Assembly (NCBI GenBank): GCA_035510465.1
Contig: DATKHC010000001.1
Coordinates: 70,799-134,798, forward strand
Source of the DNA: Candidatus Saccharimonadales bacterium
GTDB taxonomy: Bacteria; Patescibacteriota; Saccharimonadia; Saccharimonadales; DATKHC01
DNA length: 64,000 bases
Direction of reading: 5' to 3'
Part shown: piece after piece, positions 1 to 64,000 of the stretch
How positions within the stretch are numbered: the first letter of the stretch is position 1
Layout of the letters: each line of letters starts with the position of its first letter
Position numbers and translations under genes: made by a program
The notes under the pieces: generated by a model
What the model was told of the DNA's origin: nothing
The model's database searches: none
What the model saw: the letters and a program-made list of their open reading frames with translations, nothing else

Positions 1-2
1 CA

Positions 3-284
3 AGCTATATAGTGCTAACTGGTGTCTTCTATTTACAGCCAGGGGCGTCTGCAAACCAGTTTACGTTGAATAATTTGAGCTGTACTCTATATGGCCCTGA
101 GGATACGATGGTCATTAACAGAGCACAGGTAGACTTCTGGGAGAACATCACTAGCGGTAGTCAAGTTGCTAAGAATATTAACACTTGGAATTCAGACAAA
201 CTACAGTGTTCCTCAACGACTGGTTCACAGACACCCGTAACAAGTGGGACTGACAATAGTAGTACGTCAACTACGACCAAATAA
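3..284 (+). CDS. hypothetical protein, probably the 3' end of a CDS truncated by the window edge; Ser/Thr-rich C-terminus
   Basis: The frame is open from the window edge (codons at 3, 6, 9 are sense) to TAA at 282-284. The first possible start is GTG at 12. No recognisable motif. Confidence 0.3.
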   Translation, partial: SYIVLTGVFYLQPGASANQFTLNNLSCTLYGPEDTMVINRAQVDFWENITSGSQVAKNINTWNSDKLQCSSTTGSQTPVTSGTDNSSTSTTTK

Positions 285-323
285 ATTTTAGGTAGTTATC
301 CAATAAATTTAGGTAGAGAAAAT

Positions 324-938
324 TTAGCTGTGGCTCTTGAGCCTTTGTTTCAGCCAAATTTGAAGCACAAATCTAACTACGAATAGCACCAGAAAAGCTA
401 TACTTGCTAAAATACTCCACCCCGCTAAATCAGGGGACCAAAACGGTGATACAAAATCGAACTCATAAAGAGCAGCCGGTATAGGTTGAACTTGGACGCC
501 ATGCTCTGTTATATAGCTTTCAATGCAACTTATTCTGTAGCGACCTGAAAAACCCGTTGGAATGGTGGCTTGGCAGTAGTTTTCAGCGGCCGTGTAAAGC
601 TGAGAGTTAACTGTACTGACTTGATTTATCTCGGCTTGTTCAAGCCTTTGATAGGTATATTTCAGCTGTATTGGAGGATAAATAGTACCCGTTCCACTAG
701 ATAAGTTAGTGTTCATGTGACTATAGATATAGGTTCTGAGCTGATTTAGGACCCCTGCGACATTACCATCCTGCTGGTCAACGTTAAGTAATTGATTTCT
801 CAAGTTAACGGCAGTTAGGTTGTTATGTCTTAGAGCTCCGACTGCAACTGAAGCGCTGATAATAAAAGCAACCAAAAAGTACCAGTAGCTTACGCTTCTA
901 AGTTTGGTTAGGAGATGATGAGCTTGTCGTTTGTTCAT
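324..938 (-). CDS. hypothetical membrane protein with N- and C-terminal TM helices
   Basis: 204-aa ORF. Hydrophobic segments are YWYFLVAFIISASVAVGAL and WSILASIAFLVLFVVRFVL. No catalytic motif recognised. Confidence 0.5.
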   Translation of the reverse strand: MNKRQAHHLLTKLRSVSYWYFLVAFIISASVAVGALRHNNLTAVNLRNQLLNVDQQDGNVAGVLNQLRTYIYSHMNTNLSSGTGTIYPPIQLKYTYQRLEQAEINQVSTVNSQLYTAAENYCQATIPTGFSGRYRISCIESYITEHGVQVQPIPAALYEFDFVSPFWSPDLAGWSILASIAFLVLFVVRFVLQIWLKQRLKSHS

Positions 939-1018
939 TGAACTAATAATGCTTAATTATAAGCTCTAAGTTTAACGACCGCATAGCGCTTAATTATCTC
1001 CATGCTAGACTAGTCTTA

Positions 1019-2314
1019 ATGAATGTGTTTTTTCTGGCTATCGGGGGAGCTGGCTTAAGCCCGCTGGCATTAATTGCCCAGGAAGCTGGTTTTCATGTAT
1101 CCGGCTCGAATAGGGAATCGTACAGTTCTATTGAAGAGCTAAAGAAGCGTGGTATAACCGATATTTATATAGGTAGCAGCAAAGAACAGATAGCTCGGAT
1201 ACACGAGAAAAACCCAATTGATTGGTTGATTTACTCTTCAGCTATACCTTTAGAAGACCCGAATTCTGTGGAGCTCAAGTTTGCCAGAGACATGAATATA
1301 AAGACTTCAAAAAGGGATGAATTTATTAATTTCTTAGTTCAAGATAAAAAACTCCAAATAGTTGCTATTTCTGGTACGCACGGCAAAACAACCACCACAT
1401 CTATGGTCGTTTGGCTATTTAAGCAGCTAGGAATAAAAGTTAGTTACTTAATCGGAGGTAAGATCGAGTTTGGGCCATCTGGTCAATATCAACCAGGGTC
1501 TTCCTATTTCGTAATTGAAGCTGACGAGTTTGATCGCAATTTTTTGAGCTTTGAACCATATTTAAGCCTGATCAGCGGAGTAAGTTGGGATCACCATGAG
1601 ATATTCCCAACCCGAGAAGATTATCAGCAAGCTTTTCGAGAATTTATTGAACAGTCAAAACACACCTTTATATGGGAAGAAGATTCCAGTTATCTAGGAC
1701 TTGATTCCAGCTCGGCTGTGTCTACGCTAAAACCCGATGACCCGTTAATTAACTCAATTAAACTAAACGGCAAATACAACCGACAGAACGCATATCTAGC
1801 GATTAAGGCAGTTGCGAAACTTACAGATTCGCCAACCAGCGCATTAGTAACCCAAATGGACAAGTTTCCTGGCCTAGGCAGAAGGATGGAAGAAATAGTC
1901 CCTAATCTATACTCTGATTATGCACATACTCCTGAGAAAATAAGGGCAGCTATGAACGCAGCTCTTGAATTGGCTTCAAAAAAATCGACTGATGTGGTGG
2001 TTGTTTATGAGCCACTTACCAATCGAAGGCAACACTACATAAAAGATCTATACCAAGACAGTTTTAAAGGAGTTAAGGCTATTTATTGGGTTCCGAGTTA
2101 CCTAGCTCGTGAAGATCCAGATCTTGAAATTATTGAATCTAAGGAATTAATCGCTAGGCTCAGCGACCCCAGCGTAGCGAAACCAGCCCTTCTTGACGCT
2201 GAGCTTAAAGAAAGGATTAAATCGTATCTGAGTTCGGGCGACATGGTCGTTGCGATGTCCGGTGGAGGACCGGGTGGTTTAGATGAATGGTTAAGACGAG
2301 AATTCAGTTACTAG
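1019..2314 (+). CDS. murC: Mur ligase family protein, MurC-like (UDP-N-acetylmuramate--L-alanine ligase) or Mpl-like
   Basis: N-terminal Rossmann-like FLAIGGAGLSPLALIAQEAGFHVSGSN matches the MurC/Mpl N-domain pattern. Mur ligase P-loop ISGTHGKTTTTSM is present. 431 aa. Confidence 0.7.
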   Translation: MNVFFLAIGGAGLSPLALIAQEAGFHVSGSNRESYSSIEELKKRGITDIYIGSSKEQIARIHEKNPIDWLIYSSAIPLEDPNSVELKFARDMNIKTSKRDEFINFLVQDKKLQIVAISGTHGKTTTTSMVVWLFKQLGIKVSYLIGGKIEFGPSGQYQPGSSYFVIEADEFDRNFLSFEPYLSLISGVSWDHHEIFPTREDYQQAFREFIEQSKHTFIWEEDSSYLGLDSSSAVSTLKPDDPLINSIKLNGKYNRQNAYLAIKAVAKLTDSPTSALVTQMDKFPGLGRRMEEIVPNLYSDYAHTPEKIRAAMNAALELASKKSTDVVVVYEPLTNRRQHYIKDLYQDSFKGVKAIYWVPSYLAREDPDLEIIESKELIARLSDPSVAKPALLDAELKERIKSYLSSGDMVVAMSGGGPGGLDEWLRREFSY

Positions 2315-2322
2315 GTTAACGG

Positions 2323-3636
2323 TTAGGGAGACAATCGGTTTATATCTCTCGGAAAGAGGATTGCTTCTTTAACGTTTGCTAGCCCAACCACTTTCTCGAC
2401 TAAACGATCAATACCAAAACCACAGCCACCGTGAGGCGGTAAACCATATTTGAATGCTTGCAAGTAATAAGAATAGCCAGGGTGTTTGGGATCAAGTCCG
2501 GCTTTTTTCATCTGTTTAACCAAGGTGTCGTAATGATACTCACGGACTGGGCAGGTAGCAATTTCTACACCCCTAAATAGGAGATCGCCCCAGAGAACCG
2601 TTTCTGGGTCATCTGGATCAACCTGATGATAAAATTTCATGATAGCAACCGGGAAGTGAGTCACGAAAACTGCTTCACTGCCTTCTTTGTCTCTTGCGTA
2701 GTTACAAATCCAGCGCTCTTCATCTGGCTTCAAATCGGTCTCGGCTGTTGTGTCAATACCGGTCGCTTCGCTATAGAGTTTGTGGACTTGTTTAACCGTG
2801 TACCGAGGAAACTGCTTTTTGATCTTTAATTCAGGGGCTTTGAGTTCTTCTAGGTCTTTGGAGTTAGTGTCGTATATCCTGGCCAAAACTGCGTACGTCA
2901 TGTCTTGAACTAGGTTTAGCACATCTTCAAGACCATCAATAAAAGCCATTTCAATATCTAGCATCGTAACTTCACTTACATGACGGGTGGTTGCACTTAA
3001 CTCAGCTCTGAAAGCAGGTCCTATTTCAAATACTCTTTCAAAAGCTGCAACAAGTATTTGCTTATAGAACTGGGGGCTTTGAGCAAGCGTTGCTTGTCTT
3101 CCAAAATAATCAACGGAGAAAACCTCAGCACCACCCTCAGTTGCTCCGGCTAAAAGCTTTGGTGTCTGTATTTCAACAAAGTCGTGCCCAAGTAGAAACT
3201 CTCGAATGTATTGGTTAAGGTTTGATCGTATCTTAAAGATCTTTTGTTCAGACAAATTTCTAAGTCCGACTACTCGGTTATCGAATAACGTATCTAGATT
3301 TTCCGGTTTGTGAGAAAGTGGCTTATCGATTTCGATAGGTAGCTCATCCTCCACAGGCACTAAGACCTCAATTTTAGGGTCATGGAGTTCAACTCCACCA
3401 ACAGCTCGCTCCTCAGACACTAATTTACCTTTTATCTTAACCACCGTACCGATCTGCAAACCTCGTAGTTTTTCGACTTCATCTTTGTCTTGGACAACTA
3501 CTTGAACTAGACCATAGCCATCACGCACATTTAAAAACGTAAGGCCACCCAGCAGCCGCTTTTTATGTAACCATCCAGCTATTTGAACTTCCTTATTGAG
3601 GTGGTCTTTTAAGTCTTTACTTAGAATTCTGCTCAT
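2323..3636 (-). CDS. aspS: aspartate--tRNA ligase, archaeal/type-2 class IIb, possibly non-discriminating
   Basis: 437 aa. It has an N-terminal OB-fold anticodon-binding pattern, LAQSPQFYKQ, FRAE (motif 2), YLQAFKYGLPPHGG and a C-terminal ILFPRDINRLSP, all typical of archaeal-type AspRS. Confidence 0.88.
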   Translation of the reverse strand: MSRILSKDLKDHLNKEVQIAGWLHKKRLLGGLTFLNVRDGYGLVQVVVQDKDEVEKLRGLQIGTVVKIKGKLVSEERAVGGVELHDPKIEVLVPVEDELPIEIDKPLSHKPENLDTLFDNRVVGLRNLSEQKIFKIRSNLNQYIREFLLGHDFVEIQTPKLLAGATEGGAEVFSVDYFGRQATLAQSPQFYKQILVAAFERVFEIGPAFRAELSATTRHVSEVTMLDIEMAFIDGLEDVLNLVQDMTYAVLARIYDTNSKDLEELKAPELKIKKQFPRYTVKQVHKLYSEATGIDTTAETDLKPDEERWICNYARDKEGSEAVFVTHFPVAIMKFYHQVDPDDPETVLWGDLLFRGVEIATCPVREYHYDTLVKQMKKAGLDPKHPGYSYYLQAFKYGLPPHGGCGFGIDRLVEKVVGLANVKEAILFPRDINRLSP

Positions 3637-3641
3637 TTGAC

Positions 3642-4676
3642 TTATTCTATCACCTCTGGCTCTTCTGTGATTTCTTCCTTATCGGAATCTTTTGGTTTAA
3701 TGCGCCGGTTTACCACTGCTTGTTTGTCATCGTATAAGTCAAAATCATCTGCTATAACGTCCCCGACTAGCTCGTCCAATACTTGTGCTGCCGAGATCAC
3801 CCCGACGTAATCTTCAAAACTGTTAATAACTATCATTAATTTAGCTTTTGTTTTGGATATCGCTTGAAGGACTTCTGTAAGGGGCTGTTCTTCGTGTACG
3901 AATGTCAGTTTAGGATTCATTACCTCACCCACAGTTGGGCTTTCTGAACTACTGATTACTTCATCTAATTCGAGTGTGCCGACGATATTAATATGTTTTT
4001 TTTGGTAAACCGGAAAGGATCTCTGGCCAGACTTGTGAAGCTCAGCTAGAACTATTGGCCCCAACCTGTCGTCACTGGAGACCTCTTTAACCTTTGTAGA
4101 AGACATCATAATGTCAGCTACCAACTTATCATTGAATTTAAGAACATGGCTCAACATATTTATCTCAATGGTACTGATACGGTTGCCTGGTTGATCTGGC
4201 TGCCTGGTTAACAAATTTAGTAAGTCGGTTTTTTCATAAATTTTGGCATGTTTCACTCGGTAGTGATGTTCAGCTGATCCAAAATGTTTTGTTAAACCGT
4301 GTACATAATGAGCCAACGAACCAATTAAGGGGGCTACAAGTTCCGTAATATAAGAATTAATGGCTCTGGCACCACTTCTAGGTATCCAAATAAATCCAAT
4401 CCAGATCAAAGCGATCGAGGCGCCAAATGCCACCCAAAGAGGTGAGTGTTTAGAAACAAGTGTGAAGAAAAATGAGCTTGAAACGATTATCAAAAACCAA
4501 AGAAGCCACTGCGTTGCAAGTCCCCAGCGAGCAGCTTTGTAAAGACGGGTTGCAGCCTTGTCGCCGTAACGAGCCCGCCGTTTTAATTCGATTGCGGGAA
4601 CCGTTTCAAATACCTCCGCAATAGCTGAAAGCAATAAGACTAATAAGCCGAGGGTTATGACTACAAAGCTCATCAT
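3642..4676 (-). CDS. CNNM/DUF21 transmembrane domain plus CBS-pair protein (CorC/HlyC-type putative divalent-cation transporter)
   Basis: The N-terminal part has about 4 TM helices. It is followed by two CBS-like repeats (DIMMSSTKVKEV...VGTLELDEV and VGEVMNPKLTFV...VGVISAAQVLDELVG). Confidence 0.78.
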   Translation of the reverse strand: MMSFVVITLGLLVLLLSAIAEVFETVPAIELKRRARYGDKAATRLYKAARWGLATQWLLWFLIIVSSSFFFTLVSKHSPLWVAFGASIALIWIGFIWIPRSGARAINSYITELVAPLIGSLAHYVHGLTKHFGSAEHHYRVKHAKIYEKTDLLNLLTRQPDQPGNRISTIEINMLSHVLKFNDKLVADIMMSSTKVKEVSSDDRLGPIVLAELHKSGQRSFPVYQKKHINIVGTLELDEVISSSESPTVGEVMNPKLTFVHEEQPLTEVLQAISKTKAKLMIVINSFEDYVGVISAAQVLDELVGDVIADDFDLYDDKQAVVNRRIKPKDSDKEEITEEPEVIE

Positions 4677-5072
4677 AAATACAGTCTAGCACGGCACTTT
4701 GACGGGCAATTTATAAATAGTTCTCTCTTGAAGAGATTCGTTAATACCTAATGAATTGCTGCCAGGAGGGTCGTCTGACTTTTACTTCCACTTTATAACC
4801 TTTTGATTGAATGATTTTTATTTTAATAGACACCTTAGCACCTCCCAACTTGAACTAAGCTCACACAAGAATAATTCAAGTTTTTATTTTTGGTTGTTTT
4901 TGTCTTCAAGCAAGGAGTAATTTTTCTCCTTATCTAACGAAGTAATCTAATACTTACATAACCGTCTTGCTTGTGTCAACTTTTTTTGAGATTAAATATC
5001 TTGGGTTTTTAAACTGATTTCCGCCTGTATTTAAACTGGTATAAAATAACGCTAGTGTTAAAAAACTAAAAA

Positions 5073-6770
5073 ATGCAGGAATCAATTTTCTCTGGGCTAA
5101 GCATAGTTATTGTCATAGCGACTGGCATGGCTCTTTTGATGCGCCTGATTAAGCAACCCTTGATAATCGGCCATATCTTAACTGGTATATTGGTCGGTCC
5201 GACAGTCTTCCATTTGCTTAAATCACCAACAACCATCCAAACCTTTTCTAACATCGGGATTGCCCTTCTACTGTTTATCATTGGCCTGGGGTTGAACCTA
5301 AAAGTTATTAAAGAAATTGGGCGAATAGCAGCTTTAGTTGGCTTAATACAGGTTGGCTTAATAGCAGTTCTTGGTTGGTTAGTCGGGAATGCTTTTGGTC
5401 TAAGTTACAGACAAAGTGTGTTTTTGGGCGTAGCTTTATCTTTTAGCAGTACTATTATTATTCTTAAGCTGTTAAACGATAAAAAAGAAACTTCTAGACT
5501 CTACGGCAAAATAACAATAGGCGTGCTAATTATCCAAGACGTGCTAGCAGCAATCGCTCTCCTGTTCGTGACGTCTCAGGGTAATAACAGTTCAATTTCG
5601 TTAGATCAACTTGGCTCACTCGCTGCTAAGGGGCTACTTGCAACTGCAGCTTTGTTTATTGTCGGTAATCTGGTTTTACCCAGAATGCAAAAACTTATTT
5701 CAACTAACTCTGAGTTTCTTTTTTTGTTTGCCATCGGCTGGGGATTTGGAAGCGCAGCCTTGTTTGAGGGTATTGGTTTCTCACTTGAGATAGGTGCTTT
5801 GCTCGGTGGAATAGCGTTGGCTTCCCTACCTTTTGTTCAAGAAATAAGTGCGCGATTGAGACCCTTGAGAGATTTCTTCATTGTGGTCTTTTTCATTTCC
5901 CTTGGCAGTCGTCTGACTTTCTCGTCACTCGGTTCACAACTCGGGCTTATTCTAGTTGCCGGCTTAATTGTCGTGGTTATAAAACCACTGGTTGTACTGC
6001 TAGTGATGTCAGCTCTGGGCTATACCAAACAAACTTCGTTCAAAACCGCTATAAGCCTGGGACAAATTAGCGAATTCTCATTAGTTTTAATATTACTCGG
6101 AAATAGCATCGGGATAATACCAGCCAGTCTTGTTAACGTCGTGACTATCTTGGCGCTTGGTTCGATAGCCATATCTACATATGCGATTAATTATTCTGAC
6201 CCGCTTTTCCGCTTGCTTGAAAGACAGCTAGCCTTTCTTGAAAGAGCTAAAGCCAAAACTACTCACGAAGCCAGACGACACCATTACGAACTTGTACTAC
6301 TTGGCTACAAACAAGGTGGTCAGGAATTTCTGAAACTTTTCCAAGACTTAAAAAAAGATTTCATAGTTGTCGATTATGACCCTGAGGTTATTGAGATTAT
6401 GGAACGTGAGCACGTTAACTGTATTTACGGAGATGCTACGGATGTTGAGTTGTTAGAAGAAATAGGAATTGAACATTCAAAATTAATCGTATCTACGGTA
6501 CCTGACCACGACACTAATGTTTTCTTGATAAAGTTACTTGAAAAAATTAATCCTTCAGCTATCGTCATCGTTCACGCAGAGACCATTAAACTTGCTACTG
6601 AACTTTATGCCCTGGGGGCTAGCTACGTTGTCATTCCACATTACATAGGCAACGAAAAAATTGGGGCTTTTATAAAGAATAGTTCGCTCAAAAAAAGTGA
6701 GTTTGATAAATATCAGCAAAAGCACTTAGCCTATTTGCAAACTCACTATGCCTTAGCGTCTGAAACATAA
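5073..6770 (+). CDS. cation:proton antiporter (CPA2/Kef-type) with C-terminal RCK/TrkA-N-like domain
   Basis: 565 aa. The N-terminal KQPLIIGHILTGILVGP motif and more than 10 TM helices fit a Na_H_exchanger fold. The C-terminal 150 aa form a Rossmann-like RCK domain (ELVLLGYKQGG...). Confidence 0.85.
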   Translation: MQESIFSGLSIVIVIATGMALLMRLIKQPLIIGHILTGILVGPTVFHLLKSPTTIQTFSNIGIALLLFIIGLGLNLKVIKEIGRIAALVGLIQVGLIAVLGWLVGNAFGLSYRQSVFLGVALSFSSTIIILKLLNDKKETSRLYGKITIGVLIIQDVLAAIALLFVTSQGNNSSISLDQLGSLAAKGLLATAALFIVGNLVLPRMQKLISTNSEFLFLFAIGWGFGSAALFEGIGFSLEIGALLGGIALASLPFVQEISARLRPLRDFFIVVFFISLGSRLTFSSLGSQLGLILVAGLIVVVIKPLVVLLVMSALGYTKQTSFKTAISLGQISEFSLVLILLGNSIGIIPASLVNVVTILALGSIAISTYAINYSDPLFRLLERQLAFLERAKAKTTHEARRHHYELVLLGYKQGGQEFLKLFQDLKKDFIVVDYDPEVIEIMEREHVNCIYGDATDVELLEEIGIEHSKLIVSTVPDHDTNVFLIKLLEKINPSAIVIVHAETIKLATELYALGASYVVIPHYIGNEKIGAFIKNSSLKKSEFDKYQQKHLAYLQTHYALASET

Positions 6771-7354
6771 AGACGCTTTTCGGTTATATAGTTGTAGACT
6801 GGTCGCGGGAGAATACTTGGCCTGCTACCCGACTTTAGTTGCTGTTTAACAAGAAAGTTTCTGGGTAAGTCTACGCTTGTTTTAAAGGTTTTGACTTTAA
6901 TCTTTATGCCTGTTAGATCTTTGAGTAGCTGAACTTGCTCTTGTACCGATTTGGCGGTTTGTTTTCTCAAGCCAACAACCAGACTAAAGCTTTGGTCACT
7001 AAATTTTAGCCACGGCCATTTAACAACTTCCGCTATGCTATCTTCGCTTAAAAGTACGTTTAAACAATCTGGTCCAAAGCGCGTTGACAGAGCAGGAAGA
7101 ACATCTTCAAAATCAAAACTGCCTTGTCTAATCACAATTACACCCAGTCGATCTTCCTTTTCTATAGCTATGCTGGCCATATTAATTCGGTGGTCAAATG
7201 CCTTTACTCCCTGTTCAGTGCGAGGTCTAGGCTCTACTAGAAAATAGACCTTATCTAGACCGACTAGTTCTACAGCTGTTTTAGCAAACTCGATGTGTCC
7301 AGCATGAATAGGATCAAATGCACCTATGTAAACGGCAATGTTAATCTTTCCCAT
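6746..7354 (-). CDS. nadD: nicotinate/nicotinamide-nucleotide adenylyltransferase-like cytidylyltransferase
   Basis: N-terminal GAFDPIHAGH matches the (T/H)xGH nucleotidyltransferase signature of the NadD family. 202 aa. Its 3' end overlaps the convergent antiporter gene by 25 nt. Confidence 0.62.
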   Translation of the reverse strand: MGKINIAVYIGAFDPIHAGHIEFAKTAVELVGLDKVYFLVEPRPRTEQGVKAFDHRINMASIAIEKEDRLGVIVIRQGSFDFEDVLPALSTRFGPDCLNVLLSEDSIAEVVKWPWLKFSDQSFSLVVGLRKQTAKSVQEQVQLLKDLTGIKIKVKTFKTSVDLPRNFLVKQQLKSGSRPSILPRPVYNYITEKRLYVSDAKA

Positions 7355-7362
7355 TACTTTAA

Positions 7363-8877
7363 TTATCCCTTAGCTGGCCTAGCTTTAACAAGTAAGTTCT
7401 GTGATTTTAGCTCATTCTTTTGATTCCCAGAACCATAACTTATTTTTCCGTCTATTTGTTTTGAGTGACAGCCGGTGCAAACTTTATTACCTTTTTTTGT
7501 TTCATAAATTACCTTTTTAGCAGAGCATATTTTACAGGCTCTTTCTGTATCGTGGAGTAATTCCCCATCAAGACCTAAGGACTTAGCTAATATTGCGTCA
7601 GGACTTATGGGGTTGACTGCCTCTAAACCACAGCTTCCGGCCCCACAAAAAGAGGGGGCTGGAGCATTTCGTTCTACTTCAATTAACATTAACTCGGCTT
7701 CTAATTCTTGTCCGTTGGCCCTTAACCAGGCAACCTCCGCTAAACCGTCGGCAGTTTCCTTGTCAAACATCGTCTCAGCCTCTTCGGGATGATATTTAAG
7801 TACATCTAGCATTACCTGCTTTAAGTAGTTGTTTACTAGACCTTCGGCTGCTCCTCTATCTGTGCCATTTTCAACCAGTGAAACTAGATAGTTAGCCATT
7901 TCAAGTGGTTTGGGAACAAGTTTTTGCCTTCGGGCTTCAGCTTGGTCGGCAATACTGTCATAGTCGGCCACCTGACCTTCCTGCAGAAGCTCGCCCATGA
8001 ATATTGGCACACCCCAAAACTCACTGGCTTTTTTATCAAGAGCTTTGGCCAGATCAATGACGCTGCCACCCTCTAAGTCAATAATCTGTTTCCCTTGAAT
8101 ACCGGTTTTGCCGATATCCTCTGAGTCTTTCAGTAATCCCATGTCAGCAAACGTTGCAGTGACCACTTCGTGGGTGATGTAAGTTCCCGAAAGAGCAATT
8201 TGTTCCTCGAACCTGTTACCTCCAGGGATAAATCTAACTCCTCTGCCCATCAGTTTATTGATACCTGGTGCGTATCCCCCGTGAGAAGCCTTTTTGTCTC
8301 TTTTGAATGCCGCATGAGCCCAATCCGTGCATTGCGAAACCGTCTGGACACTTACTGTTTCGCTAAGTCCTAGGTGACCTATGGTCTTATAGGTTACTTC
8401 TTCCACGAATTCATTACTTCTTCTGTCTTGCTCTTCAGGTTCAGCAACTGGACTCAAGCCATCTTCTGTGATTGCAGATAGGTTAAACCCGTGAGCAAAA
8501 TAATCACCAGAAACAGGATCTAGGATCTGCTCCACCTCCGAAAAGTATTCCCAGGTGTTTTTCCTAAATGCTTCCCCAAACAATCGTTCGCAGTCCAGCA
8601 ATAAACCCTGCTTCGCCTCCAGGTGTTCGGGGCTAAACTCCCCATAGATAATCCTAGTCTCAACTACTCTCTGGGCAGTCCCAAGCACATCCATAGGTAG
8701 TGGCACTTGCTCGAATCGGCCCTCTACAAGTAGTTGAAAATTGTAATCAAGTTTTTCGGCTGCATAGTGCCTGGCCTCTGACCGAAGCGGCTGCAGCAAC
8801 GGAACTGTATCTGAGTCAACAAACCTAGAGGGCTCTTGCCCTCCGGGCGGCGAAAATATTTCAAATTTGTTTGCCAT
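7363..8877 (-). CDS. hypothetical cytoplasmic protein with C-terminal Cys4 zinc-ribbon
   Basis: The long ORF runs to 9018, but the ATG at 8877 (MANKFEIF...) is the more plausible start. The C-terminus carries CKIC...14 aa...CTGC plus FCGAGSC. No family recognised. Confidence 0.5.
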   Translation of the reverse strand: MANKFEIFSPPGGQEPSRFVDSDTVPLLQPLRSEARHYAAEKLDYNFQLLVEGRFEQVPLPMDVLGTAQRVVETRIIYGEFSPEHLEAKQGLLLDCERLFGEAFRKNTWEYFSEVEQILDPVSGDYFAHGFNLSAITEDGLSPVAEPEEQDRRSNEFVEEVTYKTIGHLGLSETVSVQTVSQCTDWAHAAFKRDKKASHGGYAPGINKLMGRGVRFIPGGNRFEEQIALSGTYITHEVVTATFADMGLLKDSEDIGKTGIQGKQIIDLEGGSVIDLAKALDKKASEFWGVPIFMGELLQEGQVADYDSIADQAEARRQKLVPKPLEMANYLVSLVENGTDRGAAEGLVNNYLKQVMLDVLKYHPEEAETMFDKETADGLAEVAWLRANGQELEAELMLIEVERNAPAPSFCGAGSCGLEAVNPISPDAILAKSLGLDGELLHDTERACKICSAKKVIYETKKGNKVCTGCHSKQIDGKISYGSGNQKNELKSQNLLVKARPAKG

Positions 8878-9083
8878 TAAAAAACCTACTTCTTTGTTTG
8901 AAACAACTCCGAAGCAGGTCTTAAATTTGCTCCTGCTCGGGAGACTTAAAACTTGCTGTATCGGACTTATCCAAAGCTTGCTTTGGCTTACCGTTGCGGC
9001 ACAGTGCAGGCTTCTCACCTGACTTCCAGCAATTAGATTTTAAGCTACTTTTGTTTTGCTAATCATAGCATATGTTGGCAGTC

Positions 9084-9776
9084 TTATTTAGCACTAAAAC
9101 TATTTAAAATGTCATAAAGTGTCGAGTAATCTGGCTCCGCGCTATGATCAACGTACAAGATGAAATACTTGTGAGTACTTTCCCTCGGTCCCGCAATAGA
9201 TACTGAGTTTTGACTGCCTACTGAACCAGTCCCAATCTTGTTATCAAACCTGTCAGGATAGTTACATAAAAATGGTACCCCCTGCCAATTAGCAGCTACA
9301 GGGACGGTGCTGCCTGGCGGCGAAGACGTAAAGTCAGTGCAATCATCTGATAGACTCCCCCAAGACATACCACTACCGTGCGGTTGAACAGGCAGTTCAA
9401 GGTTAACTGCTTGGGTTACGGGGATGGTATCGGTGTAGATCGTCATAGAAATACTGGCTTCGCCAGAGTTTATGGCCCAAGTTACACTATTTTGATCTGG
9501 AGTATCGACTTTGGCAGTTTGAGCCCAACCACTGGGAAGACTTAAGCTAAAAGTAGGCTGATTAATAGTTTCGCTAAGCGCTGTCGTATTATCTCCCAAA
9601 ACTTTACCAACAACCTGAGCAGCTCCGCTTACCTCAACCGGTTGATTATTAATTAGGCTGTTCTTCACTGCCAGCCCTATGCCGAATAAAATCGCAGACA
9701 AAACAGCTACTACCAGAAAGCCATGCCAAGTTTTACGCCAATGAGACCGATGGCCGTACCGATATCTAGAGCTCAT
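9084..9776 (-). CDS. hypothetical membrane-anchored extracytoplasmic protein
   Basis: 230 aa. A basic N-terminus is followed by a single TM (GFLVVAVLSAILFGIGLAV). The rest is polar with 2 Cys. Confidence 0.5.
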   Translation of the reverse strand: MSSRYRYGHRSHWRKTWHGFLVVAVLSAILFGIGLAVKNSLINNQPVEVSGAAQVVGKVLGDNTTALSETINQPTFSLSLPSGWAQTAKVDTPDQNSVTWAINSGEASISMTIYTDTIPVTQAVNLELPVQPHGSGMSWGSLSDDCTDFTSSPPGSTVPVAANWQGVPFLCNYPDRFDNKIGTGSVGSQNSVSIAGPRESTHKYFILYVDHSAEPDYSTLYDILNSFSAK

Positions 9777-9818
9777 ATTTATTTTTTATCCTTAACTTAT
9801 TATATCTTAAGCAATTTC

Positions 9819-10274
9819 CTAGCCCGGTTGAGATTGTTGCTTCAACTTAGACAACCTTGGCATAAAACTTTGAGCGGCTGATGATAATCCAAGAACTTTT
9901 AGTGCGCCCAGCAATACATACAGTTCATCAATTGCGCTACTCTCAACCGTGCCACCAGATTCCAAACGACTAAAATAATACTCGACTTTATCAACTAGCC
10001 ATTTTTCTTGAGAGGGCTTCACTTCGTTTGTTTTTATGGTTAGCAAGCTAGAATGTTTGACTGGCTCCAGTGAGCGAGCCGAATGATCTCGTTTTTTTAG
10101 GTGCCCACGGTTAATTAAGCTATCAATATGAAGCGCTACGGTTGCAAGCGAGCTATAGTCGAGACCGTTTTTTACCTCACGGTAGCTAGGACTATAACCG
10201 TTGATACTAATAAACTGATCTATAAAGTCTAGTATGCGTTTTTGCTTTTTGGTGGGTCTAATATCCGTACTCAT
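9819..10274 (-). CDS. LexA-type winged-helix DNA-binding domain protein lacking the S24 peptidase domain
   Basis: The N-terminal KKQKRILDFIDQFISINGYSPSYREVKNGL...VALHIDSLINRGHLKK matches the LexA_DNA_bind pattern. The protein is only 151 aa and has no Ser/Lys peptidase motifs. Confidence 0.6.
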   Translation of the reverse strand: MSTDIRPTKKQKRILDFIDQFISINGYSPSYREVKNGLDYSSLATVALHIDSLINRGHLKKRDHSARSLEPVKHSSLLTIKTNEVKPSQEKWLVDKVEYYFSRLESGGTVESSAIDELYVLLGALKVLGLSSAAQSFMPRLSKLKQQSQPG

Positions 10275-10723
10275 GCTGATTTCCGTCTTGGGTATTTACT
10301 TGGGAAAACCCAGAACCTGTACCAAAAATAATTCCAAAATGTGAAGAACCCAGCAGAAACGAATTGGCCCAAATACGGAGTTATTCCTGCACTCTTTAAG
10401 CCTCGCACAATTAGATAATCAATCGCGAAATCAACTAAGGTTATAAATAGATATCGGCCGGTGACTTCTGTTCGGTGTTTAGCTAGTTTAGGATTATTAA
10501 ATACCCAGAAACGCTGGAGAGCGTAATTCACTATCCAACCAACAACATCGGCACCTAGCTTAGCTGGTAATAACGTAAGGTGAAGTGGTCTATAAAGTAT
10601 AAAGAAGACTAGGTAACCAGTCCAAAAGTATGCACCGCCACTAACTAAATATTCTGTTATCCGCTTAACTTCTCTGCGGTTCTTTTTTCTACCTAGCCCG
10701 AAGGGCAGTTTTTGACTTTTCAC
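10271..10723 (-). CDS. GtrA-family membrane protein (polyprenyl-phosphate-sugar flippase-like)
   Basis: 150 aa with 4 TM helices. It has the GtrA-like pattern (..YALQRFWVF.. and ..FFTFWNYFWYRFWVF). Its stop overlaps the LexA-like start (ATGA). Confidence 0.7.
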   Translation of the reverse strand: MKSQKLPFGLGRKKNRREVKRITEYLVSGGAYFWTGYLVFFILYRPLHLTLLPAKLGADVVGWIVNYALQRFWVFNNPKLAKHRTEVTGRYLFITLVDFAIDYLIVRGLKSAGITPYLGQFVSAGFFTFWNYFWYRFWVFPSKYPRRKSA

Positions 10724-12038
10724 GGGAGTTTTTTATTTGAGTTTTTTCCTCCTTTAGTATAACAGGTGAGAGAGCAATTCCTGCAAGCCCCCACCAAAGT
10801 AGGCTTAAGGTATCATCAGCCCAAGCATGAGAAACCATATTTACAAGACTAATGCCTATAAAAGTTGCAAATAAAAAGGCTGAAAGATTATCTGATCTTT
10901 TTTGCCAAAGCCTATAAGCAACAATTACATTTACGCTTAAAAACAAGACGAGACCTGCTATACCGAGCTCCTGGCCTATTTGTATATAGAAGTTTTCAGC
11001 TATCCTTGGCGGATGGTCGTTATGCTCTGAGGCAGGTCCAGCTGTCCCTGGTCCTTCGCCTAGGGGATGATCAATCACACTTTCAGCAGAGCTTTTAAGT
11101 GCATTTAACCGTTCAGAGTTAGAACTTATAGATGACCGCGAAGAACTTGACGTATGGAAGAAAACGTCCTCGGCCGTCAGGTTATGGCGTAACCCAACCA
11201 CTACCGCACCACCAACTAATACAGCGGCTACTAGGCAAGTTAAGAAAGCCTTGCGCCACTGGGGTTTTAGCCAAGATATATAAAATAGAACCGCCAAACT
11301 GACAACGACCCCAACATAGCCACTACGTGAATAGGTAAAGAACAGAGCAACTAAGCTAATAACGATTAATGCAGCTCTTAGCAACTTACTAGATTTAAGC
11401 TTAAGAGCCAGACCAGTAATCACGAGTATCAAATAAGCCCCAAATGGATCTGCACCTCTTAGGGTAGATTGAATTCTTCTATATGCATTGTTTTGATCTA
11501 CCGTGCTGTAGGCAGGTATTGTTTTAGGCCCGTAACCAAAGTGCCTTAAGAAATCAAGCGGGAGAACCAACTGCAAAAGGCCTAAGAATACTGTCACTAA
11601 TCCTGGGTAAATTATTATCTTATACCAATTTTTCCGAAGAAAATTAGTGAAGTAAGACAGTACCAAAACAACAAATAGAAAAGCGAAAAACCTGAGATCA
11701 ATTATCCAACCATCAGCGAGAGCTGAGTTATTCACTCGATCTGTCAATCTAGCCCACACCCCCAACCCTATGGTTAGTAAAGAGAACACAGCTATTAGTT
11801 GAATTAATCGGTCGCTAACTAGCCATTTTTTTAGTTTAGGTGTTTTATGAATCAGATAAAGTATAGAGGGCAACGTTAGTACAATCAAAGCTTCTTTCCA
11901 GGCTCGCCAAACATCTAGATGACCGAAGTTACTGCCAAGCCAGGTAGTTAAAAACTCGTGGAACGGTAATGCTACTAAAATAACCGCTACTAAGCCAGTT
12001 AGAATGTTTACAAGTGCTTTAGTTTTTGATTGTTCCAT
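10689..12038 (-). CDS. O-antigen ligase/polymerase-like (Wzy_C domain) polytopic membrane protein
   Basis: 449 aa with about 11 TM helices. It carries the FTYSRSGYVGVVV motif and an extracytoplasmic loop with conserved His/Arg, typical of the Wzy_C/WaaL family. Confidence 0.72.
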   Translation of the reverse strand: MEQSKTKALVNILTGLVAVILVALPFHEFLTTWLGSNFGHLDVWRAWKEALIVLTLPSILYLIHKTPKLKKWLVSDRLIQLIAVFSLLTIGLGVWARLTDRVNNSALADGWIIDLRFFAFLFVVLVLSYFTNFLRKNWYKIIIYPGLVTVFLGLLQLVLPLDFLRHFGYGPKTIPAYSTVDQNNAYRRIQSTLRGADPFGAYLILVITGLALKLKSSKLLRAALIVISLVALFFTYSRSGYVGVVVSLAVLFYISWLKPQWRKAFLTCLVAAVLVGGAVVVGLRHNLTAEDVFFHTSSSSRSSISSNSERLNALKSSAESVIDHPLGEGPGTAGPASEHNDHPPRIAENFYIQIGQELGIAGLVLFLSVNVIVAYRLWQKRSDNLSAFLFATFIGISLVNMVSHAWADDTLSLLWWGLAGIALSPVILKEEKTQIKNSREKSKTALRAR

Positions 12039-12062
12039 AAGTGTTACAATCTAGTATAGCTG

Positions 12063-13505
12063 ATGAAAAGTAATGCTTCTTTGCTTTATGATTGTATTTT
12101 AGTAATTGGCGATTTCTTATCGTTAGTCCTGGCTTTTGCCGTAGCCTATGTTCTAAGGGTTTCTCTGTCGCATCAGCACTTAGCATCACCTATTAAGTCT
12201 AGTAGTTATATAGAAGTCTTTTTACTCCTGCTTCCTTTTTGGATCCTAATTTTCGCCCTGCTTGGACTTTACAATAACAGTATTTACGAAAAACGTTTTT
12301 CCGAAGGAGGACGGCTAGCAATTGGGTCTCTAATTGGTCTTATGTTTGTTATTAGCTTTAGTTATGGTTTTAACAAACCTATTTTTCCTGCTCACTTAGT
12401 CGCAGTTTATGGCTTACTGTTGACGTTTCTCTTCTTAATTATATTCCGCAATCTGGCTCGCTATATACGGGGGACGTTATTCTCTTACGGTTTTGGGATC
12501 ACTAATGTTCTAATCGTTGGTGACACAAGCCTAACACATGAGCTAGTTGATTCGCTGTTTGATTATCGTCTATCTGGTTATCGGATCATTGGAATAGTTG
12601 GACCTAAAGAACACAGACATGAAAAATTTGGGCCTGTACCGCTCTTTGAATCATTTGAATTCGCCATAAATAAGCTTGGTCCCAATGTAATTCACAGCAT
12701 CGTCCAAACTCAGCTTTATTCGCAAACTAAAGACAATAACGAAATATTAAATTACGCTCAGTCAAACCACGTTGCCTACCGTTTTATTCCAGGTAATGGG
12801 GAATTGTTTGTAGGTAACATCAAAGTTGAGTTATTTCGCTCAACCATACCAGTTATAGCAGTTCATCAGACCCCTTTGGTCGGATGGGGTAGGATAGTTA
12901 AACGTCTGTTTGATGTGATCTTTTCTGTTCTAGCAATTTTAATTCTATCTCCAGTCTTTGTGTTAATTGCTCTTCTGATTTTTATAATTAGTCCTGGGCC
13001 AGTTATATTCAGCGATACTCGAGTAACCAGATTTAATAATCGAGTTAAGGTATACAAATTCAGATCCATGTGGCGTAAATTTAGCGGACGAGATCCCGTT
13101 GAATCCTTCCATAAACTGGCACGGCCTGACTTGGCAAAAAAATATGAACTAGCTCAGAAAATAGATAAAGATCCAAGAATCACTCCAATTGGTAAAATTC
13201 TTAGAAGATTTAGTCTTGATGAATTGCCACAGTTATTTAATGTTTTGAAAGGCGACATCAGCCTTGTAGGGCCCAGAGCGGTGATTGAAAGAGAGTTAAA
13301 ATACTACGAAGATAAAAGCTCCATGCTACTGAGTGTCAAAACGGGAATTACCGGATTGGCTCAAGTAAGCGGAAGAAGTAATTTAGATTACTGGGAACGA
13401 GCCAGGATTGATTTGTACTATGTCCAAAACTGGAGCTTTTGGATGGACATTACGATACTTTTCAAGACAATTCGAGTTATCTTTAACCGTAGTGGAGCCA
13501 GATGA
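12063..13505 (+). CDS. polyprenyl glycosylphosphotransferase (WbaP/CpsE-type initiating sugar transferase)
   Basis: 480 aa. An N-terminal 4-TM region is followed by a C-terminal Bac_transf domain (KRLFDVIFS..., VYKFRSM, DELPQLFNVLKGDISLVGPR). Confidence 0.9.
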   Translation: MKSNASLLYDCILVIGDFLSLVLAFAVAYVLRVSLSHQHLASPIKSSSYIEVFLLLLPFWILIFALLGLYNNSIYEKRFSEGGRLAIGSLIGLMFVISFSYGFNKPIFPAHLVAVYGLLLTFLFLIIFRNLARYIRGTLFSYGFGITNVLIVGDTSLTHELVDSLFDYRLSGYRIIGIVGPKEHRHEKFGPVPLFESFEFAINKLGPNVIHSIVQTQLYSQTKDNNEILNYAQSNHVAYRFIPGNGELFVGNIKVELFRSTIPVIAVHQTPLVGWGRIVKRLFDVIFSVLAILILSPVFVLIALLIFIISPGPVIFSDTRVTRFNNRVKVYKFRSMWRKFSGRDPVESFHKLARPDLAKKYELAQKIDKDPRITPIGKILRRFSLDELPQLFNVLKGDISLVGPRAVIERELKYYEDKSSMLLSVKTGITGLAQVSGRSNLDYWERARIDLYYVQNWSFWMDITILFKTIRVIFNRSGAR

Positions 13506-14623
13506 ACCGGGAACTAGGTAAGCTTAATGTCGCTATCGTCTGTGACTGGCTAACTAGCATAGGTGGAGCAGAGAGAGTAGTTTTTGCTCTTCACCAAATG
13601 TTTCCAACGGCTCCTATCTATACCTCTCAATACAATCCAAAAGCTATCAACTGGTCAAGTAATGCAGATGTTAGAATGTCAGGTTTTTTGCAGCGATTGC
13701 CTGTTGTACTCCGAAAATTCTTGCCAGCCTTCAGGGCTTGGTACTTTTCTCATTTAGATCTTTCTAGCTACGATTTGGTCATATCTTCGAGTGGAGCAGA
13801 GGCAAAGTCTGTCAGAACCGGCCCTCTAACTATCCATGTATGTTACTGCCACGCACCGACACATTATTACTGGATGCGTTATGAGTCATATATCAAGAAT
13901 CCTGGTTTTCAGAAATTTGATTGGTTAGCTAAATTTGGACTCAGGCTTTTGGTAAAACCAATGCGTCGATGGGATAAAAAAGTTGCTCAGAGACCCGACT
14001 ACATGATTGCCAACTCATCTTTTACACGATCAGAAATTAAAAAATATTATGGCAGAGACTCGGTGATCATCCATCCGCCAATTGATATTGACCGCTTTAG
14101 CCCGAAGGTTGAAAAAAAACGGTTCGGGTTTTTGGTCGTTGGGAGACAAACACCCTACAAACGTATAGATTTAGCTGTCCTGGCTTGTACTCAGCTCAAC
14201 TTGCCACTTACGGTTGTCGGGGATGGACCAGAAAACCATGCACTTCATAATTTAGCAGGTCCAACTGTCAAATTTGTAAGCGGAGCAGACGATGAGCGTG
14301 TTGCTGAACATATGCAATCTGCTGAGGCATTAATTTTCCCAACTGACCGAGAAGACTTTGGAATTACACCAGTTGAGGCATTAGCTGCAGGTACTCCAGT
14401 AATAGCATACGGTGGAGGGGGTGTGCTTGACTATCTAGTTGACGGAAAAACCGGCAGCTTGTTTCAAGACCTGAGCGTGGCTTCGTTGGCAAATTGTCTA
14501 GAAACATTTAATCCTGGACTTTTCAAAGTCCAGGATCTGAAAGATACAGCCGCGAAATTCTCTGCTCAAAAATTCGAAAAGAGGATGAGTGATTTCGTAA
14601 ACAATGTTATTTCAAAAACGTAA
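13502..14623 (+). CDS. glycosyltransferase family 4 (GT-B)
   Basis: The C-terminal EDFGITPVEALAAGTPVIAYGGGG...DGKTG motif matches the GT4/GT1 E-x7-E region. 4-nt overlap with the upstream gene. Confidence 0.85.
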   Translation: MNRELGKLNVAIVCDWLTSIGGAERVVFALHQMFPTAPIYTSQYNPKAINWSSNADVRMSGFLQRLPVVLRKFLPAFRAWYFSHLDLSSYDLVISSSGAEAKSVRTGPLTIHVCYCHAPTHYYWMRYESYIKNPGFQKFDWLAKFGLRLLVKPMRRWDKKVAQRPDYMIANSSFTRSEIKKYYGRDSVIIHPPIDIDRFSPKVEKKRFGFLVVGRQTPYKRIDLAVLACTQLNLPLTVVGDGPENHALHNLAGPTVKFVSGADDERVAEHMQSAEALIFPTDREDFGITPVEALAAGTPVIAYGGGGVLDYLVDGKTGSLFQDLSVASLANCLETFNPGLFKVQDLKDTAAKFSAQKFEKRMSDFVNNVISKT

Positions 14624-14689
14624 AATTTTAGAGTTTAGCTTAGAGGAGTTAACTTAATCAATTAATGATTATTGTTTATACTTGATTGG

Positions 14690-15685
14690 ATGAAGGTCTT
14701 GATTACCGGAGGAGCAGGTTTTATTGGCTCAAATTTTGTCCATTACATAGCCAAACATAGACCAAGTTGGCAGATAACAGTCTTTGATAATCTGACTTAC
14801 GCCGGAAATCTAAGTAACTTGATTGGTTTAGGTAAAAGTAAATACACATTTATTAAAGGTGATATTTGTGATGAAGAGTCAATAAATAATGCTGTTGGAT
14901 CGAATGATCTAGTTGTTCACTTTGCTGCTGAATCGCACGTCGATAACTCAATTAACTCACCTTGGCCATTTGCTAACACTAACTTGATTGGAACTTATTG
15001 GGTCTTGGAAGCAGTACGCAAAAATAAAAAACGTCTTCATCATATATCTACAGATGAAGTCTTTGGAGATTTGAGACCGAATGACCCTAAATTTAGCGAG
15101 AATAGTCCGTACAAACCATCTAGCCCTTACTCTGCTACAAAAGCCGGTTCTGACCATCTTGTTCGTGCCTGGACTAAAAGTTTTAATATTACCGCAACCA
15201 TTAGCAATTGTTCGAATAACTATGGCCCCCGACAACATCCTGAAAAGTTAATCCCAAGACATGTAACTGAAATCATCGAAGGCAGAGAACCGAAACTTTA
15301 CGGCGAAGGAACTAACATAAGAGACTGGATACATGTCGATGATCATAATTCTGCAGTTTTAGCCATAATTGAAAAAGGCAAGAATGGCGAGACTTACTTA
15401 ATTGGCAATAATCAAGAACAAACCAACAAACAAGTACTTGATGCGATTTTAGATATTATGGGCAACGACGCAAATTACTTTGAGTTCGTAGAAGACAGGC
15501 CCGGACACGACCGACGTTATGCAATTGATTCAAGTAAAATTAAAGAGGAATTAGATTGGGAGCCAAAGTACAAAAACTTCAGAGACGGATTAGTGGACAC
15601 TATTAATTGGTACAAGGATAATGAACAGTGGTGGAAACCTCAAAAAGCTAATACCGAAGAGAAATATAAAAAACTGGGCAGATAA
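14690..15685 (+). CDS. rfbB: dTDP-glucose 4,6-dehydratase
   Basis: MKVLITGGAGFIGSNF, the catalytic YSATKAGSDHL (YxxxK) and near full-length RmlB-like sequence. The ATG at 14690 is preferred over the TTG at 14672. Confidence 0.95.
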   Translation: MKVLITGGAGFIGSNFVHYIAKHRPSWQITVFDNLTYAGNLSNLIGLGKSKYTFIKGDICDEESINNAVGSNDLVVHFAAESHVDNSINSPWPFANTNLIGTYWVLEAVRKNKKRLHHISTDEVFGDLRPNDPKFSENSPYKPSSPYSATKAGSDHLVRAWTKSFNITATISNCSNNYGPRQHPEKLIPRHVTEIIEGREPKLYGEGTNIRDWIHVDDHNSAVLAIIEKGKNGETYLIGNNQEQTNKQVLDAILDIMGNDANYFEFVEDRPGHDRRYAIDSSKIKEELDWEPKYKNFRDGLVDTINWYKDNEQWWKPQKANTEEKYKKLGR

Positions 15686-15686
15686 T

Positions 15687-16262
15687 ATGGCAACTTTACC
15701 AACAACTGAATTTATAAAAAATGAGACGGCTATACAGGACTTGATTATTTTTGATGTTAATTTTGTGGGTGATGAACGTGGCTATTATCAAGAAAACTAT
15801 CAAAAAGCGAAATTAGTAAAAGCTGGTATGTCTGACAGCTTTAATGTAGTTCAAAACAATATATCCTATAACAAGTTGAGTGGAGTAACTAGAGGATTCC
15901 ATGCAGAACCATGGGATAAATACATTTCTGTTATAACAGGTAAGGTATTTGCGGCATATGTTGACTTAAGAAAAGGCAAAACTTTTGGCAAAGTTATAAC
16001 TATAGAGATTACACCAAATAAATCAGTCTTTTTACCAAAGGGAGTAGCGAATTCATTTCAAACTCTAGTTCCTGATACATATTATCTATATAGCGTTAAT
16101 GATTTTTGGAGTAGTGAGAGTTACGAGAAATACATTTTCGTAAATCTAGCTGACACCGACTTAAGTGTAGCTTGGCCAATACCTTTAAGTAAGGCCATAC
16201 TAAGTGATCGAGACAAAAAGCACCCTAACCTTTCAACAATATCACCTATGGAGAGCCTATGA
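15687..16262 (+). CDS. rfbC: dTDP-4-dehydrorhamnose 3,5-epimerase-like cupin
   Basis: RGFHAEPWDKY...GKVFAAYVDLRKG matches the RmlC core. The ATG at 15687 lies 1 nt after the rfbB stop. It is embedded in the rfbB-C-D-A operon. Confidence 0.85.
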   Translation: MATLPTTEFIKNETAIQDLIIFDVNFVGDERGYYQENYQKAKLVKAGMSDSFNVVQNNISYNKLSGVTRGFHAEPWDKYISVITGKVFAAYVDLRKGKTFGKVITIEITPNKSVFLPKGVANSFQTLVPDTYYLYSVNDFWSSESYEKYIFVNLADTDLSVAWPIPLSKAILSDRDKKHPNLSTISPMESL

Positions 16263-17110
16263 AGGAATCGGAAATATTAGTAATTGGCGCCGGTGGCCAA
16301 CTTGGTAGCGTCTTAACTACTAAATATCCAAACGCGCGGTCAGTCGATATTCAACAGCTAAATATATCTGATTTTGAAAGTATCTCTTCATACAATTGGA
16401 AAAACTCAAAAATAGTTATTAATGCTGCCGCATATACTAATGTTGACGGCGCAGAGACAGAAGATGGACGAATAGTCGCCTGGCAATCAAATGCGGTAGC
16501 CATTGCTAATCTCGTAATGATATGTGAAGAAAATGATTTAACATTGGTACATATTTCTACCGATTATGTATTTGACGGTAAGAGAAAAGTTCACGATGAA
16601 GAAGAGCCATTTAGCCCCCTAGGTGTATACGGGCAAACAAAAGCTGCTGGTGATATTGTTCTAAGCACGCACAAAAAAAAATATATTTTGCGAACATCTT
16701 GGGTTATAGGTGAGGGCAACAATTTTATAAGAACTATGATAAATATAGGAAAGAAAGGTATCGATCCCGTGGTTGTATCAGATCAAATAGGCCGACTCAC
16801 ATTTACTGACGAATTAGTAAGGGCAATAGATTATTTATTATCGAATGAATGCCCGTATGGTACTTATAATGTAACTAATGACGGCGAATCTGTTTCTTGG
16901 GCTGAAATAACAACTCAGGTGTTCAAGTTGGCCAATCTTAAGAACAAAGTAAAGGAAATATCGACTCACGATTACTATAAAGATAAGCCTGAAGCAGCTA
17001 AGCGCCCATTAAATAGCACGCTTGACTTAACTAAGCTTCACTCAACCGGTTTTAAGTCTAAATCATGGTCAACTAGCTTAGAAAGCTATGTAGAAAAGGA
17101 ACTACAATGA
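16259..17110 (+). CDS. rfbD: dTDP-4-dehydrorhamnose reductase
   Basis: VIGAGGQLG Rossmann motif, YGQTKAAGD (YxxxK) and RmlD-like length of 283 aa. ATGA overlap with rfbC. Confidence 0.9.
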   Translation: MKESEILVIGAGGQLGSVLTTKYPNARSVDIQQLNISDFESISSYNWKNSKIVINAAAYTNVDGAETEDGRIVAWQSNAVAIANLVMICEENDLTLVHISTDYVFDGKRKVHDEEEPFSPLGVYGQTKAAGDIVLSTHKKKYILRTSWVIGEGNNFIRTMINIGKKGIDPVVVSDQIGRLTFTDELVRAIDYLLSNECPYGTYNVTNDGESVSWAEITTQVFKLANLKNKVKEISTHDYYKDKPEAAKRPLNSTLDLTKLHSTGFKSKSWSTSLESYVEKELQ

Positions 17111-17970
17111 GAGGAATCATACTTGCTGGTGGTTCGGGTACTAGACTATATCCAATTACATTAGCGATCAGTAAACAACTTGCTCCAATTTACGATAAGC
17201 CGATGATTTATTATCCCTTAAGCACCCTCTTAAGTGCAGGAATACGTGAAATACTAATAATCTCCACTCCGCTGGATTTACCGAGATTCGAGCAATTGTT
17301 GGGAGACGGAAGTCAAATTGGATGTAAGTTTAGCTATATAGAACAAGATAAGCCAAGAGGTCTAGCAGAAGCATTTATACTTGGAGCTGACTTTATTGAG
17401 AACGATAGCGTAGCCATGATATTAGGCGATAATATTTTTTACGGTTCGAGCTTTAATCAAAAATTAAAACAATACACAAACCCCAGCGGAGGAATAATTT
17501 TTGGTTATCAGGTAGAGGACCCTAAACGTTATGGAGTAGTAGAGTTTGATAAAAATAATGATGTAGTATCAATAGAAGAGAAACCAAGTAAACCTAAATC
17601 AAATTACGCAATACCTGGCCTTTACTTTTTTGATAATGATGTAGTGAGCATAGCAAAAACGGTAAAACCAAGCGTTCGCGGAGAAACTGAAATCACTGAT
17701 ATCCACAATTTTTACTTGGCAAACGGCAGGCTCAAAGTAGCACTGCTTGACAGAGGCGTAGCCTGGCTTGATACGGGTACCTTTGAGTCAATGAATCAAG
17801 CATCACAATTTGTGTCAATTATTGAAGCAAGACAAGGATTAAAAATCGGTTGTATTGAAGAGGTAGCGTGGCAACAAGGATTTATCAATAACGACCAGCT
17901 CGAAAAGCTAGCGCTAAAGCACAATAAATCTGGGTATGGACAATACTTATTAGGGATACTGAGCGCTTAG
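17107..17970 (+). CDS. rfbA: glucose-1-phosphate thymidylyltransferase
   Basis: MRGIILAGGSGTRLYPIT, with the RmlA signature conserved throughout. 287 aa. Confidence 0.95.
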   Translation: MRGIILAGGSGTRLYPITLAISKQLAPIYDKPMIYYPLSTLLSAGIREILIISTPLDLPRFEQLLGDGSQIGCKFSYIEQDKPRGLAEAFILGADFIENDSVAMILGDNIFYGSSFNQKLKQYTNPSGGIIFGYQVEDPKRYGVVEFDKNNDVVSIEEKPSKPKSNYAIPGLYFFDNDVVSIAKTVKPSVRGETEITDIHNFYLANGRLKVALLDRGVAWLDTGTFESMNQASQFVSIIEARQGLKIGCIEEVAWQQGFINNDQLEKLALKHNKSGYGQYLLGILSA

Positions 17971-17987
17971 ATTATTTATGTAATAAA

Positions 17988-19985
17988 CTAGTCACTGCAC
18001 GCTAATTGTGTCAACTTGAAACTTGTTTTACTATTATCGCTTGATGATATCTCAAATTTGGTTGGACTGAAATTCTGAGTGCTATTGTCTGTTAGAAAAG
18101 GTAGCCACGGTTTTATATAAAGTCCATCCGATAACGAAGACGGAATAGATCTAAAACTTTCGGTCTGTTGACCGTCTATAGTTTCCGTTGTATAGACCGG
18201 GTCTTTATATATAAAATACTTTATCTTATATAAAGTAGGTATCTGTATATTTACTCTTAGCTCTGTCGTATTCGGTAGAATGCTTACTACTTGGCCTAGA
18301 CTATTCTCACTACTCGTTGACGTACATTCACTTTTTGGGACTAAATGCTTATTGATGCCGAGTATATATAGACCTTGTGCTGAATCACTGGCAACTATTG
18401 AATAATTTTGCTGTATATATCTATATGTCATGGGTAAATCTTCGAATGGTAATCTACCATCAATACTAGCAACCGAGGTATCCCAGAATATAAAGTAGTT
18501 TGGATGACGCTCAATATAATTTAGGTCATATTTGTCATATAACTCAGTAGGTTGAGCATCAAAAATTTGTAACGAGGGTGAGTATAAGTATTTAACAGGG
18601 TTAAATGTCAGTAAGTAATATATATTGTTATTAAGTCCCAATACATATTGTTCGCTAGGGTTTATATGATTTCTCACTAGGTAGGAAATGAAGTTTGCTC
18701 TGAGGGGTGCAGTTTGTTTAATCAATTCATTTGTAACATCCTGGCTTTGTTCTTTTGAGTATAGAAAAGTATTGTAGTTATAGTAGTTAATGACATCGAT
18801 CAAGCTTACCTGTTTTACTATAGCGTCCCGGTTAAAATATTTGCCAGTACCTAAATTTCCAAGAATTGATATTGTGTATCCTGTTCCTATGACAACTACA
18901 ACGAACACTATAAAACCAATTAGTACTGTTGCTCTTTTTGATATTTTCGAAAATAGTCGGGATTGTAAGATAAGATTCGTAACCACCCAAAATACAAATG
19001 GCAAGAACACCATTAAATGTTGGTCTGAACGAGTAATAGCTTCTTTAAGAGCAATAAATATAACCCAAAGTTCACCCAATACAATACTAAGATTGAGTAA
19101 AGACGGTTTAAGCCAAACAAACTTTAACCTTTTCTTGTTATTTATTAGAAGTCTATATAGTTTTGTGATCGCATAGACAATGAACAATGCAAAAAAAGTT
19201 GCAACAATCTTCGGGTGTAGGGTGTTATTCATAAACTGGCTATAAGCCAAACTATTAATTAGTGAAATCCAAAGATATCTAGGTAAGCCTACTGGAGAAA
19301 TTCCGTCAAATAAAAGAACTATCAATGGTAATAGTAATAGAAATAAAATCCCAAGAATTTTTTTATATAATTTTGTTGTTGAATAGCTTAGGCCAACTAT
19401 AAAAAGTATTGGAAATAAGACTATTAGGTAGTTGTTTTTATATGTAGAAAGTATTATTAAACCCAAGCTGGCTAGTAGTTTATATTTGAATTCTTTTTCT
19501 TTAACAAGATAGTAGTATGTTGCGATTAATGTAGTGTAAAAAAGAATATCAACACCAAGATCTATTGGCAGAGCACAAATAATGGCGACCGCAAAAACCC
19601 CCAGACATAAAATTTTTGATTTAATATCATAATATTTAAATGAACGAAGCAGGCCAAATAAACACAGAGCTAAAATTACAGTAATTATGAATATACCAAC
19701 AATAAAGTTATGAGCGGTGTCTAGATTATCAACAATTGAAATAATATGGTGTGAGAGAGGGCCATACGTATAGTAAACTCCGTTCCCAAATGACTGATAA
19801 GAGTGATGTCTGAATGATGCAATCGCGTACTCCCAGCCCTGCTCAATATTTGGCGACAATGAGAAATATGCAAACGTGCCAAAGAACAACATCACGTAAA
19901 GAAAAAGACAAACAACAGCAAGGACCCAAGATATTTTATGTCCCGATATTTTAACTATTTTTTTTAATTTACTTAACAAAATCAA
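17988..19985 (-). CDS. large polytopic membrane protein of unknown family (candidate GT-C-like glycan-processing enzyme) with C-terminal soluble domain
   Basis: 665 aa. About 12 TM helices occupy the first 400 aa, followed by a 250-aa extracytoplasmic-looking domain. Very AT-rich. It lies inside the glycan locus. Confidence 0.5.
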   Translation of the reverse strand: MILLSKLKKIVKISGHKISWVLAVVCLFLYVMLFFGTFAYFSLSPNIEQGWEYAIASFRHHSYQSFGNGVYYTYGPLSHHIISIVDNLDTAHNFIVGIFIITVILALCLFGLLRSFKYYDIKSKILCLGVFAVAIICALPIDLGVDILFYTTLIATYYYLVKEKEFKYKLLASLGLIILSTYKNNYLIVLFPILFIVGLSYSTTKLYKKILGILFLLLLPLIVLLFDGISPVGLPRYLWISLINSLAYSQFMNNTLHPKIVATFFALFIVYAITKLYRLLINNKKRLKFVWLKPSLLNLSIVLGELWVIFIALKEAITRSDQHLMVFLPFVFWVVTNLILQSRLFSKISKRATVLIGFIVFVVVVIGTGYTISILGNLGTGKYFNRDAIVKQVSLIDVINYYNYNTFLYSKEQSQDVTNELIKQTAPLRANFISYLVRNHINPSEQYVLGLNNNIYYLLTFNPVKYLYSPSLQIFDAQPTELYDKYDLNYIERHPNYFIFWDTSVASIDGRLPFEDLPMTYRYIQQNYSIVASDSAQGLYILGINKHLVPKSECTSTSSENSLGQVVSILPNTTELRVNIQIPTLYKIKYFIYKDPVYTTETIDGQQTESFRSIPSSLSDGLYIKPWLPFLTDNSTQNFSPTKFEISSSDNSKTSFKLTQLACSD

Positions 19986-20021
19986 TCCTTGATGAGCTTG
20001 GCAAATTTATATATCCTGGTT

Positions 20022-21056
20022 TCAGTTATTATTACTGTTTCCGAATATTCTTTCCCAACCGGTCCTTAATCTTCTGAGTTTTAGCGCATTAGGTGGTAAG
20101 TCATGGTAAATTATCCCCCATATATAGGCACTTGTTACTTGTTTGTTTCTCTGTATCCGTCTGCGTTGTAATAGTTTCTTCGGCAATAAAAAGACTGATA
20201 CAAAAATACCTTTGGTAGCAAACCAACTTTGGTGTCTTCTTATTGCACTTAGATAAAAACTTAGGTATGCAACATTAAATCTTGGCAATACTTTCCATAG
20301 TTGCGAACCAGGGACATTCTTCAATAATAACCAAGGCAAATTCTTCATTGTTTGATAAGTGGTAAAGCCTTTTATTTTGGTACTTGTTGCTCCTATTCTG
20401 TGATAAGCAATCGATTCGGACACATACTTAACTTTCCAGCCTGACAATTGGGCACGAAAACTTATGTCAACATCCTCATAGTAAGCAAAAAAATCCTCAT
20501 CAAATAACCCAATTTGATTTAGCATACTAACTCTATACAAACTCGCTCCCCCACTTGCTGCAAAAATATCCGTAGATAAGTTTTTAGAGTCATCGACTTT
20601 CTCTCCTCGACTTCTGGGAAATGGTAAGCCCCAAACAGAGTAAAAGTCGCCAGTACTATCAATTCGCTTGCCATCAATATCAATAAATTTGCATGTAGTG
20701 ATACCAACCTTTTCATCGGCGACTATTTGCAACACAAGACACTTCAGCCAATCTTTATCTGCTACCGCGTCATTATTAAGTAGCGCTACGAATTGCGTTC
20801 CTTCGTTAATAGCTTTCCTAATTCCAGAGTTAACACCACCGGCAAAACCGAGGTTTGTTTTGTTAATTACCAAACCCAACTCAGGATATTTCGTTTTTAT
20901 CAACTCCAACGAACCGTCTCTTGAGCCATTCTCAACGATTGTAATACTTGGCTTAAGAGTTTGATTAATTAACGAGTTGATGCACTCAGTAAGATATTGT
21001 TCGCCGTTCCAGTTTGGCACTACAACTGTAACCTTAATGTCGACTAGACTACTCAT
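20022..21056 (-). CDS. glycosyltransferase family 2 (rhamnosyltransferase-like)
   Basis: VTVVVPNWNG...C..SL..QT, LLNNDAV and the acidic YYEDVD motif indicate a GT-A fold GT2. Confidence 0.85.
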   Translation of the reverse strand: MSSLVDIKVTVVVPNWNGEQYLTECINSLINQTLKPSITIVENGSRDGSLELIKTKYPELGLVINKTNLGFAGGVNSGIRKAINEGTQFVALLNNDAVADKDWLKCLVLQIVADEKVGITTCKFIDIDGKRIDSTGDFYSVWGLPFPRSRGEKVDDSKNLSTDIFAASGGASLYRVSMLNQIGLFDEDFFAYYEDVDISFRAQLSGWKVKYVSESIAYHRIGATSTKIKGFTTYQTMKNLPWLLLKNVPGSQLWKVLPRFNVAYLSFYLSAIRRHQSWFATKGIFVSVFLLPKKLLQRRRIQRNKQVTSAYIWGIIYHDLPPNALKLRRLRTGWERIFGNSNNN

Positions 21057-21080
21057 TTAAATTATAATACCCCATATCTA

Positions 21081-21884
21081 ATGATCCGTCGTATCTTATC
21101 TAAGCGAAATAGAGCTTTACTTTCTGAACTTGTTCGAACGGACTTCAAATTAAGATACCAAGGATCGATCTTAGGCTATACATGGTCCCTGCTTCGACCT
21201 CTTTTAATATTTGTAATTCTGTATGTTGTTTTCGTTAAGTTCTTGAAAGTTGGCGCAGGCACTCCACACTACCCTGTTTACTTGCTATTTGGAATTGTAG
21301 TATGGAACTTCTTTGTCGAGATGACTATGCAAAGCTTGGGGTCAATCGTAGGTAGGGGAGATTTAATTAGAAAAATCCGGATACCGCGCTGGATCATAGT
21401 ATTTAGTAGTAGCCTATCAGCAGTTATTAATTTGCTCCTTAACTTAGTAATTATCGGTGTATTTATGGTACTTGGTCATGTTGTTCCATCAAACAAGTTC
21501 ATTTTGGTTCCGTTGCTTTTGGGTGAGGTCTATTTATTTGCTCTAGGAGTATCTTTTTACTTGTCAGCCGCTTTTGTGAAATATAGGGACATTAGTTATA
21601 TTTGGGAAGTTTTATTACAAGCTGGGTTCTACTTAACGCCTATACTTTATCCCCTTTCTAGGATCACAAATATTAATTTTCAAAAAATTATTCTATTAAG
21701 CCCGATGGCTCAAGCTCTTCAAGATGCTCGATACGCTTTAATAACTAAAAAAACCACAATACCAAGTCATGTATTTAATGGAGGTTGGTATCAGTATATA
21801 CCCCTCTTTATTGTTGTATTGGCTCTGCTAATTGGCGTCTTTTACTTTAAGAAAGAATCAAAACAATTCGCGGAGAACATTTAG
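21081..21884 (+). CDS. wzm: ABC-2 type polysaccharide export permease (Wzm/TagG-like)
   Basis: 267 aa with 6 TM helices. The N-terminal LVRTDFKLRYQGSILGYTWSLLRPL matches the ABC2_membrane signature. It sits directly upstream of the ATPase. Confidence 0.85.
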   Translation: MIRRILSKRNRALLSELVRTDFKLRYQGSILGYTWSLLRPLLIFVILYVVFVKFLKVGAGTPHYPVYLLFGIVVWNFFVEMTMQSLGSIVGRGDLIRKIRIPRWIIVFSSSLSAVINLLLNLVIIGVFMVLGHVVPSNKFILVPLLLGEVYLFALGVSFYLSAAFVKYRDISYIWEVLLQAGFYLTPILYPLSRITNINFQKIILLSPMAQALQDARYALITKKTTIPSHVFNGGWYQYIPLFIVVLALLIGVFYFKKESKQFAENI

Positions 21885-21886
21885 TT

Positions 21887-23071
21887 ATGACAGAGAATAT
21901 AGCTATCAAGGTTGAGAATGTTAGCAAAACATTCAAGTTGCCACACGAAAAATATAATTCGATAAAAAGTATACTTATCAATTTCTACAAAAGAAATAAG
22001 TCTTTTGAACTTCAAAAAGCACTTAGCGACATTTCATTTGAAGTTAAAGAGGGAGAATTTTTCGGTATAGTTGGACGAAACGGAAGCGGTAAAAGTACAT
22101 TACTGAAACTGTTAGCCGGTATTTATGCGCCTGACTCTGGAAATATTGATATAAGCGGTAATCTAACTCCCTTTATCGAGCTTGGTGTTGGTTTCAGCCC
22201 AGAACTTACAGGTAGAGAAAATGTATTTTTAAACGGAGCTTTGTTTGGCTTTAATAGAAAAGAAGTAGCTGCAATGTACGATGACATTGTCGAATTTGCT
22301 GAGATCGAACGTTTTATGGATCAAAAGCTAAAGAACTACTCTTCGGGCATGCAAGTACGCTTGGCGTTTTCAATCGCAATTCGCGCACAAAGCGATATTC
22401 TTGTTCTTGACGAGGTCTTGGCTGTTGGTGATATGGATTTTCAACAAAAGTGTTTTGATTATTTTAGTACTCTTAAGAAAGGCCCCCGTACTGTTATATT
22501 GGTTACCCACGATATGGGTGCTGTTCTTAAATTTTGCGACCGAGCAATGTTAATCAACAACGGCAAGATCGTTAAAATCGCTCGTCCCAAAGATATTGCA
22601 GACCATTATATAGAAATGAATTTTGAAAAGAAACAGGCTGATACAACTTCAGCTAAACCAGATACTCAAAAACATAACAAGGCTTATATTAAAAACGTCG
22701 AGATATCTCAAGCAGATAAATTAAAAAATAAATTTGAAACCGGGGAAACATGCGACATCCAGATTAATTTTATAAATCCCCAAGATGAAGCAATCCACCT
22801 TGGACTACAAATTTTCAGCGCAGAAGGTGTTTACTGTTATGGCACGAACACCAAAATTAACGGCGTTGAACCTATTAGAAAATCTGACGGTTCAGCAACT
22901 ATGACTATAAAATTAGATCTTGTTCCAGGTAGATATACCCTAACTGGCGCTACGATGAGTGACGATGGAATAAATGTTTACGACTATAAACCTAATTCTG
23001 CCTCTTTTCTTATAAAAAAGACCAATGAAACAGAGGGTGTTGCTAATTTAAAGAATTCTTGGAGAGTCTGA
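21887..23071 (+). CDS. wzt: polysaccharide ABC exporter ATP-binding protein (Wzt/TagH-like) with about 150-aa C-terminal extension (candidate glycan-terminus-binding domain)
   Basis: Walker A GRNGSGKST, signature YSSGMQVRLAF and Walker B ILVLDEVLAVGD. Residues from about 245 to 394 form an extra beta-rich domain. Confidence 0.9.
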   Translation: MTENIAIKVENVSKTFKLPHEKYNSIKSILINFYKRNKSFELQKALSDISFEVKEGEFFGIVGRNGSGKSTLLKLLAGIYAPDSGNIDISGNLTPFIELGVGFSPELTGRENVFLNGALFGFNRKEVAAMYDDIVEFAEIERFMDQKLKNYSSGMQVRLAFSIAIRAQSDILVLDEVLAVGDMDFQQKCFDYFSTLKKGPRTVILVTHDMGAVLKFCDRAMLINNGKIVKIARPKDIADHYIEMNFEKKQADTTSAKPDTQKHNKAYIKNVEISQADKLKNKFETGETCDIQINFINPQDEAIHLGLQIFSAEGVYCYGTNTKINGVEPIRKSDGSATMTIKLDLVPGRYTLTGATMSDDGINVYDYKPNSASFLIKKTNETEGVANLKNSWRV

Positions 23072-23075
23072 ATAT

Positions 23076-24023
23076 ATGTCTTACTACGCAGATAGCAAAT
23101 ATGTCGATGACCCTAATACACCTTGGTATAAAGCTCTTCAGTTAATACCCGATAAAGGTAAAATTCTTGATGTTGGGTGTAGTAGTGGTAACTTTGGGCA
23201 GATTCTAATCGACAGAAAGAATGCAATTGTAGACGGTATTGAACTTGACAAAAAAGATGCCGAAATTGCACGGAAAAAACTTCGTAAGGTTTTCACTCTC
23301 AATGTAGAAACAGATAGCTTGGATACATTAGATAAAGACTACGACATTATATATTTTGGCGATGTTATTGAACATCTGTTGCATCCTAGTCACGCTTTAA
23401 CTAGAATAAAACCTTTTCTAAAAAAGAATGGTGCAGTTGTGTTTTCAATACCAAACATGGCCCATATAAGCGTTTGCATGATGTTATTAAATGGCTCTTT
23501 TGGTTATGGAGAGACTGGGCTACTCGACAAGACACACCTTCATTATTACGACAAATCTGAGGTTGAAAGAGTATTTGCTCAAGCAAACTATGTTATAGAT
23601 CAGATCGATTGGGCAAGAGGAGATGTACCGGGCGAAATGCTTAAACAAGAACTTAGTAAAATTGGCTTAATCCCAACTAAAAAATTCTACCAAGCAGCCA
23701 AGACTGTTGAGTATTCAGCCTACCAATTTATTGGGCGAGCCATACCTTCAAAAAAAGTAATAGAGTTACCAGCCAGAAAAATTGTAAGTCCACCCATAGA
23801 CAGGTACGAGAAGCACCTGCTATCAGTTAGAAAAGGTTATGAAAAAGGTATTGCGAATCTGCAAAATACAATCGCTAGTTTACAAGCCGAATACCCGAAA
23901 AAAAATAGGGCAGAGAGAAAAGTATTTGAAGATTTAATCAGTAAATATGAAAATTCATTATCTTGGAGAATTACAAAGCCACTGCGAAGCATTAATAAGA
24001 AAATTGGAAAAGCTAAGAAATGA
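23076..24023 (+). CDS. class I SAM-dependent methyltransferase with C-terminal coiled-coil-like tail (WbdD-like chain-terminator candidate)
   Basis: Motif I ILDVGCSSGNFG and motif II/III (IIYFGDVIEHL). The C-terminal 90 aa are heptad-like and charged (IANLQNTIASLQAEY...). Confidence 0.75.
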   Translation: MSYYADSKYVDDPNTPWYKALQLIPDKGKILDVGCSSGNFGQILIDRKNAIVDGIELDKKDAEIARKKLRKVFTLNVETDSLDTLDKDYDIIYFGDVIEHLLHPSHALTRIKPFLKKNGAVVFSIPNMAHISVCMMLLNGSFGYGETGLLDKTHLHYYDKSEVERVFAQANYVIDQIDWARGDVPGEMLKQELSKIGLIPTKKFYQAAKTVEYSAYQFIGRAIPSKKVIELPARKIVSPPIDRYEKHLLSVRKGYEKGIANLQNTIASLQAEYPKKNRAERKVFEDLISKYENSLSWRITKPLRSINKKIGKAKK

Positions 24024-25726
24024 TCAAAAAGTTAGCTAAGAAGATAATGCCGGTTGGTAGTTTTAGAAGAAAGCTAGCAAAAAAAATCCTAGTTAAGCTC
24101 CATTTAAGCTCAGGATTAATTATCGGTTACTATAACACCTGGTCTCAACAACATAGAGAGAGCACACCTTTAGAAATTCTTGAAAATATTCAAAACGGAC
24201 CACTAATATCTATAGTGGTGCCAGCATTTAATACACCTCAGAGGCACTTAGATGCTCTTCTATATTCAATAGTTTCACAAGCATATCCAAATTGGGAGTT
24301 AATTCTCGTAAATGCCTCAGACGACCCTAAGTATAAAAAATTGATTGATGAATGCACGAGCAAGGACACAAGGATCAAATTAATTGATGTTAAAAACGAA
24401 GGTATATCTGAAAATACTAACGTAGGCATCAAGAAGTCTAGTGGATCATATATTGCTTTCGTCGATCATGATGACACTTTGGATCCTTTTGCGCTTTACG
24501 AAGTTGCACTCAGAATCACTAAGGAAGGCGCTGAGTTAATTTATAGTGATGAAGATAAAATTTCAGATGACGGTGAGATTTTCTTTGACCCACATTTCAA
24601 GCCAGACTGGTCACCAGATCTTCTTACTCACGTAAACTATATAAATCATCTAACCGTAATCAAAAAAGAACTACTACTCAAAGTAGGCTTACTAAACCCA
24701 GAACGAGATGGTGCTCAGGATTATGATCTTGTATTAAGAATTACGGATCTAAATCCCGTAATAAGACACGTCTCAAAAACTTTATACCACTGGAGAGCAG
24801 CAACAGGTTCCACGGCATATGATTTTTCGTCAAAAAAGAAAGTTACCGATGTAGCTAAAGTATCTCTCGAAGAACATTTCATGAGACATAATGTAAAAGT
24901 TAAAGTCACTCCTAAAGAAAATAGGCCTGGTTTTTATAGTTTACGATTTAATAAGCCCAGTGAGATTTCGGTGGTTATCACACCTTTTGCAAGCGATGCA
25001 CTTCTTAGACAATTTACCGAATTACTAGTAAAAAGGAGTATGGTTAATAGTGTAAAGATTGAATTAATCCTCCCTGACGGTACTCAACCCCGCTTCGAGT
25101 CAGAGGGACTAAACGTTAAGTCAATTGCGAGTGATGAGCATTTCCTACGTAACGCTATCCAAGTAACGAGCTACCCTATTACGGTAATTATCAATCAAAT
25201 AGTATTACCAATATCCGCAGAGTGGCTGACCCAATTGTGTGGCCCATTAAGCATGGAGCACGTAGGAGCAATAAGTCCGTTAATAGTGAGAGACGGTTCT
25301 ATAATAGAAGACTGCGGAGTGGTTCTAGATTCAACCGGAAAGTTGGTACCCCTGTTCAAGGACGAGCCTGCATTTGGTAACCAAACCTTTTTTGGAAACA
25401 CTGACTGGGTCCGCGACGTTGATACATTGACGGGTGGTGTAACCGTAATTCGCACTGAATACCTCAAGTCTGTTAAAGAAATATCTCACACTATACCAAG
25501 ATTCATTAGCGACATCTGCTCAGACAATAAATTGAACGGCAAATTTAATATGATACTAACTGATGTCGTGTTGGATAACTACTCCATCCGTCTAAAGCCG
25601 TATTTTATTAAAGATACTTTCTTTAATAGTAATTTACTAGTTACAGGAAGAGACTACGAGCCCTATACACCTGAGTCAGCTGCAATTAATATACTGACAA
25701 AAAAATTTGATCGGGAGTTAGTGTGA
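24020..25726 (+). CDS. glycosyltransferase family 2, two-domain
   Basis: ISIVVPAFNT...SI..Q.Y.NWELILVNASDD and FVDHDD (DxD), followed by a second 250-aa domain. 568 aa. Confidence 0.8.
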   Translation: MIKKLAKKIMPVGSFRRKLAKKILVKLHLSSGLIIGYYNTWSQQHRESTPLEILENIQNGPLISIVVPAFNTPQRHLDALLYSIVSQAYPNWELILVNASDDPKYKKLIDECTSKDTRIKLIDVKNEGISENTNVGIKKSSGSYIAFVDHDDTLDPFALYEVALRITKEGAELIYSDEDKISDDGEIFFDPHFKPDWSPDLLTHVNYINHLTVIKKELLLKVGLLNPERDGAQDYDLVLRITDLNPVIRHVSKTLYHWRAATGSTAYDFSSKKKVTDVAKVSLEEHFMRHNVKVKVTPKENRPGFYSLRFNKPSEISVVITPFASDALLRQFTELLVKRSMVNSVKIELILPDGTQPRFESEGLNVKSIASDEHFLRNAIQVTSYPITVIINQIVLPISAEWLTQLCGPLSMEHVGAISPLIVRDGSIIEDCGVVLDSTGKLVPLFKDEPAFGNQTFFGNTDWVRDVDTLTGGVTVIRTEYLKSVKEISHTIPRFISDICSDNKLNGKFNMILTDVVLDNYSIRLKPYFIKDTFFNSNLLVTGRDYEPYTPESAAINILTKKFDRELV

Positions 25727-26742
25727 ATAACGAGCCCTTAGGTGTCTTAAATAAGCCCAAAGACGGCGTGGCTTATATTGTAGTATCTTGGAATAATCAA
25801 ACTATTATTGGGGATTGTCTGAAATCAATTCAATTACAAGATTATAAAAATAAAAAGAAAGTGTTGGTGATTGATAATTCATCTAGCGACAAGACTCTAG
25901 AGTATTTAAAAGATAGTTTCCCAGAGGTTGAAGTTCTTGCCCAAAGCGAAAATTTAGGTTTTGCTAAAGGGAATAATTTAGGCATTGTTAAAGCACTTGA
26001 AGATCCGGATATAGAATACGTAGTGCTTCTGAATACAGACGCCCGGCTTGACAAGAATTGGACAACTACTCTGGTTGAGTCATCTAAACTTCGACCACTA
26101 ACAGCCACTATGCAAAGTATTACGCTTGATTACTATGACCCAAGCATTATTGACTCAACTCACATATATATATCTAGAAATGGACAAGGCACCCAAGGCT
26201 CCTGGAGACAGCCTATAGCCACCAAAGCCGATGTTCCCCCGCAAAAAGTTTTTGGTTGTAATGCGGCGGCAATGTTAATTACGCGTAAGTTTATTGAAGC
26301 TCAGCCTTTTAAAAACTTTCTTGATCAAACAATGTTTATGTATCTAGAAGACGTTGATGTTGCGGCTCGTGCATCCGTTATGGGCTGGGATAACTTCGTT
26401 ATACCTGGAACACGAGCTTATCATATGGGGTCAGTGAGTTCGGCGAAGAAAGATCCTAGCTTCTCAATTTACATGACTTTTAGGAATAACACTGGTTTGT
26501 TAATTAAAAATTTACCCGCTGCGATATTAGTAAGAATTCTCGTAAGCTTACCTAAGGCAGATAGGGCGGCAATAAAACATCTGAAAAGAATCGGTAAGCC
26601 TCAAGCCATACCTGCGTTAATTAAAGGTAGGGTAGTTAGTATTGGATTTATTCCAATCTTTTTATGGAAGAGACACCAGCTTAAAAATTACAGAAAAGTT
26701 AACAAATACTATCTTTGGCAGTTAATGCGCCGCGGCTATTAA
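25723..26742 (+). CDS. glycosyltransferase family 2
   Basis: AYIVVSWNN...C..S...Q, VIDNSSSD, LLNTDA and YLEDVD. Confidence 0.85.
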   Translation: MNNEPLGVLNKPKDGVAYIVVSWNNQTIIGDCLKSIQLQDYKNKKKVLVIDNSSSDKTLEYLKDSFPEVEVLAQSENLGFAKGNNLGIVKALEDPDIEYVVLLNTDARLDKNWTTTLVESSKLRPLTATMQSITLDYYDPSIIDSTHIYISRNGQGTQGSWRQPIATKADVPPQKVFGCNAAAMLITRKFIEAQPFKNFLDQTMFMYLEDVDVAARASVMGWDNFVIPGTRAYHMGSVSSAKKDPSFSIYMTFRNNTGLLIKNLPAAILVRILVSLPKADRAAIKHLKRIGKPQAIPALIKGRVVSIGFIPIFLWKRHQLKNYRKVNKYYLWQLMRRGY

Positions 26743-28400
26743 TTACTAAACTCTCCGACGTTGGTAACAAAATCATTTGCAAAACTCTGATAACCTGGAT
26801 TCCACACATGGATTTCAACATTACCTGAGCCGCTGCCGTCAAGAAGAGCATAGATAAGGTAAGCTTTGCCATTAGTATTAATATTTGCCCCCAAGACTTG
26901 GCCTATATTTGGCGGATTCTCAGACACATTAGTAACGTAATCATTCATAAAACTTTGGAAGCCCGGTTTCCATATATGGAGTTCGAGCTTACCGCTGCCG
27001 GTATCTTGGTAAATAACGTAAATGAAACTATTGGCTCCTCCTCCGTTAAGATTAGCCGCTATTACTTGTCCGGTCGTAGGAGGATTCTCAGCTACATTGG
27101 TTACATAATCATTTAAGAAACCAGTGAAGTTAGAATTCCACACGTGGATTTCGATATTACCAGATCCAGTATCTTGATACTTAACATAAGCCAGTTCGTC
27201 CTCTCCGTTACCGTAAAAGTCTCCAGCAATAACTTGGCCCTGGGACGGAGGAGCGCTAGGTAAATCAGTTACATAGTCGTTATCAAAAGTTTGGTAATTA
27301 GGATCCCATACATGAATCTCGATATTTCCACTAGCAGTATTAGTGTAGTTGACATAAATTAACTTATTTTGCCCGCTACCATTTAAGTCTGCGCTAATCA
27401 TTTGACCATCGGCCGGGTTAAAGACAGGCAAGTTAGTCGCATAATTATTTATAAGACTATTGAAGCTAGAATTCCATATATGTACTTCTGCACAAGTTGA
27501 GCCAGTGTTATTTGCAATAGTTAGAGCTAAGTTGTCTGGTTGAGTCCCGCTGAGCTGGTCTGGAACTACTGATGCACCACTTGGGTCAGATAAATTACTT
27601 GTGGTAGTGCAGGGGCCATACACTGTCCCAAACCACTCTTCAAAGTACACTACAAAGTTATAGCTACCGGAGTAACCTGTTAGAGAATAAGGACCTACGT
27701 AGGGAGTATAACAATACAAAGCTGCAGTAGAAGCATCGGCTAGTGTGATGGTTTCTGCAGTACCTCCTGGGTCAGCGAAAGTAACAGTTCTGCCTGGGTA
27801 TAGTCCTGTAGAGTATAGACTAGATCCATTAGCACAAACATACTGGGAAGGCGAGTGACCCCACCAACCCTGACCATTCATCAATTGAATATACGTTCTC
27901 AGCTGCCAAGTTCCATTATCTACTTGATTAAAAAAACCTACATACCCGCCGCAAGAATTGTATCCCATAGCACAATTTATTTGACTTTGGGTGGGGTCTG
28001 GGGTTGTTACTAAAGACTGCTCTTTTTCTAGAGTCGCAAGAATAACTCTAGGACTAATGCCGTATGCTTGACTAGCCTCATATATAATTTGGGCTGCTGA
28101 GACTGAAGCTCCGCAATTATTATAGTAAGAAGCTGAATATGGATCCGGCGCAGTTGGCGTAGTGGGATTACAATTTATCACGTCGGAATAATTAGCCAAT
28201 CCGCTACCCTCGCTTACAAGAAAGCTTTGTATACTTGCTGTGCTCATGACTGTTGTATTATCAAAAATTGAGTCGCTAATTAAATAATTAGGGTTGTAGG
28301 GTTCAGCATGTACTTTCGGAGTATTAAAGAGTAGAACAGCTAACATTACTGCTAGACCAGTAAAAATCGTGGGACATAAAAATCGTAGCTGCTTTCTCAT
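26739..28400 (-). CDS. secreted protein: N-terminal Cys-rich domain plus C-terminal FG-GAP/propeller-like repeats
   Basis: Signal peptide ending VHA-EP. Four exact 56-aa periods plus a partial one carry (E)(I/V/L)H(V/I)W..., NDYVTN and a D/N-x-N/Y-G-x-G Ca-loop-like motif (GDFYGNGEDEL). Confidence 0.6.
   Translation of the reverse strand: MRKQLRFLCPTIFTGLAVMLAVLLFNTPKVHAEPYNPNYLISDSIFDNTTVMSTASIQSFLVSEGSGLANYSDVINCNPTTPTAPDPYSASYYNNCGASVSAAQIIYEASQAYGISPRVILATLEKEQSLVTTPDPTQSQINCAMGYNSCGGYVGFFNQVDNGTWQLRTYIQLMNGQGWWGHSPSQYVCANGSSLYSTGLYPGRTVTFADPGGTAETITLADASTAALYCYTPYVGPYSLTGYSGSYNFVVYFEEWFGTVYGPCTTTSNLSDPSGASVVPDQLSGTQPDNLALTIANNTGSTCAEVHIWNSSFNSLINNYATNLPVFNPADGQMISADLNGSGQNKLIYVNYTNTASGNIEIHVWDPNYQTFDNDYVTDLPSAPPSQGQVIAGDFYGNGEDELAYVKYQDTGSGNIEIHVWNSNFTGFLNDYVTNVAENPPTTGQVIAANLNGGGANSFIYVIYQDTGSGKLELHIWKPGFQSFMNDYVTNVSENPPNIGQVLGANINTNGKAYLIYALLDGSGSGNVEIHVWNPGYQSFANDFVTNVGEFSN
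26742..27488 (-). repeat. intragenic tandem repeat, 168-nt (56-aa) period, about 4.5 copies
   Basis: The repeat units begin EVHIW, EIHVW, EIHVW, ELHIW and EIHVW, spaced exactly 56 aa apart. Nucleotide-level similarity is visible, for example ttccacacatggatttc / ttccacacgtggatttc. Confidence 0.8.
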
Positions 28401-28402
28401 TT

Positions 28403-28993
28403 TTAAAAGTTTACAGATATCTGCACCTGGTTATATTCAACCCCTAAAGAGTTTGTACTATATACATCTAGTCTTCCACTGCTTGCCTTAGGCATGAATT
28501 GTAGAGTCCCGGAAAAATTTCCATTAATAACATTGAGTGTTCCTTGTGCTATTACTCCAACATCATTGTCGATAAGAGTGAAACTGACTTGACTAACTGT
28601 TGCTGAACCACTTAAAACATCACCAGTTTGCAATGTACCGTTGGCAATAGGTTGCTTAACAGTTATTGCCCCAGATTGGGATGTTGTCCACTGAGAAGGA
28701 CTGGTCTCCGCACCTGCCTGTCCATTAGTATCAATTGCTCCACCCCCAGGAGAGCTGTTAGTGCTAGTAGAAATTTTTTGGTTAGTCGTTGGTTGAGTTC
28801 CCGATACATCTGCATTGGGGGCTGGTGTCGGTGTACCTACTTTAACTATAGCCTTTGATGGTGGCAGCGATTTACTAAAAAAATGTGTAGTGCGCGTGAG
28901 CTGTAAGACTACAAAAACCAATACTAAGATTACTAACGCAGCGATAGTCTTAAGCAATTTTTTAGATTTATGACGAGTTTTTGATTTAGCCAT
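28403..28993 (-). CDS. hypothetical membrane-anchored or secreted protein with Ser/Thr/Pro-rich linker and beta-rich C-terminal domain
   Basis: 196 aa. Basic N-terminus plus TM (IAALVILVLVFVVLQL). It lies 2 nt upstream of the FG-GAP gene and is probably co-transcribed. Confidence 0.5.
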   Translation of the reverse strand: MAKSKTRHKSKKLLKTIAALVILVLVFVVLQLTRTTHFFSKSLPPSKAIVKVGTPTPAPNADVSGTQPTTNQKISTSTNSSPGGGAIDTNGQAGAETSPSQWTTSQSGAITVKQPIANGTLQTGDVLSGSATVSQVSFTLIDNDVGVIAQGTLNVINGNFSGTLQFMPKASSGRLDVYSTNSLGVEYNQVQISVNF

Positions 28994-29219
28994 TCTTATG
29001 TACTATTTTAACTATCCGTTTTTATTTGAGATTTCTTTTATAACGTAATCTATCAATTATGTTTATAAACCTAGTGCTTGTCAAGGAAAGACTCTCTATT
29101 AACAAGAAGTAATTGAATCTTTTTCTAAGCAAATTTTGCCAAACATTTACAGTAACTTGATATGCTGAATATTTTAGGTGCTAGAATATACCTTAATGGT
29201 AACGACTGACAAGGGTCGA

Positions 29220-30518
29220 ATGAACAGTAAAAACTGGAAATATCTGCTAGTCTTAGCTCCTATTTTGGTATTAGCGGTCTTTTTAATTGTAAAGTCGGTT
29301 AACGTGCCAAACTGGGATGAGTGGGAATTAGTTCCAATTCTTCAACATATACATTCTGGACATATTTACTGGACAGATTTCTGGCATCAACATAACGAGC
29401 ATAGGCTACTAATTCCAAATATTATTCTAGTAACTGTCGCCGAGTTTACTCGCTGGAATTTACGTTTAGAAGACTATATGAACATCGTTGTTGCGATATT
29501 GTCTTTTTATATTATCTACAAGATCCTTAAAAACACCGTCCTCTCCAAAAAACAAAAAAATCTACCGGTTACTTTATTGTTTTTGCTTAGCCTGATATGG
29601 TTTTCATTCGTTCAAGCCGATAATTGGTTGTGGGGTTGGCAGATTGAGTGGTTTCTTAGCGTCCTTGGAACAACTATAGTTGCCTATTTACTAACAAAAA
29701 TTAATAGAAACAATTTTTCAATTGGACAAGTAGGCTTGTTAATAGCTGGGGGTTTATTCGCTCAATATTCACTTGGTAACGGAACTTTGGTGTGGCCAAT
29801 TTTAGTTATTGCGCTTCTATACATAAGAGTACCTCTTAAAAAAGTACTTATAGTTGCATCGTCTGGGATACTCTCGACCATCCTTTACTATACGAATTAT
29901 CAAAATCAGGATAAGAATGCTCTGTCCGTGCTCGCCAAACATCCGGTGACTTTCGTGAAATATTTTCTCATCTACGTAGGAAGACCGCTAAGTTATCTTC
30001 ATAAAGGCGCACCAATTATAGGTGTAATTTTATTAGTCAGCTTTGTGGCTATTAACGTTTACCTTTTCATCCGTAATAAAGCACTCTTTAACAAACTTAT
30101 TCCGTGGATATTTATTGGTCTCTATGCCATTAGTAGTGCAATTATTACCGGTTTAGCGCGGCTTAGTTTTGGGACTGGAGAGGCCTACGTTAGCAGATAT
30201 ACAACTATATCTATGCTTCTTGTGGTTAGCACTATTGTTATCTTCTACCAAAGTCGAGAAGATCTGTCTAAGCTAGTCGGCAAAAGTTTTAAGTTTCTTT
30301 CCTTAGTTACTATATGTATAGTTTTTGTATTGGTTTTAATAAACGACGCCTGGGGTTTTCATGACAGCCTAGAGCATAATCGTAGCTTGACCGCCGAAAT
30401 GATATGTACCCGACTACCTAATCCTTCAAATGCTTGTTTGCTGACGGCCTACCCAAGTGCTCCCGTCGTTTCAACAAGACTTAATTATTTAAAACAAGTT
30501 CACTGGGGTGGGTATTAA
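29220..30518 (+). CDS. polytopic membrane protein, GT-C-like candidate
   Basis: About 11 TM helices. The first loop has acidic and His motifs (NWDEWELVP...HQHNEHR). The ATG at 29220, with AAGGG 5 nt upstream, is preferred over the alternative start at 29178. Confidence 0.5.
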   Translation: MNSKNWKYLLVLAPILVLAVFLIVKSVNVPNWDEWELVPILQHIHSGHIYWTDFWHQHNEHRLLIPNIILVTVAEFTRWNLRLEDYMNIVVAILSFYIIYKILKNTVLSKKQKNLPVTLLFLLSLIWFSFVQADNWLWGWQIEWFLSVLGTTIVAYLLTKINRNNFSIGQVGLLIAGGLFAQYSLGNGTLVWPILVIALLYIRVPLKKVLIVASSGILSTILYYTNYQNQDKNALSVLAKHPVTFVKYFLIYVGRPLSYLHKGAPIIGVILLVSFVAINVYLFIRNKALFNKLIPWIFIGLYAISSAIITGLARLSFGTGEAYVSRYTTISMLLVVSTIVIFYQSREDLSKLVGKSFKFLSLVTICIVFVLVLINDAWGFHDSLEHNRSLTAEMICTRLPNPSNACLLTAYPSAPVVSTRLNYLKQVHWGGY

Positions 30519-30522
30519 TTTA

Positions 30523-31974
30523 ATGCGCTACTGTATGGACGTTATCGCTAACATTAAAAACAGATTAAATGCAGCTAATACCTTTGCGATAATCGCTATA
30601 GTTTTTGGTATCCTTTTTGTATTTACAACTCCCCTTTTGTGGGGTGCAGACGAAACCACCCATTTTGGTAGGGTATATCAAATTACTCAAGGTCATATTA
30701 GATCTGTGTACATTGGGGATGTGTGGGGTACAGGATATGGAGGATATATACCAGCGAATTTATTTTCTTTTATAAAAGCCGTTGATGCTGACCTACTGCA
30801 TCCTAATACCACTATATTAGATACCAGGAGAGTAGGTACGCCAAATATTTATAACCAGTTTGGAGACCAAAAGTTTTCAAAACAAAAAGTCATATATAGC
30901 TTCCCCAATACTGCGACGTACTCACCAGTGGCCTACGCACCAAGCGTGGTTGGTGTGTTTATAACAGAGAAGTTAAATCTTAACATTGCCTCTATGATCT
31001 ATGCTGGCAGGCTTTGTGATTTAGCTTTTTATATATTGTGCGTATACTTTGCGCTTAAAATTTTGAGGTTTACTAGAACAAAATGGATTATTTTTACAGT
31101 AGCTCTATTGCCTATGGCTCTTTTTCAGGCATCAATAATAACTGCTGATACGACGACTAATGCAGTAGCAATTCTATTCGCAGCACTTATTATTAAATCT
31201 CTGATATACAAAAAACCTCTTAGTAAGCTTGAAAGTATTTTATTGTTACTACTGGCAATTGTGTTACCGCTAGTTAAGCCCATATATGTTTTCTTTGATT
31301 TTTTGATTTTATTTATTCCAAAACAATTACTAAGAATAAGTCGCGGAACAATCTTAAAAATACTAGCTCTTGTCGTAGGCTTGATTGGTTTTGTTGTATG
31401 GTCATATATAACTAGGAATGTTACTGACGCAGTTAGGCTGATGAGAGGCGATTTCTGGCAATCAATTAGCCCCCCGGCTCAAATTAAATATGCTGAGCAT
31501 CACATAATAACCGCTGGTGTGATAGTTGTCCGAACGGTGTTCTTGCAAGACAATACTTACCTAAGTCAATTAATTGGATGGTTGGGTTTCGATTACGTTC
31601 CGGCACCTGCAATGGCAATTATTTCTAGTTTGGGTGCAATGGGACTAGCATTCCTAATTATCGATAAAGCTAAACTTAGTAAAAAACATGCGTATGCGAT
31701 ATTGGCAGTCATACTGGCCTGTTTCGTTACTTTGTTCGCTACACTCTATATAACTTTTACAAGGGTTAAGTACCCAGAAGTTGAAGGGGTTCAGGGTAGA
31801 TATTTCATTCCTTTGTTGCCATTACTCTTAGTTGTACCCGGAGTATATATTAGTAATAAGATTATAAGTGGCACCTCGGTAAAATATAGATTTATTTGCC
31901 AATTGATAGTGTGCTTAGTTTTATTTAGCTTAACTGTGTCGGCTCTTAAATTTATATACGTTACCTGGTACTAA
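30523..31974 (+). CDS. polytopic membrane protein, DUF2142-like (GT-C-like candidate)
   Basis: More than 10 TM helices. The first loop GADETTHFGRVYQITQGH resembles the DUF2142 D-E-x-x-H pattern. The start is ambiguous (30508, 30523 or 30535). Confidence 0.5.
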   Translation: MRYCMDVIANIKNRLNAANTFAIIAIVFGILFVFTTPLLWGADETTHFGRVYQITQGHIRSVYIGDVWGTGYGGYIPANLFSFIKAVDADLLHPNTTILDTRRVGTPNIYNQFGDQKFSKQKVIYSFPNTATYSPVAYAPSVVGVFITEKLNLNIASMIYAGRLCDLAFYILCVYFALKILRFTRTKWIIFTVALLPMALFQASIITADTTTNAVAILFAALIIKSLIYKKPLSKLESILLLLLAIVLPLVKPIYVFFDFLILFIPKQLLRISRGTILKILALVVGLIGFVVWSYITRNVTDAVRLMRGDFWQSISPPAQIKYAEHHIITAGVIVVRTVFLQDNTYLSQLIGWLGFDYVPAPAMAIISSLGAMGLAFLIIDKAKLSKKHAYAILAVILACFVTLFATLYITFTRVKYPEVEGVQGRYFIPLLPLLLVVPGVYISNKIISGTSVKYRFICQLIVCLVLFSLTVSALKFIYVTWY

Positions 31975-33761
31975 ATATTCAGTTTTTGAACATATGGTTT
32001 TAATTTGTTCTGTAATTTACTGGGAGTGTTTCTTTGCTTCTGATCAGGTAACGATACATTACCTGATGCTTCACAGATTAGAATAAAAAATGCTGCCACG
32101 ATAACACTGGATATTACGCCAATAAGGGATTTTCGCAGACTCAAGTTGTAAATTGGGTAATTCCCAATGATCCAAAATAAGTTAAAAAGTAAGAATTGAA
32201 TAAAGAATAGTGCGTATAAAACTTTGGTTCGCGCTAACCAAGTACCAAGCAAGCCAAACAATAAAAGCAGCGTCGCATACGAGCCAACGTGAATTATAGT
32301 TAGACCAGGTATAAAAATTAATACCACCCAAAACACTAAACCAATTAGCGATACTTCCAATAAGTGTTTCTGTAATTGAGACAGTTTAATAGGATTTTTC
32401 TTAAAAAGTAGCGCAATCCAGCCCAGATTAAAAAAGCCAAAAGTGAACAACAATACATAAAAATCGTTAACTTGAAACCATGCTGAAAAATTACTCAGGG
32501 TAGATCGTAATGAGCTCTTAGAAAAACCAAAAGATTTAACGCCGTTTACTATGTTTTTATTTAGTTCTGGGACTATCATGGTTTTTGTATTAATCTCTCG
32601 GGTCTTGAGCCAAGTATTTATAGATATAGATTCATAGGAGTTTATTATTGTACTTAGGGTAGGTTTATTGTTGGGTACAACCACGCCGGCAAACTCCCAT
32701 TTTGTTAATCGATCAGATGTACTATTCCTGTCTTTATATATCATCCAGGGAGTAAGAATAATTACTGAGATTAAACAACCCATTATTATTGGCTTCAAAG
32801 GTAATTTTTTAACAAGTTTTTTAGGGTTGGATATTTTATTTTTAACATATATATAAATAAGTACCGCGGCTAAGCCAAGGATCGTAAATATAACAGCGTC
32901 ATGGATAAGAAGAGAAATCACGATAAAGATCATTGAGCTTATTATGGTTTTAGCTCGATTCTTATTTGCAAAATCGAGCAGTAGTACACATCCTACTAGG
33001 GCTAAACTTCCTGCAAATAATTTAGGCCAAACGAATATTGAATTTATAAAAAGAACGCCAGTAAAAATCATTGTCCCTGTAATCAGTAGTGTGTCCCTTA
33101 ACCGAAGTCCAAGTGTTATTAGTAATCCAAATATCGCCGCAATCCAACTCAACTGTAAGTAGGTAGCAATAACTTGATAGCTTTCAGTGATAGCAGGCAA
33201 TTTACCGCTAAGCTGCAAAACCCCCAAGCCCACGCCGATTTGAATGGGTGGCCTGTCAACTAGATTCCACCCCCCAACCAGTGACTTGGGTGTTCTTTCT
33301 TCAATGTTCTGAGCAAATATTAACGGTAAACTGTTGTCTCCAGGAAGTTTAGATAAATAACAGTATGCACTATTACTGTAATCTAGACCGCTGACAGTTG
33401 GTATTTGGCAATTCTTTAGCAAAACAGTGTAATAACTTAACGCAACCACTATTACTGTGAGCGGCAACAATATGAATATTTTAAAATTTTTATTCTTTAA
33501 TAAGTATTTTAGCTTGAATAGTCCATATACTATTAGCACACCACCGACTAGATAAATTATAGTGTTTAGGCTTTTACCGTGACCAGGATTACGTAAAGAT
33601 ACAAAGAATACAATATAGTAAATCAGGCCTATGAAAGCAAAGGCAGAAGCTAGCGCAAATTCTTTAGGGATATAACGGTGTTTAACAGCTAGAGAACTTA
33701 AAAATAGTCCAATGGCTAGGTATGCACCGATTTGGAGCATGACAATTGATATAAATGACAT
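31971..33761 (-). CDS. polytopic membrane protein, GT-C-like candidate (PMT_2/ArnT-like pattern)
   Basis: 596 aa with about 14 TM helices. An extracytoplasmic loop carries WNLVDRPPIQIG, resembling the D/E-x-PP loop of GT-C enzymes. Confidence 0.5.
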   Translation of the reverse strand: MSFISIVMLQIGAYLAIGLFLSSLAVKHRYIPKEFALASAFAFIGLIYYIVFFVSLRNPGHGKSLNTIIYLVGGVLIVYGLFKLKYLLKNKNFKIFILLPLTVIVVALSYYTVLLKNCQIPTVSGLDYSNSAYCYLSKLPGDNSLPLIFAQNIEERTPKSLVGGWNLVDRPPIQIGVGLGVLQLSGKLPAITESYQVIATYLQLSWIAAIFGLLITLGLRLRDTLLITGTMIFTGVLFINSIFVWPKLFAGSLALVGCVLLLDFANKNRAKTIISSMIFIVISLLIHDAVIFTILGLAAVLIYIYVKNKISNPKKLVKKLPLKPIIMGCLISVIILTPWMIYKDRNSTSDRLTKWEFAGVVVPNNKPTLSTIINSYESISINTWLKTREINTKTMIVPELNKNIVNGVKSFGFSKSSLRSTLSNFSAWFQVNDFYVLLFTFGFFNLGWIALLFKKNPIKLSQLQKHLLEVSLIGLVFWVVLIFIPGLTIIHVGSYATLLLLFGLLGTWLARTKVLYALFFIQFLLFNLFWIIGNYPIYNLSLRKSLIGVISSVIVAAFFILICEASGNVSLPDQKQRNTPSKLQNKLKPYVQKLNI

Positions 33762-33827
33762 GTTTAGTTAATAGTATTTAATCGTTTGCTGAGTTTCAAG
33801 CGTTTATTTATTACCATACACTAGATT

Positions 33828-34541
33828 CTACTTATCAATCTTTGGGAATTTTCTTATACCCAACCTATTAGTAAATAACCATGTTAAATGTGAAACTCCG
33901 GTAACAAAATAATGCTGCTTGGTTGTACCTTGTCTTGTGTGTTGAACTATACTAAATTCTGAATACTTTACTGTTGGATTTAGGGCTGCGTTTATCTTAA
34001 TTTGTGGGCTAAGGTTCCAATCACCCATAGTAAGTTTAAGTTGGTTTTTTACTTCTTTCTTAAATACCCACATCCCAGATAATATGTCTTTTACTTTTAT
34101 TCCATATAATAGTCTCGTCTCTATATTTAATGCTTTTACGCCAGTTTTTAGCTTCAGCGATATTTTGGATCCGTCCTGCATTGGATATCTATTACAAGAT
34201 ACGAAGTCTAAATTATTCTCATCAATGTAATTAATAATTGAAGCAAGCTTCTCGATTGGATAAGTGGCGTCACCGTCAATACCAACAATAATGTCGCCTG
34301 TTGCATTTTCAATACCAGTTATGTGAGCAAAGCCATAGCCAATGCCATTTATAGCCCTATTGTCTTCGTAAACCTTTAGTCCAAGTTTTTTAGCAACCTT
34401 AACCGTGTCGTCGGTTGATTTATTACTAACTACAATTATCTCATCTACAAAAGCAGGTATTCTCTTAATTACTTCTGGTAAATGGCTTCCTTCATTACGA
34501 CATGGCAAAATTACGGAAATTTTCTTTTTCCTATAAACCAT
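33828..34541 (-). CDS. glycosyltransferase family 2, short polyprenyl-phosphate sugar synthase-like (DPM1/GtrB-type catalytic domain)
   Basis: ISVILPCRNE...IIVVSNKSTDDT and GIDGDATYP (DxD). 237 aa. Confidence 0.78.
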   Translation of the reverse strand: MVYRKKKISVILPCRNEGSHLPEVIKRIPAFVDEIIVVSNKSTDDTVKVAKKLGLKVYEDNRAINGIGYGFAHITGIENATGDIIVGIDGDATYPIEKLASIINYIDENNLDFVSCNRYPMQDGSKISLKLKTGVKALNIETRLLYGIKVKDILSGMWVFKKEVKNQLKLTMGDWNLSPQIKINAALNPTVKYSEFSIVQHTRQGTTKQHYFVTGVSHLTWLFTNRLGIRKFPKIDK

Positions 34542-34585
34542 TGAGGTTTCCGATCTGTCTAATGTATATCTTAAAGACCTCTCGT

Positions 34586-35284
34586 CTATTGTCTGGCAAA
34601 AACTCCTAGAACGTTTTTACCAAACATTTTCTTAAATATACGCTCCGATAGTGCACTGACAGGAAATAAGTATTTATCAAATATACCTATGGTTTTCGGG
34701 TTCAGGTTACCGCTTCCACCAATAATCCGATAGACTATTGCCAACATGAAACCCACTGGGTCACAGTATTTTATACGCTTGAGCTCCAGGTTTGTTTGGT
34801 TGGCTAGTTTTTTTAGGTCTTTTATTCGATATCTTCGAAAATGCTCGGCCTTTACGTCTAGGTTTGAAAAAATACTCATAAATGCAGGTACGTAAATAAT
34901 TATCACGCCTTCTTTACTTAAACAATCTTTTAATGAAGCAAGAATTTTTTTATCATCTTTTATGTGCTCTAGCACGTTTAAGGAATAGATAACATCGTAT
35001 TTTGTCTTTACGTGCTTTATATCCTCATGTGTCTTGTATTTCTTTTGTCTCAATATTTTTGCTTGAACTTTACCTTTCTCAACGCAATCAATTTTATGGC
35101 CAAGTTCTCTAAGCATATCTGCGTATGTTCCAATGCCGGCTCCAAAATCTAAAATCTTAACCTTTTTATTTTTTAACTTACTAATTTCTCGTTGAATAAA
35201 ATCTCGTTGATAACGATTATAGTTAACCGCATCTTTCATGGTTTCGAGATTATCTTGCGCGGTGTAGAAGTATTCTTTAGCCAA
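34586..35284 (-). CDS. class I SAM-dependent methyltransferase
   Basis: Motif I ILDFGAGIGTYAD and post-I/II motifs (VIYSLNVLEHI). 232 aa. Confidence 0.8.
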   Translation of the reverse strand: MAKEYFYTAQDNLETMKDAVNYNRYQRDFIQREISKLKNKKVKILDFGAGIGTYADMLRELGHKIDCVEKGKVQAKILRQKKYKTHEDIKHVKTKYDVIYSLNVLEHIKDDKKILASLKDCLSKEGVIIIYVPAFMSIFSNLDVKAEHFRRYRIKDLKKLANQTNLELKRIKYCDPVGFMLAIVYRIIGGSGNLNPKTIGIFDKYLFPVSALSERIFKKMFGKNVLGVFARQ

Positions 35285-35548
35285 AATTCTTCCTTATAAT
35301 ATTCTTTGTTTACGCTTAGTACTTTTAAATTTAACTCTTTGGCTTAAACATGCTTTTTCCAATTACTGTATCCCTAAGGTTTACTTGAGAGTGTATCATC
35401 TTTGATGCGTCTGTTAAATAATATTCATCAGTGTTTCTTGTTTCAGATTTTGTCTTGTTTAAGAAAATATATTAGTGCTTATGATTGAGCTATTGGACCA
35501 TACTTAGTACTATGATGCAAAGACGATAATTGATAAAAGGAGGACTTA

Positions 35549-36766
35549 GTGGCTACAGGTTCTGTTAACACCAAAGACGAGCTTTTTGATATTTGTATTG
35601 TGGGTGGTTGTGGGCATGTGGGACTTCCACTGGGATTAGCTTTTGCTGGTCAAAGTAAAAATGTAGTCCTTTATGACATAAACGAAAAAAGCATTTATGA
35701 AGTTAATTCGGGTAAAATGCCCTTTAAAGAAGAAGATTCCGAGCCAATATTAAACAAAGTTTTAAAATTAGGTAAACTAAAAGCTACGAACGCACCACAA
35801 GTAATTAGTGACTCCAGGATTGTTATATTAGTTATAGGAACTCCCGTAGACGAACACCTGAATCCGAAAGTAAGCGAAATTATTCATGCAATTAAAGAAA
35901 TTGAAGATTATTTAACCGATGATCAGCTTCTCGTAATGAGAAGCACGCTATATCCGGGAGTTACTGATAAAGTTAAGGCATATCTCACTAAGATTGGCAA
36001 GAATATCTCTGTGGCTTTTTGCCCAGAACGAATTATAGAAGGTAAGGCATTAACTGAATTGTATGAGCTTCCTCAAATAGTTGCCGGCTGTACTCCAAAG
36101 GCTACCGAAAAAGCTTCAGATCTTTTCAAGGTTTTAACTAATAAAATAATAGTCACTGAACCAATTGAGGCAGAATTAGCCAAGCTATTTACTAATACTT
36201 GGCGTTATATTAACTTTGCCATATCTAACCAGTTTTACATGATAGCCAATAGTCATGGGTTAGACTTTTACAATATCTATAATGCCATGACTGAAGATTA
36301 TCCTAGACTAAAAGCATTCGCAAAAGCCGGGTTAGCAGCTGGTCCTTGTTTATTCAAAGACACCATGCAGTTGTCTTCATTTAGTGGTAATAACTTCTTT
36401 TTAGGCCATTCTGCTATGTTGGTAAATGAAGGTTTGCCAGATTTTATCGTGAGCTCAATGAAAAAAAATCATGATTTAAGTAAAAGCACAGTAGCTATTC
36501 TTGGGATGGCTTTTAAGGGTAATAATGACGATCCACGTGAATCCCTTTCGTACAAACTAAAGAAAAAACTAGAAGTTGAAGCAGATGTTGTTCTTTGTCA
36601 CGATCCATATATAAACGACTCGAGATTTTCAACCATGGAAGAAATAAGAGAAAAAGCCGATATTATTGTGCTTGCTACTCCGCACACTGAATACAACACC
36701 GAGAACTGGGACGATAGAGTGTTAGTAGATATGTGGAATTTCTATGGCCAAGGGGGGCTGGTATAG
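35549..36766 (+). CDS. nucleotide-sugar 6-dehydrogenase (UDP-glucose/GDP-mannose dehydrogenase family)
   Basis: Rossmann motif ICIVGGCGHVGLPLG, catalytic Cys context AGPCLFKDT and a C-terminal UDP-binding domain. GTG start with AAAGGAGGA 6 nt upstream. Confidence 0.85.
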   Translation: MATGSVNTKDELFDICIVGGCGHVGLPLGLAFAGQSKNVVLYDINEKSIYEVNSGKMPFKEEDSEPILNKVLKLGKLKATNAPQVISDSRIVILVIGTPVDEHLNPKVSEIIHAIKEIEDYLTDDQLLVMRSTLYPGVTDKVKAYLTKIGKNISVAFCPERIIEGKALTELYELPQIVAGCTPKATEKASDLFKVLTNKIIVTEPIEAELAKLFTNTWRYINFAISNQFYMIANSHGLDFYNIYNAMTEDYPRLKAFAKAGLAAGPCLFKDTMQLSSFSGNNFFLGHSAMLVNEGLPDFIVSSMKKNHDLSKSTVAILGMAFKGNNDDPRESLSYKLKKKLEVEADVVLCHDPYINDSRFSTMEEIREKADIIVLATPHTEYNTENWDDRVLVDMWNFYGQGGLV

Positions 36767-36767
36767 G

Positions 36768-37445
36768 TTATTTTCGTAATGGATTCTGTTTGGTCTTTTG
36801 TCCGATTACAAAAGTTTGCTTACCCATTAAGAACTGGATGGGCGCCAGTTTCAAATATAATTTTATAAAAATTGGTATTGCAGGTATTTTTGAATTAGTA
36901 GTATATGGTAAAAACCTGACTTTCTTGTAGTTAATCTTAAAGTTAGTCAAGGAGAAAGCTTCGTATAAACTTTTTTCGGTTAGCGGTAGTGTGTGGTCAA
37001 TATAGTCCCAGTACTTATTGCCAACAAGTCTTATATTTGGTTGCAAAATAAGAACTTTTCCGCCAGGTTTAAGCACTCGTCGTATTTCTTTCAGTGTTTC
37101 AATGAGTTCGTCTTTACTTTCCAGGTGTTCAAAAAAATTACTTACAAAGATTTTATCGACAGAATCAGTCAGTGACTTCGGTAAAGCCGTGCTTAATGTT
37201 TTATAAACTATTACGTCTTTATTTGCGATTTTTTTTGTATATGCATTTATGTCTACTGCGATTTTCGTCTTACATTTTATGTTATTAATAAATTCACAGT
37301 AGCCCGCTCCTAAATCAAGTACAGTGTCTTTTTTGTCTATATACTTTTGGAAATAGTCGTGACAGAGTATCTTCCACATAATATTTCTGTTTTGTATATT
37401 TTTGTCAAAACGATCAGCATATATAGATAAAACGTAGTCTCTCAT
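36768..37445 (-). CDS. class I SAM-dependent methyltransferase
   Basis: Motif I VLDLGAGYCEF, then KIFVSNFFEHL and LKPGGKVLI. Confidence 0.75.
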   Translation of the reverse strand: MRDYVLSIYADRFDKNIQNRNIMWKILCHDYFQKYIDKKDTVLDLGAGYCEFINNIKCKTKIAVDINAYTKKIANKDVIVYKTLSTALPKSLTDSVDKIFVSNFFEHLESKDELIETLKEIRRVLKPGGKVLILQPNIRLVGNKYWDYIDHTLPLTEKSLYEAFSLTNFKINYKKVRFLPYTTNSKIPAIPIFIKLYLKLAPIQFLMGKQTFVIGQKTKQNPLRK

Positions 37446-37696
37446 ATTATTTCTTCCAAAGTTGACCTAATACTATCACGGAATATCTAATTTATTGATC
37501 AAAAAGCATAATACACAACATTCGTGAGACTTTGTATAATTCCAGTTTTAATATCTGTTCCAAGCTTTATGATAAAATCAAACTAAGTTAAGTCTGAAAA
37601 AGGGGTCAATAGATGTCTAAGAGGGTATTCATTCGTGAAACTAGTACAATTAGCCTAGTTAGCACTCATCAACTTTAGAAAGGGCGGTATAGTATT

Positions 37697-38716
37697 GTGA
37701 AAATTTTATGGACAGGTGCTGCTGGATTCATTGCAGGATATACGATCGAGGAATTGCTAAATCATGGCCATGAAGTTGTTGGTATAGATAACTTTTCAAA
37801 GTACGGAAAAGTTGAAAAAAGCTATGACAATCATCCAAACTATAAGTTTATTGAAGGGGATGCAAAAGACGTAGAGCTAATGAAAAAAGCTGTCGAGGAC
37901 GTTGATGTCATTGTGTCTGGAGCAGCTATGATTGGCGGCATATCCTACTTTCATGAGTTTGCCTACGAATTACTTGCTGAGAACGAGCGCATAACCGCCG
38001 CTGCGTTTGATGCTGCTATTTGGGCATTTAAAAATAAGAAGCTTAAGAAAATTGTCGTGATGTCATCGTCGATGGTATATGAATCGACTGATCAATTCCC
38101 TAGCCCCGAAACAGCGATTAAAACATCCCCGCCTCCAATCTCAACCTATGGTTTCCAAAAGCTGGCATGTGAGTATTTCGCTAGAGGGGGATGGGAGCAG
38201 TATCAGCTGCCCTATACTATAATTCGACCCTTTAACTGTGTTGGCATTGGCGAAAAGCGAGCTCTAAGTGATAAAGAAATCTACTCCGGAAACGTTAAAT
38301 TAGCTATGAGCCACGTAGTGCCCGATTTAGTGCAGAAAATTGTTAAGAAGCAAGACCCACTTCATATTCTTGGTAAAGGTAATCAAGTCCGTCACTATAC
38401 CTATGGGGGTGATTTAGCACGAGGGATTAGGCTTTGCATCGAGAAAAAAGAAGCATTGAACGAAGATTTTAATATTTCAACCGCTCAATCAACCAGTGTA
38501 ATAGAGTTAGCTGAAGTAATTTGGGAAAAACTAAACGGCGATAAACCATTTCGATTTGTTTCCGATAAACCGTTTGAGCATGACGTTCAAAAAAGAGTTC
38601 CAGATACTACAAAAGCAAAGAAGATGTTGGGTTATGAAACAACTACATCCCTGGACAAGATGCTAGACGAAGTAATCCCTTGGATCGTAGAACAAGTTAA
38701 ACATGGTAATATCTAA
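37697..38716 (+). CDS. NAD-dependent nucleotide-sugar epimerase/dehydratase (extended SDR)
   Basis: TGAAGFIAGY glycine motif and catalytic YGFQK (YxxxK). 339 aa. GTG start. Confidence 0.85.
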   Translation: MKILWTGAAGFIAGYTIEELLNHGHEVVGIDNFSKYGKVEKSYDNHPNYKFIEGDAKDVELMKKAVEDVDVIVSGAAMIGGISYFHEFAYELLAENERITAAAFDAAIWAFKNKKLKKIVVMSSSMVYESTDQFPSPETAIKTSPPPISTYGFQKLACEYFARGGWEQYQLPYTIIRPFNCVGIGEKRALSDKEIYSGNVKLAMSHVVPDLVQKIVKKQDPLHILGKGNQVRHYTYGGDLARGIRLCIEKKEALNEDFNISTAQSTSVIELAEVIWEKLNGDKPFRFVSDKPFEHDVQKRVPDTTKAKKMLGYETTTSLDKMLDEVIPWIVEQVKHGNI

Positions 38717-39413
38717 AAAATCCTCAGATTTACTCCATATTGTTATACCGGTTTACAACGAAGGAGATAACTTTCCGGCGCTATATAAGGAAATAAAGAA
38801 CAGTATTAAAACTCCGTCTGAGTTAATTGTGATTTATGACTTTGATGAAGACACGACTATCCCTGTGGTAAAAAAATTTCAGAAGAAGGATAAAACTATA
38901 GTTCTGCACAAAAATAATATTGGAAGAGGCGCACTAAACGCTATACTAAGTGGTTTTGACTATGTTAAAAGTGGGCCAGTATTAGTTACTATGGCAGACC
39001 TCTCAGATGATTTGAGCATTGTAGATAACATGGTCCGAGAATACCAAAAGGGTGCATCTGTAGTATGCGGAAGTCGTTATATGAAGGGGGGCAAACAGAT
39101 TGGTGGACCATTAATAAAACGAACTCTGTCTAGACTTGCAGGAACATCTCTATACTGGGTAAAGCGATTCCCAACACATGATGTCACAAATAACTTTAAG
39201 CTTTATGACAAGGCATTACTGGACTCTATAACCATAGAAAGCAAGGGTGGTTTTGAGATAGGAATGGAAATAACTGTTAAAGCTTTTAAGCTTAAGAAAA
39301 CCATTAAAGAGCTCCCTTCAACCTGGAGAGACAGAACAGCCGGCGAAACTAACTTTAAACTTTTGGAGTGGTTACCTCACTATATCCACTGGTACTTTTA
39401 TGCTCTTTTTTAA
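38703..39413 (+). CDS. glycosyltransferase family 2, short polyprenyl-phosphate sugar synthase-like
   Basis: LHIVIPVYNEGDN, IVIYDFDEDTT and MADLSDD. 236 aa. Convergent with, and overlapping, the GtrA-like gene. Confidence 0.78.
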   Translation: MVISKKSSDLLHIVIPVYNEGDNFPALYKEIKNSIKTPSELIVIYDFDEDTTIPVVKKFQKKDKTIVLHKNNIGRGALNAILSGFDYVKSGPVLVTMADLSDDLSIVDNMVREYQKGASVVCGSRYMKGGKQIGGPLIKRTLSRLAGTSLYWVKRFPTHDVTNNFKLYDKALLDSITIESKGGFEIGMEITVKAFKLKKTIKELPSTWRDRTAGETNFKLLEWLPHYIHWYFYALF

Positions 39414-39837
39414 CGAAAATATATTTTCTATATATGAAAAAATTCCATGTGGTTTGAATTGCCACAGCCGATACTTTAGCGATAACTAAAGACTTTGTTG
39501 AACTTATGCTCGTTAGTGCACCAGTGACTACTCTTATATATATAACCGTAAAGGTATAATTAAATGCTAGAAGTACTGCATAAGCTAGTGCGTGTTTATG
39601 TAAGCTTTTGATGTCCTTGTTGTCGAAGCTCCAAAATCTATTCAGTGTAAAATTAAATATAACTGAGGTCCAATAACCTATGCTGGTAGCCAGTGTTAGT
39701 CCTGTGTTAAGTTTTATTCTGAAAAAGAACAGTAAGCCAAAATCAATAATGAACGTAAATACTCCGACAATTAAATATCTAATAAATCGTTGTTTAAGTA
39801 ATTCTTTAACTATTGACGTCATTTTATTCATAGTCAT
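39355..39837 (-). CDS. GtrA-family membrane protein
   Basis: 160 aa with 4 TM helices and GtrA-like motifs (FIRYLIVGVFTFIIDF, LNRFWSF, WNFFIYRKYIF). Confidence 0.75.
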   Translation of the reverse strand: MTMNKMTSIVKELLKQRFIRYLIVGVFTFIIDFGLLFFFRIKLNTGLTLATSIGYWTSVIFNFTLNRFWSFDNKDIKSLHKHALAYAVLLAFNYTFTVIYIRVVTGALTSISSTKSLVIAKVSAVAIQTTWNFFIYRKYIFVKKEHKSTSGYSEVTTPKV

Positions 39838-39914
39838 TTCTTAATAGAATTTGCAAACAATATAGAGCCCCAACCGCTTAATGAACTTTTGAAAAAAACT
39901 TCTTTGATTGTAAC

Positions 39915-41021
39915 ATGAGGACTATGATGATTGTTGTTGATGCTAGAGAGCTAAGAACTAGTTCGGGTAGGTATATTGAACGATTGCTTAACTATCTACA
40001 AGACATAGATAAGACAAATGACTATCGCGTTCTCTTAAAACCTGCTGATATGGATGGTTGGAACCCTAAAAACCCAAAATTCACCAAATTATTTTGCCAT
40101 TTTAAAGAGTTTACTTTTTCCGAACAAATAGGTTTATTGGCGCAGATTAAAAGGATTAAGCCTGATTTAGTTCATTTTGCCTTTGTCCAGCAACCAATTT
40201 TATACCGGGGTAAGGTGGTAACCACGATGCATGATCTGACTACTGCACGTTTCCGTAATCCATCAAAAAACTTCTTGGTTTTTGCATTTAAACAACTGGT
40301 CTATAGACGTGTTAATAAAATAGTTGCGAGAAAATCGGACGCAATTATAACGCCTACTCAGTACACGAAAGAGGATGTAGCTAAATTTGCTCGCATAAAT
40401 AGTAGAAAGATAACCGTGACTTACGAAGCTGCGGACAGAATCGAAGGCATACCAAAACCAATTGAACAATTAGTTAATCAATCTTTTATCTTGTACATTG
40501 GGCGATCCGTGCCCCATAAAAACCTGGTACGTTTAATGGCCTCTTTTGTTCTACTTAAACAGAAACACCCTGAACTTAAACTGGTTCTAGCAGGGAAAAA
40601 AGACGCGCTCTACAGACGCCTAGAAAAAAGGGCTGAAGATATGGGCGCAGGCGACACTGTCTTTACGGGTTTTGTTTCTGAGGAAGAACTTAAGTGGTTA
40701 TACAAAAACACTGAGGCTTACGTTTTCCCGAGTTTATCCGAAGGCTTTGGTTTGCCCGGTTTGGAAGCTATGATCGAAGGCGCACCAGTGGTTTCAAGCC
40801 ACGCCACGTCTCTCCCAGAAGTATACGGTGAGGCAGCTATATATTTTGATCCTTACGACATAACTGATATGGCAGCTAAAATTAACCAAGTATTAACAAA
40901 TAAGAAGCTGAGAAGCCAGTTAGTCAAAAACGGTCGCAAACAAGCGGCTAAGTATTCCTGGCGAAGAACAGCTGAGCAAACCTTATCTGTCTATAATTCT
41001 GTTCTTGAGCAACAAGACTAG
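39915..41021 (+). CDS. glycosyltransferase family 4 (GT-B)
   Basis: SLSEGFGLPGLEAMIEGAPVVSS...LPEVYGEAAIYFDP matches the GT4 signature. Confidence 0.85.
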   Translation: MRTMMIVVDARELRTSSGRYIERLLNYLQDIDKTNDYRVLLKPADMDGWNPKNPKFTKLFCHFKEFTFSEQIGLLAQIKRIKPDLVHFAFVQQPILYRGKVVTTMHDLTTARFRNPSKNFLVFAFKQLVYRRVNKIVARKSDAIITPTQYTKEDVAKFARINSRKITVTYEAADRIEGIPKPIEQLVNQSFILYIGRSVPHKNLVRLMASFVLLKQKHPELKLVLAGKKDALYRRLEKRAEDMGAGDTVFTGFVSEEELKWLYKNTEAYVFPSLSEGFGLPGLEAMIEGAPVVSSHATSLPEVYGEAAIYFDPYDITDMAAKINQVLTNKKLRSQLVKNGRKQAAKYSWRRTAEQTLSVYNSVLEQQD

Positions 41022-41473
41022 TCTTCAGTTGGATTTAAAACTACGTGACGTTCCCGACCTTCACCTACAGATTCAGTGGTCAAACCGTAATCCGAAGCAG
41101 TTTTGTGGACTATTCTACGATCAGCTGCATTCATTGGCCTTAGATGCATTGGTTCCTTTGATTCTTTTACAGAGGCTGCCCACTCAGTTGCTCGACTGGC
41201 TAGTTGTTCAGCCCTAGCTTTTTTGTAGTCCGCTATATCCACGTTCACTCTATTTATCTCGAAACCGCCGTTTCTGAGCGCACTAACTACTAAAAACTGC
41301 ATCGCTCGCATGGTATCACCGCGCTGACCGATTAAAAACCCGTTTAGATGTGTTGAGGGAACCGACAACTCAATCACCTCGTCATCGTATGTAGCGTAGA
41401 CGTCTGTATTAAGCCCAAAAAAAGATAGGATATCTTCTAAGTACTTTTTAGCAAATTGGATTGAGTCTTCCAT
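41018..41473 (-). CDS. jag: Jag/SpoIIIJ-associated RNA-binding protein (KH plus R3H domains)
   Basis: KH-like GQRGDTMRAMQFLV and R3H MNAADRRIVHKTASDYGLTTESVGEG. It lies directly downstream of yidC (TAATG overlap). Confidence 0.85.
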   Translation of the reverse strand: MEDSIQFAKKYLEDILSFFGLNTDVYATYDDEVIELSVPSTHLNGFLIGQRGDTMRAMQFLVVSALRNGGFEINRVNVDIADYKKARAEQLASRATEWAASVKESKEPMHLRPMNAADRRIVHKTASDYGLTTESVGEGRERHVVLNPTED

Positions 41474-42435
41474 TATTTTTTCCTCCGTTTAGATCTAGAG
41501 GAGTTCTTTTTGTTCTTCTTACTTTGAGATGGCTTTGGTTTTGTGGCTGACACAACCTCGCTAGCCACTACAGTCCTGTCTGTGCTACCCGACGAAGTTG
41601 ATACACTCTTCTCCATTTCAGACTCGTCTCGGCGCAAAATGTAACCTTGTTGAAGAAATGCTATGAGTCCACCAACAAACCAGTAAAGTGATAGAGCTGA
41701 GGCAATACTAACCGTAAAGAAGAAGATTAAAACCGGTATGAAGTAGCGGGTTGATCTACCGACAGCAGCACTAACTTCTGTTTGGTCTGCTTGTTTACCC
41801 TTACCTGCGTCCTTTAAGATGCCTTTCAGCCCTTTGGAGTCTTTGGATGAGGGTAGTAACTGTTTAGATGAGAAATACTGAGTTATGGCCGAAGCAACCA
41901 CAATAACCATGGCTGGCCAGTATATGCCGCCTTTGGCTTTCAAAGCAGCTTTAGTTAAGTCCACTAAACCTAGAAGAGATGCATCAAATCGGTGGATATT
42001 TGAAGCTAACTCCTTCATCCAGCTGAAGTTTCTTATCCAAGAATAGGAGTTGGTGATTATGGCTTCTGGGTGAGCTACCACGCTTCTTAGGCCGGAATAT
42101 AGGCCTATCAAGATGATGAATTGGATGATTAGCGTACCGATTGAGCCAAAAGGATTAATCTCTTTTTCTTTGTAGAGCTCCATGAGCAGTTGTGATTCTT
42201 TTTGACGGTTACCAGCTGCGGCTTGTTTAACCTTTTTTATCTCTGGTTGCAAATCCCGCATGGCTTTGGCTTGATGAAGCTGTTTCTTGATCAGTGGCCA
42301 CATAAGTAACCTGATTACGATGGTAAAGATAATTAGGGCCAGACCAAAGTTATGCCCAGGTAAAATGGCATAAATAAACACCAAGAGGTTGAAAATTGGT
42401 TTTACGATAATAATTTGAAAAATGGACGCAAACAT
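41473..42435 (-). CDS. yidC: membrane protein insertase YidC (short, Gram-positive-like, Lys-rich C-tail)
   Basis: GLALIIFTIVIRLLMWPL...KQ...M..LQPE..K...KY and 5 TM helices. The C-terminal KKNKKNSSRSKRRKK tail is present. Confidence 0.9.
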   Translation of the reverse strand: MFASIFQIIIVKPIFNLLVFIYAILPGHNFGLALIIFTIVIRLLMWPLIKKQLHQAKAMRDLQPEIKKVKQAAAGNRQKESQLLMELYKEKEINPFGSIGTLIIQFIILIGLYSGLRSVVAHPEAIITNSYSWIRNFSWMKELASNIHRFDASLLGLVDLTKAALKAKGGIYWPAMVIVVASAITQYFSSKQLLPSSKDSKGLKGILKDAGKGKQADQTEVSAAVGRSTRYFIPVLIFFFTVSIASALSLYWFVGGLIAFLQQGYILRRDESEMEKSVSTSSGSTDRTVVASEVVSATKPKPSQSKKNKKNSSRSKRRKK

Positions 42436-42539
42436 ACAGGATCCTATCTGTGACTTATCCTATGATATCATGTCGGGTTCTCTATCTGTTGGGGCAAAAA
42501 CACGTAAAGCTAAGTGTTTCTAATAAGTTTCGTGGGATT

Positions 42540-43523
42540 TTAATCAATTTCATCCATTTCCTTGATCCCAGCAGATTTTTTGTAGTCAATGATGTATAAC
42601 GGACGATCTTTCGTTTGAGTTTGAATACTAGAAATGTATAGCGATAAAACAGCTTGTGACATTAATACGATCCCCACTAAAAAGGTAATAAAAATGCCAA
42701 GCATAGCAGTACCAGTGAATTTCCACCTAAGTGGGTCGGATAATATTAGCTGTTCAATAATTACACTTAGACCAAGAAAAAAGGCTAGAAGAGTAATGGC
42801 AACACCCAATATACCAAATATATATAGTGGTTTAGGGGTTAGTGATATGAAACTATTTTTAGCCAGCTGAACGAGTTTTCGATAAGAATAATTTGGCTCA
42901 CCGTCAACTCTTTGCTTAGGTTCAAAATAAATATAGCTTCTTTTAAAACCTAGCCAGTCGATTAAGCCCCGAGTTAGTCGATCGTTTTCATGCAGCTTAA
43001 TAAACTCTTTTTGAACCACTCTGTCGATTAAACGAAAGTCAGTAGAGCCGGGCAAAAGCTGCTGATATGTCATCTTGTTAAATAGCGTATAAAAAATTCC
43101 AGAATTCATTTTTTTTAGGACACTTGGGTGTCCATTGTTAGTTCTAACCCCAACTACAACCTGAGAGCCTGCTCTCCAAGCTTTAAGGAAGTTGTCTATT
43201 AGACCTACTGGATGTTGGCCATCGCCATCAATAGATAAAATAGCCTGTCCGCTAGCCCGGGCTATGCCAGCCGAAAGGGCGTACTCTTTGCCAAAGTTGC
43301 GTGAAAAAGCAACTAATTTAACCCTTGGGTCTTGCTTATTCCATCTTTTGACTAATCCCGGTGTTTCATCAGTACTACCATCGTCGCAGTAGATAATTTC
43401 GTATGAATTGCTAACTGATTTTTGAAGTGAGACTACCAGGCTTTTGTGAAATTGCTCAAGCCCAGTACTCTCATTAAATACCGGTACTACTACGGATAAA
43501 ACTGTGTCTGATGATTTGGCCAT
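42540..43523 (-). CDS. GtrB/ArnC-like GT2: polyprenyl-phosphate glycosyltransferase with two C-terminal TM helices
   Basis: LSVVVPVFNE...IYCDDGSTDET and SIDGDGQHP (DxD), plus C-terminal TMs (LYIFGILGVAITLLAFFLGL and GTAMLGIFITFLVGIVLM). 327 aa. Confidence 0.8.
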   Translation of the reverse strand: MAKSSDTVLSVVVPVFNESTGLEQFHKSLVVSLQKSVSNSYEIIYCDDGSTDETPGLVKRWNKQDPRVKLVAFSRNFGKEYALSAGIARASGQAILSIDGDGQHPVGLIDNFLKAWRAGSQVVVGVRTNNGHPSVLKKMNSGIFYTLFNKMTYQQLLPGSTDFRLIDRVVQKEFIKLHENDRLTRGLIDWLGFKRSYIYFEPKQRVDGEPNYSYRKLVQLAKNSFISLTPKPLYIFGILGVAITLLAFFLGLSVIIEQLILSDPLRWKFTGTAMLGIFITFLVGIVLMSQAVLSLYISSIQTQTKDRPLYIIDYKKSAGIKEMDEID

Positions 43524-43608
43524 AATATTTGAAACAAGTATAGCATGACGACCCCTTGAGTAACTGAGCTCGAATGCTTACCAATTTAGTCTGCATCCCA
43601 GGGATTTT

Positions 43609-43959
43609 TCAGGTGTTAATAATCCCTGTCTTTGTTAGGGCCTCGTCTGTTTTTTGCTTTATTGCTTCAAACGGCATATCGGCAAACTGATTACTGAAGA
43701 CACTGAGTATTAAATCGTAGGGTTTATTTATTTGGTTTTCTTGAGATCGAAATACCTCATATAGGCGTCGTCTAATCCGGTTTCTGACCACAGCTGATGG
43801 GCTAACTTTCTTGGAAACCACAACTGACAGCCGGTATCGTTTGCGTCTTTCGTTTATGGCATATTTTAAAGTGAAGTCTTCGGAACGATAGGTTCGGCCG
43901 TGCTTATATGTGAAGTTGAGCGAGCCGTAACCATGAAACCGGTTTTTTTGGGAGATCAT
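43609..43959 (-). CDS. rnpA: ribonuclease P protein component
   Basis: 116 aa and basic. It carries the RNR motif SAVVRNRIRRRLYE and sits immediately downstream of rpmH. Confidence 0.85.
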   Translation of the reverse strand: MISQKNRFHGYGSLNFTYKHGRTYRSEDFTLKYAINERRKRYRLSVVVSKKVSPSAVVRNRIRRRLYEVFRSQENQINKPYDLILSVFSNQFADMPFEAIKQKTDEALTKTGIINT

Positions 43960-43973
43960 GGGGATTGGTTAGT

Positions 43974-44111
43974 TTAGTGCGTAAGTCTTGTTCGACCTTT
44001 TGATCTGCGACGAGCTATGATCGATCGGCCGGCTTTAGTAGACATGCGTTTCATAAACCCGTGTTCTTTTGAACGTTGGCGTTTTTTGGGTTGGTAGGTT
44101 CTCTTTGGCAT
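43974..44111 (-). CDS. rpmH: 50S ribosomal protein L34
   Basis: Hand translation of the minus strand gives [45 protein letters not shown] (45 aa), a canonical L34 sequence. It is too short for the supplied ORF track. Confidence 0.92.
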
Positions 44112-44391
44112 AGCAGTTTATAACTGTAGATAGGTTGTTGTGCCTAGGTCAAGGATAAAATTTAGGTCACGTGAAATTAACAATATTTACCCACCAATCT
44201 TAGCAACTTTTCCACCTCTGACCAAACCTTTTCCACTATTTTACAGATAGCCGCACAACGTGTGTATAAGTTTCATCTGGGGCAAGTTGCTTTTTTAGTT
44301 TATGGATTGTCGCTTAATTCACTGTGGAAAAGTAACCTTGGACACGTTATAGTTAGTGGATAAAATCTGTGATTGGGGGAGATTAACAAAC
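44112..44391. other. candidate oriC segment (DnaA-box cluster) between rpmH and dnaA
   Basis: Five 9-mers lie within 2 mismatches of TTATCCACA or its complement: 44208-44216 and 44229-44237 (TTTTCCACC/T), 44261-44269 (TGTGTATAA), 44323-44331 (TGTGGAAAA) and 44355-44363 (AGTGGATAA). Confidence 0.55.
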
Positions 44392-45750
44392 ATGCAGGAT
44401 GGCCTGTGGCAAGCTGTGCTTGGCGAGATTGAATTGTCTATTAGCCGAGCAAGCTACTTAACTTGGTTTAAAAACACAAGGTTACTAAGACAAAAAGACA
44501 ATGTACTGGTTGTTGGGGTTCCCAATGTCTTTATTAAGCACCAGTTGGAGAGTAAATATAGCCAACTAGTTGTTGATGTTCTTTCTAAAAACGGCGTAAA
44601 CCCTGAGAAAGTTGAGTATAAGATCCATTCTTTCACACCCATACCAGACAACGAGGTAGATGACGGGCCTTTAGTGAACTTAACTAATCAGGCCGTGAGA
44701 ACACAGACAACGACTGGAGGCCTCACACATACTTACCGCCAGGGTTTAAATGAACGCTATACTTTCGAGAATTTTGTAGTTGGATCTGGTAACGAACTGG
44801 CTTATGCCGCTTGCCAGGCTATTACTCAGCTACCCGGGGACAAATATAACCCTCTTTATTTATATGGTGGTGTTGGGATTGGCAAAACTCATTTAATCCA
44901 AGCGGTAGGGAATTCTTTCAAAAACGCTGATCCAAATCTTGGCGTGGTTTACATTTCTACCGAACAATTTGTACAAGAGTTTGTGGATGCGCTAAGGTTC
45001 AAAAAAACTAGTGAGTTTAGTAAGCACTACCGCAGTGCAGATGTCCTAATTGTGGACGACATTCAATTTATTGCGGGTAAGGAGAAGATGCAAGAGGAGT
45101 TCTTTCACACCTTTAATGCCTTATATCAAGCTAATAAACAAATTATTGTCAGTAGCGACCGGACACCAGGTGAGATACCAACTTTAGAGGATAGATTACG
45201 TAGTAGGTTTGCTTGGGGTATGACTATTGATATGCAGACCCCAGATTTTGAGACCCGTTGCGCAATTGTGCAAACCAAGTCTCTTTCGCATGGTGTGAGT
45301 CTTCCTATTGATGTAGTCGAGTTTTTATCTGGCCTTGTTCAGTCAAATGTCAGAGAGCTTGAGGGTGTTTTAAACCAACTACTCGCTTTTTGTGAAATGA
45401 GAGAACTTGACCCGAGTTTAGCTGTTGCTACATCACTACTTAATAGCAAGTCTCAACCCAGGCACGTTAGTCCTAGGCAGGTGGTTGATCGTACAGCCCG
45501 ACATTTCCAGATATCTGTTGATGAGATTTTGGGACCTAAAAGAGATAAGGATATTGTGGTCCCTAGACAAGTAGCTATGTATATTTTACGGAGTGAGCTT
45601 CATTTATCTTTCCCTAAAATTGCTAGAGAGCTTGGTAGAAAAGACCATACGACGGCAATTCACTCAATTGACAAAATAGAGAAGGAACTAGCCTTCGATA
45701 ATATTATTAAGTCAGCTGTAACGGAAATAAAAGAACGTCTATATGCCTGA
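44392..45750 (+). CDS. dnaA: chromosomal replication initiator protein DnaA
   Basis: AAA+ Walker A GGVGIGKTHL, Walker B VLIVDDIQF and a C-terminal HTH domain (RQVAMYILR...S...IARELGRKDHTTAIHS). The ATG at 44392 is preferred over the GTG at 44356. Confidence 0.95.
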   Translation: MQDGLWQAVLGEIELSISRASYLTWFKNTRLLRQKDNVLVVGVPNVFIKHQLESKYSQLVVDVLSKNGVNPEKVEYKIHSFTPIPDNEVDDGPLVNLTNQAVRTQTTTGGLTHTYRQGLNERYTFENFVVGSGNELAYAACQAITQLPGDKYNPLYLYGGVGIGKTHLIQAVGNSFKNADPNLGVVYISTEQFVQEFVDALRFKKTSEFSKHYRSADVLIVDDIQFIAGKEKMQEEFFHTFNALYQANKQIIVSSDRTPGEIPTLEDRLRSRFAWGMTIDMQTPDFETRCAIVQTKSLSHGVSLPIDVVEFLSGLVQSNVRELEGVLNQLLAFCEMRELDPSLAVATSLLNSKSQPRHVSPRQVVDRTARHFQISVDEILGPKRDKDIVVPRQVAMYILRSELHLSFPKIARELGRKDHTTAIHSIDKIEKELAFDNIIKSAVTEIKERLYA

Positions 45751-45839
45751 GTACAAGAATTGGTTTTACTTGTTTATAAGTCTGGTTGCTTGTGGGTACT
45801 TAGCTTACTTATACACGTGTGTTGTTTTTAGTTTTTATA

Positions 45840-45876
45840 GGTTGTTTATACAAAGGTTGTTTATACAAAGGTTGTT
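45840..45876. repeat. 15-bp direct tandem repeat GGTTGTTTATACAAA, 2.5 copies, in the dnaA-dnaN spacer
   Basis: Read directly: ggttgtttatacaaa ggttgtttatacaaa ggttgtt. Each unit contains TTATACAAA (2 mismatches to a DnaA box). AT-rich tracts follow at about 45900-46000. Confidence 0.85.
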
Positions 45877-46021
45877 CTTTATTTTTCCTAAACTTATACC
45901 ACCCCCAAATAATTATAATAACAGTTTAATTAGTGTCTTTGTTCACATTAAACACAGGCCTATTAATAACAACTATGAAGTTTAATAATTTAATTACTTA
46001 TTGGTGGGGTTAGGAAAAAAC

Positions 46022-47116
46022 ATGAAACTACAGGTCACCCAAGAAAACTTAAATAAAGCTATTTCTAGTGTCGCTAAAACTGCCTCGAGTAGATCAACCC
46101 TACCAATTCTATCTAATCTACTACTTAAAACCACAAACAACAGACTAAGTGTTATAGCCACCAACCTGGATATTGCAATAACTCATTTTGTTGGTGCGAA
46201 AGTCCAAAAAGAGGGGTCAATAACAGTTCCTGCTAGGTTAACTCAAGATTTTATTTCAAACTTACCAAATGATGTAGTTGAACTTGAATTAGAAGACAAA
46301 AAACTACACATAAACTCCAAAATGTATCAATCGGTTATAAACGGCATAAGTTCATCCGAATTCCCTGTTATGCCAGCGATTAATAAAGGCCAAAGCCTAT
46401 CAATTAACTCAAAAAAACTAAAAACTGGTTTAAGCCAAGTGGTTGTGGCAGCATCAAACGACGACGCAAGACCTGTTTTAACAGGTGTTTATATAAATGG
46501 TTTCAATGGAAAAATATATCTAGTTTCAACTGATAGTTACAGGTTAGCAGAAAAAAACCTGGCACCAGCAAAAACAGACTTTAGCTTGCTAATACCCGCA
46601 TCTGCGATTAATGAGTTGCTGCGAGTCATGGGAGACGCAGAGGGGAACACCACTATAACTTATGATGACCAGCAGGTACTTTTCAAAGTTGATGAAATTG
46701 AACTAGTCGCAAGATTAATAGATGGAAAATATCCAAACTACCGTGACCTTATCCCAAAACAGTTTGAAACAACCATAACTCTACCAAAATCTGAACTAAC
46801 TAATATAACCAAAATCTCAGCTTTATTCGCACGGGAGAGCGCGGGTTCCATAACAATCAACGTAGACGAGAAAAAACAAGAAATTAGTATTCATTCAGTA
46901 GCATCGCAGTTAGGAGAAAACACTTCTAGCGCCAAAGCTGAAGTTAAAGGCGGTGGAGTTGTAACTATGAATTCCCGCTACCTACTTGATGCACTACATG
47001 TAATACCCGAAGAACAAGTTGTTTGTAAATTTAATGGGAAACTTGACCCAATAGTTATCGCTTCGGCCTCAAAAAACCCGGACTATACCCACATAATAAT
47101 GCCACTAAAAAGTTAA
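46022..47116 (+). CDS. dnaN: DNA polymerase III beta sliding clamp
   Basis: MKLQVTQENLNKAIS...A..R.TLPILSN.LL and three-domain length (364 aa). The ATG at 46022 is preferred. Confidence 0.95.
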   Translation: MKLQVTQENLNKAISSVAKTASSRSTLPILSNLLLKTTNNRLSVIATNLDIAITHFVGAKVQKEGSITVPARLTQDFISNLPNDVVELELEDKKLHINSKMYQSVINGISSSEFPVMPAINKGQSLSINSKKLKTGLSQVVVAASNDDARPVLTGVYINGFNGKIYLVSTDSYRLAEKNLAPAKTDFSLLIPASAINELLRVMGDAEGNTTITYDDQQVLFKVDEIELVARLIDGKYPNYRDLIPKQFETTITLPKSELTNITKISALFARESAGSITINVDEKKQEISIHSVASQLGENTSSAKAEVKGGGVVTMNSRYLLDALHVIPEEQVVCKFNGKLDPIVIASASKNPDYTHIIMPLKS

Positions 47117-47142
47117 ACAAATATAAGAGGTGGTAAAACTCA

Positions 47143-48201
47143 ATGATTGTTGATATCCACCTCCAAAATTTCAGATCATATATAGACGACTCTTTTGAAT
47201 TTTCAGACAAAGTTAACATTATTGTTGGGCCTAACGCCAGTGGTAAAACAAACCTACTAGAAGCTTTAATCACCGTCACTTCTGGGTCTTCCTATAAAGC
47301 CCAGGACAAAGAGCTGATAAATTTCAAAAGTGACTGGACCAGACTCGAATCACGTACGGAAAACCAAGAAAGGATTGTTAAAATTAGCTTAGACAACGAG
47401 AAACGAGCCACAAAAACCTACGAAATAAATAATCAACCATACAAGCGACTAGTACTTGGTAAGACAATACCAATAGTGCTATTTGAGCCTAATCATCTAC
47501 TCTTATTAAATGGCCCCCCAGAGCTTCGTCGCAACTTCATTGATGCGGTTTTGGAGCAAACTAAAGCTGGGTTTAAGACATTAAAACTTAAATATAAAAG
47601 AGCTTTAAGGCAACGGAACAGTTTACTAAAAAGAGGCATTATCACAAACAACCAACTTTTTCCTTGGAACTTAAGGTTGAGTGAATTAGGTGGCCAATTA
47701 GTAGCTGAACGGCTCAATGTTACTAGTGTTTTTTCAGATCAAATATCCGATAACTATAAAGCAATTTCAAAGACCAAAGACAAGATCAGTTTGAGATATC
47801 ATTCTGGGTGCAACCTAGCTAATTACGAAAGCGACCTTCTTGATAAATTGGAGGGATCAATTCAAACTGACTACGAAAGAGGTTTCACCTCGTTTGGCCC
47901 TCACCGCGATGACCTTGAAATCTCAATCAACAATCACCCAGGATCAGAAACCGCTTCGAGAGGTGAAGTCAGAACAATCATACTAAGCCTGAAAACCACC
48001 GAAGCCCAAATTATCGAATCAGCAAGAGAGCAAAAACCAATCCTGTTATTTGATGATGTTTTCAGTGAGCTCGACGGAGCCAGAAGATTGTCTTTAGTTG
48101 AATTCCTGAGTAATAATCAGTCATTTGTGACAACCACAGATGCTGATATAGTGGTACAGCACTTTATGGGGTCAAACTTCATAATTCCCCTTAACGCCTA
48201 G
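47143..48201 (+). CDS. recF: DNA replication/repair protein RecF
   Basis: Walker A GPNASGKTNLLEAL, SMC-like signature SRGEVRT and Walker B LLFDDVFSELD. dnaA-dnaN-recF synteny. Confidence 0.9.
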   Translation: MIVDIHLQNFRSYIDDSFEFSDKVNIIVGPNASGKTNLLEALITVTSGSSYKAQDKELINFKSDWTRLESRTENQERIVKISLDNEKRATKTYEINNQPYKRLVLGKTIPIVLFEPNHLLLLNGPPELRRNFIDAVLEQTKAGFKTLKLKYKRALRQRNSLLKRGIITNNQLFPWNLRLSELGGQLVAERLNVTSVFSDQISDNYKAISKTKDKISLRYHSGCNLANYESDLLDKLEGSIQTDYERGFTSFGPHRDDLEISINNHPGSETASRGEVRTIILSLKTTEAQIIESAREQKPILLFDDVFSELDGARRLSLVEFLSNNQSFVTTTDADIVVQHFMGSNFIIPLNA

Positions 48202-48211
48202 ACCCTGAATC

Positions 48212-48985
48212 CTAACTTCCAACACTAAGTATGCCTGAATCGAAAACTTGACTCCCTGAGGATGTATTGTGCAAGAACAATTCACCTGAATTTAAGCCAC
48301 TATACTGGAAGCTTGCGTTATAAACTGTCTCGTTAATCGAAACGGAAAAGTTTATAACAAAAATACCATCAGGGTTGATTGGGCCAGTAGTAATGCTACT
48401 TTGGTTAATAATAGCGCTACTGAGTTTTATGTTTGTAGTTTGGGCAAAAGCAGTCACCCCCTGTTCATAGTCTTGTACTTGCTGGGTTGATAGACCTTGG
48501 TTGATTAAGCCACTGGTATCACCAAAATCTGGCGGCTGGTCACTGGCAGTGGGTGGCTGCTGAAAAATGGTTTTTTGTTGACTAACAGGCAAGTTAGCAT
48601 ACGGTACGTATTTTGGTGTAAATGTGAAAACGAGGTTTTTTAGTTGTTTCCCAAGATTGTCCGTTACTGAGACAACAGTTAACGTATACCTAGTACTTTG
48701 GTTTAGGGGGTAACTTAAGCTCAAGACCAACGCTTTATAACTGACTTTTGTTGAAGTCACTATCGAAGGATTCGAAACAACAATCAAATTACTACTTGAA
48801 ATTGGTCGATTGAAACTAATCTTTATAGAAGAACTGTCTGTGGCAACATTACTCATGCCCGGATTAGTGCTAACTACATGAAAAGTTGAGGCGTAGTAAA
48901 TTAACCAAATTACCCAGAATACAACAAGTACGGCAGCCAACACGAAGACTATTCTTGTTCTTTTTTGAAATATCGAATGATTCAT
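48212..48985 (-). CDS. membrane-anchored protein with Ig-like (SbsA/Big_5-type) domain; last gene of the T4SS-like operon
   Basis: N-terminal TM (IVFVLAAVLVVFWVIWLIYY). This is followed by VVSTNPGMSNV...IKISFNRPI...YTLTVVSVTDNLGKQL, a typical bacterial Ig-like pattern. Confidence 0.5.
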   Translation of the reverse strand: MNHSIFQKRTRIVFVLAAVLVVFWVIWLIYYASTFHVVSTNPGMSNVATDSSSIKISFNRPISSSNLIVVSNPSIVTSTKVSYKALVLSLSYPLNQSTRYTLTVVSVTDNLGKQLKNLVFTFTPKYVPYANLPVSQQKTIFQQPPTASDQPPDFGDTSGLINQGLSTQQVQDYEQGVTAFAQTTNIKLSSAIINQSSITTGPINPDGIFVINFSVSINETVYNASFQYSGLNSGELFLHNTSSGSQVFDSGILSVGS

Positions 48986-48993
48986 AAGCCTCC

Positions 48994-50352
48994 TTAATCT
49001 GGCGACACATACCCAACAATGTTATCTGAATAATACCCCGAAAAAGTATCTAAAGACACCACAGAACCGCTAGCTGGGTGCTGTGAGCCGTATGCATAAT
49101 CCGGTGTACCATTTCCACCTTGATCACCACCAATATAATTCGATTCACCACCACTTGACGAAACAAAGATATTGATGTGATACCAAGGATTTGCCTGAGA
49201 GGGGTCGTAGTGTAGGGCTAAGTCGCCAGGTTGAGGAGTATAACCACTGCTCTCAGGATGCCAGTGGAAATTTTGATTTTGTTGACCAAGCACTTGAATA
49301 GAAACTACTGATGGTTGTCTCCAACCACCATCTAACCCGCCAGAAAATGGGTAGCCCGCTTGGTTATATATCCAACTCACGAAATCGGCGCACCATTCTT
49401 CATAATTATTATCGGTATATTTCAAAAACCCAGTAGCTGCGTAGATGAAGTCTGGATATGGTGAGTTATAATTAGGCTCGGCTTTCCATGTGGCGAGCTC
49501 TTTCTGGGCGTTGCAGACGATATTTTGGCGAGTTTGGCTTAAATTGGATGACGAAACAGAACTAGTAGTGCTAGTGGCCGTTGAGCTAGAGCAGTTGACA
49601 GTACTGCTGCTGCAATTCGAACTAGAACTAGTGGTTGATCCACTATTTCCCGATGCTCCACCGTATTTCGACAAAACTGACTGAGCATCACCTTCACGGT
49701 TCAGTAAGTATCCATCGTCTTGAGGAGGGTTGGTTACGCCTGAATTGGCAATGCCCCCTTCTTCTAACTCGGCTTCGACAAACTGAGTTGCTTGGTTTAA
49801 GTCGGTCATCCCCTGCAAGGATTTAACCCAGTCTTGTACTCCAGTAAGGCCAGTACCACCCATTTCACCCCAGACCATGGCTAGTTGGGTAGAAAGTTCG
49901 TAAATGGGGGAGGTAATCTTAAGACTTTGAGCAATTTGTATGGCCTTGCCGCCTGGCGTCCATTGGGCAATACCCCAACCTCCGCTACCAGCGTCATTTG
50001 GGTTGTTGCTATCGCCACCTATCTGCATTTCGGTTGGGTCTACGTGGGATTCATCCATAAGGTTGCCAACCACAGCCGACGCTTGAATCGGGCTTAAACC
50101 GTTTTGTATGAAAAAGTTATATGCTTGTTGTTCGTTATCATTGCCGGTTAGCGCTGTAACAGTAGCGCCTCCTGCACAGACAGCAGCAACAGCGGCGTCT
50201 GGGTCATAAAACGGAGTCTTTCCGAGGAATGAATTGTAATCAGTGCCCGTATAAGCAAGGGCTTGGCTAGAGGGTAAAATAATCAAACAAACAGCCACTA
50301 ACAATAGCAACACAGCACGTTGATAACGGTTAATTTGTCGCAGGCGATGCAC
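48994..50352 (-). CDS. secreted bifunctional peptidoglycan hydrolase: lysozyme-like (phage-tail-lysozyme-type) N-domain plus CHAP C-domain (VirB1 functional analogue)
   Basis: Signal peptide ending ALA-YTG. The N-domain has VVGNLMDESHVDP...GWGIAQWT. A Ser/Thr-rich linker follows. The CHAP Cys context is EWCADFVSWIYNQAGYPF, with a later His (GDLALHY). Confidence 0.72.
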   Translation of the reverse strand: MHRLRQINRYQRAVLLLLVAVCLIILPSSQALAYTGTDYNSFLGKTPFYDPDAAVAAVCAGGATVTALTGNDNEQQAYNFFIQNGLSPIQASAVVGNLMDESHVDPTEMQIGGDSNNPNDAGSGGWGIAQWTPGGKAIQIAQSLKITSPIYELSTQLAMVWGEMGGTGLTGVQDWVKSLQGMTDLNQATQFVEAELEEGGIANSGVTNPPQDDGYLLNREGDAQSVLSKYGGASGNSGSTTSSSSNCSSSTVNCSSSTATSTTSSVSSSNLSQTRQNIVCNAQKELATWKAEPNYNSPYPDFIYAATGFLKYTDNNYEEWCADFVSWIYNQAGYPFSGGLDGGWRQPSVVSIQVLGQQNQNFHWHPESSGYTPQPGDLALHYDPSQANPWYHINIFVSSSGGESNYIGGDQGGNGTPDYAYGSQHPASGSVVSLDTFSGYYSDNIVGYVSPD

Positions 50353-53011
50353 CGTTTTGTATGTCCGTTAATTGTTGAATTGTTGTGTCGTAGGCCTGTG
50401 CAACTCTCCACCTAAATACCAAATTACCAGGGTCATTATCGGGTGGACACACCGTGTCTATGGGGTCGTTGGTAGTTAAATTACACGGTGAACAAAGTCC
50501 AGTAGCTGCAGGTATTACATCTCCGTTTGAGTCTCGCTGAATTTGACCACTAGATAATAGGTCTCCCATTGTTTTGTTTATACTGTAACAAGTACTAGCA
50601 TATTTACCTGCTATAGAACTCTCTTGCCCGCTTTTGTCTAGAATCATTTGATTCTCAAGCGGTTGATAGCTTGGGTCAGTCTTTATTAGACTTTCCTCCG
50701 GAGCACTCCACCCCCACTGCACGATCCCATAGTCTTGATTGTCGATATTGGTGGAAGCTACTGCGTTTGCTCGTCCAACAAAAGGTAGTTTTGAAATCCA
50801 ACTCAGTGGCTGTAGGATATCTCCGATTTTTGAAAACATCGAACTAAAAAACGATTTAACGGGGATTGATGCAATGGTTGACACTACATGAGAAGTGAGT
50901 GAACTAGGATTACTTAGCGCAAAATACCTCTGGTAAGCGTTTTTCTTAGAGTTGAGAGAGGCAAGGTATGATGTGTCTTGTGAGCTTGTAGCTGCAACTT
51001 CCGAATTTGTGAGAGGCCTACCATAAAACTGCAATTGCTCTAATTGGTTAGCACTTAAATTATTACCAGCATCAGCATCATCAGCAAACTCAGCATTAGT
51101 AGATAGACCACTGTCTGTGGCACCCATTGATGAAACCACTATAAGCTTTGACAGCAAGGTTGCCCCGGCTATGGTAGCAGCCTTACCCAAAGTTTCCTTA
51201 GAAAAAGTACTGGTGAAGATATCCTTTAGAGCATCTTTATTTATTAATTGTTCGGAGAGCTCTGAGGCTATCTGAGATATTACTTCCTGGACACTTAATT
51301 CTGCGCCTTCTTCAGCAGTAGTTGCTCCACCACCAGTGAAGACGTCGGCTATGGCATTTCCCAGAACATTAACTGTAGCCACGGTTATAACTCCCTCAGG
51401 ACTAGTTATGGCTTGGCAGGACGGTTTTATGGCACTGTTAAATGAGCTGGCGATCCAACCAGGCAAACCAACTGAATTAAGGACTACATTGAATAAGCTA
51501 TATGTACCTGATGCGCCAGTTTGTGGACTTAATACTGAAGTGGTATCGATCGTTTGGCCACTGGCTCTCTCTTCCGGTATTGATTGATCTATATTGCCCA
51601 ATTTCCAATTAAAGGCACCTACAGCCTGAGCATTGGTATCACCAGCTTTTTGCTGATCACCGGCGCTATCCACTAAATAACCGGTTTTTTCCATTTCGGC
51701 ATCTTGAGCATCTATAGTTGAGCCAGAGTTATCGATTGAACCATCGTAAATAATGCATAGTGGCAGTGCGACAGCTTGGGCAGGCGATATTGCTCCGAGA
51801 ATATCATTCCACCAACTACTGGCCGTGTCGTTTGCTAAATCGGTGGCTACAACAGCAGGTTCCTCGCCGTCGTTGCTAACTATCGTTTCCAGACACTGCG
51901 CATTCTCCACGCAATTGGTTTCGTCAGCTGCGGCAGCTTTAGCGTCGCTGTTGTCTTGACTAACAGTTGAGCTACCATCAGCAGCTTGATCATCTATGGC
52001 TTTATAGGCGTCTTGTTCTAATTCCGCCTCAGCTTGGGTAGGAGTGTCTTTTGTGTAATCAGCTAGTTCTTGGGGCGTCCAGGCCTCTAGTTCTATACCT
52101 AGGCTCGGCAAAATCTCATCAACGTTGATCGGCCCTCTTATGACTGTGCTAATCCCATCGGTATTTGTAGATAGATCACTTTCAAAAGCTGACTGAGCTG
52201 AGCTTGGATTGCCTGTAAAATCAGCTGCTCCGTGCTCTTGTTGGGCAAAAGCGGCTGGGGTTTTTGCGGTGTCAGTAATAGCATCAGCCTGTCCATCTTG
52301 GGTAATCCCATTTAATTGGCCAGATGGACTATAGTCCAATTGCAATAAACCTTCATCAGGGTTGCTAACGCTGTCTGTTAGAGCGTTTTCAGTTGTTTGA
52401 GGATTGTAGGTTTCAATTTCTTTAAGTGTAGTGTCGCTTTGAGAATCAATTTCATTTTCAAGAGCAGCTTTTTCTTCAGGGCTGGCAGCTTCTATTGCCA
52501 GCTTCTCTTCAGTTATTTCGGCTGAGTCATCCGCAAAGCTTCTGGCGACTCTAGCGAATTGCCAATCGATGATATTTTGCTCAAACCCTGGTATTAAAAG
52601 TGAAGCCGCAAATATTAGGAGAATTGCAATTACCATAAGACCCCCTCCACCCCCTCCACCTATTAACAACAACTTGGTTTTCTTTGAACCGGTTTTTTTG
52701 ATCTTTGACTTCAACGCATTTTTTGCCTTTGATGAGTTATAAAGACCCCCACTAGTTGATGTACCAGATCCTTCTCCGTCCTCATCCTCAGACGAGGAGG
52801 TAAAAATTGCAGGCTCACCACCACCGGTTGTTGGCTTGTAGAAATTTGGGGAACCTACACCCTCTGTTTGGTTATCACTACCTTCGCCTGTTGCACTTGT
52901 TCTGTTTCCCTGGGGAGCCTCACCAGTTGCACTTGTTCTGTTTCCCGGGGAAGTTTCGTATTGCCTAATTTTATCTAGACCTACAGATTTTTTGTCTTCA
53001 TCATCATCCAT
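50330..53011 (-). CDS. large acidic single-pass membrane protein of unknown family, T4SS-locus associated
   Basis: 893 aa. The acidic low-complexity N-terminus has a 12-aa tandem duplication (GNRTSATGE x2). A Gly7 run and TM (LMVIAILLIFAASLLIPG) follow, then a 750-aa D/E/S/T/A-rich ectodomain. It overlaps the hydrolase gene by 23 nt. Confidence 0.5.
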   Translation of the reverse strand: MDDDEDKKSVGLDKIRQYETSPGNRTSATGEAPQGNRTSATGEGSDNQTEGVGSPNFYKPTTGGGEPAIFTSSSEDEDGEGSGTSTSGGLYNSSKAKNALKSKIKKTGSKKTKLLLIGGGGGGGLMVIAILLIFAASLLIPGFEQNIIDWQFARVARSFADDSAEITEEKLAIEAASPEEKAALENEIDSQSDTTLKEIETYNPQTTENALTDSVSNPDEGLLQLDYSPSGQLNGITQDGQADAITDTAKTPAAFAQQEHGAADFTGNPSSAQSAFESDLSTNTDGISTVIRGPINVDEILPSLGIELEAWTPQELADYTKDTPTQAEAELEQDAYKAIDDQAADGSSTVSQDNSDAKAAAADETNCVENAQCLETIVSNDGEEPAVVATDLANDTASSWWNDILGAISPAQAVALPLCIIYDGSIDNSGSTIDAQDAEMEKTGYLVDSAGDQQKAGDTNAQAVGAFNWKLGNIDQSIPEERASGQTIDTTSVLSPQTGASGTYSLFNVVLNSVGLPGWIASSFNSAIKPSCQAITSPEGVITVATVNVLGNAIADVFTGGGATTAEEGAELSVQEVISQIASELSEQLINKDALKDIFTSTFSKETLGKAATIAGATLLSKLIVVSSMGATDSGLSTNAEFADDADAGNNLSANQLEQLQFYGRPLTNSEVAATSSQDTSYLASLNSKKNAYQRYFALSNPSSLTSHVVSTIASIPVKSFFSSMFSKIGDILQPLSWISKLPFVGRANAVASTNIDNQDYGIVQWGWSAPEESLIKTDPSYQPLENQMILDKSGQESSIAGKYASTCYSINKTMGDLLSSGQIQRDSNGDVIPAATGLCSPCNLTTNDPIDTVCPPDNDPGNLVFRWRVAQAYDTTIQQLTDIQNGASPATN

Positions 53012-53069
53012 AAGTGGCCTTAGTTTTTTTGGCTATCATCGATCATTATTTTACTATAGGCCCCGGTCT

Positions 53070-54974
53070 TCACTGACGAAGCTCAATATCGCCGGATGGT
53101 TGGTTGAGCTCACCTTGTTCTGGAGCAGCTCCCTGGTTGACTGGGCCAGGAGTAGTACTAATTAGACCGGCCTCAGTCTGGCTGGCTACCACTTGGATAT
53201 GAACATGGTTCTGTCCAGCGAAAAACAAACCCTGGCCGATAGGGAACTGACTTAAACGTTTTGTTTCCTCTGAAGTTAGCTTAAAAACATTCGACAATAG
53301 ATCAACGGCTGATGGAGACTGTTTAAGCAACAATTGCATTGAAGCGTTGGCTACAATTGCCCGGCCCATTCTCGAGCCGATAAAATCTTCAACATCCTGG
53401 CTAATAGTGGTAATGCCTAAATTATATTTTCTGGCTCGTTTGGCCAGAGAAAACATAAAGTTAGCTGAATCTTCATATTTCATTAACTGCCAGGCCTCGT
53501 CGATTACTAAAAGTCGTTTTTTCTGATCAGTTTTAGTCTTATTCCAGATATAGTTCAACACTATATACATGGCTACAGGCCGCAGTTCATCCTCAAGGTC
53601 TCTAATATTAAAAACTACCATAGGGTTATTTATGTTGATGTTGCTTTGCTGAGAAAATATACCCGCAAATGTCCCCGAGGTATATTTACGTAACCTTTGG
53701 GCGAGTTGTGGCCCAGTGCCTCCCATGTGCAGTAAAACATCGTACAGGTCAGTAATGGTTGGTGGGGTACCCGTATGGGTGAGCGGATCGTTGCTAATGC
53801 CAGCGTTAGAGTAGGTTTGAATTAGGGCACTATCGAGGTCTGATTCCTCAACTGGGGACAAAGCCGGTACTACCGCACTAGTAGTGTTGCCCAACATCTG
53901 AACTTGAGCGCCTCCCATCATTAGCCTAAGTAGTCCATGAAGAGTAATAAGATTACTCCGCAATGCATTGTCAGCTTCTTCGGTGTCAATTACCTGTGGC
54001 AAATCAAACGGATTAATTCTGACACTGGAATTTAGACTAAGACGTACGTAAGCTCCTCCTACCGCCTCAGACATTCTTTGGTACTCATTTTCTGGGTCGA
54101 TGATAAACACCTCAGTCCCAAACATGATACTTCTAAGAGCTTCCAATTTTACGGCAAATGACTTGCCGGCTCCGGATTTGGCAAATACAACTGAGTTGCT
54201 ATTTTCTAAACTGAATCTATCAAACAAGACCAACCCCGAATTATGCATATTAACGCCGTATAAAATACCCTTGTCGTCGCTTAAATTAGCGCTAGTGAAA
54301 GGGAAACTAGTACTCAGTGCGCCAGTCCCGAAGTTACGCCTGATTTGTAGTTCGTCAGTTGCTTGTGGGATTGTGCTATTTAGGCCTTGTTCTTGTTGAG
54401 CGGAGGCGGGTTTAGAATAGATTAATTGCTGGCCGAGTAGTGTTTCGACCTTATGGCCAACAAATTCGAGCTCATCCAAGCTGCCTCCAAAAATAGTGAA
54501 ATAGAAACCGAGCCTGAAGAAATGTTCTTCGCCAACCTGAAGCTTGTCCCTCATTTCCTCAGCATCAGATATAGCGGCTTGTTTACCCGGATCTCTAACA
54601 CGACCTTTTTCGGCGTCAATTTGTAGCCCAGCTTCTAGCTGGCCAACCTTTTTTCTCAAGTTCTCTAAAACGACCTGAGCGTTGACGGGGTATATGAAGT
54701 GGGATATATCTATAACCTCATCTATGTTAATAAGTGGGCTTAACCAGCCAGTAGAAACTTGTCTTGGATACCCATAAACGTAGTAGCTACGGGCATATCG
54801 GGTGCCAATTTGGAAATAGTTGCTTTGAAAGTCTATAAAACTTGGAGCTATGAAATCACGAAGAGCAGTTATGCCTTTTTCAAATGCCTCATTTACCTCT
54901 TGCTGCTCTCTGAGGCGTTGTTCCTGAACAACGGTTACTGGGTCAATTCGCCTTTTTCTCCACCCTAAAGCCAT
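53070..54974 (-). CDS. virB4: type IV secretion VirB4/TrsE/PrgJ-family ATPase
   Basis: Walker A FAKSGAGKSF, IIDPENEY and Walker B RLLVIDEAWQLM. The N-domain pattern YYVYGYPRQVSTGWLSPL...DISHFIYP is typical of Gram-positive-type VirB4. Confidence 0.9.
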   Translation of the reverse strand: MALGWRKRRIDPVTVVQEQRLREQQEVNEAFEKGITALRDFIAPSFIDFQSNYFQIGTRYARSYYVYGYPRQVSTGWLSPLINIDEVIDISHFIYPVNAQVVLENLRKKVGQLEAGLQIDAEKGRVRDPGKQAAISDAEEMRDKLQVGEEHFFRLGFYFTIFGGSLDELEFVGHKVETLLGQQLIYSKPASAQQEQGLNSTIPQATDELQIRRNFGTGALSTSFPFTSANLSDDKGILYGVNMHNSGLVLFDRFSLENSNSVVFAKSGAGKSFAVKLEALRSIMFGTEVFIIDPENEYQRMSEAVGGAYVRLSLNSSVRINPFDLPQVIDTEEADNALRSNLITLHGLLRLMMGGAQVQMLGNTTSAVVPALSPVEESDLDSALIQTYSNAGISNDPLTHTGTPPTITDLYDVLLHMGGTGPQLAQRLRKYTSGTFAGIFSQQSNININNPMVVFNIRDLEDELRPVAMYIVLNYIWNKTKTDQKKRLLVIDEAWQLMKYEDSANFMFSLAKRARKYNLGITTISQDVEDFIGSRMGRAIVANASMQLLLKQSPSAVDLLSNVFKLTSEETKRLSQFPIGQGLFFAGQNHVHIQVVASQTEAGLISTTPGPVNQGAAPEQGELNQPSGDIELRQ

Positions 54975-54977
54975 ATG

Positions 54978-56003
54978 TTATAACCCCTCTACGTCTAAAT
55001 TAGGTTGAGGAGCCAAACCAGGGCCTTTAGTAACTACAGGGGGGTTTAAATCGTTAAAGTTCTTGAGTTGCTGTCTGACAGCTGTATCAGGGTTGTAGGT
55101 GTCATAGTAAAGTTCAATGAGCTCCTGTGTATCCAGAGGCAAGCCTTTGATATTACATTGAGCCAGCCCTCCTAAAATAGCCTCAACACGAGTTCTAAGC
55201 TCGTCCTTAGCCTTGGCTAAATCGGCCTCATTAATGACTACCGTTTTCTCTTTTTTCGAAAACAGAGCTCCAAGTCCTGTAAAAAAGTTCTTACTTTGAG
55301 CAATAGCTTGTTGAATGTTCTCAACAGGTGAGTAAGGAACGATTATATAAAAACCCTTGTCCATTATGTTGGTATGTTGAGACAAATCGACCATAAAATT
55401 AAGATAATCTTCCATTAAAACCGCCAGCAACATGTTGTCTTGTTCTAGTCGCATTTTGTCCAGTTTGTTTATGTACGGAGAAATATCCACACGCTCGGAG
55501 TGAATGAAAATCTGGATAGGGAAATACATTGCGTTCAAAAAACCCTGGTAGGCAAACTCAACAGCCTCTTTTTCGTCCGGGCTCATAAGGTCGAAATTAA
55601 TCGGTTTTACCATGATGACTGATCTATACGTGCCATCGTTTAAAATCACAATCCCATCTCTAATCTCGGCTATTTGTAGAGCATTTTGAGAACTGTTAGG
55701 GTTAACTTTTTTGGGTATTGGGGCAACTCCTTGCTGGGCTGGTGTGGGTGCGGGTGGCAATTGATTAGCAGAGGGTATAAAAGGTGGCTGCCCAGATACA
55801 GGGGGATTAAAGCTAGCACTGCTACCATTGCTAGGCTGATTAAGAATCTGGTTGGCCTGAGCTTGAAAATCAAAAGTTGGAGCTGCTGGTTCGGTTGGGT
55901 TGTTTGTAAAATCCTGCGCAGAATAAGTCCCATCGGCGTTTAGCACCGTTGGGTCTTGACCAGTTGTGTTACTGTTTGGATTTGTTTTAGGCTCAGGATT
56001 CAT
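54978..56003 (-). CDS. hypothetical T4SS-associated protein: Pro/Gln-rich N-terminus plus domain resembling a VirB4 N-terminal (non-ATPase) domain
   Basis: 341 aa. DGIVILNDGTYRSVIMVKPINFDLMSPDEKEAVEFAYQGFLNAMYFPIQIFIHSERVD resembles the N-terminus of Tn916-class VirB4 proteins, from memory. No Walker motifs. It ends 3 nt before virB4. Confidence 0.45.
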   Translation of the reverse strand: MNPEPKTNPNSNTTGQDPTVLNADGTYSAQDFTNNPTEPAAPTFDFQAQANQILNQPSNGSSASFNPPVSGQPPFIPSANQLPPAPTPAQQGVAPIPKKVNPNSSQNALQIAEIRDGIVILNDGTYRSVIMVKPINFDLMSPDEKEAVEFAYQGFLNAMYFPIQIFIHSERVDISPYINKLDKMRLEQDNMLLAVLMEDYLNFMVDLSQHTNIMDKGFYIIVPYSPVENIQQAIAQSKNFFTGLGALFSKKEKTVVINEADLAKAKDELRTRVEAILGGLAQCNIKGLPLDTQELIELYYDTYNPDTAVRQQLKNFNDLNPPVVTKGPGLAPQPNLDVEGL

Positions 56004-56050
56004 TGAGCTTACTATTGCCCCCTAAATGATCAATAACAATTGTAGCCAAA

Positions 56051-57115
56051 TTAGTGCAATGATACTACTACTTCTTCAGGGAGATCATCTTTAGGAGGAC
56101 GTTTCTTCGCTTCGCTTGCTATAGTTGCGACACTTTTATTATTATCAGCAGCTAAAGATGACACTTTTTTACTTTGGGCATCGCTTTGTTTAACCCCACT
56201 TTTTTTCAAGCCCGTATCAGTTTTTGATAGCGGCTCCAAAACATGAGTGTGACCGTAAGCTGGGTTAGGCCCTTGGTGTGCTTTCTTGATTTTTTCTGCT
56301 AACTGAGGAGTTATAGATGCGTTTTGAGTACTTTCGTCATCGTCATCACCCGGACGGTAAACAGTTAAGTCAGAAAAAGTTTGATGTCTAGGGTCAGATG
56401 CCTGTAGGGTAGTCGGTTGATTCATGAACCAATAGTCTTGTTTCGTTTGTTTGTTGTCTTTGGACTCGGGGTGGTCAACCAAAGTTTCATGATATTGCCG
56501 TTGTTCGTGTTCGTTTTGCTCAATAGCTTGAGCTAAATGCTGAGATGTCGGATTGGCGTTATCCAAAATATCGTCTTCTAAAGTCACATCATAGCTAGGG
56601 ACGTCCTGCGGTAGAGTACTTACATTTATTAAACGGTCAGAATCCTCCTCGGTAGACATATAGTCTGGTTGGTTATACATATTGACCCCAACGTTTTTTA
56701 CAGCCCAGCCTCTCGTATCAATTGTGTTTGCAAGCGCCTTTAAGCGGCTTTTCGCCTCTGTTTCCGAAAAGTTTTTAGTCATCTGCCGAGCAACAACAGC
56801 AGGAGCAGTAATCTTGACTAACTCTTGATAACCTCCTTGTTTCCAAATCCGTCTTCTGGGTTTCAGAAAAAACCGTACGCGGGCTAGAAGCCATATTTCG
56901 TTTGGTTGATCCCTGCCAAAGGGAATTGCTAGTGCCCCGAATAGGATAATGGGCAAAAACAGTGGAATGATGGCTACTATGCTGATTGAAGCAAGCTTGT
57001 AGTCTATGAACATCAAAACTACAGTTATGCCTGCGTAAATGAACTGACGCAGGGTCAGGGGCCCGAGTAGCTTATCCTCCGCTTCTATGTCTTGTATTAC
57101 TTTATAAGTTGCCAT
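56051..57115 (-). CDS. PrgI-family (VirB3-like) membrane protein with long C-terminal extension
   Basis: The N-terminal MATYKVIQDIEAEDKLLGPLTLRQFIYAG followed by two TM helices matches the PrgI pattern. The remaining 250 aa or so are polar and charged. Confidence 0.6.
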   Translation of the reverse strand: MATYKVIQDIEAEDKLLGPLTLRQFIYAGITVVLMFIDYKLASISIVAIIPLFLPIILFGALAIPFGRDQPNEIWLLARVRFFLKPRRRIWKQGGYQELVKITAPAVVARQMTKNFSETEAKSRLKALANTIDTRGWAVKNVGVNMYNQPDYMSTEEDSDRLINVSTLPQDVPSYDVTLEDDILDNANPTSQHLAQAIEQNEHEQRQYHETLVDHPESKDNKQTKQDYWFMNQPTTLQASDPRHQTFSDLTVYRPGDDDDESTQNASITPQLAEKIKKAHQGPNPAYGHTHVLEPLSKTDTGLKKSGVKQSDAQSKKVSSLAADNNKSVATIASEAKKRPPKDDLPEEVVVSLH

Positions 57116-57154
57116 TTTTTTAAACTTCTAATTCACGCTTAATTATATATAACC

Positions 57155-60127
57155 CTACGCCGGTGGTTCGGTAGGTGGTCCTTGTGGTTGTCCTGTGCCA
57201 CTGGCTATGTTCTGATCTGTAAACTGACCACCTCTACCTCTTAAGTTCTCTTTCTGATAATCCTCTATTTCCTTGGCCAAACCCATTATCCTATTGACAG
57301 CCTCTTCAGCAAATTGTTTAGTCTTAGGATCAGTATAAGCCCCAGGTGCGTAGGTCATAGCCAATTGTTCCAAAGAAGCTCGTCTTTCTCTGTCGGCTCT
57401 CTGGTTGATAATAACGACTTGATCTTGTGCTTCTTGCTGGGCCTGCGCCTGAACCGCGGGAGGCTGATTTGCAGCAGCAGCAACTATTTGTTGAGCTACT
57501 CGTTGACCCTCAGCAGTAGCATTTGCCTTTACGTTGCCAACGCGTTCGGCAATACCTTCCATGGATTCTGCAACGGCGTCAAATGAAGTACCATCCTTAC
57601 GATATTCAGTGTACGGCTTAAGACTGTTTGTCACGCTTGGGCCTCCTCTAGCCAAATTGGCACCAAGTCTTTGGCGTGCGTCGGTTGGTTTTTTATCATA
57701 TAAGGTTTGGTAACTACTGACGACATTGTTTTTCAGTTCCGAAGTGTAAGTTATGTAGTTTCCAGCGTTCTTTGAGGTGAAGATTAGATCTCCCCAAGCC
57801 GCGGCCTTGGCTGATCTATCTTGCTGCGAGGTTCCGTACATATCATTTAGTTTTTCGAGGGAAGCACCAGATAGTTTACCAAAACTCGCATTTACCTTCA
57901 TGGCACCTAGGATCATATCTTTTCGGCCAGCATATTTAGCATACATGGCTAAACCATCGGCCTTGTCAGTTTCGCCTGCATCTCTCAGCTCTTTAACACG
58001 ATTTTGTAGTGATCCTAGAGTACCGCCGTGATTTATGAACTCATTTCCTGACCCATCGTCTAACAATCCCTCTTGTTGGAGAGTCTTCGCGGCTTCGTTG
58101 ATACTCCCTGCCATACCGGTAGATAAGGCGGACCGACCTTTCAGGGCGTGCTTTCCTGGGAGTAGTGCTGAAGGCTGAGTAACATATGCGAGCCCAGCGT
58201 TTAAACCCCTGTTGTATCTCTCGTTAAATCTCTGACCCCTCTTAAACTTATTAATACCTGGGATCTTGGCTCCAGGGTACCTGTTTTCTCTCTTCATCTT
58301 ACCCCAGTTTTCGGCCAATTTCCTCTTTCTAAAGTTATTAAGTGGCTTATTGGCGGCTCGCTGCAAATGTGTAGCCAGACTACCAGTTGCGGACAATAAA
58401 CCCCCAGCCCACTTAAACGTAAACGGAATCATAAAGTATGGTCCGAAATAGGCGATGATGGCAACCATCTCTTGAACTAGGCCAGTATTACCCCCCGAGG
58501 TAGTTACAGCCGCAAACACTCGACCAATCGCGATTATACCGGAGATGATTGGGAACATTAGAAGGGCTTTGCTTAGATTTTCCCACCACAATTTCCATAC
58601 TCTCTGGGTGCCGGGAAGGATATACATGGCAATAGCAATGGGTGCAAAAATTGCTAGGAATACTACAAGAATCTCTCGAAAGGTTAACAGAACAAAGGCC
58701 AAAATTACCGCTATAGCAGCAGTCAAAACAATGCTCAAGATACCAATAAGACTCAAACCTACCAAACTGGCTGCGCTCAGCAGAACCAGTGCTGTCGAGC
58801 CAGTTTGACCGATTTGTATCGTACCAATGGACGTAAACGGTGTATAAATAAGTGCTCTAATACCTTGCCCCAGTCCATCAGAAACCTGAATCAATACCTG
58901 TATTATTTGCCAGGACAGGGAAATGCCAATAACAGCAATTAACATACGAGGCAGCACTTTTTTAATGGTGTAGGCATCAAAAGCTTCGTAACCCAAAGCC
59001 TGTGATATAACCATTACTAAAGCCGCTATAACGACTATGGCAATTGCGAGAGTTCGTAGACTTTCCCAAGCTTTATAGAAACCGTTACTCCCGGCTTGCT
59101 GGGCAGGTGTGTTTGATTGCCCGGCACAATTTGGGTTCTGTGACCCAGCTATCGTGCCGTTAAAGTACTGACAGCCATTTATATCTAACATACCAACTAT
59201 TGCGCTGTCCAAAGTGCCGATTAACTTAGATGCAGTATCGACGATCGGACAAAACAACCAAGTCAGAGGATTAAAATCAACGACACAATTCAATGCAGGT
59301 CCGGATTCGGCTTGCGCACTGCTTGGAGTACCAGAAGGAGGGCCAGGTGCGGTTAAGGAAGCAAGGGTATAGGCGCCATTTTGAACTGAGCCACCATTTG
59401 GGCAGTTATAGTTGTATTCTGCCGCTACAGTAGCCGTTAGACCACTCGGTAGAGTTCCATATCCATGACCACAATTTTGATAAACCGAGATGCTTGGCGG
59501 AGTATAGTTCTCGTCGGCATTAGAGTTGCTGAAAGTTGGGCTACCCCATTCTTGGGAATCTGAAGGTTCACCCGGATAGCATGGTACGTAGTATGGTCCA
59601 ACTTGACCAATGGTAAAACCACTAGAATCTACAACTGAAAATGTCCAATCGTTTTGGGGTGTGTCTGTACATGCAGCCAGAGATCCAGCCGCAGTGCCAC
59701 TGCCACTGGTGGCTTCATAAAAGGTTCTATCATCCCCCGTAACAATAATCTCGTAGGTATTTGTTAGCGGTTCAGTAACTGGTGTTTCATTACAATGTCC
59801 TTCTTGTTTAGGTGGGCAGGTAGGCGTTACTTGCTGGGTTGTTACTTGGTTGCCGCTTACTGACAGAGTCCCAGTTGAATTACCGCCATCGGGACCAGGG
59901 GAAGGAGCAGCCTGCCGAGTTGCGATTACAGTGACCCCAGAACCGCTGACAGTCGAGGGATTAAGATGAATGAAAAACTCCTCATAGTTAGAAGGAACAC
60001 CTACAGGAGTCTGAACAGGAGTATCACCCAAAACTTTATGATTGCCCAGGAACAAGAAGAACCCCATGGCAACTAATCCAGTCAAGAAGACAATATTTAA
60101 ACTGATTTTCAATTTGTGTTTTAACAT
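57155..60127 (-). CDS. giant polytopic VirB6/TrbL-like channel protein (PrgH/TcpH/ConG analogue) with Cys-containing ectodomain and large C-terminal cytoplasmic domain
   Basis: 990 aa. The signal/anchor is followed by a roughly 320-aa Cys-, Gly-, Pro- and Thr-rich N-domain. A block of 6-7 TM helices (aa 355-590) is Gly/Ala/Ile-rich like TrbL/VirB6. A 400-aa hydrophilic tail ends the protein. It is the first gene of the operon. Confidence 0.55.
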   Translation of the reverse strand: MLKHKLKISLNIVFLTGLVAMGFFLFLGNHKVLGDTPVQTPVGVPSNYEEFFIHLNPSTVSGSGVTVIATRQAAPSPGPDGGNSTGTLSVSGNQVTTQQVTPTCPPKQEGHCNETPVTEPLTNTYEIIVTGDDRTFYEATSGSGTAAGSLAACTDTPQNDWTFSVVDSSGFTIGQVGPYYVPCYPGEPSDSQEWGSPTFSNSNADENYTPPSISVYQNCGHGYGTLPSGLTATVAAEYNYNCPNGGSVQNGAYTLASLTAPGPPSGTPSSAQAESGPALNCVVDFNPLTWLFCPIVDTASKLIGTLDSAIVGMLDINGCQYFNGTIAGSQNPNCAGQSNTPAQQAGSNGFYKAWESLRTLAIAIVVIAALVMVISQALGYEAFDAYTIKKVLPRMLIAVIGISLSWQIIQVLIQVSDGLGQGIRALIYTPFTSIGTIQIGQTGSTALVLLSAASLVGLSLIGILSIVLTAAIAVILAFVLLTFREILVVFLAIFAPIAIAMYILPGTQRVWKLWWENLSKALLMFPIISGIIAIGRVFAAVTTSGGNTGLVQEMVAIIAYFGPYFMIPFTFKWAGGLLSATGSLATHLQRAANKPLNNFRKRKLAENWGKMKRENRYPGAKIPGINKFKRGQRFNERYNRGLNAGLAYVTQPSALLPGKHALKGRSALSTGMAGSINEAAKTLQQEGLLDDGSGNEFINHGGTLGSLQNRVKELRDAGETDKADGLAMYAKYAGRKDMILGAMKVNASFGKLSGASLEKLNDMYGTSQQDRSAKAAAWGDLIFTSKNAGNYITYTSELKNNVVSSYQTLYDKKPTDARQRLGANLARGGPSVTNSLKPYTEYRKDGTSFDAVAESMEGIAERVGNVKANATAEGQRVAQQIVAAAANQPPAVQAQAQQEAQDQVVIINQRADRERRASLEQLAMTYAPGAYTDPKTKQFAEEAVNRIMGLAKEIEDYQKENLRGRGGQFTDQNIASGTGQPQGPPTEPPA

Positions 60128-60307
60128 GAATTGAGGCCCACAACTTTAACTGGTTTAGCCCAGTTAGCACTTTTAGCAGAGGCAGCAAGGCTGTCCCTTA
60201 GCACTTTATTTAATCTCAACGAGCAAATAAATTTATTAACAATTACTTGTTCTTTGCACGGCATTGCTCAAGGTTGTTTATACCATAAAAGTCATCTAAA
60301 CATAAGC

Positions 60308-60336
60308 TTGCTGAAGGCAGTCAAAATCAGTATAGT
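60308..60336 (+). promoter_or_regulatory. candidate sigma-70-type promoter for the pilin array
   Basis: TTGCTG (60308-60313), 17-nt spacer, TATAGT (60331-60336), about 78 nt upstream of the first pilin ATG. Pattern match only. Confidence 0.35.
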
Positions 60337-60413
60337 AATAAAAATAAGGTATCAGAGTATAAAAGTGCTCACTTTTTCTAAATATAAAGAACCTGTAAAA
60401 ACAAAAATCAAGG

Positions 60414-61112
60414 ATGAAAGTTATCAGAAGCACACTAAACTTATTTGCAAAAACCTCTTTTTTGAATTCAATTTCGTTAATCCTGGCCCTAGTTTTTGGG
60501 ATATCGATATTTCAAGGGCATACTTTTGCCGCATCTGGAGGAGTGTGCCATGACAGTTTTTCGAACATTTCCTACAAGTGTGGCACAGCGGGCATTAACC
60601 CCTGTAGTTTTATTCCGATACAGGGGCAAAGTCCAAGCGGTCAGGGTAATTGTGACCCTTCGGCGTGTGCAAGCCAATCATGTCCTTCAGCCTCAATTTG
60701 GACATTTGACCCAACTCAGTGTTATCTTCTGTCCACTGTGCCCAACAGTTCTGCTGAGCAGTGGGTAGGTGGTCAAAATTGCTCAGGCGCAGACTACACA
60801 ACTAATGTTCAATCTACCACCATACCATCCAACGTAACTCCACCGGATGCAGCAGCTAACTGTAGTACTAATTGTAACTTGATAACTGAATACTTAAATC
60901 CAATAATCAATTTCTTGTCTGCGGCAGTTGGCATAGTGGTCGTTATGATGATCGTTGTTGGCGGTATTCAATATTCGTCATCCGGCGGTAACCCGCAATC
61001 CGCAGCAGCCGCTAAGAAAAGAATAGCCAATGCTATTTTAGCCGCTTTTGCCTTTTTGTTTTTGTATGGCTTTCTACAGTTTATAGTTCCCGGGGGACTT
61101 TTTAATGGCTAG
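60414..61112 (+). CDS. VirB2/TrbC-like T4SS pilin paralogue 1, with extended 10-Cys ectodomain
   Basis: Signal peptide ending TFA-AS. A 130-aa head with 10 Cys is followed by a C-terminal TM-loop-TM hairpin (IVVVMMIVVGGIQYSSSGGNPQS...AILAAFAFLFLYGF). Confidence 0.65.
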   Translation: MKVIRSTLNLFAKTSFLNSISLILALVFGISIFQGHTFAASGGVCHDSFSNISYKCGTAGINPCSFIPIQGQSPSGQGNCDPSACASQSCPSASIWTFDPTQCYLLSTVPNSSAEQWVGGQNCSGADYTTNVQSTTIPSNVTPPDAAANCSTNCNLITEYLNPIINFLSAAVGIVVVMMIVVGGIQYSSSGGNPQSAAAAKKRIANAILAAFAFLFLYGFLQFIVPGGLFNG

Positions 61113-61134
61113 GCCAAAGGACTAAGATATAGAC

Positions 61135-61551
61135 GTGGATATTTTTTCTTCAATCGCACCAGCAATTAAACTGTTTGCTGACAGTTGCGGAGGTAGTAGT
61201 ACTACCTTCTTTGGTTTACCAGTTTGGTATAAATACCTAGCGATTAAAGCGAGTTCGACCAGCGCTTGTAACTTCAACGGCTTTAGTTTGTTCAACGGAA
61301 GTAATTTTGCCCCAGATAATATACTGCTAATTCTCTTAGCCGTACTTGACGACCTATTAATTATTGCTGGCATTGTTGCGGTAGTCTTTGTTATATATGG
61401 TGGCGTTCGCTATATCCTAAGTAGCGGAGAGCCAGAGAACGTAAAAGCAGCTCAATCAACTATCCTCAATGCGTTAATAGGGCTAGTAATTAGCGCAGTA
61501 GCTGCTACTCTTGTGAATTACATTGGTTTTGCCTTTGGTGGCGGAAAATAA
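61135..61551 (+). CDS. VirB2/TrbC-like T4SS pilin paralogue 2 (no obvious cleavable signal peptide)
   Basis: GTG start. 2 Cys in the N-terminal part. The motif FFGLPVWYKYL is present. Hairpin IVAVVFVIYGGVRYILSSGEPENVKAAQSTILNALIGLVISAV. Confidence 0.6.
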   Translation: MDIFSSIAPAIKLFADSCGGSSTTFFGLPVWYKYLAIKASSTSACNFNGFSLFNGSNFAPDNILLILLAVLDDLLIIAGIVAVVFVIYGGVRYILSSGEPENVKAAQSTILNALIGLVISAVAATLVNYIGFAFGGGK

Positions 61552-61561
61552 AGGTTGTAAA

Positions 61562-62029
61562 GTGGCTAAATTCAAGACCCAATCACCGAAAAGACGACAC
61601 AAACTACCCGTACTGGTACTGTTATTTATTTTTGGGCTAACGCTGATGTTTGGCCGGGCTGCCTCAACCTCCGCGCAATCACTGTCTCTAGGAGATAAGT
61701 TGCTAAATGTAGCACAAACGAGTCCTCCTTGTTCCTGCTCTTCAAGTTCTACAAGCGTAAACCTCTGCTCATTACCTGGAAGTTGCACGGACCTAAGTAA
61801 CCCATCAAACTCAGCAGCTGCTATAAAAACTGCTCTAAACATACTGTTCTCGATACTTGGAGCCATAGCACTACTTATAGTAACCATAGCTGGTTTCAGG
61901 TATGTAATTTCTAGAGGTGAGCCCCAAGAAGTTTCCAAGGCTAAAGACACCATCCTCTACGCCTTAATTGGGCTGGTGGTCTGCATGGCCGCTCTAGCAA
62001 TAGTTAACTTTGTAGCGGGTAACGTATGA
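61562..62029 (+). CDS. VirB2/TrbC-like T4SS pilin paralogue 3
   Basis: The frame is open from 61523, but the GTG at 61562 gives a proper signal peptide (KRRHKLPVLVLLFIFGLTLMFGRAASTSA-QS). 4-Cys head. Hairpin LLIVTIAGFRYVISRGEPQEVSKAKDTILYALIGLVV. Confidence 0.65.
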   Translation: MAKFKTQSPKRRHKLPVLVLLFIFGLTLMFGRAASTSAQSLSLGDKLLNVAQTSPPCSCSSSSTSVNLCSLPGSCTDLSNPSNSAAAIKTALNILFSILGAIALLIVTIAGFRYVISRGEPQEVSKAKDTILYALIGLVVCMAALAIVNFVAGNV

Positions 62030-62439
62030 AGCGTAGACTAAACAAGTTTTTATCTGCAATAACACTAAGCCTATTTCTTGCGGCTCCCCTTATAGCATTG
62101 CCAGCAAAAATGGCTTTGGCGGACCCAAACGCTCAATTTAATCAAATCTGCTCTGACCCCAACGCCGCTAGTTCACCTATCTGTAAAGATGCACCCAGCA
62201 CTGATCCTCTGACAAACGGGGGCAGTGGCATCCTAGATGACGTTACTAACGTAATCGCCTTAGTTGCAGGTGTAGCAGCCGTTATTATGATCATCGTGGG
62301 CGGGCTAATGTATGTATTGTCTGGCGGTGAGTCCCAAAGGGTAAATTCGGCTAAAAACACTATACTTTTTGCTATCATTGGAATTGTCGTTATAGTTTTA
62401 GCAAGAGCACTAATTGTCTATGTAGTAACACAGGTATAA
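62026..62439 (+). CDS. VirB2/TrbC-like T4SS pilin paralogue 4
   Basis: Signal peptide ending MALA-DP. 2-Cys loop ICSDPNAASSPIC. Hairpin VIMIIVGGLMYVLSGGESQRVNSAKNTILFAIIGIVV. ATGA overlap with paralogue 3. Confidence 0.7.
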   Translation: MKRRLNKFLSAITLSLFLAAPLIALPAKMALADPNAQFNQICSDPNAASSPICKDAPSTDPLTNGGSGILDDVTNVIALVAGVAAVIMIIVGGLMYVLSGGESQRVNSAKNTILFAIIGIVVIVLARALIVYVVTQV

Positions 62440-62441
62440 AA

Positions 62442-62846
62442 ATGAAATTTAAATTAAAAATTTTCCTAGTGGCAGCAGCAGTGAGCGTACTTAGTTTTAT
62501 TGGCTTAAGCCCGTCAGTTGCACATGCAAGTACTTTCACAAGCTCATCAGGTCAGACAATTTGTCAAGGAGTTGGGGAGATTGATAGCTCAGGTAATTGT
62601 GATGCTGCGGGTGGTACATCCGACCTGAGTAAAATTATAGGTACAGTCCTAAATATATTGAGCCTAGTCGTAGGTATAGCAGCGGTTGTGATGATAATTG
62701 TGGCGGGTTTACGATATATATTATCGGGAGGTGAATCACAAAACGTTAACAATGCCAAAAACACTTTAATTTACGCTGTAGTTGGGCTGGTAGTTGTAGC
62801 CCTAGCTCAAATAATCGTTCATTTTGTAATTAATAGCGTGAGTTAA
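62442..62846 (+). CDS. VirB2/TrbC-like T4SS pilin paralogue 5
   Basis: Signal peptide ending VAHA-ST. 2-Cys loop ICQGVGEIDSSGNC. Hairpin VVMIIVAGLRYILSGGESQNVNNAKNTLIYAVVGLVVVALAQIIVHFV. Confidence 0.7.
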   Translation: MKFKLKIFLVAAAVSVLSFIGLSPSVAHASTFTSSSGQTICQGVGEIDSSGNCDAAGGTSDLSKIIGTVLNILSLVVGIAAVVMIIVAGLRYILSGGESQNVNNAKNTLIYAVVGLVVVALAQIIVHFVINSVS

Positions 62847-62958
62847 AGCCACATGATTTTTAATAAACCTACACCTGAGCTTAAGCTTTTTTAACTTGAG
62901 CTTGGCAAGTAGCTATGATATAAGTAATTACGATATCTCAAGAAAGGCTAGCTTAAAA

Positions 62959-63390
62959 ATGATTAAACGAATAAAAGTTTTGTTAACTACAGTAGGTATG
63001 ATAAGTCTGATGCTATCACCTATGGCTATACCAGTTGCTGTACACGCCGATACCATAACACCAGGAAATATAGCTTGTGGCGCTGACGGTAATTTCACCC
63101 CAGGGGCTGATTGTAGTAACGGTAATACCGCAACTAGCTCAATCGACGGAATAATTCAATTTACTCTAAACATCTTTTCGTTAATTGTTGGTATCGTCGC
63201 TGTCATTATGATTATAGTTGGTGGTCTTAAGTACATTCTCTCTGGCGGTGAGTCTTCCAAAACGGCTGGCGCTAAAGATACCATACTATTCGCTATCATC
63301 GGGTTAGTAGTTGTGGCTCTAGCTCAAATAATTGTTCACTTTGTGCTCTCAAATGTGGCTAACGGTACTAATGGCACTGGCGGAAGCTAA
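62959..63390 (+). CDS. VirB2/TrbC-like T4SS pilin paralogue 6
   Basis: The ATG at 62959 (AGAAAGG upstream) gives a signal peptide ending AVHA-DT. 2-Cys loop ACGADGNFTPGADC. Hairpin VIMIIVGGLKYILSGGESSKTAGAKDTILFAIIGLVVVALAQIIVHFV. Confidence 0.7.
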   Translation: MIKRIKVLLTTVGMISLMLSPMAIPVAVHADTITPGNIACGADGNFTPGADCSNGNTATSSIDGIIQFTLNIFSLIVGIVAVIMIIVGGLKYILSGGESSKTAGAKDTILFAIIGLVVVALAQIIVHFVLSNVANGTNGTGGS

Positions 63391-63422
63391 ACAAAATCTT
63401 TTAGAACGAAGGCTAATTTAAT

Positions 63423-63456
63423 AAGCCCCTTGGAAATCAAGGGGCTTAATTTATTT
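63423..63456. terminator. bidirectional rho-independent terminator between the pilin array and hsp20
   Basis: Perfect 9-bp stem AAGCCCCTT (63423-63431) / AAGGGGCTT (63439-63447) with a 7-nt loop, followed by the T-rich AATTTATTTGTCTTTT. It lies between convergent genes. Confidence 0.8.
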
Positions 63457-63468
63457 GTCTTTTAGTGT

Positions 63469-63945
63469 TTATAGAACCTGGATCTTCTTAACAGTTTCTT
63501 GCTTAACTTTAGTAAAGCTGATGGTGAGAACGCCGTCTTTTAGAACTGCTTCAACCTCATCTTCTTTAACTGGGACTGGTAGGGCAATGCTACGAGAGAA
63601 TTCACCCCAGTAACATTCCTGGACAAAATAGTTCTCTACGTCTTCCTCGTTTCCAGCCGAAAGCGTACCTCTGATACTTAGAGTGTTATCTGCAATCGAA
63701 ATATCCAAATCACTCTTGTTAACCCCAGCAGTTCTGGCTTTAACAACTAGCTTTTCTCTAGTCTCGTAAACGTCTACCGCTAACTGACCAGGCACAGTAT
63801 CGTCCTCTTCCCACTCTTCAGCAGCTACAGCAGTAGTTTCTTCTTCACTACCCTCTGGAGCTAAATCCTCATCTCCCAGGAAAGCAGCCGTTAATTCGTC
63901 TTCTTCCATTAGTAGGTCATCATCGTCACGGCTCTTGCGTGCCAT
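63469..63945 (-). CDS. hsp20: small heat-shock protein (Hsp20/alpha-crystallin family) with acidic N-terminal extension
   Basis: Alpha-crystallin domain (LAVDVYETREKLVVKARTAGV...LSIRG...FSRSIALPVPV...AVLKDGVLTISFTK). The ATG at 63945 is preceded by GGAGGG. Confidence 0.88.
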   Translation of the reverse strand: MARKSRDDDDLLMEEDELTAAFLGDEDLAPEGSEEETTAVAAEEWEEDDTVPGQLAVDVYETREKLVVKARTAGVNKSDLDISIADNTLSIRGTLSAGNEEDVENYFVQECYWGEFSRSIALPVPVKEDEVEAVLKDGVLTISFTKVKQETVKKIQVL

Positions 63946-64000
63946 AAGTGCTACCCTCCGCAAATATCAAATAAATTTTAGAATTTGCAATTTTTGTTAC

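Follow-up and report, generated by a model that had tools for sequence, protein, structure and literature searches.

The closest described system to the locus studied here is that of the cultured Saccharibacterium Southlakia epibionticum ML1, where a VirB6 gene, six pilin genes (SEML1_0014-0019) and an Hsp20 gene follow one another (Wang et al. 2023, Cell; PMC10633639). All six ML1 pilin genes were scored growth-defective and then essential (GD/ES/ES) by Tn-seq (PMC10633639); for the upstream genes, these calls may in part be due to polarity on the genes that follow. A survey of Patescibacteria described 441 VirB2-like arrays of 2-11 tandem PF18895/PF04956 genes near virB4, with a mean intra-array identity of ~25% (Quiñonero-Coronel et al. 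2025, Microb Genom; PMC12102498). These arrays are abundant in Saccharimonadia, are often close to dnaA, and their variability was read as possible host-range or antigenic versatility (PMC12102498). Tandem divergent VirB2 paralogues in or near a T4SS locus are also found in Anaplasma phagocytophilum and Bartonella, and are viewed there as variable repertoires that serve immune evasion or interaction with the host (cited in PMC12102498). The premise of the sequence-only reading that characterised T4SSs normally encode a single VirB2, with the novelty it implies, is outdated for Saccharibacteria, as a six-pilin Saccharibacterial array is already in print (PMC10633639, PMC12102498, PMC12857230).

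We analysed a 64,000-nucleotide stretch (the window) of a Candidatus Saccharimonadales MAG. Six consecutive plus-strand ORFs at 60414-63390 form a tandem pilin array (Table 1), and their junctions are as tight as the sequence-only reading described: an ATGA overlap joins genes 3 and 4, only 2 nt separate genes 4 and 5, and the widest intergenic gap is the 112 nt before gene 6. We are highly confident that these genes code for VirB2-like T4SS pilins and share the layout of the published Saccharibacterial array. The array is a correct rediscovery of the published six-pilin system, not a new system, and it fits the description given in the Patescibacteria survey (PMC12102498).

Table 1. Features of the pilin array and its T4SS neighbourhood in the window.
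Feature	Position	Strand	Size	Profile matches and remarks
Cell-wall hydrolase, lysozyme + CHAP	48994..50352	-		PF18013 Phage_lysozyme2 E=4.8e-20, CHAP E=3.1e-5
Conserved protein in T4SS cluster	50330..53011	-	893 aa	no Pfam match
VirB4-like ATPase	53070..54974	-	634 aa	PF19044 P-loop_TraG E=1.4e-26, AAA_10
TrsD/TraC-like protein	54978..56003	-	341 aa	PF26593 TraC-like; NCBIfam weak TrsD and VirB4
PrgI/VirB3-like protein	56051..57115	-	354 aa	PF12666 PrgI E=1.3e-9
Extended VirB6/TrbL-like polytopic membrane protein	57155..60127	-	990 aa	PF19590 TrbL_3 (precomputed match, identical gene)
Class 1 pilin	60414..61112	+	232 aa	PF18895 E=1.4e-9
Class 2 pilin	61135..61551	+	138 aa	GTG start; PF18895 E=6e-12
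Class 3 pilin	61562..62029	+		PF18895 E=1.7e-14; start uncertain (alternatives 61523, 61700)
Class 4 pilin	62026..62439	+	137 aa	PF18895 E=7.7e-10
Class 5 pilin	62442..62846	+	134 aa	PF18895 E=2.7e-15, PF04956 28.0 bits
Promoter-like motif	62896..62924	+		TTGAGC, 17 nt, TATAAG; within array, 34 nt upstream of gene 6 ATG
Class 6 pilin	62959..63390	+	143 aa	from ATG 62959; PF18895 E=2.7e-12
Intrinsic-terminator-like hairpin	63422..63448	+		12-bp stem with 6 GC pairs, then T-rich tail; array end
Hsp20 gene	63469..63963	-		PF00011 E=2.7e-19; convergent flank of array

Family membership is demonstrated by profile searches. All six proteins match PF18895 (T4SS_pilin) with 38.3-56.7 bits (E 1.4e-9 to 2.7e-15), and since each exceeds the gathering score of the family (26.6 bits, whole-protein HMM score), chance is excluded as the source of this identity. 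PF18895 is also matched by all 94 aligned relatives. PF04956 (TrbC/VirB2) is matched at E≤1e-3 by 75 of these 94 relatives (best E 1.4e-7); in the array itself only gene 5 reaches its gathering score (27.9 bits), by a margin of 0.1 bit, while genes 2, 4 and 6 stay below it at 14.8-19.3 bits and genes 1 and 3 have no PF04956 match at E≤0.1. These scores support homology at the superfamily level rather than clean membership of the TrbC/VirB2 family. The relation to NCBIfam NF045849 (Mbov_0395 pilin-like conjugal transfer protein) is likewise one of remote homology, not membership, judging from the scores: all six proteins match it (E 1.7e-4 to 1.6e-10), but only gene 3 passes the equivalog cut-off of 40 bits (40.5), the other five scoring 21-32 bits. 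NCBI names the class 2 protein 'pilin' (P0121).

The identification as VirB2/TrbC-like pilins proposed by the sequence-only reading thus holds, and it bears on the idea that the genes encode small membrane proteins unrelated to pilins (holins or bacteriocin-immunity proteins, for example), whose only likeness to them is hydrophobicity. The sole pointer in that direction is a set of weak, sub-threshold Pfam matches to other families of two-helix membrane proteins (DctQ, Cyt_bd_oxida_II, DUF6112). Against it stand the curated PF18895 threshold, which all six proteins pass, the PF04956 matches of the relatives and the linkage of the array with T4SS core genes, kept in all the related loci examined; genes for lysis or bacteriocins were not found near the array. 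We regard such an identity as extremely improbable and effectively refuted.

The six paralogues share a C-terminal module with seven invariant columns (G, G, Y, S, G, A, A). The module was correctly recognised from the sequence, but the AK(N/D)T loop motif ascribed to all six is missing from genes 1 and 2. Hairpin identity between the window paralogues is 21-63% (mean 39%), and their heads are essentially unalignable. The two-helix hairpin architecture is established by AlphaFold, which gives a confident hairpin with a flexible head; in the AF2 model of class 5 the helices span residues 60-94 and 99-133 with pLDDT ~90. Foldseek found no match in the PDB at E≤0.001, the solved VirB2/TraA pilins included, the helical hairpin being too simple to discriminate. 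The sole conjugative-pilus match, archaeal 8dfu, was found at rank 43 (E=5.1, TM 0.62, target-normalised); a hairpin of helices carries too little information for this comparison. A profile search of PDB sequences returned no match.

The T4SS context is also demonstrated. The cluster adjoins dnaA-dnaN-recF, and the VirB6/TrbL-like gene, divergent from the array, occupies the position of SEML1_0013 of S. epibionticum. The window VirB4 is 77-84% identical to its homologues in 80 Saccharimonadales species. The TrsD/TraC-like protein resembles a split-off N-terminal domain of VirB4, and the lysozyme-CHAP hydrolase is predicted to play a VirB1/PrgK-like role. Homologues of the 893-aa protein (859-913 aa) adjoin VirB4 in contigs L004 and L007. 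The layout VirB6(-), six pilins(+), Hsp20(-) recurs in four other Saccharimonadales contigs (L004, L007, L008 and one more), with the Hsp20 flank seen in the three named contigs and in ML1 (SEML1_0020). A scan of neighbouring genes turned up no VirB5 homologue, no cyclase and no relaxase. The T4SS is chromosomal, of the monoderm type and MPF-FATA-related.

The likeness to ML1 covers the dnaA-dnaN-recF surroundings in a Saccharibacterial genome, the T4SS core on the minus strand with VirB6 at its end, the six PF18895 genes on the plus strand, the convergent Hsp20 gene and a similar size pattern, in which the third gene is short and the gap before the sixth is larger (83 nt in ML1). The likeness is one of synteny and sizes. 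The window lineage differs in being uncultured and environmental, in the unusually large head of gene 1 with its 10 Cys, and in the signal peptide that gene 3 may carry. With the canonical VirB2/TrbC/TraA pilins (Agrobacterium VirB2, RP4 TrbC, F TraA) the array shares the signal peptide, the two-helix hairpin with a short polar loop, adjacent VirB3 and VirB4, and profile similarity to PF04956. In contrast to these, the window host is a monoderm without an outer-membrane core complex, six differentiated paralogues replace one, disulfide loops are present in the extended heads, and two classes have no signal peptide. The Mbov_0395 family of Mycoplasma ICEs offers a small hairpin protein beside VirB4 in a monoderm, MPF-FATA-type system, but the Mycoplasma protein is single-copy and encoded in a mobile element.

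Signal peptides were called by a heuristic and not by SignalP. Genes 1, 4, 5 and 6 each show signal-peptide-like n/h/c regions and an AxA-type site, so that of the five signal peptides counted by the sequence-only reading four are certain, while the one of gene 3 is uncertain because it depends on the start codon. From GTG 61562, gene 3 codes for 155 aa with a signal-peptide-like N-terminus; from TTG 61700, with the Shine-Dalgarno sequence AGGAG 6 nt upstream of it, for 109 aa without one. The class 3 orthologues (97-111 aa) lack a signal peptide in 37 of 37 cases, the window copy alone of 38 having the signal-peptide-like extension. The Logan gene caller missed the class 3 gene and called an antisense ORF, 61483-61953, in its place.

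The head cysteine counts of 10, 2, 4, 2, 2 and 2 were exact. The class 1 pilin consists of a signal peptide (…TFA/AS), a 115-aa head with 10 Cys and the hairpin, followed by a class-specific tail of the 'IVPGGLF' type; the heads of its orthologues are long and vary (44-226 aa stop-to-stop, 2-11 Cys, an even count in 32/38). The class 2 pilin has no signal peptide, and only 8/38 of its orthologues have a signal-peptide-like segment; its head combines 2 Cys with a conserved F-G-L-P-x-W-Y-K-Y-L motif, the W-Y-x-Y-L part of which is invariant or nearly so in class 2 alignments. The class 3 head has 4 Cys. Classes 4, 5 and 6 have the same plan of a signal peptide (…ALA/DP, …AHA/ST and …VHA/DT), one loop (C-x11-C in class 4, C-x12-C in the other two) and the hairpin, to which class 6 adds a short Gly/Asn/Thr tail. 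Among orthologues, class 4 has a signal peptide in 38/38 and two head Cys in 35/38, and class 5 has two head Cys in 34/38. Overall, the Cys pairs of classes 2, 4, 5 and 6 are kept in 29-37 of 38 orthologues.

Orthology was studied in 38 related species with VirB4 77-84% identical to that of the window. Of the arrays that lie wholly within their locus, 35 consist of six units, six of seven and one of nine. The class order 1-2-3-4-5-6 is fixed across the 38 species, and the best match in another genome is found at the same position for classes 1, 2, 3, 4 and 6 in 38/38, 38/38, 37/38, 35/38 and 38/38 cases, respectively; class 5 is close to class 6 in these cross-genome matches. Positional conservation is thus deep, and the six classes are ancient one-to-one positional orthologues. 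Classes 1-4 have no turnover in the 38 species, and all extra units of the 7- and 9-unit arrays belong to class 6, whose copy number ranges from 1 to 4. Classes 2 and 3 are fused into one protein in five species and in 9 of 120 class 2 homologues, which is topologically consistent with the N- and C-termini of each hairpin lying outside; no other type of fusion was seen.

The heads are the less conserved part, as the sequence-only reading proposed. This is true of paralogues and of orthologues alike (orthologue identity 0.14-0.33 in heads against 0.40-0.59 in hairpins), and among orthologues the heads evolve ~2-4x faster. The pilins diverge far faster than VirB4; in one example VirB4 is 92% identical, hairpins 36-68% and heads 17-38%. 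Head dN/dS was ~0.08 in the closest species pair, the only one close enough for an estimate, with dS saturated. On this estimate the heads look purified, not diversified.

These data bear on whether the six genes are an interchangeable repertoire, in which alternative major pilins would be used singly or in mixture to vary surface properties or host range. This was proposed for the Bartonella/Anaplasma VirB2 arrays and suggested for Patescibacteria by Quiñonero-Coronel et al. (PMC12102498). The dissimilar heads of the paralogues, the fast evolution of heads among orthologues, the divergence relative to VirB4 and the variable copy number of class 6 all agree with it. However, alternative pilins sit poorly with one-to-one positional orthology in a fixed order across 38 species and in the same layout in ML1, with the absence of turnover in classes 1-4, and with class-specific architecture (signal peptide presence, head length, motifs, the 2+3 fusion). 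Tn-seq in ML1 depletes all six genes, which argues against redundancy subject to the polarity caveat, and the head dN/dS gives no sign of diversifying selection. The window paralogues thus differ from those of Anaplasma and Bartonella in being ancient, fixed in order and, going by ML1 Tn-seq, each required. We consider a repertoire improbable. Copy-number change, which the sequence-only reading proposed to look for, was seen in class 6 only. Of its two suggestions, the specificity or antigenic repertoire agrees poorly with these data and the major/minor pilin set agrees with them.

The spacer before gene 6 is itself conserved (median 73 nt), the remaining junctions being tight, and the promoter-like motif lies within it. 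TTG-N20/21-TATAA occurs in the gene 5-gene 6 spacer of 36/38 species against 0.24 expected from shuffles, and there are only six such motifs in the whole window on both strands. A GAAAGG Shine-Dalgarno sequence (62942-62947) lies between the motif and the gene 6 ATG. Because TTG 62896 is the -35 box of the conserved promoter-like motif, we discount it as a start codon; the start of gene 6 is almost certainly ATG 62959. Class 6 is also the most conserved class (orthologue hairpin identity 0.59-0.64). Being most conserved, the sole duplicated class and equipped with its own promoter-like motif, it is a candidate for the major subunit.

Fixed classes, duplication confined to class 6, the 2+3 fusion and the internal promoter together favour a heteromeric, non-redundant set, whereas the published survey read such arrays in terms of versatility. 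On insertion into the cytoplasmic membrane each pilin would form a helical hairpin whose N-terminal head and C-terminus lie outside, the head being stapled by one disulfide loop in most classes. A VirB4/VirB6/VirB3 machine would then extract the six non-redundant classes into one heteromeric pilus-like tube, with class 6 and its close relative class 5 as the putative major shaft subunit and classes 1-4 as single-copy specialised subunits. The large, variable and Cys-rich head of class 1 makes it the foremost candidate for a distal element that would touch the host. Classes 2 and 3, which usually lack a signal peptide and are sometimes fused, are probably paired as neighbours and may sit at the membrane-proximal end; these roles of classes 1-3 we only infer. 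A functional analogy, and no more, may be drawn with type IV pili and type II secretion pseudopili, which combine one abundant shaft subunit with single-copy specialised ones, and whose differentiated paralogues also join a conserved hydrophobic assembly module to divergent exposed parts; their fold and assembly machinery are unrelated. A VirB2-like pilin set of a Saccharimonadales T4SS assembled in this way is, taken whole, the best explanation and somewhat probable, the heteromeric major/minor assembly model by itself being an even call.

The proteins could instead be membrane-embedded channel components that, with VirB6 and VirB3, form or line a translocation channel or stalk without any extracellular pilus, the heads being short wall-spanning or periplasm-like domains. 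Monoderm T4SSs are generally without pili (PMC12102498), and all six proteins match the Mycoplasma ICE family NF045849, for which no pilus is documented. Signal peptides are missing from classes 2 and 3, which when fused make a four-helix membrane protein. In the literature no pilus of these pilins has been seen or purified, the solved filaments of the Saccharibacterium M. amalyticus being unrelated Pam pilins. On the other hand, homology to pilus-forming VirB2/TrbC is at odds with a mere channel, and the cleavable signal peptides and disulfide-stapled exposed heads of classes 1, 4, 5 and 6 suit surface display. Widths of 8.6-9.0 nm are typical of conjugative pili. Cryo-ET of M. amalyticus revealed a tube of this width (8.6-9.0 nm), with a tip density bridging to the host (PMC11880426), which lends the pilus circumstantial support. 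We consider a channel rather unlikely, though a stronger contender than an interchangeable repertoire, and prefer the heteromeric tube.

Beyond the published work, our analysis adds the fixed classes, the duplication limited to class 6, the usual lack of signal peptides in classes 2 and 3, the 2+3 fusion, the promoter-like motif of gene 6 and the rates of heads and hairpins. For the biology of these bacteria, we speculate that an epibiont would need the heteromeric tube to exploit its host, and by analogy with ML1, where alone such a requirement was demonstrated, the window array may be required for epibiotic growth.

Six successive ORFs lie on the plus strand at 60414-63390 (genes 1-6; mechanically listed at 232, 138, 168, 137, 134 and 164 aa). 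All six score above the curated gathering score of Pfam PF18895 (T4SS_pilin), with E-values from 1.4e-9 to 2.7e-15, so the array is no chance pattern. These matches, together with the T4SS context, make the earlier assignment to VirB2-like pilins correct. The alternative that they are unrelated small membrane proteins is excluded, and the holin or immunity-protein version of it was rejected on the PF18895 scores. The C-terminal module described in the sequence-only reading is borne out by a MAFFT alignment of the six proteins, which has seven invariant columns (G, G, Y, S, G, A, A), while the N-terminal parts are unalignable. Identity of this two-helix hairpin among the paralogues ranges from 21 to 63% (mean 39%), genes 5 and 6 being the closest pair (63%). 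The cysteine counts of the heads, i.e., the segments upstream of the first helix, are exactly as first counted: 10, 2, 4, 2, 2 and 2. The spacing also agrees, with an ATGA overlap of genes 3 and 4, 2 nt between genes 4 and 5 and the widest gap before gene 6. Proteins identical to those of the window are on record at NCBI (locus tag VMR34_…), the gene 2 product under the name "pilin". Scans of the whole 64-kb window found no tRNA gene and no Rfam family at threshold.

Features of the array, of the neighbouring T4SS cluster and of the class 2+3 fusions in related loci
Feature	Position	Strand	Size	Remark
dnaA-dnaN-recF	44356-48201			presumed replication origin
T4SS cluster	48212-60127			directly follows dnaA-dnaN-recF
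Conserved protein without Pfam match	50330-53011	-	893 aa	T4SS cluster
Extended VirB6/TrbL_3 protein		-	990 aa	T4SS cluster upstream of array
PrgI/VirB3		-		T4SS cluster upstream of array
TrsD/TraC-like protein		-		T4SS cluster upstream of array
VirB4 ATPase		-		T4SS cluster upstream of array
Lysozyme+CHAP hydrolase		-		T4SS cluster upstream of array
Promoter-like motif	62896-62924			before gene 6
Terminator-like hairpin, strong	63422-63448			array end
hsp20	63469-63963	-		convergent on array
2+3 fusion ORF	L011:1873-2523	-
2+3 fusion ORF	L015:771-1430	-
2+3 fusion ORF	L055:2192-2887	-
2+3 fusion ORF	L066:535-1293	-
2+3 fusion ORF	L068:2223-2927	-
2+3 fusion proteins				P0137, P0141-P0145, P0147, P0181, P0223

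The start of gene 6 is almost certainly ATG 62959, which follows a GAAAGG Shine-Dalgarno, gives 143 aa and was selected by an independent gene caller too; the TTG at 62896 used in the mechanical ORF list belongs to the promoter-like motif. For gene 3 two starts are credible: GTG 61562, whose 155-aa product would begin with a good signal-peptide-like segment, and TTG 61700, located 6 nt past AGGAG and giving 109 aa with an N-terminus that aligns with the orthologues devoid of a signal peptide. The 148-nt upstream in-frame extension (61552-61699) encodes the signal-peptide-like KRRHK-LPVLVLLFIFGLTLMF-GRAASTSA↓QS, which is found in the window copy only and is absent from the other 37 orthologues. 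The extension may be non-coding or may be a signal peptide gained recently, and the AGGAG-TTG start would bypass it. In Logan assemblies of the contig the class 3 gene was missed and an antisense ORF (61483-61953, minus strand, 156 aa) was called in its place; we rejected this ORF as a gene-calling artefact.

The T4SS cluster upstream of the array is of the monoderm type. Homologues of its 893-aa protein (859-913 aa) adjoin VirB4 in related genomes. The whole cluster directly follows dnaA-dnaN-recF at the presumed replication origin, an arrangement also reported for other Patescibacteria. TrbC/VirB2 (PF04956) is matched at E<=1e-3 by 75 of 94 family members; gene 5 is the one member of the array with a score above its cut-off (28.0 vs 27.9 bits). 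For gene 5, AlphaFold2 run with 94 sequences yields a model with long helices at 60-94 and 99-133 with pLDDT of about 90 and a low-confidence head. A search of this model against PDB with Foldseek returned no significant match, a helical hairpin being too simple a fold to discriminate, and the pilin-alignment profile had only chance matches (MacB, cytochrome bd) among PDB sequences. All six pilins also match NCBIfam NF045849, the Mycoplasma ICE "Mbov_0395 family pilin-like conjugal transfer protein" (E 1.7e-4 to 1.6e-10), and gene 3 reaches its cut-off. Monoderm MPF-FATA systems are said in the literature to be devoid of VirB2 homologues; the NF045849 matches suggest that VirB2-like hairpin proteins may be present in them.

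Arrays of this kind are already known. Quiñonero-Coronel et al. (2025) described 441 arrays, each with 2-11 VirB2-like genes, among 383 assemblies of Patescibacteria (PMC12102498). The Saccharibacterial T4SS is the first one reported to be essential for its own carrier, and its VirB2-like pilins set it apart from all other monoderm systems (PMC12857230, PMC11665869). In the cultured Saccharibacterium Southlakia epibionticum ML1, six plus-strand genes of 312-558 nt, SEML1_0014-0019, all belong to PF18895, adjoin dnaA and were all called growth-defective and then essential by Tn-seq; they lie between the minus-strand SEML1_0013 (VirB6-like) and SEML1_0020 (Hsp20), the latter also called essential (Wang et al. 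2023; PMC10633639, Table S1). A seventh gene annotated as "pilin", SEML1_0024, is located a few genes past the array on the opposite strand and is non-essential (PMC10633639, Table S1). Comparison with the published ML1 gene table shows a layout identical to that of the window, so the structural part of the sequence-only reading stands and its novelty does not: the array adds one example, found in an environmental MAG, of a system already described in Saccharibacteria. In all syntenic loci inspected, i.e., L004, L007, L008, ML1 and one more contig, the array is flanked without exception by a convergent hsp20. A functional link between the two is possible, e.g., as a chaperone for hairpin proteins.

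No relatives were recovered when genomes were scanned with just the 990-aa VirB6-like protein. A rescan with a four-sequence VirB4 alignment gave 80 species-level loci of Saccharimonadales, whose VirB4 shares 77-84% identity with that of the window, and these loci were searched with a hairpin HMM over six-frame ORFs. Of the arrays contained in full within their locus, 35 consist of six units, 6 of seven and one of nine. For 38 six-unit arrays we recorded, using hairpins only, the position of each unit's best match in another genome. It was the same position for classes 1, 2 and 6 in 38/38 cases each, for class 3 in 37/38 and for class 4 in 35/38, while the best matches of class 5 were divided between positions 5 and 6. 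The order is 1-2-3-4-5-6-6(-6-6) in longer arrays, and truncated ones are prefixes of 1-2-3-4-5-6. Taken together, these matches and orders indicate that the paralogues are ancient and fixed in order, with copy number changing in class 6 only. One locus, L019 (DATLRC010000014.1), is labelled "Candidatus Dormiibacterota" with VirB4 81% identical to that of the window, and the 2+3 fusion pilin P0137 is labelled "Bacteroidia bacterium"; both probably come from mis-binned Saccharimonadales contigs.

Anatomy of the six positional pilin classes in 38 species
Class	Signal-peptide-like segment	Head
1	37/38	long, variable; 2-11 Cys, even in 32/38
2	8/38	two Cys in 29/38; near-invariant P-x-W-Y-x-Y-L motif
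3	1/38 (window only)	short, often without Cys
4	38/38	two Cys in 35/38
5	38/38	two Cys in 34/38
6	37/38	two Cys in 37/38

Genes 5 and 6 are separated by a conserved spacer (median 73 nt), and the remaining junctions are tight. In 36 of 38 species, compared with an expectation of 0.24 from shuffles, this spacer carries a sigma-70-like TTG-N20/21-TATAA motif located 26-38 nt upstream of gene 6 (the window and the gene 5-gene 6 spacers of L004, L007, L008 and L011-L088). Only six motifs of this type occur in the whole 64 kb, both strands counted, and the copy before gene 6 is among them. The conserved spacer and motif suggest that class 6 is transcribed separately, and probably more strongly, from a predicted internal promoter.

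Classes 2 and 3 form a single ORF in five species, which are not all mutual nearest relatives by VirB4 similarity; the fusion probably originated separately more than once. It was seen in 9 of 120 class 2 homologues, and no fusion of any other class combination was found. A 2+3 fusion is topologically coherent only if both termini of each hairpin are outside. As a Rosetta-stone hint, it points to classes 2 and 3 being neighbours in the assembled structure. The AlphaFold2 model of the natural fusion P0147 has four long helices and carries no inter-hairpin confidence, so the packing of the two hairpins is not established.

Mean pairwise identity of orthologues is 0.14-0.33 for heads (29-47 aligned columns) and 0.40-0.59 for hairpins, in line with the expectation that heads would be less conserved. 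In a pair with 92% identical VirB4, hairpins are 36-68% and heads 17-38% identical; the pilins evolve much faster than VirB4. As dS is saturated in most between-species pairs, dN/dS could be estimated for L053/L056 only (VirB4 97% identical): dN is 0.118 for heads and 0.033 for hairpins with dS of about 1.6, giving ratios of about 0.08 and 0.02, a test limited by dS saturation. The protein collection held no closer relatives of the window, the best non-self match to gene 5 being 59% identical. The heads thus look faster-evolving yet purified rather than diversified, with the disulfide framework kept; the description of them as "hypervariable" is overstated. It was proposed earlier that the array could be an antigenic or specificity repertoire, as an alternative to a major/minor pilin set, and host-range or antigenic versatility was also suggested for Patescibacteria arrays, whose mean intra-array identity is 25% (PMC12102498). 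The fixed orthology of the classes and the essentiality of the ML1 genes speak against an interchangeable repertoire, which we consider disfavoured and improbable here.

The reading with the best support is that the T4SS assembles the VirB2-like pilins as a heteromeric set without redundancy. A single heteromeric structure with specialised subunits is favoured over a variable repertoire by the combination of six fixed classes, duplication of class 6 only, the 2+3 fusion, the predicted, conserved internal promoter and the conserved disulfide loops on faster-evolving heads. The shaft would consist of class 6 (with class 5), and classes 1-4 would be specialised single-copy subunits, among which class 1 would be the likeliest distal or host-contact element and classes 2 and 3 an adjacent pair. 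Family membership, T4SS context and class structure are results of the analysis; the subunit roles, as well as assembly into an extracellular tube, are what we infer. A role restricted to a membrane-embedded channel is plausible, if rather unlikely.

The width typical of conjugative pili is about 9 nm. Cryo-ET of Mycosynbacter amalyticus and its host has revealed a lance or conduit 8.6-9.0 nm wide and 61-70 nm long, with a tip density or barb (PMC11880426). The thin filaments of M. amalyticus consist of Pam pilins, unrelated to those of the array. The tube provides circumstantial support for pilus assembly. We tentatively speculate that the six heteromeric classes could be co-assembled in a defined order into such a lance, with class 6 (and 5) as shaft, Cys-rich class 1 as tip or barb and, as a membrane-proximal adaptor, classes 2 and 3, which mostly lack signal peptides and are fused in some species, the whole acting as a feeding tube for the epibiotic lifestyle.

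The window itself is one more instance of a known array, and the added value lies in the class-level anatomy, with which the heteromeric-pilus hypothesis becomes directly testable. The comparative results sharpen the question of T4SS function and point to genes worth tagging, deleting in frame and seeking in cryo-EM maps of the host-contact tube. If true, the lance would be without precedent both as a heteromeric VirB2 pilus with positionally differentiated subunits and as a T4SS pilus of a monoderm, and the epibiotic lifestyle would depend on it as a feeding tube, possibly for lipids or nucleotides which these bacteria are unable to synthesise.

Follow-up and report, generated by a model that had tools for sequence, protein, structure and literature searches.

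Head classes and hairpin similarity in the last two pilins of a VirB2-like T4SS array from Candidatus Saccharimonadales

VirB2-like pilin arrays and the locus in the window

In Southlakia epibionticum ML1 a series of predicted pilins is encoded within an essential T4SS cluster, SEML1_0006-0019 (Wang et al., 2023; PMC10633639). A review from 2025 describes six VirB2-like pilins as structurally conserved and divergent in sequence, and presents pilus polymerisation as still unproven even in cultured Saccharibacteria (PMC12857230). Quiñonero-Coronel et al. (2025; PMC12102498) reported 441 arrays of 2-11 PF18895/PF04956 pilin genes in Patescibacteria, abundant in Saccharimonadia and located near dnaA, in which identity within an array had a mean of 25% and a maximum of 54%, and suggested an antigenic-variation-like versatility of these arrays.

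The DNA analysed (the window, meaning the whole stretch of 64,000 nt) belongs to a MAG of Candidatus Saccharimonadales (TM7). Six consecutive genes on the plus strand at 60414-63390 match PF18895 (T4SS_pilin) above its gathering threshold of 26.6 bits (whole-protein score): P1 (60414-61112), P2 (61135-61551), P3 (likely GTG start at 61562, end at 62029), P4 (62026-62439), P5 (62442-62846, 134 aa) and P6, the sixth and last (62959-63390, 143 aa when counted from the ATG). The scores are 38.3-54.1 bits for P1-P4, 56.7 bits for P5 and 47.0 bits for P6. With PF04956 (TrbC/VirB2), for which the gathering threshold is 27.9 bits (whole-protein score), P5 reaches 28.0 bits, barely above the threshold, and both P6 (17.6 bits) and P4 (19.3 bits) remain below it. 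Upstream, the array adjoins a divergent block of T4SS genes on the minus strand (48994-60127) that comprises a TrbL_3/VirB6-like gene (57155-60127), a PrgI/VirB3-like gene (56051-57115), a TraC-like gene (54978-56003), a VirB4-like ATPase (P-loop_TraG/AAA_10; 53070-54974), a gene for an 893-aa protein (50330-53011) and a lysozyme/CHAP hydrolase (48994-50352), and dnaA (44356) and dnaN (46001) are found ~10 kb beyond the T4SS genes. With six PF18895 genes next to a T4SS near dnaA/dnaN and a VirB4-like gene encoded beside them, P5 and P6 are members of a VirB2-like pilin array in a chromosomal, origin-proximal T4SS.

Judged by gene layout, the locus resembles that of Southlakia ML1, which belongs to the same phylum, in that tandem pilins occur in a monoderm-type T4SS cluster with VirB4, VirB6-like and VirB3/PrgI-like proteins and a cell-wall hydrolase; in both cases the cluster adjoins dnaA/dnaN, and a recognisable relaxase is present nearby neither in the window nor in ML1 (PMC10633639). 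The identity of 21-46% among the pilins of the window fits the range reported for Patescibacteria VirB2 arrays (PMC12102498). The array is another member of an already described system.

P5 and P6 are separated by a spacer of 112 nt (62847-62958, plus strand) with a promoter-like TTAACT-17-TATGAT at 62891-62919; the promoter scan found no more promoter-like sites than in shuffled sequences, and the site in the spacer is a lead only. The array is closed by a terminator-like hairpin with a 12-bp stem and a T-rich tail (63422-63448, plus strand).

P5 and P6 are each predicted to begin with a Sec-type signal peptide, followed by a short exposed head, in which a disulphide-type C-x11-C loop is found, and by a hydrophobic hairpin of two helices with YILSGGES as the short connecting loop. 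In P5 these parts would correspond, all on the plus strand, to 62442-62528 (signal peptide), 62529-62627 (head), 62628-62717 (helix 1), 62718-62765 (loop) and 62766-62843 (helix 2), and in P6 to 62959-63048 (signal peptide), 63049-63144 (head), 63145-63234 (helix 1), 63235-63282 (loop) and 63283-63360 (helix 2), followed by a Gly/Asn/Thr tail at 63361-63387. The mature heads have 33 (P5) and 32 (P6) residues and both scaffolds begin at residue 63. The putative leader shows a basic N-terminus, a hydrophobic core and the motifs AHA/VHA; the pilin would be exported and then cleaved after AHA/VHA, and the mature protein would remain a helical hairpin, or polymerise from that form, with its Cys-loop head exposed. 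In this sense cleavage at these motifs, a disulphide bond, exposure of the head and assembly of a pilus are predictions from sequence and model.

For P6 the start at ATG 62959, which gives 143 aa, is the most likely one, because the public gene call is the same and MIKRIK fits the p6-class start MI[KQ]K[IL]K; the product would have 164 aa if TTG 62896 were used, a codon that the range of the first-pass annotation also takes in. The AF2 model of P5 is of moderate confidence (overall pLDDT 72.8, head below 55) and contains a leader helix (2-20) and helices 60-94 and 99-133 at pLDDT 78-88, so that the two-helix hairpin of a VirB2-like pilin is found both in the P5 model and in the hydrophobic stretches of the sequences. 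When the P5 model was compared with the PDB by Foldseek, no structure matched at E < 1 and an archaeal conjugation pilin came 31st (E = 10); a profile search of PDB sequences returned nothing relevant. A bare hairpin carries little signal for structure matching.

Diderm VirB2/TrbC/TraA pilins (PF04956) are likewise small, have two hydrophobic helices connected by a short polar loop and are encoded beside VirB4/VirB6; their leader is cleaved, a property that P5 and P6 would share. The pilins of the window differ from them by an extra Cys-loop head N-terminal to the hairpin, by the monoderm host and by the scores of P6 and P4 below the PF04956 threshold.

Positional classes, heads and age of the P5/P6 pair

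Relatives were collected with the VirB4-like protein against one genome per species, which yielded 80 Saccharibacteria loci with VirB4 77-82% identical. Pilin arrays were detected with a hairpin HMM in most of the 80 loci. Of these loci, 35 carry exactly six pilins on a single strand, as does the window (36 genomes in all; p1-p6 denote the positions). The gene starts of the relatives were set crudely as the first Met. The best full-length match in another genome occupied the same position in 36/36 cases for p1, p2 and p6, in 34/36 for p3 and p4 and in 27/36 for p5, the 36 genomes being related and P values from genome counts inflated. When the head alone was compared, the best match of p5 was the p5 of another genome in 31/36 and the p6 of its own genome in 0. 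Leave-one-out head profiles gave the same assignment for the window, with 37.6 bits for P5 on the p5 class and 26.4 bits on the p6 class, and 47.6 bits for P6 on the p6 class and 10.5 bits on the p5 class. The heads of P5 and P6 differ, then, because they belong to two old classes, and not as a result of recent divergence.

The Cys loop of the P5 head, CQGVGEIDSSGNC (62562-62600, plus strand), is similar by eye to those of other p5 heads, such as ACQGLSQIDSSTDC (L013) and ACQGLTQIDSNQDC (L033), and that of the P6 head, CGADGNFTPGADC (63076-63114, plus strand), to those of p6 heads, such as TCGANLSVSSISSGDTC (L007) and NCGAELNVQQTGQNC (L059). The first-pass annotation had described the two loops as different in both sequence and length; the difference in sequence is real and corresponds to the separate head classes, but the length is the same, both loops being C-x11-C.

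Selection on the heads was examined in the closest pair of genomes (L028/L030, dS ~1.1-1.5), where head dN/dS is ~0.09 for p5 and the p6 head shows 0 nonsynonymous vs 16 synonymous changes; with dS near saturation even in this pair and saturated in the others, the omega values are rough. Pooled dN amounts to 0.25 in heads vs 0.03 in hairpins, which means that the heads evolve several-fold faster and are still under purifying selection. They appear to be conserved class markers maintained by purifying selection, and the earlier proposal of diversifying selection on the heads is not supported, given their conservation by class and the values for p5 and p6 in L028/L030. Antigenic or diversifying variation likewise finds no counterpart in the low dN/dS of the heads, their conservation by class and the placement of the exchange tracts in the hairpin, as read from genomes of which even the closest pair is near saturation in dS. 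An exact look-up of P5 gave hits on three contigs, each of them 100% identical to the window; in a set of 5.8 billion proteins the closest non-self homologue reached 59% identity.

The pair had also been taken for a recent duplication. P5 and P6 are the most similar pair of the array (46% overall, 66% over the scaffold), with P4/P5 at 44% overall. Over TM1 and the loop, where the proteins are 78% identical and the DNA only ~60% identical, the codon alignment gives a Nei-Gojobori pS of 0.9-1.0. At scaffold positions with the same residue, 16/45 codons are identical vs 14.6 expected from the codon usage of this genome. P4, P5 and P6 form a star at the nucleotide level, the three possible pairings being backed by 33, 30 and 30 informative sites. 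Synonymous saturation outside TM2, the identity of 46%, barely above that of P4/P5, and the separation of p5 and p6 into distinct orthologue classes in the 36 genomes refute a recent tandem duplication. These comparisons place the duplication of p5/p6 before the common ancestor of no fewer than 36 species-level genomes; within the array P5 and P6 are the youngest members, though still ancient.

Among the six classes p6 is the most conserved, with a hairpin identity between genomes of 0.66 vs 0.40-0.50 for the other classes. The median gap between p5 and p6 is 74 nt, and the gap measures 40 nt or more in 34/36 genomes; the genes p1-p5 abut or overlap. p6 may reasonably be regarded as the putative principal subunit and as the putative donor of the conversions. 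Beside the idea of p6 as main subunit can be set its highest conservation, the conserved p5-p6 spacer and the strong terminator-like hairpin downstream.

Similarity between neighbouring hairpins

The features of the hairpins that had drawn attention in the first-pass annotation are present in P5 and P6. The TM2 core GLVVVALAQIIVHFV is identical in both (62784-62828 in P5 and 63301-63345 in P6, plus strand), TM1 and the loop are nearly identical, following MIIV[A/G]GL[R/K]YILSGGES, and the two 36-mers quoted as alike share 32/36 bases (62790-62825 vs 63307-63342). The visible similarity in nucleotides is limited to ~45 nt of TM2, where 38/45 are the same. The pair diverges unevenly along its length, and the uniform divergence named beforehand as the finding that would speak against the observation was not seen; this heterogeneity is a general pattern of the family, in which the Pfam domain spans the hairpin only, and is no sign of recency. 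As an observation the earlier description was largely correct.

Were p5 and p6 simply diverging, p5 would be expected to lie equally far from the p6 of its own genome and from the p6 of other genomes. The scaffold identity of p5/p6 is 0.64 within a genome vs 0.54 between genomes, and the value within the genome is the higher one in 35/36. A smaller excess is displayed by p4/p5 (+0.05) and p4/p6 (+0.02), and 12/14 of the other paralogue pairs have none. An artefact of composition or codon usage was considered as a source of the similarity within genomes and ruled out, given the 12/14 other pairs without excess. When only scaffolds were compared, the best match of p5 was the p6 of its own genome in 13/35 cases, and the best match of p6 was the p6 of another genome in 32/34.

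Within genomes, 10/36 p5/p6 pairs contain exact runs of 17 nt or more (17-55 nt, with maxima of 41-55 nt); the 99th percentile of exact runs in p5/p6 pairs between genomes is 18 nt, and other paralogue pairs have almost no exact tracts save p4/p5. Since the tracts lie at differing places in differing genomes, they represent independent events. The clearest polarity is given by L051, in which a 48-nt tract makes sixteen consecutive TM2 codons identical in p5 and p6; in its sister L056 p6 encodes the same residues with many other codons and p5 encodes other residues. This tract records a p6 to p5 conversion that took place after L051 and L056 split. An assembly artefact is unlikely as the origin of the exact tracts, which at no more than 55 nt fall below the usual k-mer length of assemblers and vary in position from genome to genome; L004 and L058 contain masked N runs and are to be discounted. 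In the 26 genomes that have no long exact tract the excess within the genome persists (0.61 vs 0.53, seen in 25/26), with codon identity at the baseline (0.338 vs 0.351 in controls), a combination that fits either old conversion or co-adaptation. Across the family as a whole, short-tract conversion between the p5 and p6 scaffolds is evident.

In the window itself P5 is a mosaic. A MaxChi-type scan of P4, P5 and P6 placed a breakpoint exactly at the first codon of TM2 (permutation P = 0.001, all sites): on its left side P5 shares 30 sites with P4 only and 13 with P6 only, and on its right side 3 and 17, respectively, although such tests can mislead under paralogue-specific constraint and the TM2 of P4 differs in amino acids. 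Over TM1 and the loop P4 is nearer to P5 than to P6 in DNA. When only synonymous sites at which all three proteins agree were counted, the ratio of P4 to P6 partners was 6:1 on the left and 1:5 on the right (Fisher P = 0.03). The TM2 core as found in P5, which has 15/15 residues, 9/15 codons and 38/45 nt in common with P6, is a candidate old gene-conversion tract and the P6 copy its probable donor, a direction suggested by L051/L056 and by the best matches of the scaffolds. The 9/15 identical codons compare with 5.1 expected (P = 0.03; ~0.04 after correction for the scan), and the hairpin outside the core has 7/30 identical codons vs 9.5 expected. The window contains no long exact P5/P6 tract, the longest run being of 14 nt, which equals the 95th percentile of pairs between genomes.

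A further sign of shared change is found in the loop: the motif LSGGES is present only in P4, P5 and P6 of the window among 108 p4-p6 proteins, and L036 has a private motif, IGGNDP, in its own p4, p5 and p6. Taken together, these data suggest that TM2 of P5 was converted from P6 long ago over a short tract, in which 7 synonymous differences in 45 nt have since arisen, and that the loop underwent an older concerted change; both events are probable. The evidence of synonymous sites for conversion in the window is weak (P 0.03-0.04, 15 codons, 13 informative synonymous sites). The match of 15/15 residues in TM2 is, moreover, less striking because P5 shares on average 80% of its TM2 residues with p6 from other genomes in any case; purifying selection on a helix near the consensus remains a serious partial explanation and accounts for most of this identity. 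The gene conversion confined to the scaffold that the first-pass annotation had offered as an option can be retained in so far as short p5/p6 tracts occur in scaffolds throughout the family; in this genome it would be reduced to an old, eroded tract in TM2 and does not extend over the whole scaffold.

Competing explanations and meaning of the pattern

The reading preferred here, to which a probability of about 0.75 is given, is that P5 and P6 are ancient members of a VirB2-like array with distinct heads under purifying selection and with hairpins homogenised partly by short-tract conversion, mostly from p6 to p5. Since the duplication each head would have been held as a distinct class by purifying selection, and the hairpins would have stayed alike by strong purifying selection and also by a lineage-specific concerted evolution between neighbouring paralogues, the latter produced at least in part by occasional gene conversion of ~20-55 nt that would run mostly from p6 to p5. 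A recent tandem duplication, followed by positive diversifying selection that rewrote only the heads, would explain why P5/P6 is the most similar pair (46% overall and 66% over the scaffold) and why its two TM2 copies have the same protein sequence and a DNA identity of 84%; however, with synonymous sites saturated outside TM2, a star of 33/30/30 informative sites, p5 and p6 occupying separate positional classes in 36 genomes, heads under purifying selection in L028/L030 and the C-x11-C spacing kept in both heads, it is very improbable. Much more weight, though still that of an unlikely explanation, is due to purifying selection as the only factor, in which case the likeness of TM2 would derive from a constrained helix, codon bias and chance, and this genome would have experienced no conversion. 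The TM2 core is indeed near the family consensus, p6 orthologues being 78% identical in TM2 and the window's P5 80% identical to the p6 of others; overall codon identity equals the random expectation (16 vs 14.6) and the longest exact run, 14 nt, lies at the 95th percentile of pairs between genomes. Against this stand the codon excess in TM2 (P = 0.03-0.04), the breakpoint exactly at the start of TM2, which is visible at synonymous sites too, the restriction of LSGGES to P4, P5 and P6 of this one genome and a family-wide excess within genomes that is specific to neighbouring paralogues.

The last of these observations is also what would be expected from co-adaptation in the absence of DNA exchange, if P4, P5 and P6 assembled together or shared a partner or lipid environment and matching substitutions in their hairpins were selected, which would produce likeness within a genome in the protein alone. 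This possibility, as doubtful as that of purifying selection alone, agrees with the excess seen in 25/26 genomes whose synonymous sites are at the baseline and with the motifs shared within single genomes, LSGGES in the window and IGGNDP in L036, the codons used for the motif in P5 of the window being different from those in P4 and P6. Selection acting at the protein level cannot, however, generate exact tracts of 41-55 nt that include synonymous positions and occur in several genomes at varied places of the scaffold, nor does it foresee that informative sites of the synonymous kind alone switch partner at the TM2 boundary in the window; besides, the same pattern restricted to the protein is expected where an old conversion has been followed by decay at synonymous sites.

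Anaplasma and Bartonella have tandem VirB2 paralogues, and in this respect, that of several pilin paralogues in tandem, they are comparable to the array described here; gene conversion among pilin copies is found in Neisseria pilE/pilS. In those systems conversion or variation diversifies the exposed part, whereas here the hairpin alone would be homogenised and the heads left intact. The antigenic-variation-like versatility proposed for Patescibacteria arrays (PMC12102498) contrasts with the heads described here: they form conserved classes by position and are kept by purifying selection, a pattern that favours six fixed, specialised subunits over a variable repertoire. Positional orthology across the six classes, the purifying selection on heads and the homogenisation of neighbours confined to the hairpin were not found in the available portions of PMC10633639, PMC12857230 and PMC12102498; they are modest refinements of what has been described, and they argue against antigenic variation.

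As a more speculative extension, to be held tentatively, the six pilins may be fixed, non-redundant subunits of one heteromeric T4SS filament in a monoderm epibiont, in which directional micro-conversion from p6, the most conserved gene, as a "master copy" keeps the hairpins of p4-p6 compatible. If this were true, the heads would stay distinct for different contacts with the host cell, and p6, set apart by the conserved spacer, would probably be the major subunit; the assembly interface would be homogenised and the recognition surface spared, the reverse of what happens in classical antigenic variation of pilins.

The P5/P6 pair also carries a lesson of method, namely that recent duplication is poorly indicated by stretches of identical protein sequence in transmembrane helices. 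What is seen here belongs to a known system and is ordinary in kind; its evolutionary pattern is mildly interesting. Few features specific to Patescibacteria have been demonstrated to be essential for epibiotic growth, the T4SS pilin array being one of them, and the combination of conserved positional classes, heads under purifying selection and homogenisation of the hairpin only speaks against a variable antigenic repertoire and in favour of a fixed multi-subunit structure, in which p6, the most conserved pilin and the one with a spacer of its own, may be the main subunit.

Genomic setting of the pilin array

In the window (44356-60127) no more than about 3 kb separates the type IV secretion system (T4SS) cluster from dnaA-dnaN-recF-like genes, an origin-proximal location that matches the one reported for T4SSs of Patescibacteria. 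A scan of ten neighbouring proteins at the cluster revealed neither a relaxase nor a coupling protein. The end of the pilin array (P1-P6) faces a convergent minus-strand gene encoding an Hsp20/alpha-crystallin protein (63469-63963), the N-terminal extension of which is unusually acidic, being rich in Asp and Glu.

Heads and gene boundaries of P1, P2 and P3

The region N-terminal to the membrane hairpin (head) is much larger in P1 (60414-61112), with about 130 residues and 10 cysteines; p1 orthologues carry between 2 and 10 cysteines in this region. P2 (61135-61551) and the p2 genes of the related loci L005-L081 share a conserved head motif, FFG[LF]P.WY.YL followed by Cys, and no obvious Sec-type leader was found in p2 of many genomes, including the P2 of the window. 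The p2 class is probably a functionally different subunit.

As listed, P3 (61523-62029) starts with TTG and overlaps P2. Starting instead at an in-frame GTG (61562), which has AAAGG in front of it, would remove this overlap and provide P3 with a basic N-terminus and a hydrophobic leader. P3 has a leader and a long head with four Cys; in most p3 orthologues, by contrast, the head is short and lacks Cys, and no leader is obvious. In the public Logan annotation of identical contigs the plus-strand P3, which has a clear PF18895 match (E = 1.7e-14), was left uncalled, and a 156-aa minus-strand ORF overlapping it (61483-61953), with no Pfam match, was called as a gene, which is probably a mis-annotation.

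The p5-p6 spacer and concerted evolution of p4

A spacer is always present at the p5-p6 junction (window and 35 related loci; median 74 nt), unlike the p1-p5 genes, which abut or overlap. In the window it measures 112 nt (62847-62958); a promoter-like sequence lies at 62891-62919, and the spacer also includes the palindrome AGCTTAAGCT with a T-run after it. It is possible that p6 has its own promoter or an RNA element here.

The connector between the two helices carries private motifs in certain loci: IGGNDP is common only to p4, p5 and p6 of L036, and GNDQAV only to p5 and p6 of L039. In addition, stretches identical between p4 and p5 reach 61 nt in one genome. Since these motifs are confined to neighbouring paralogues of a single genome, and considering the identical p4/p5 stretches, p4 is also under concerted evolution.
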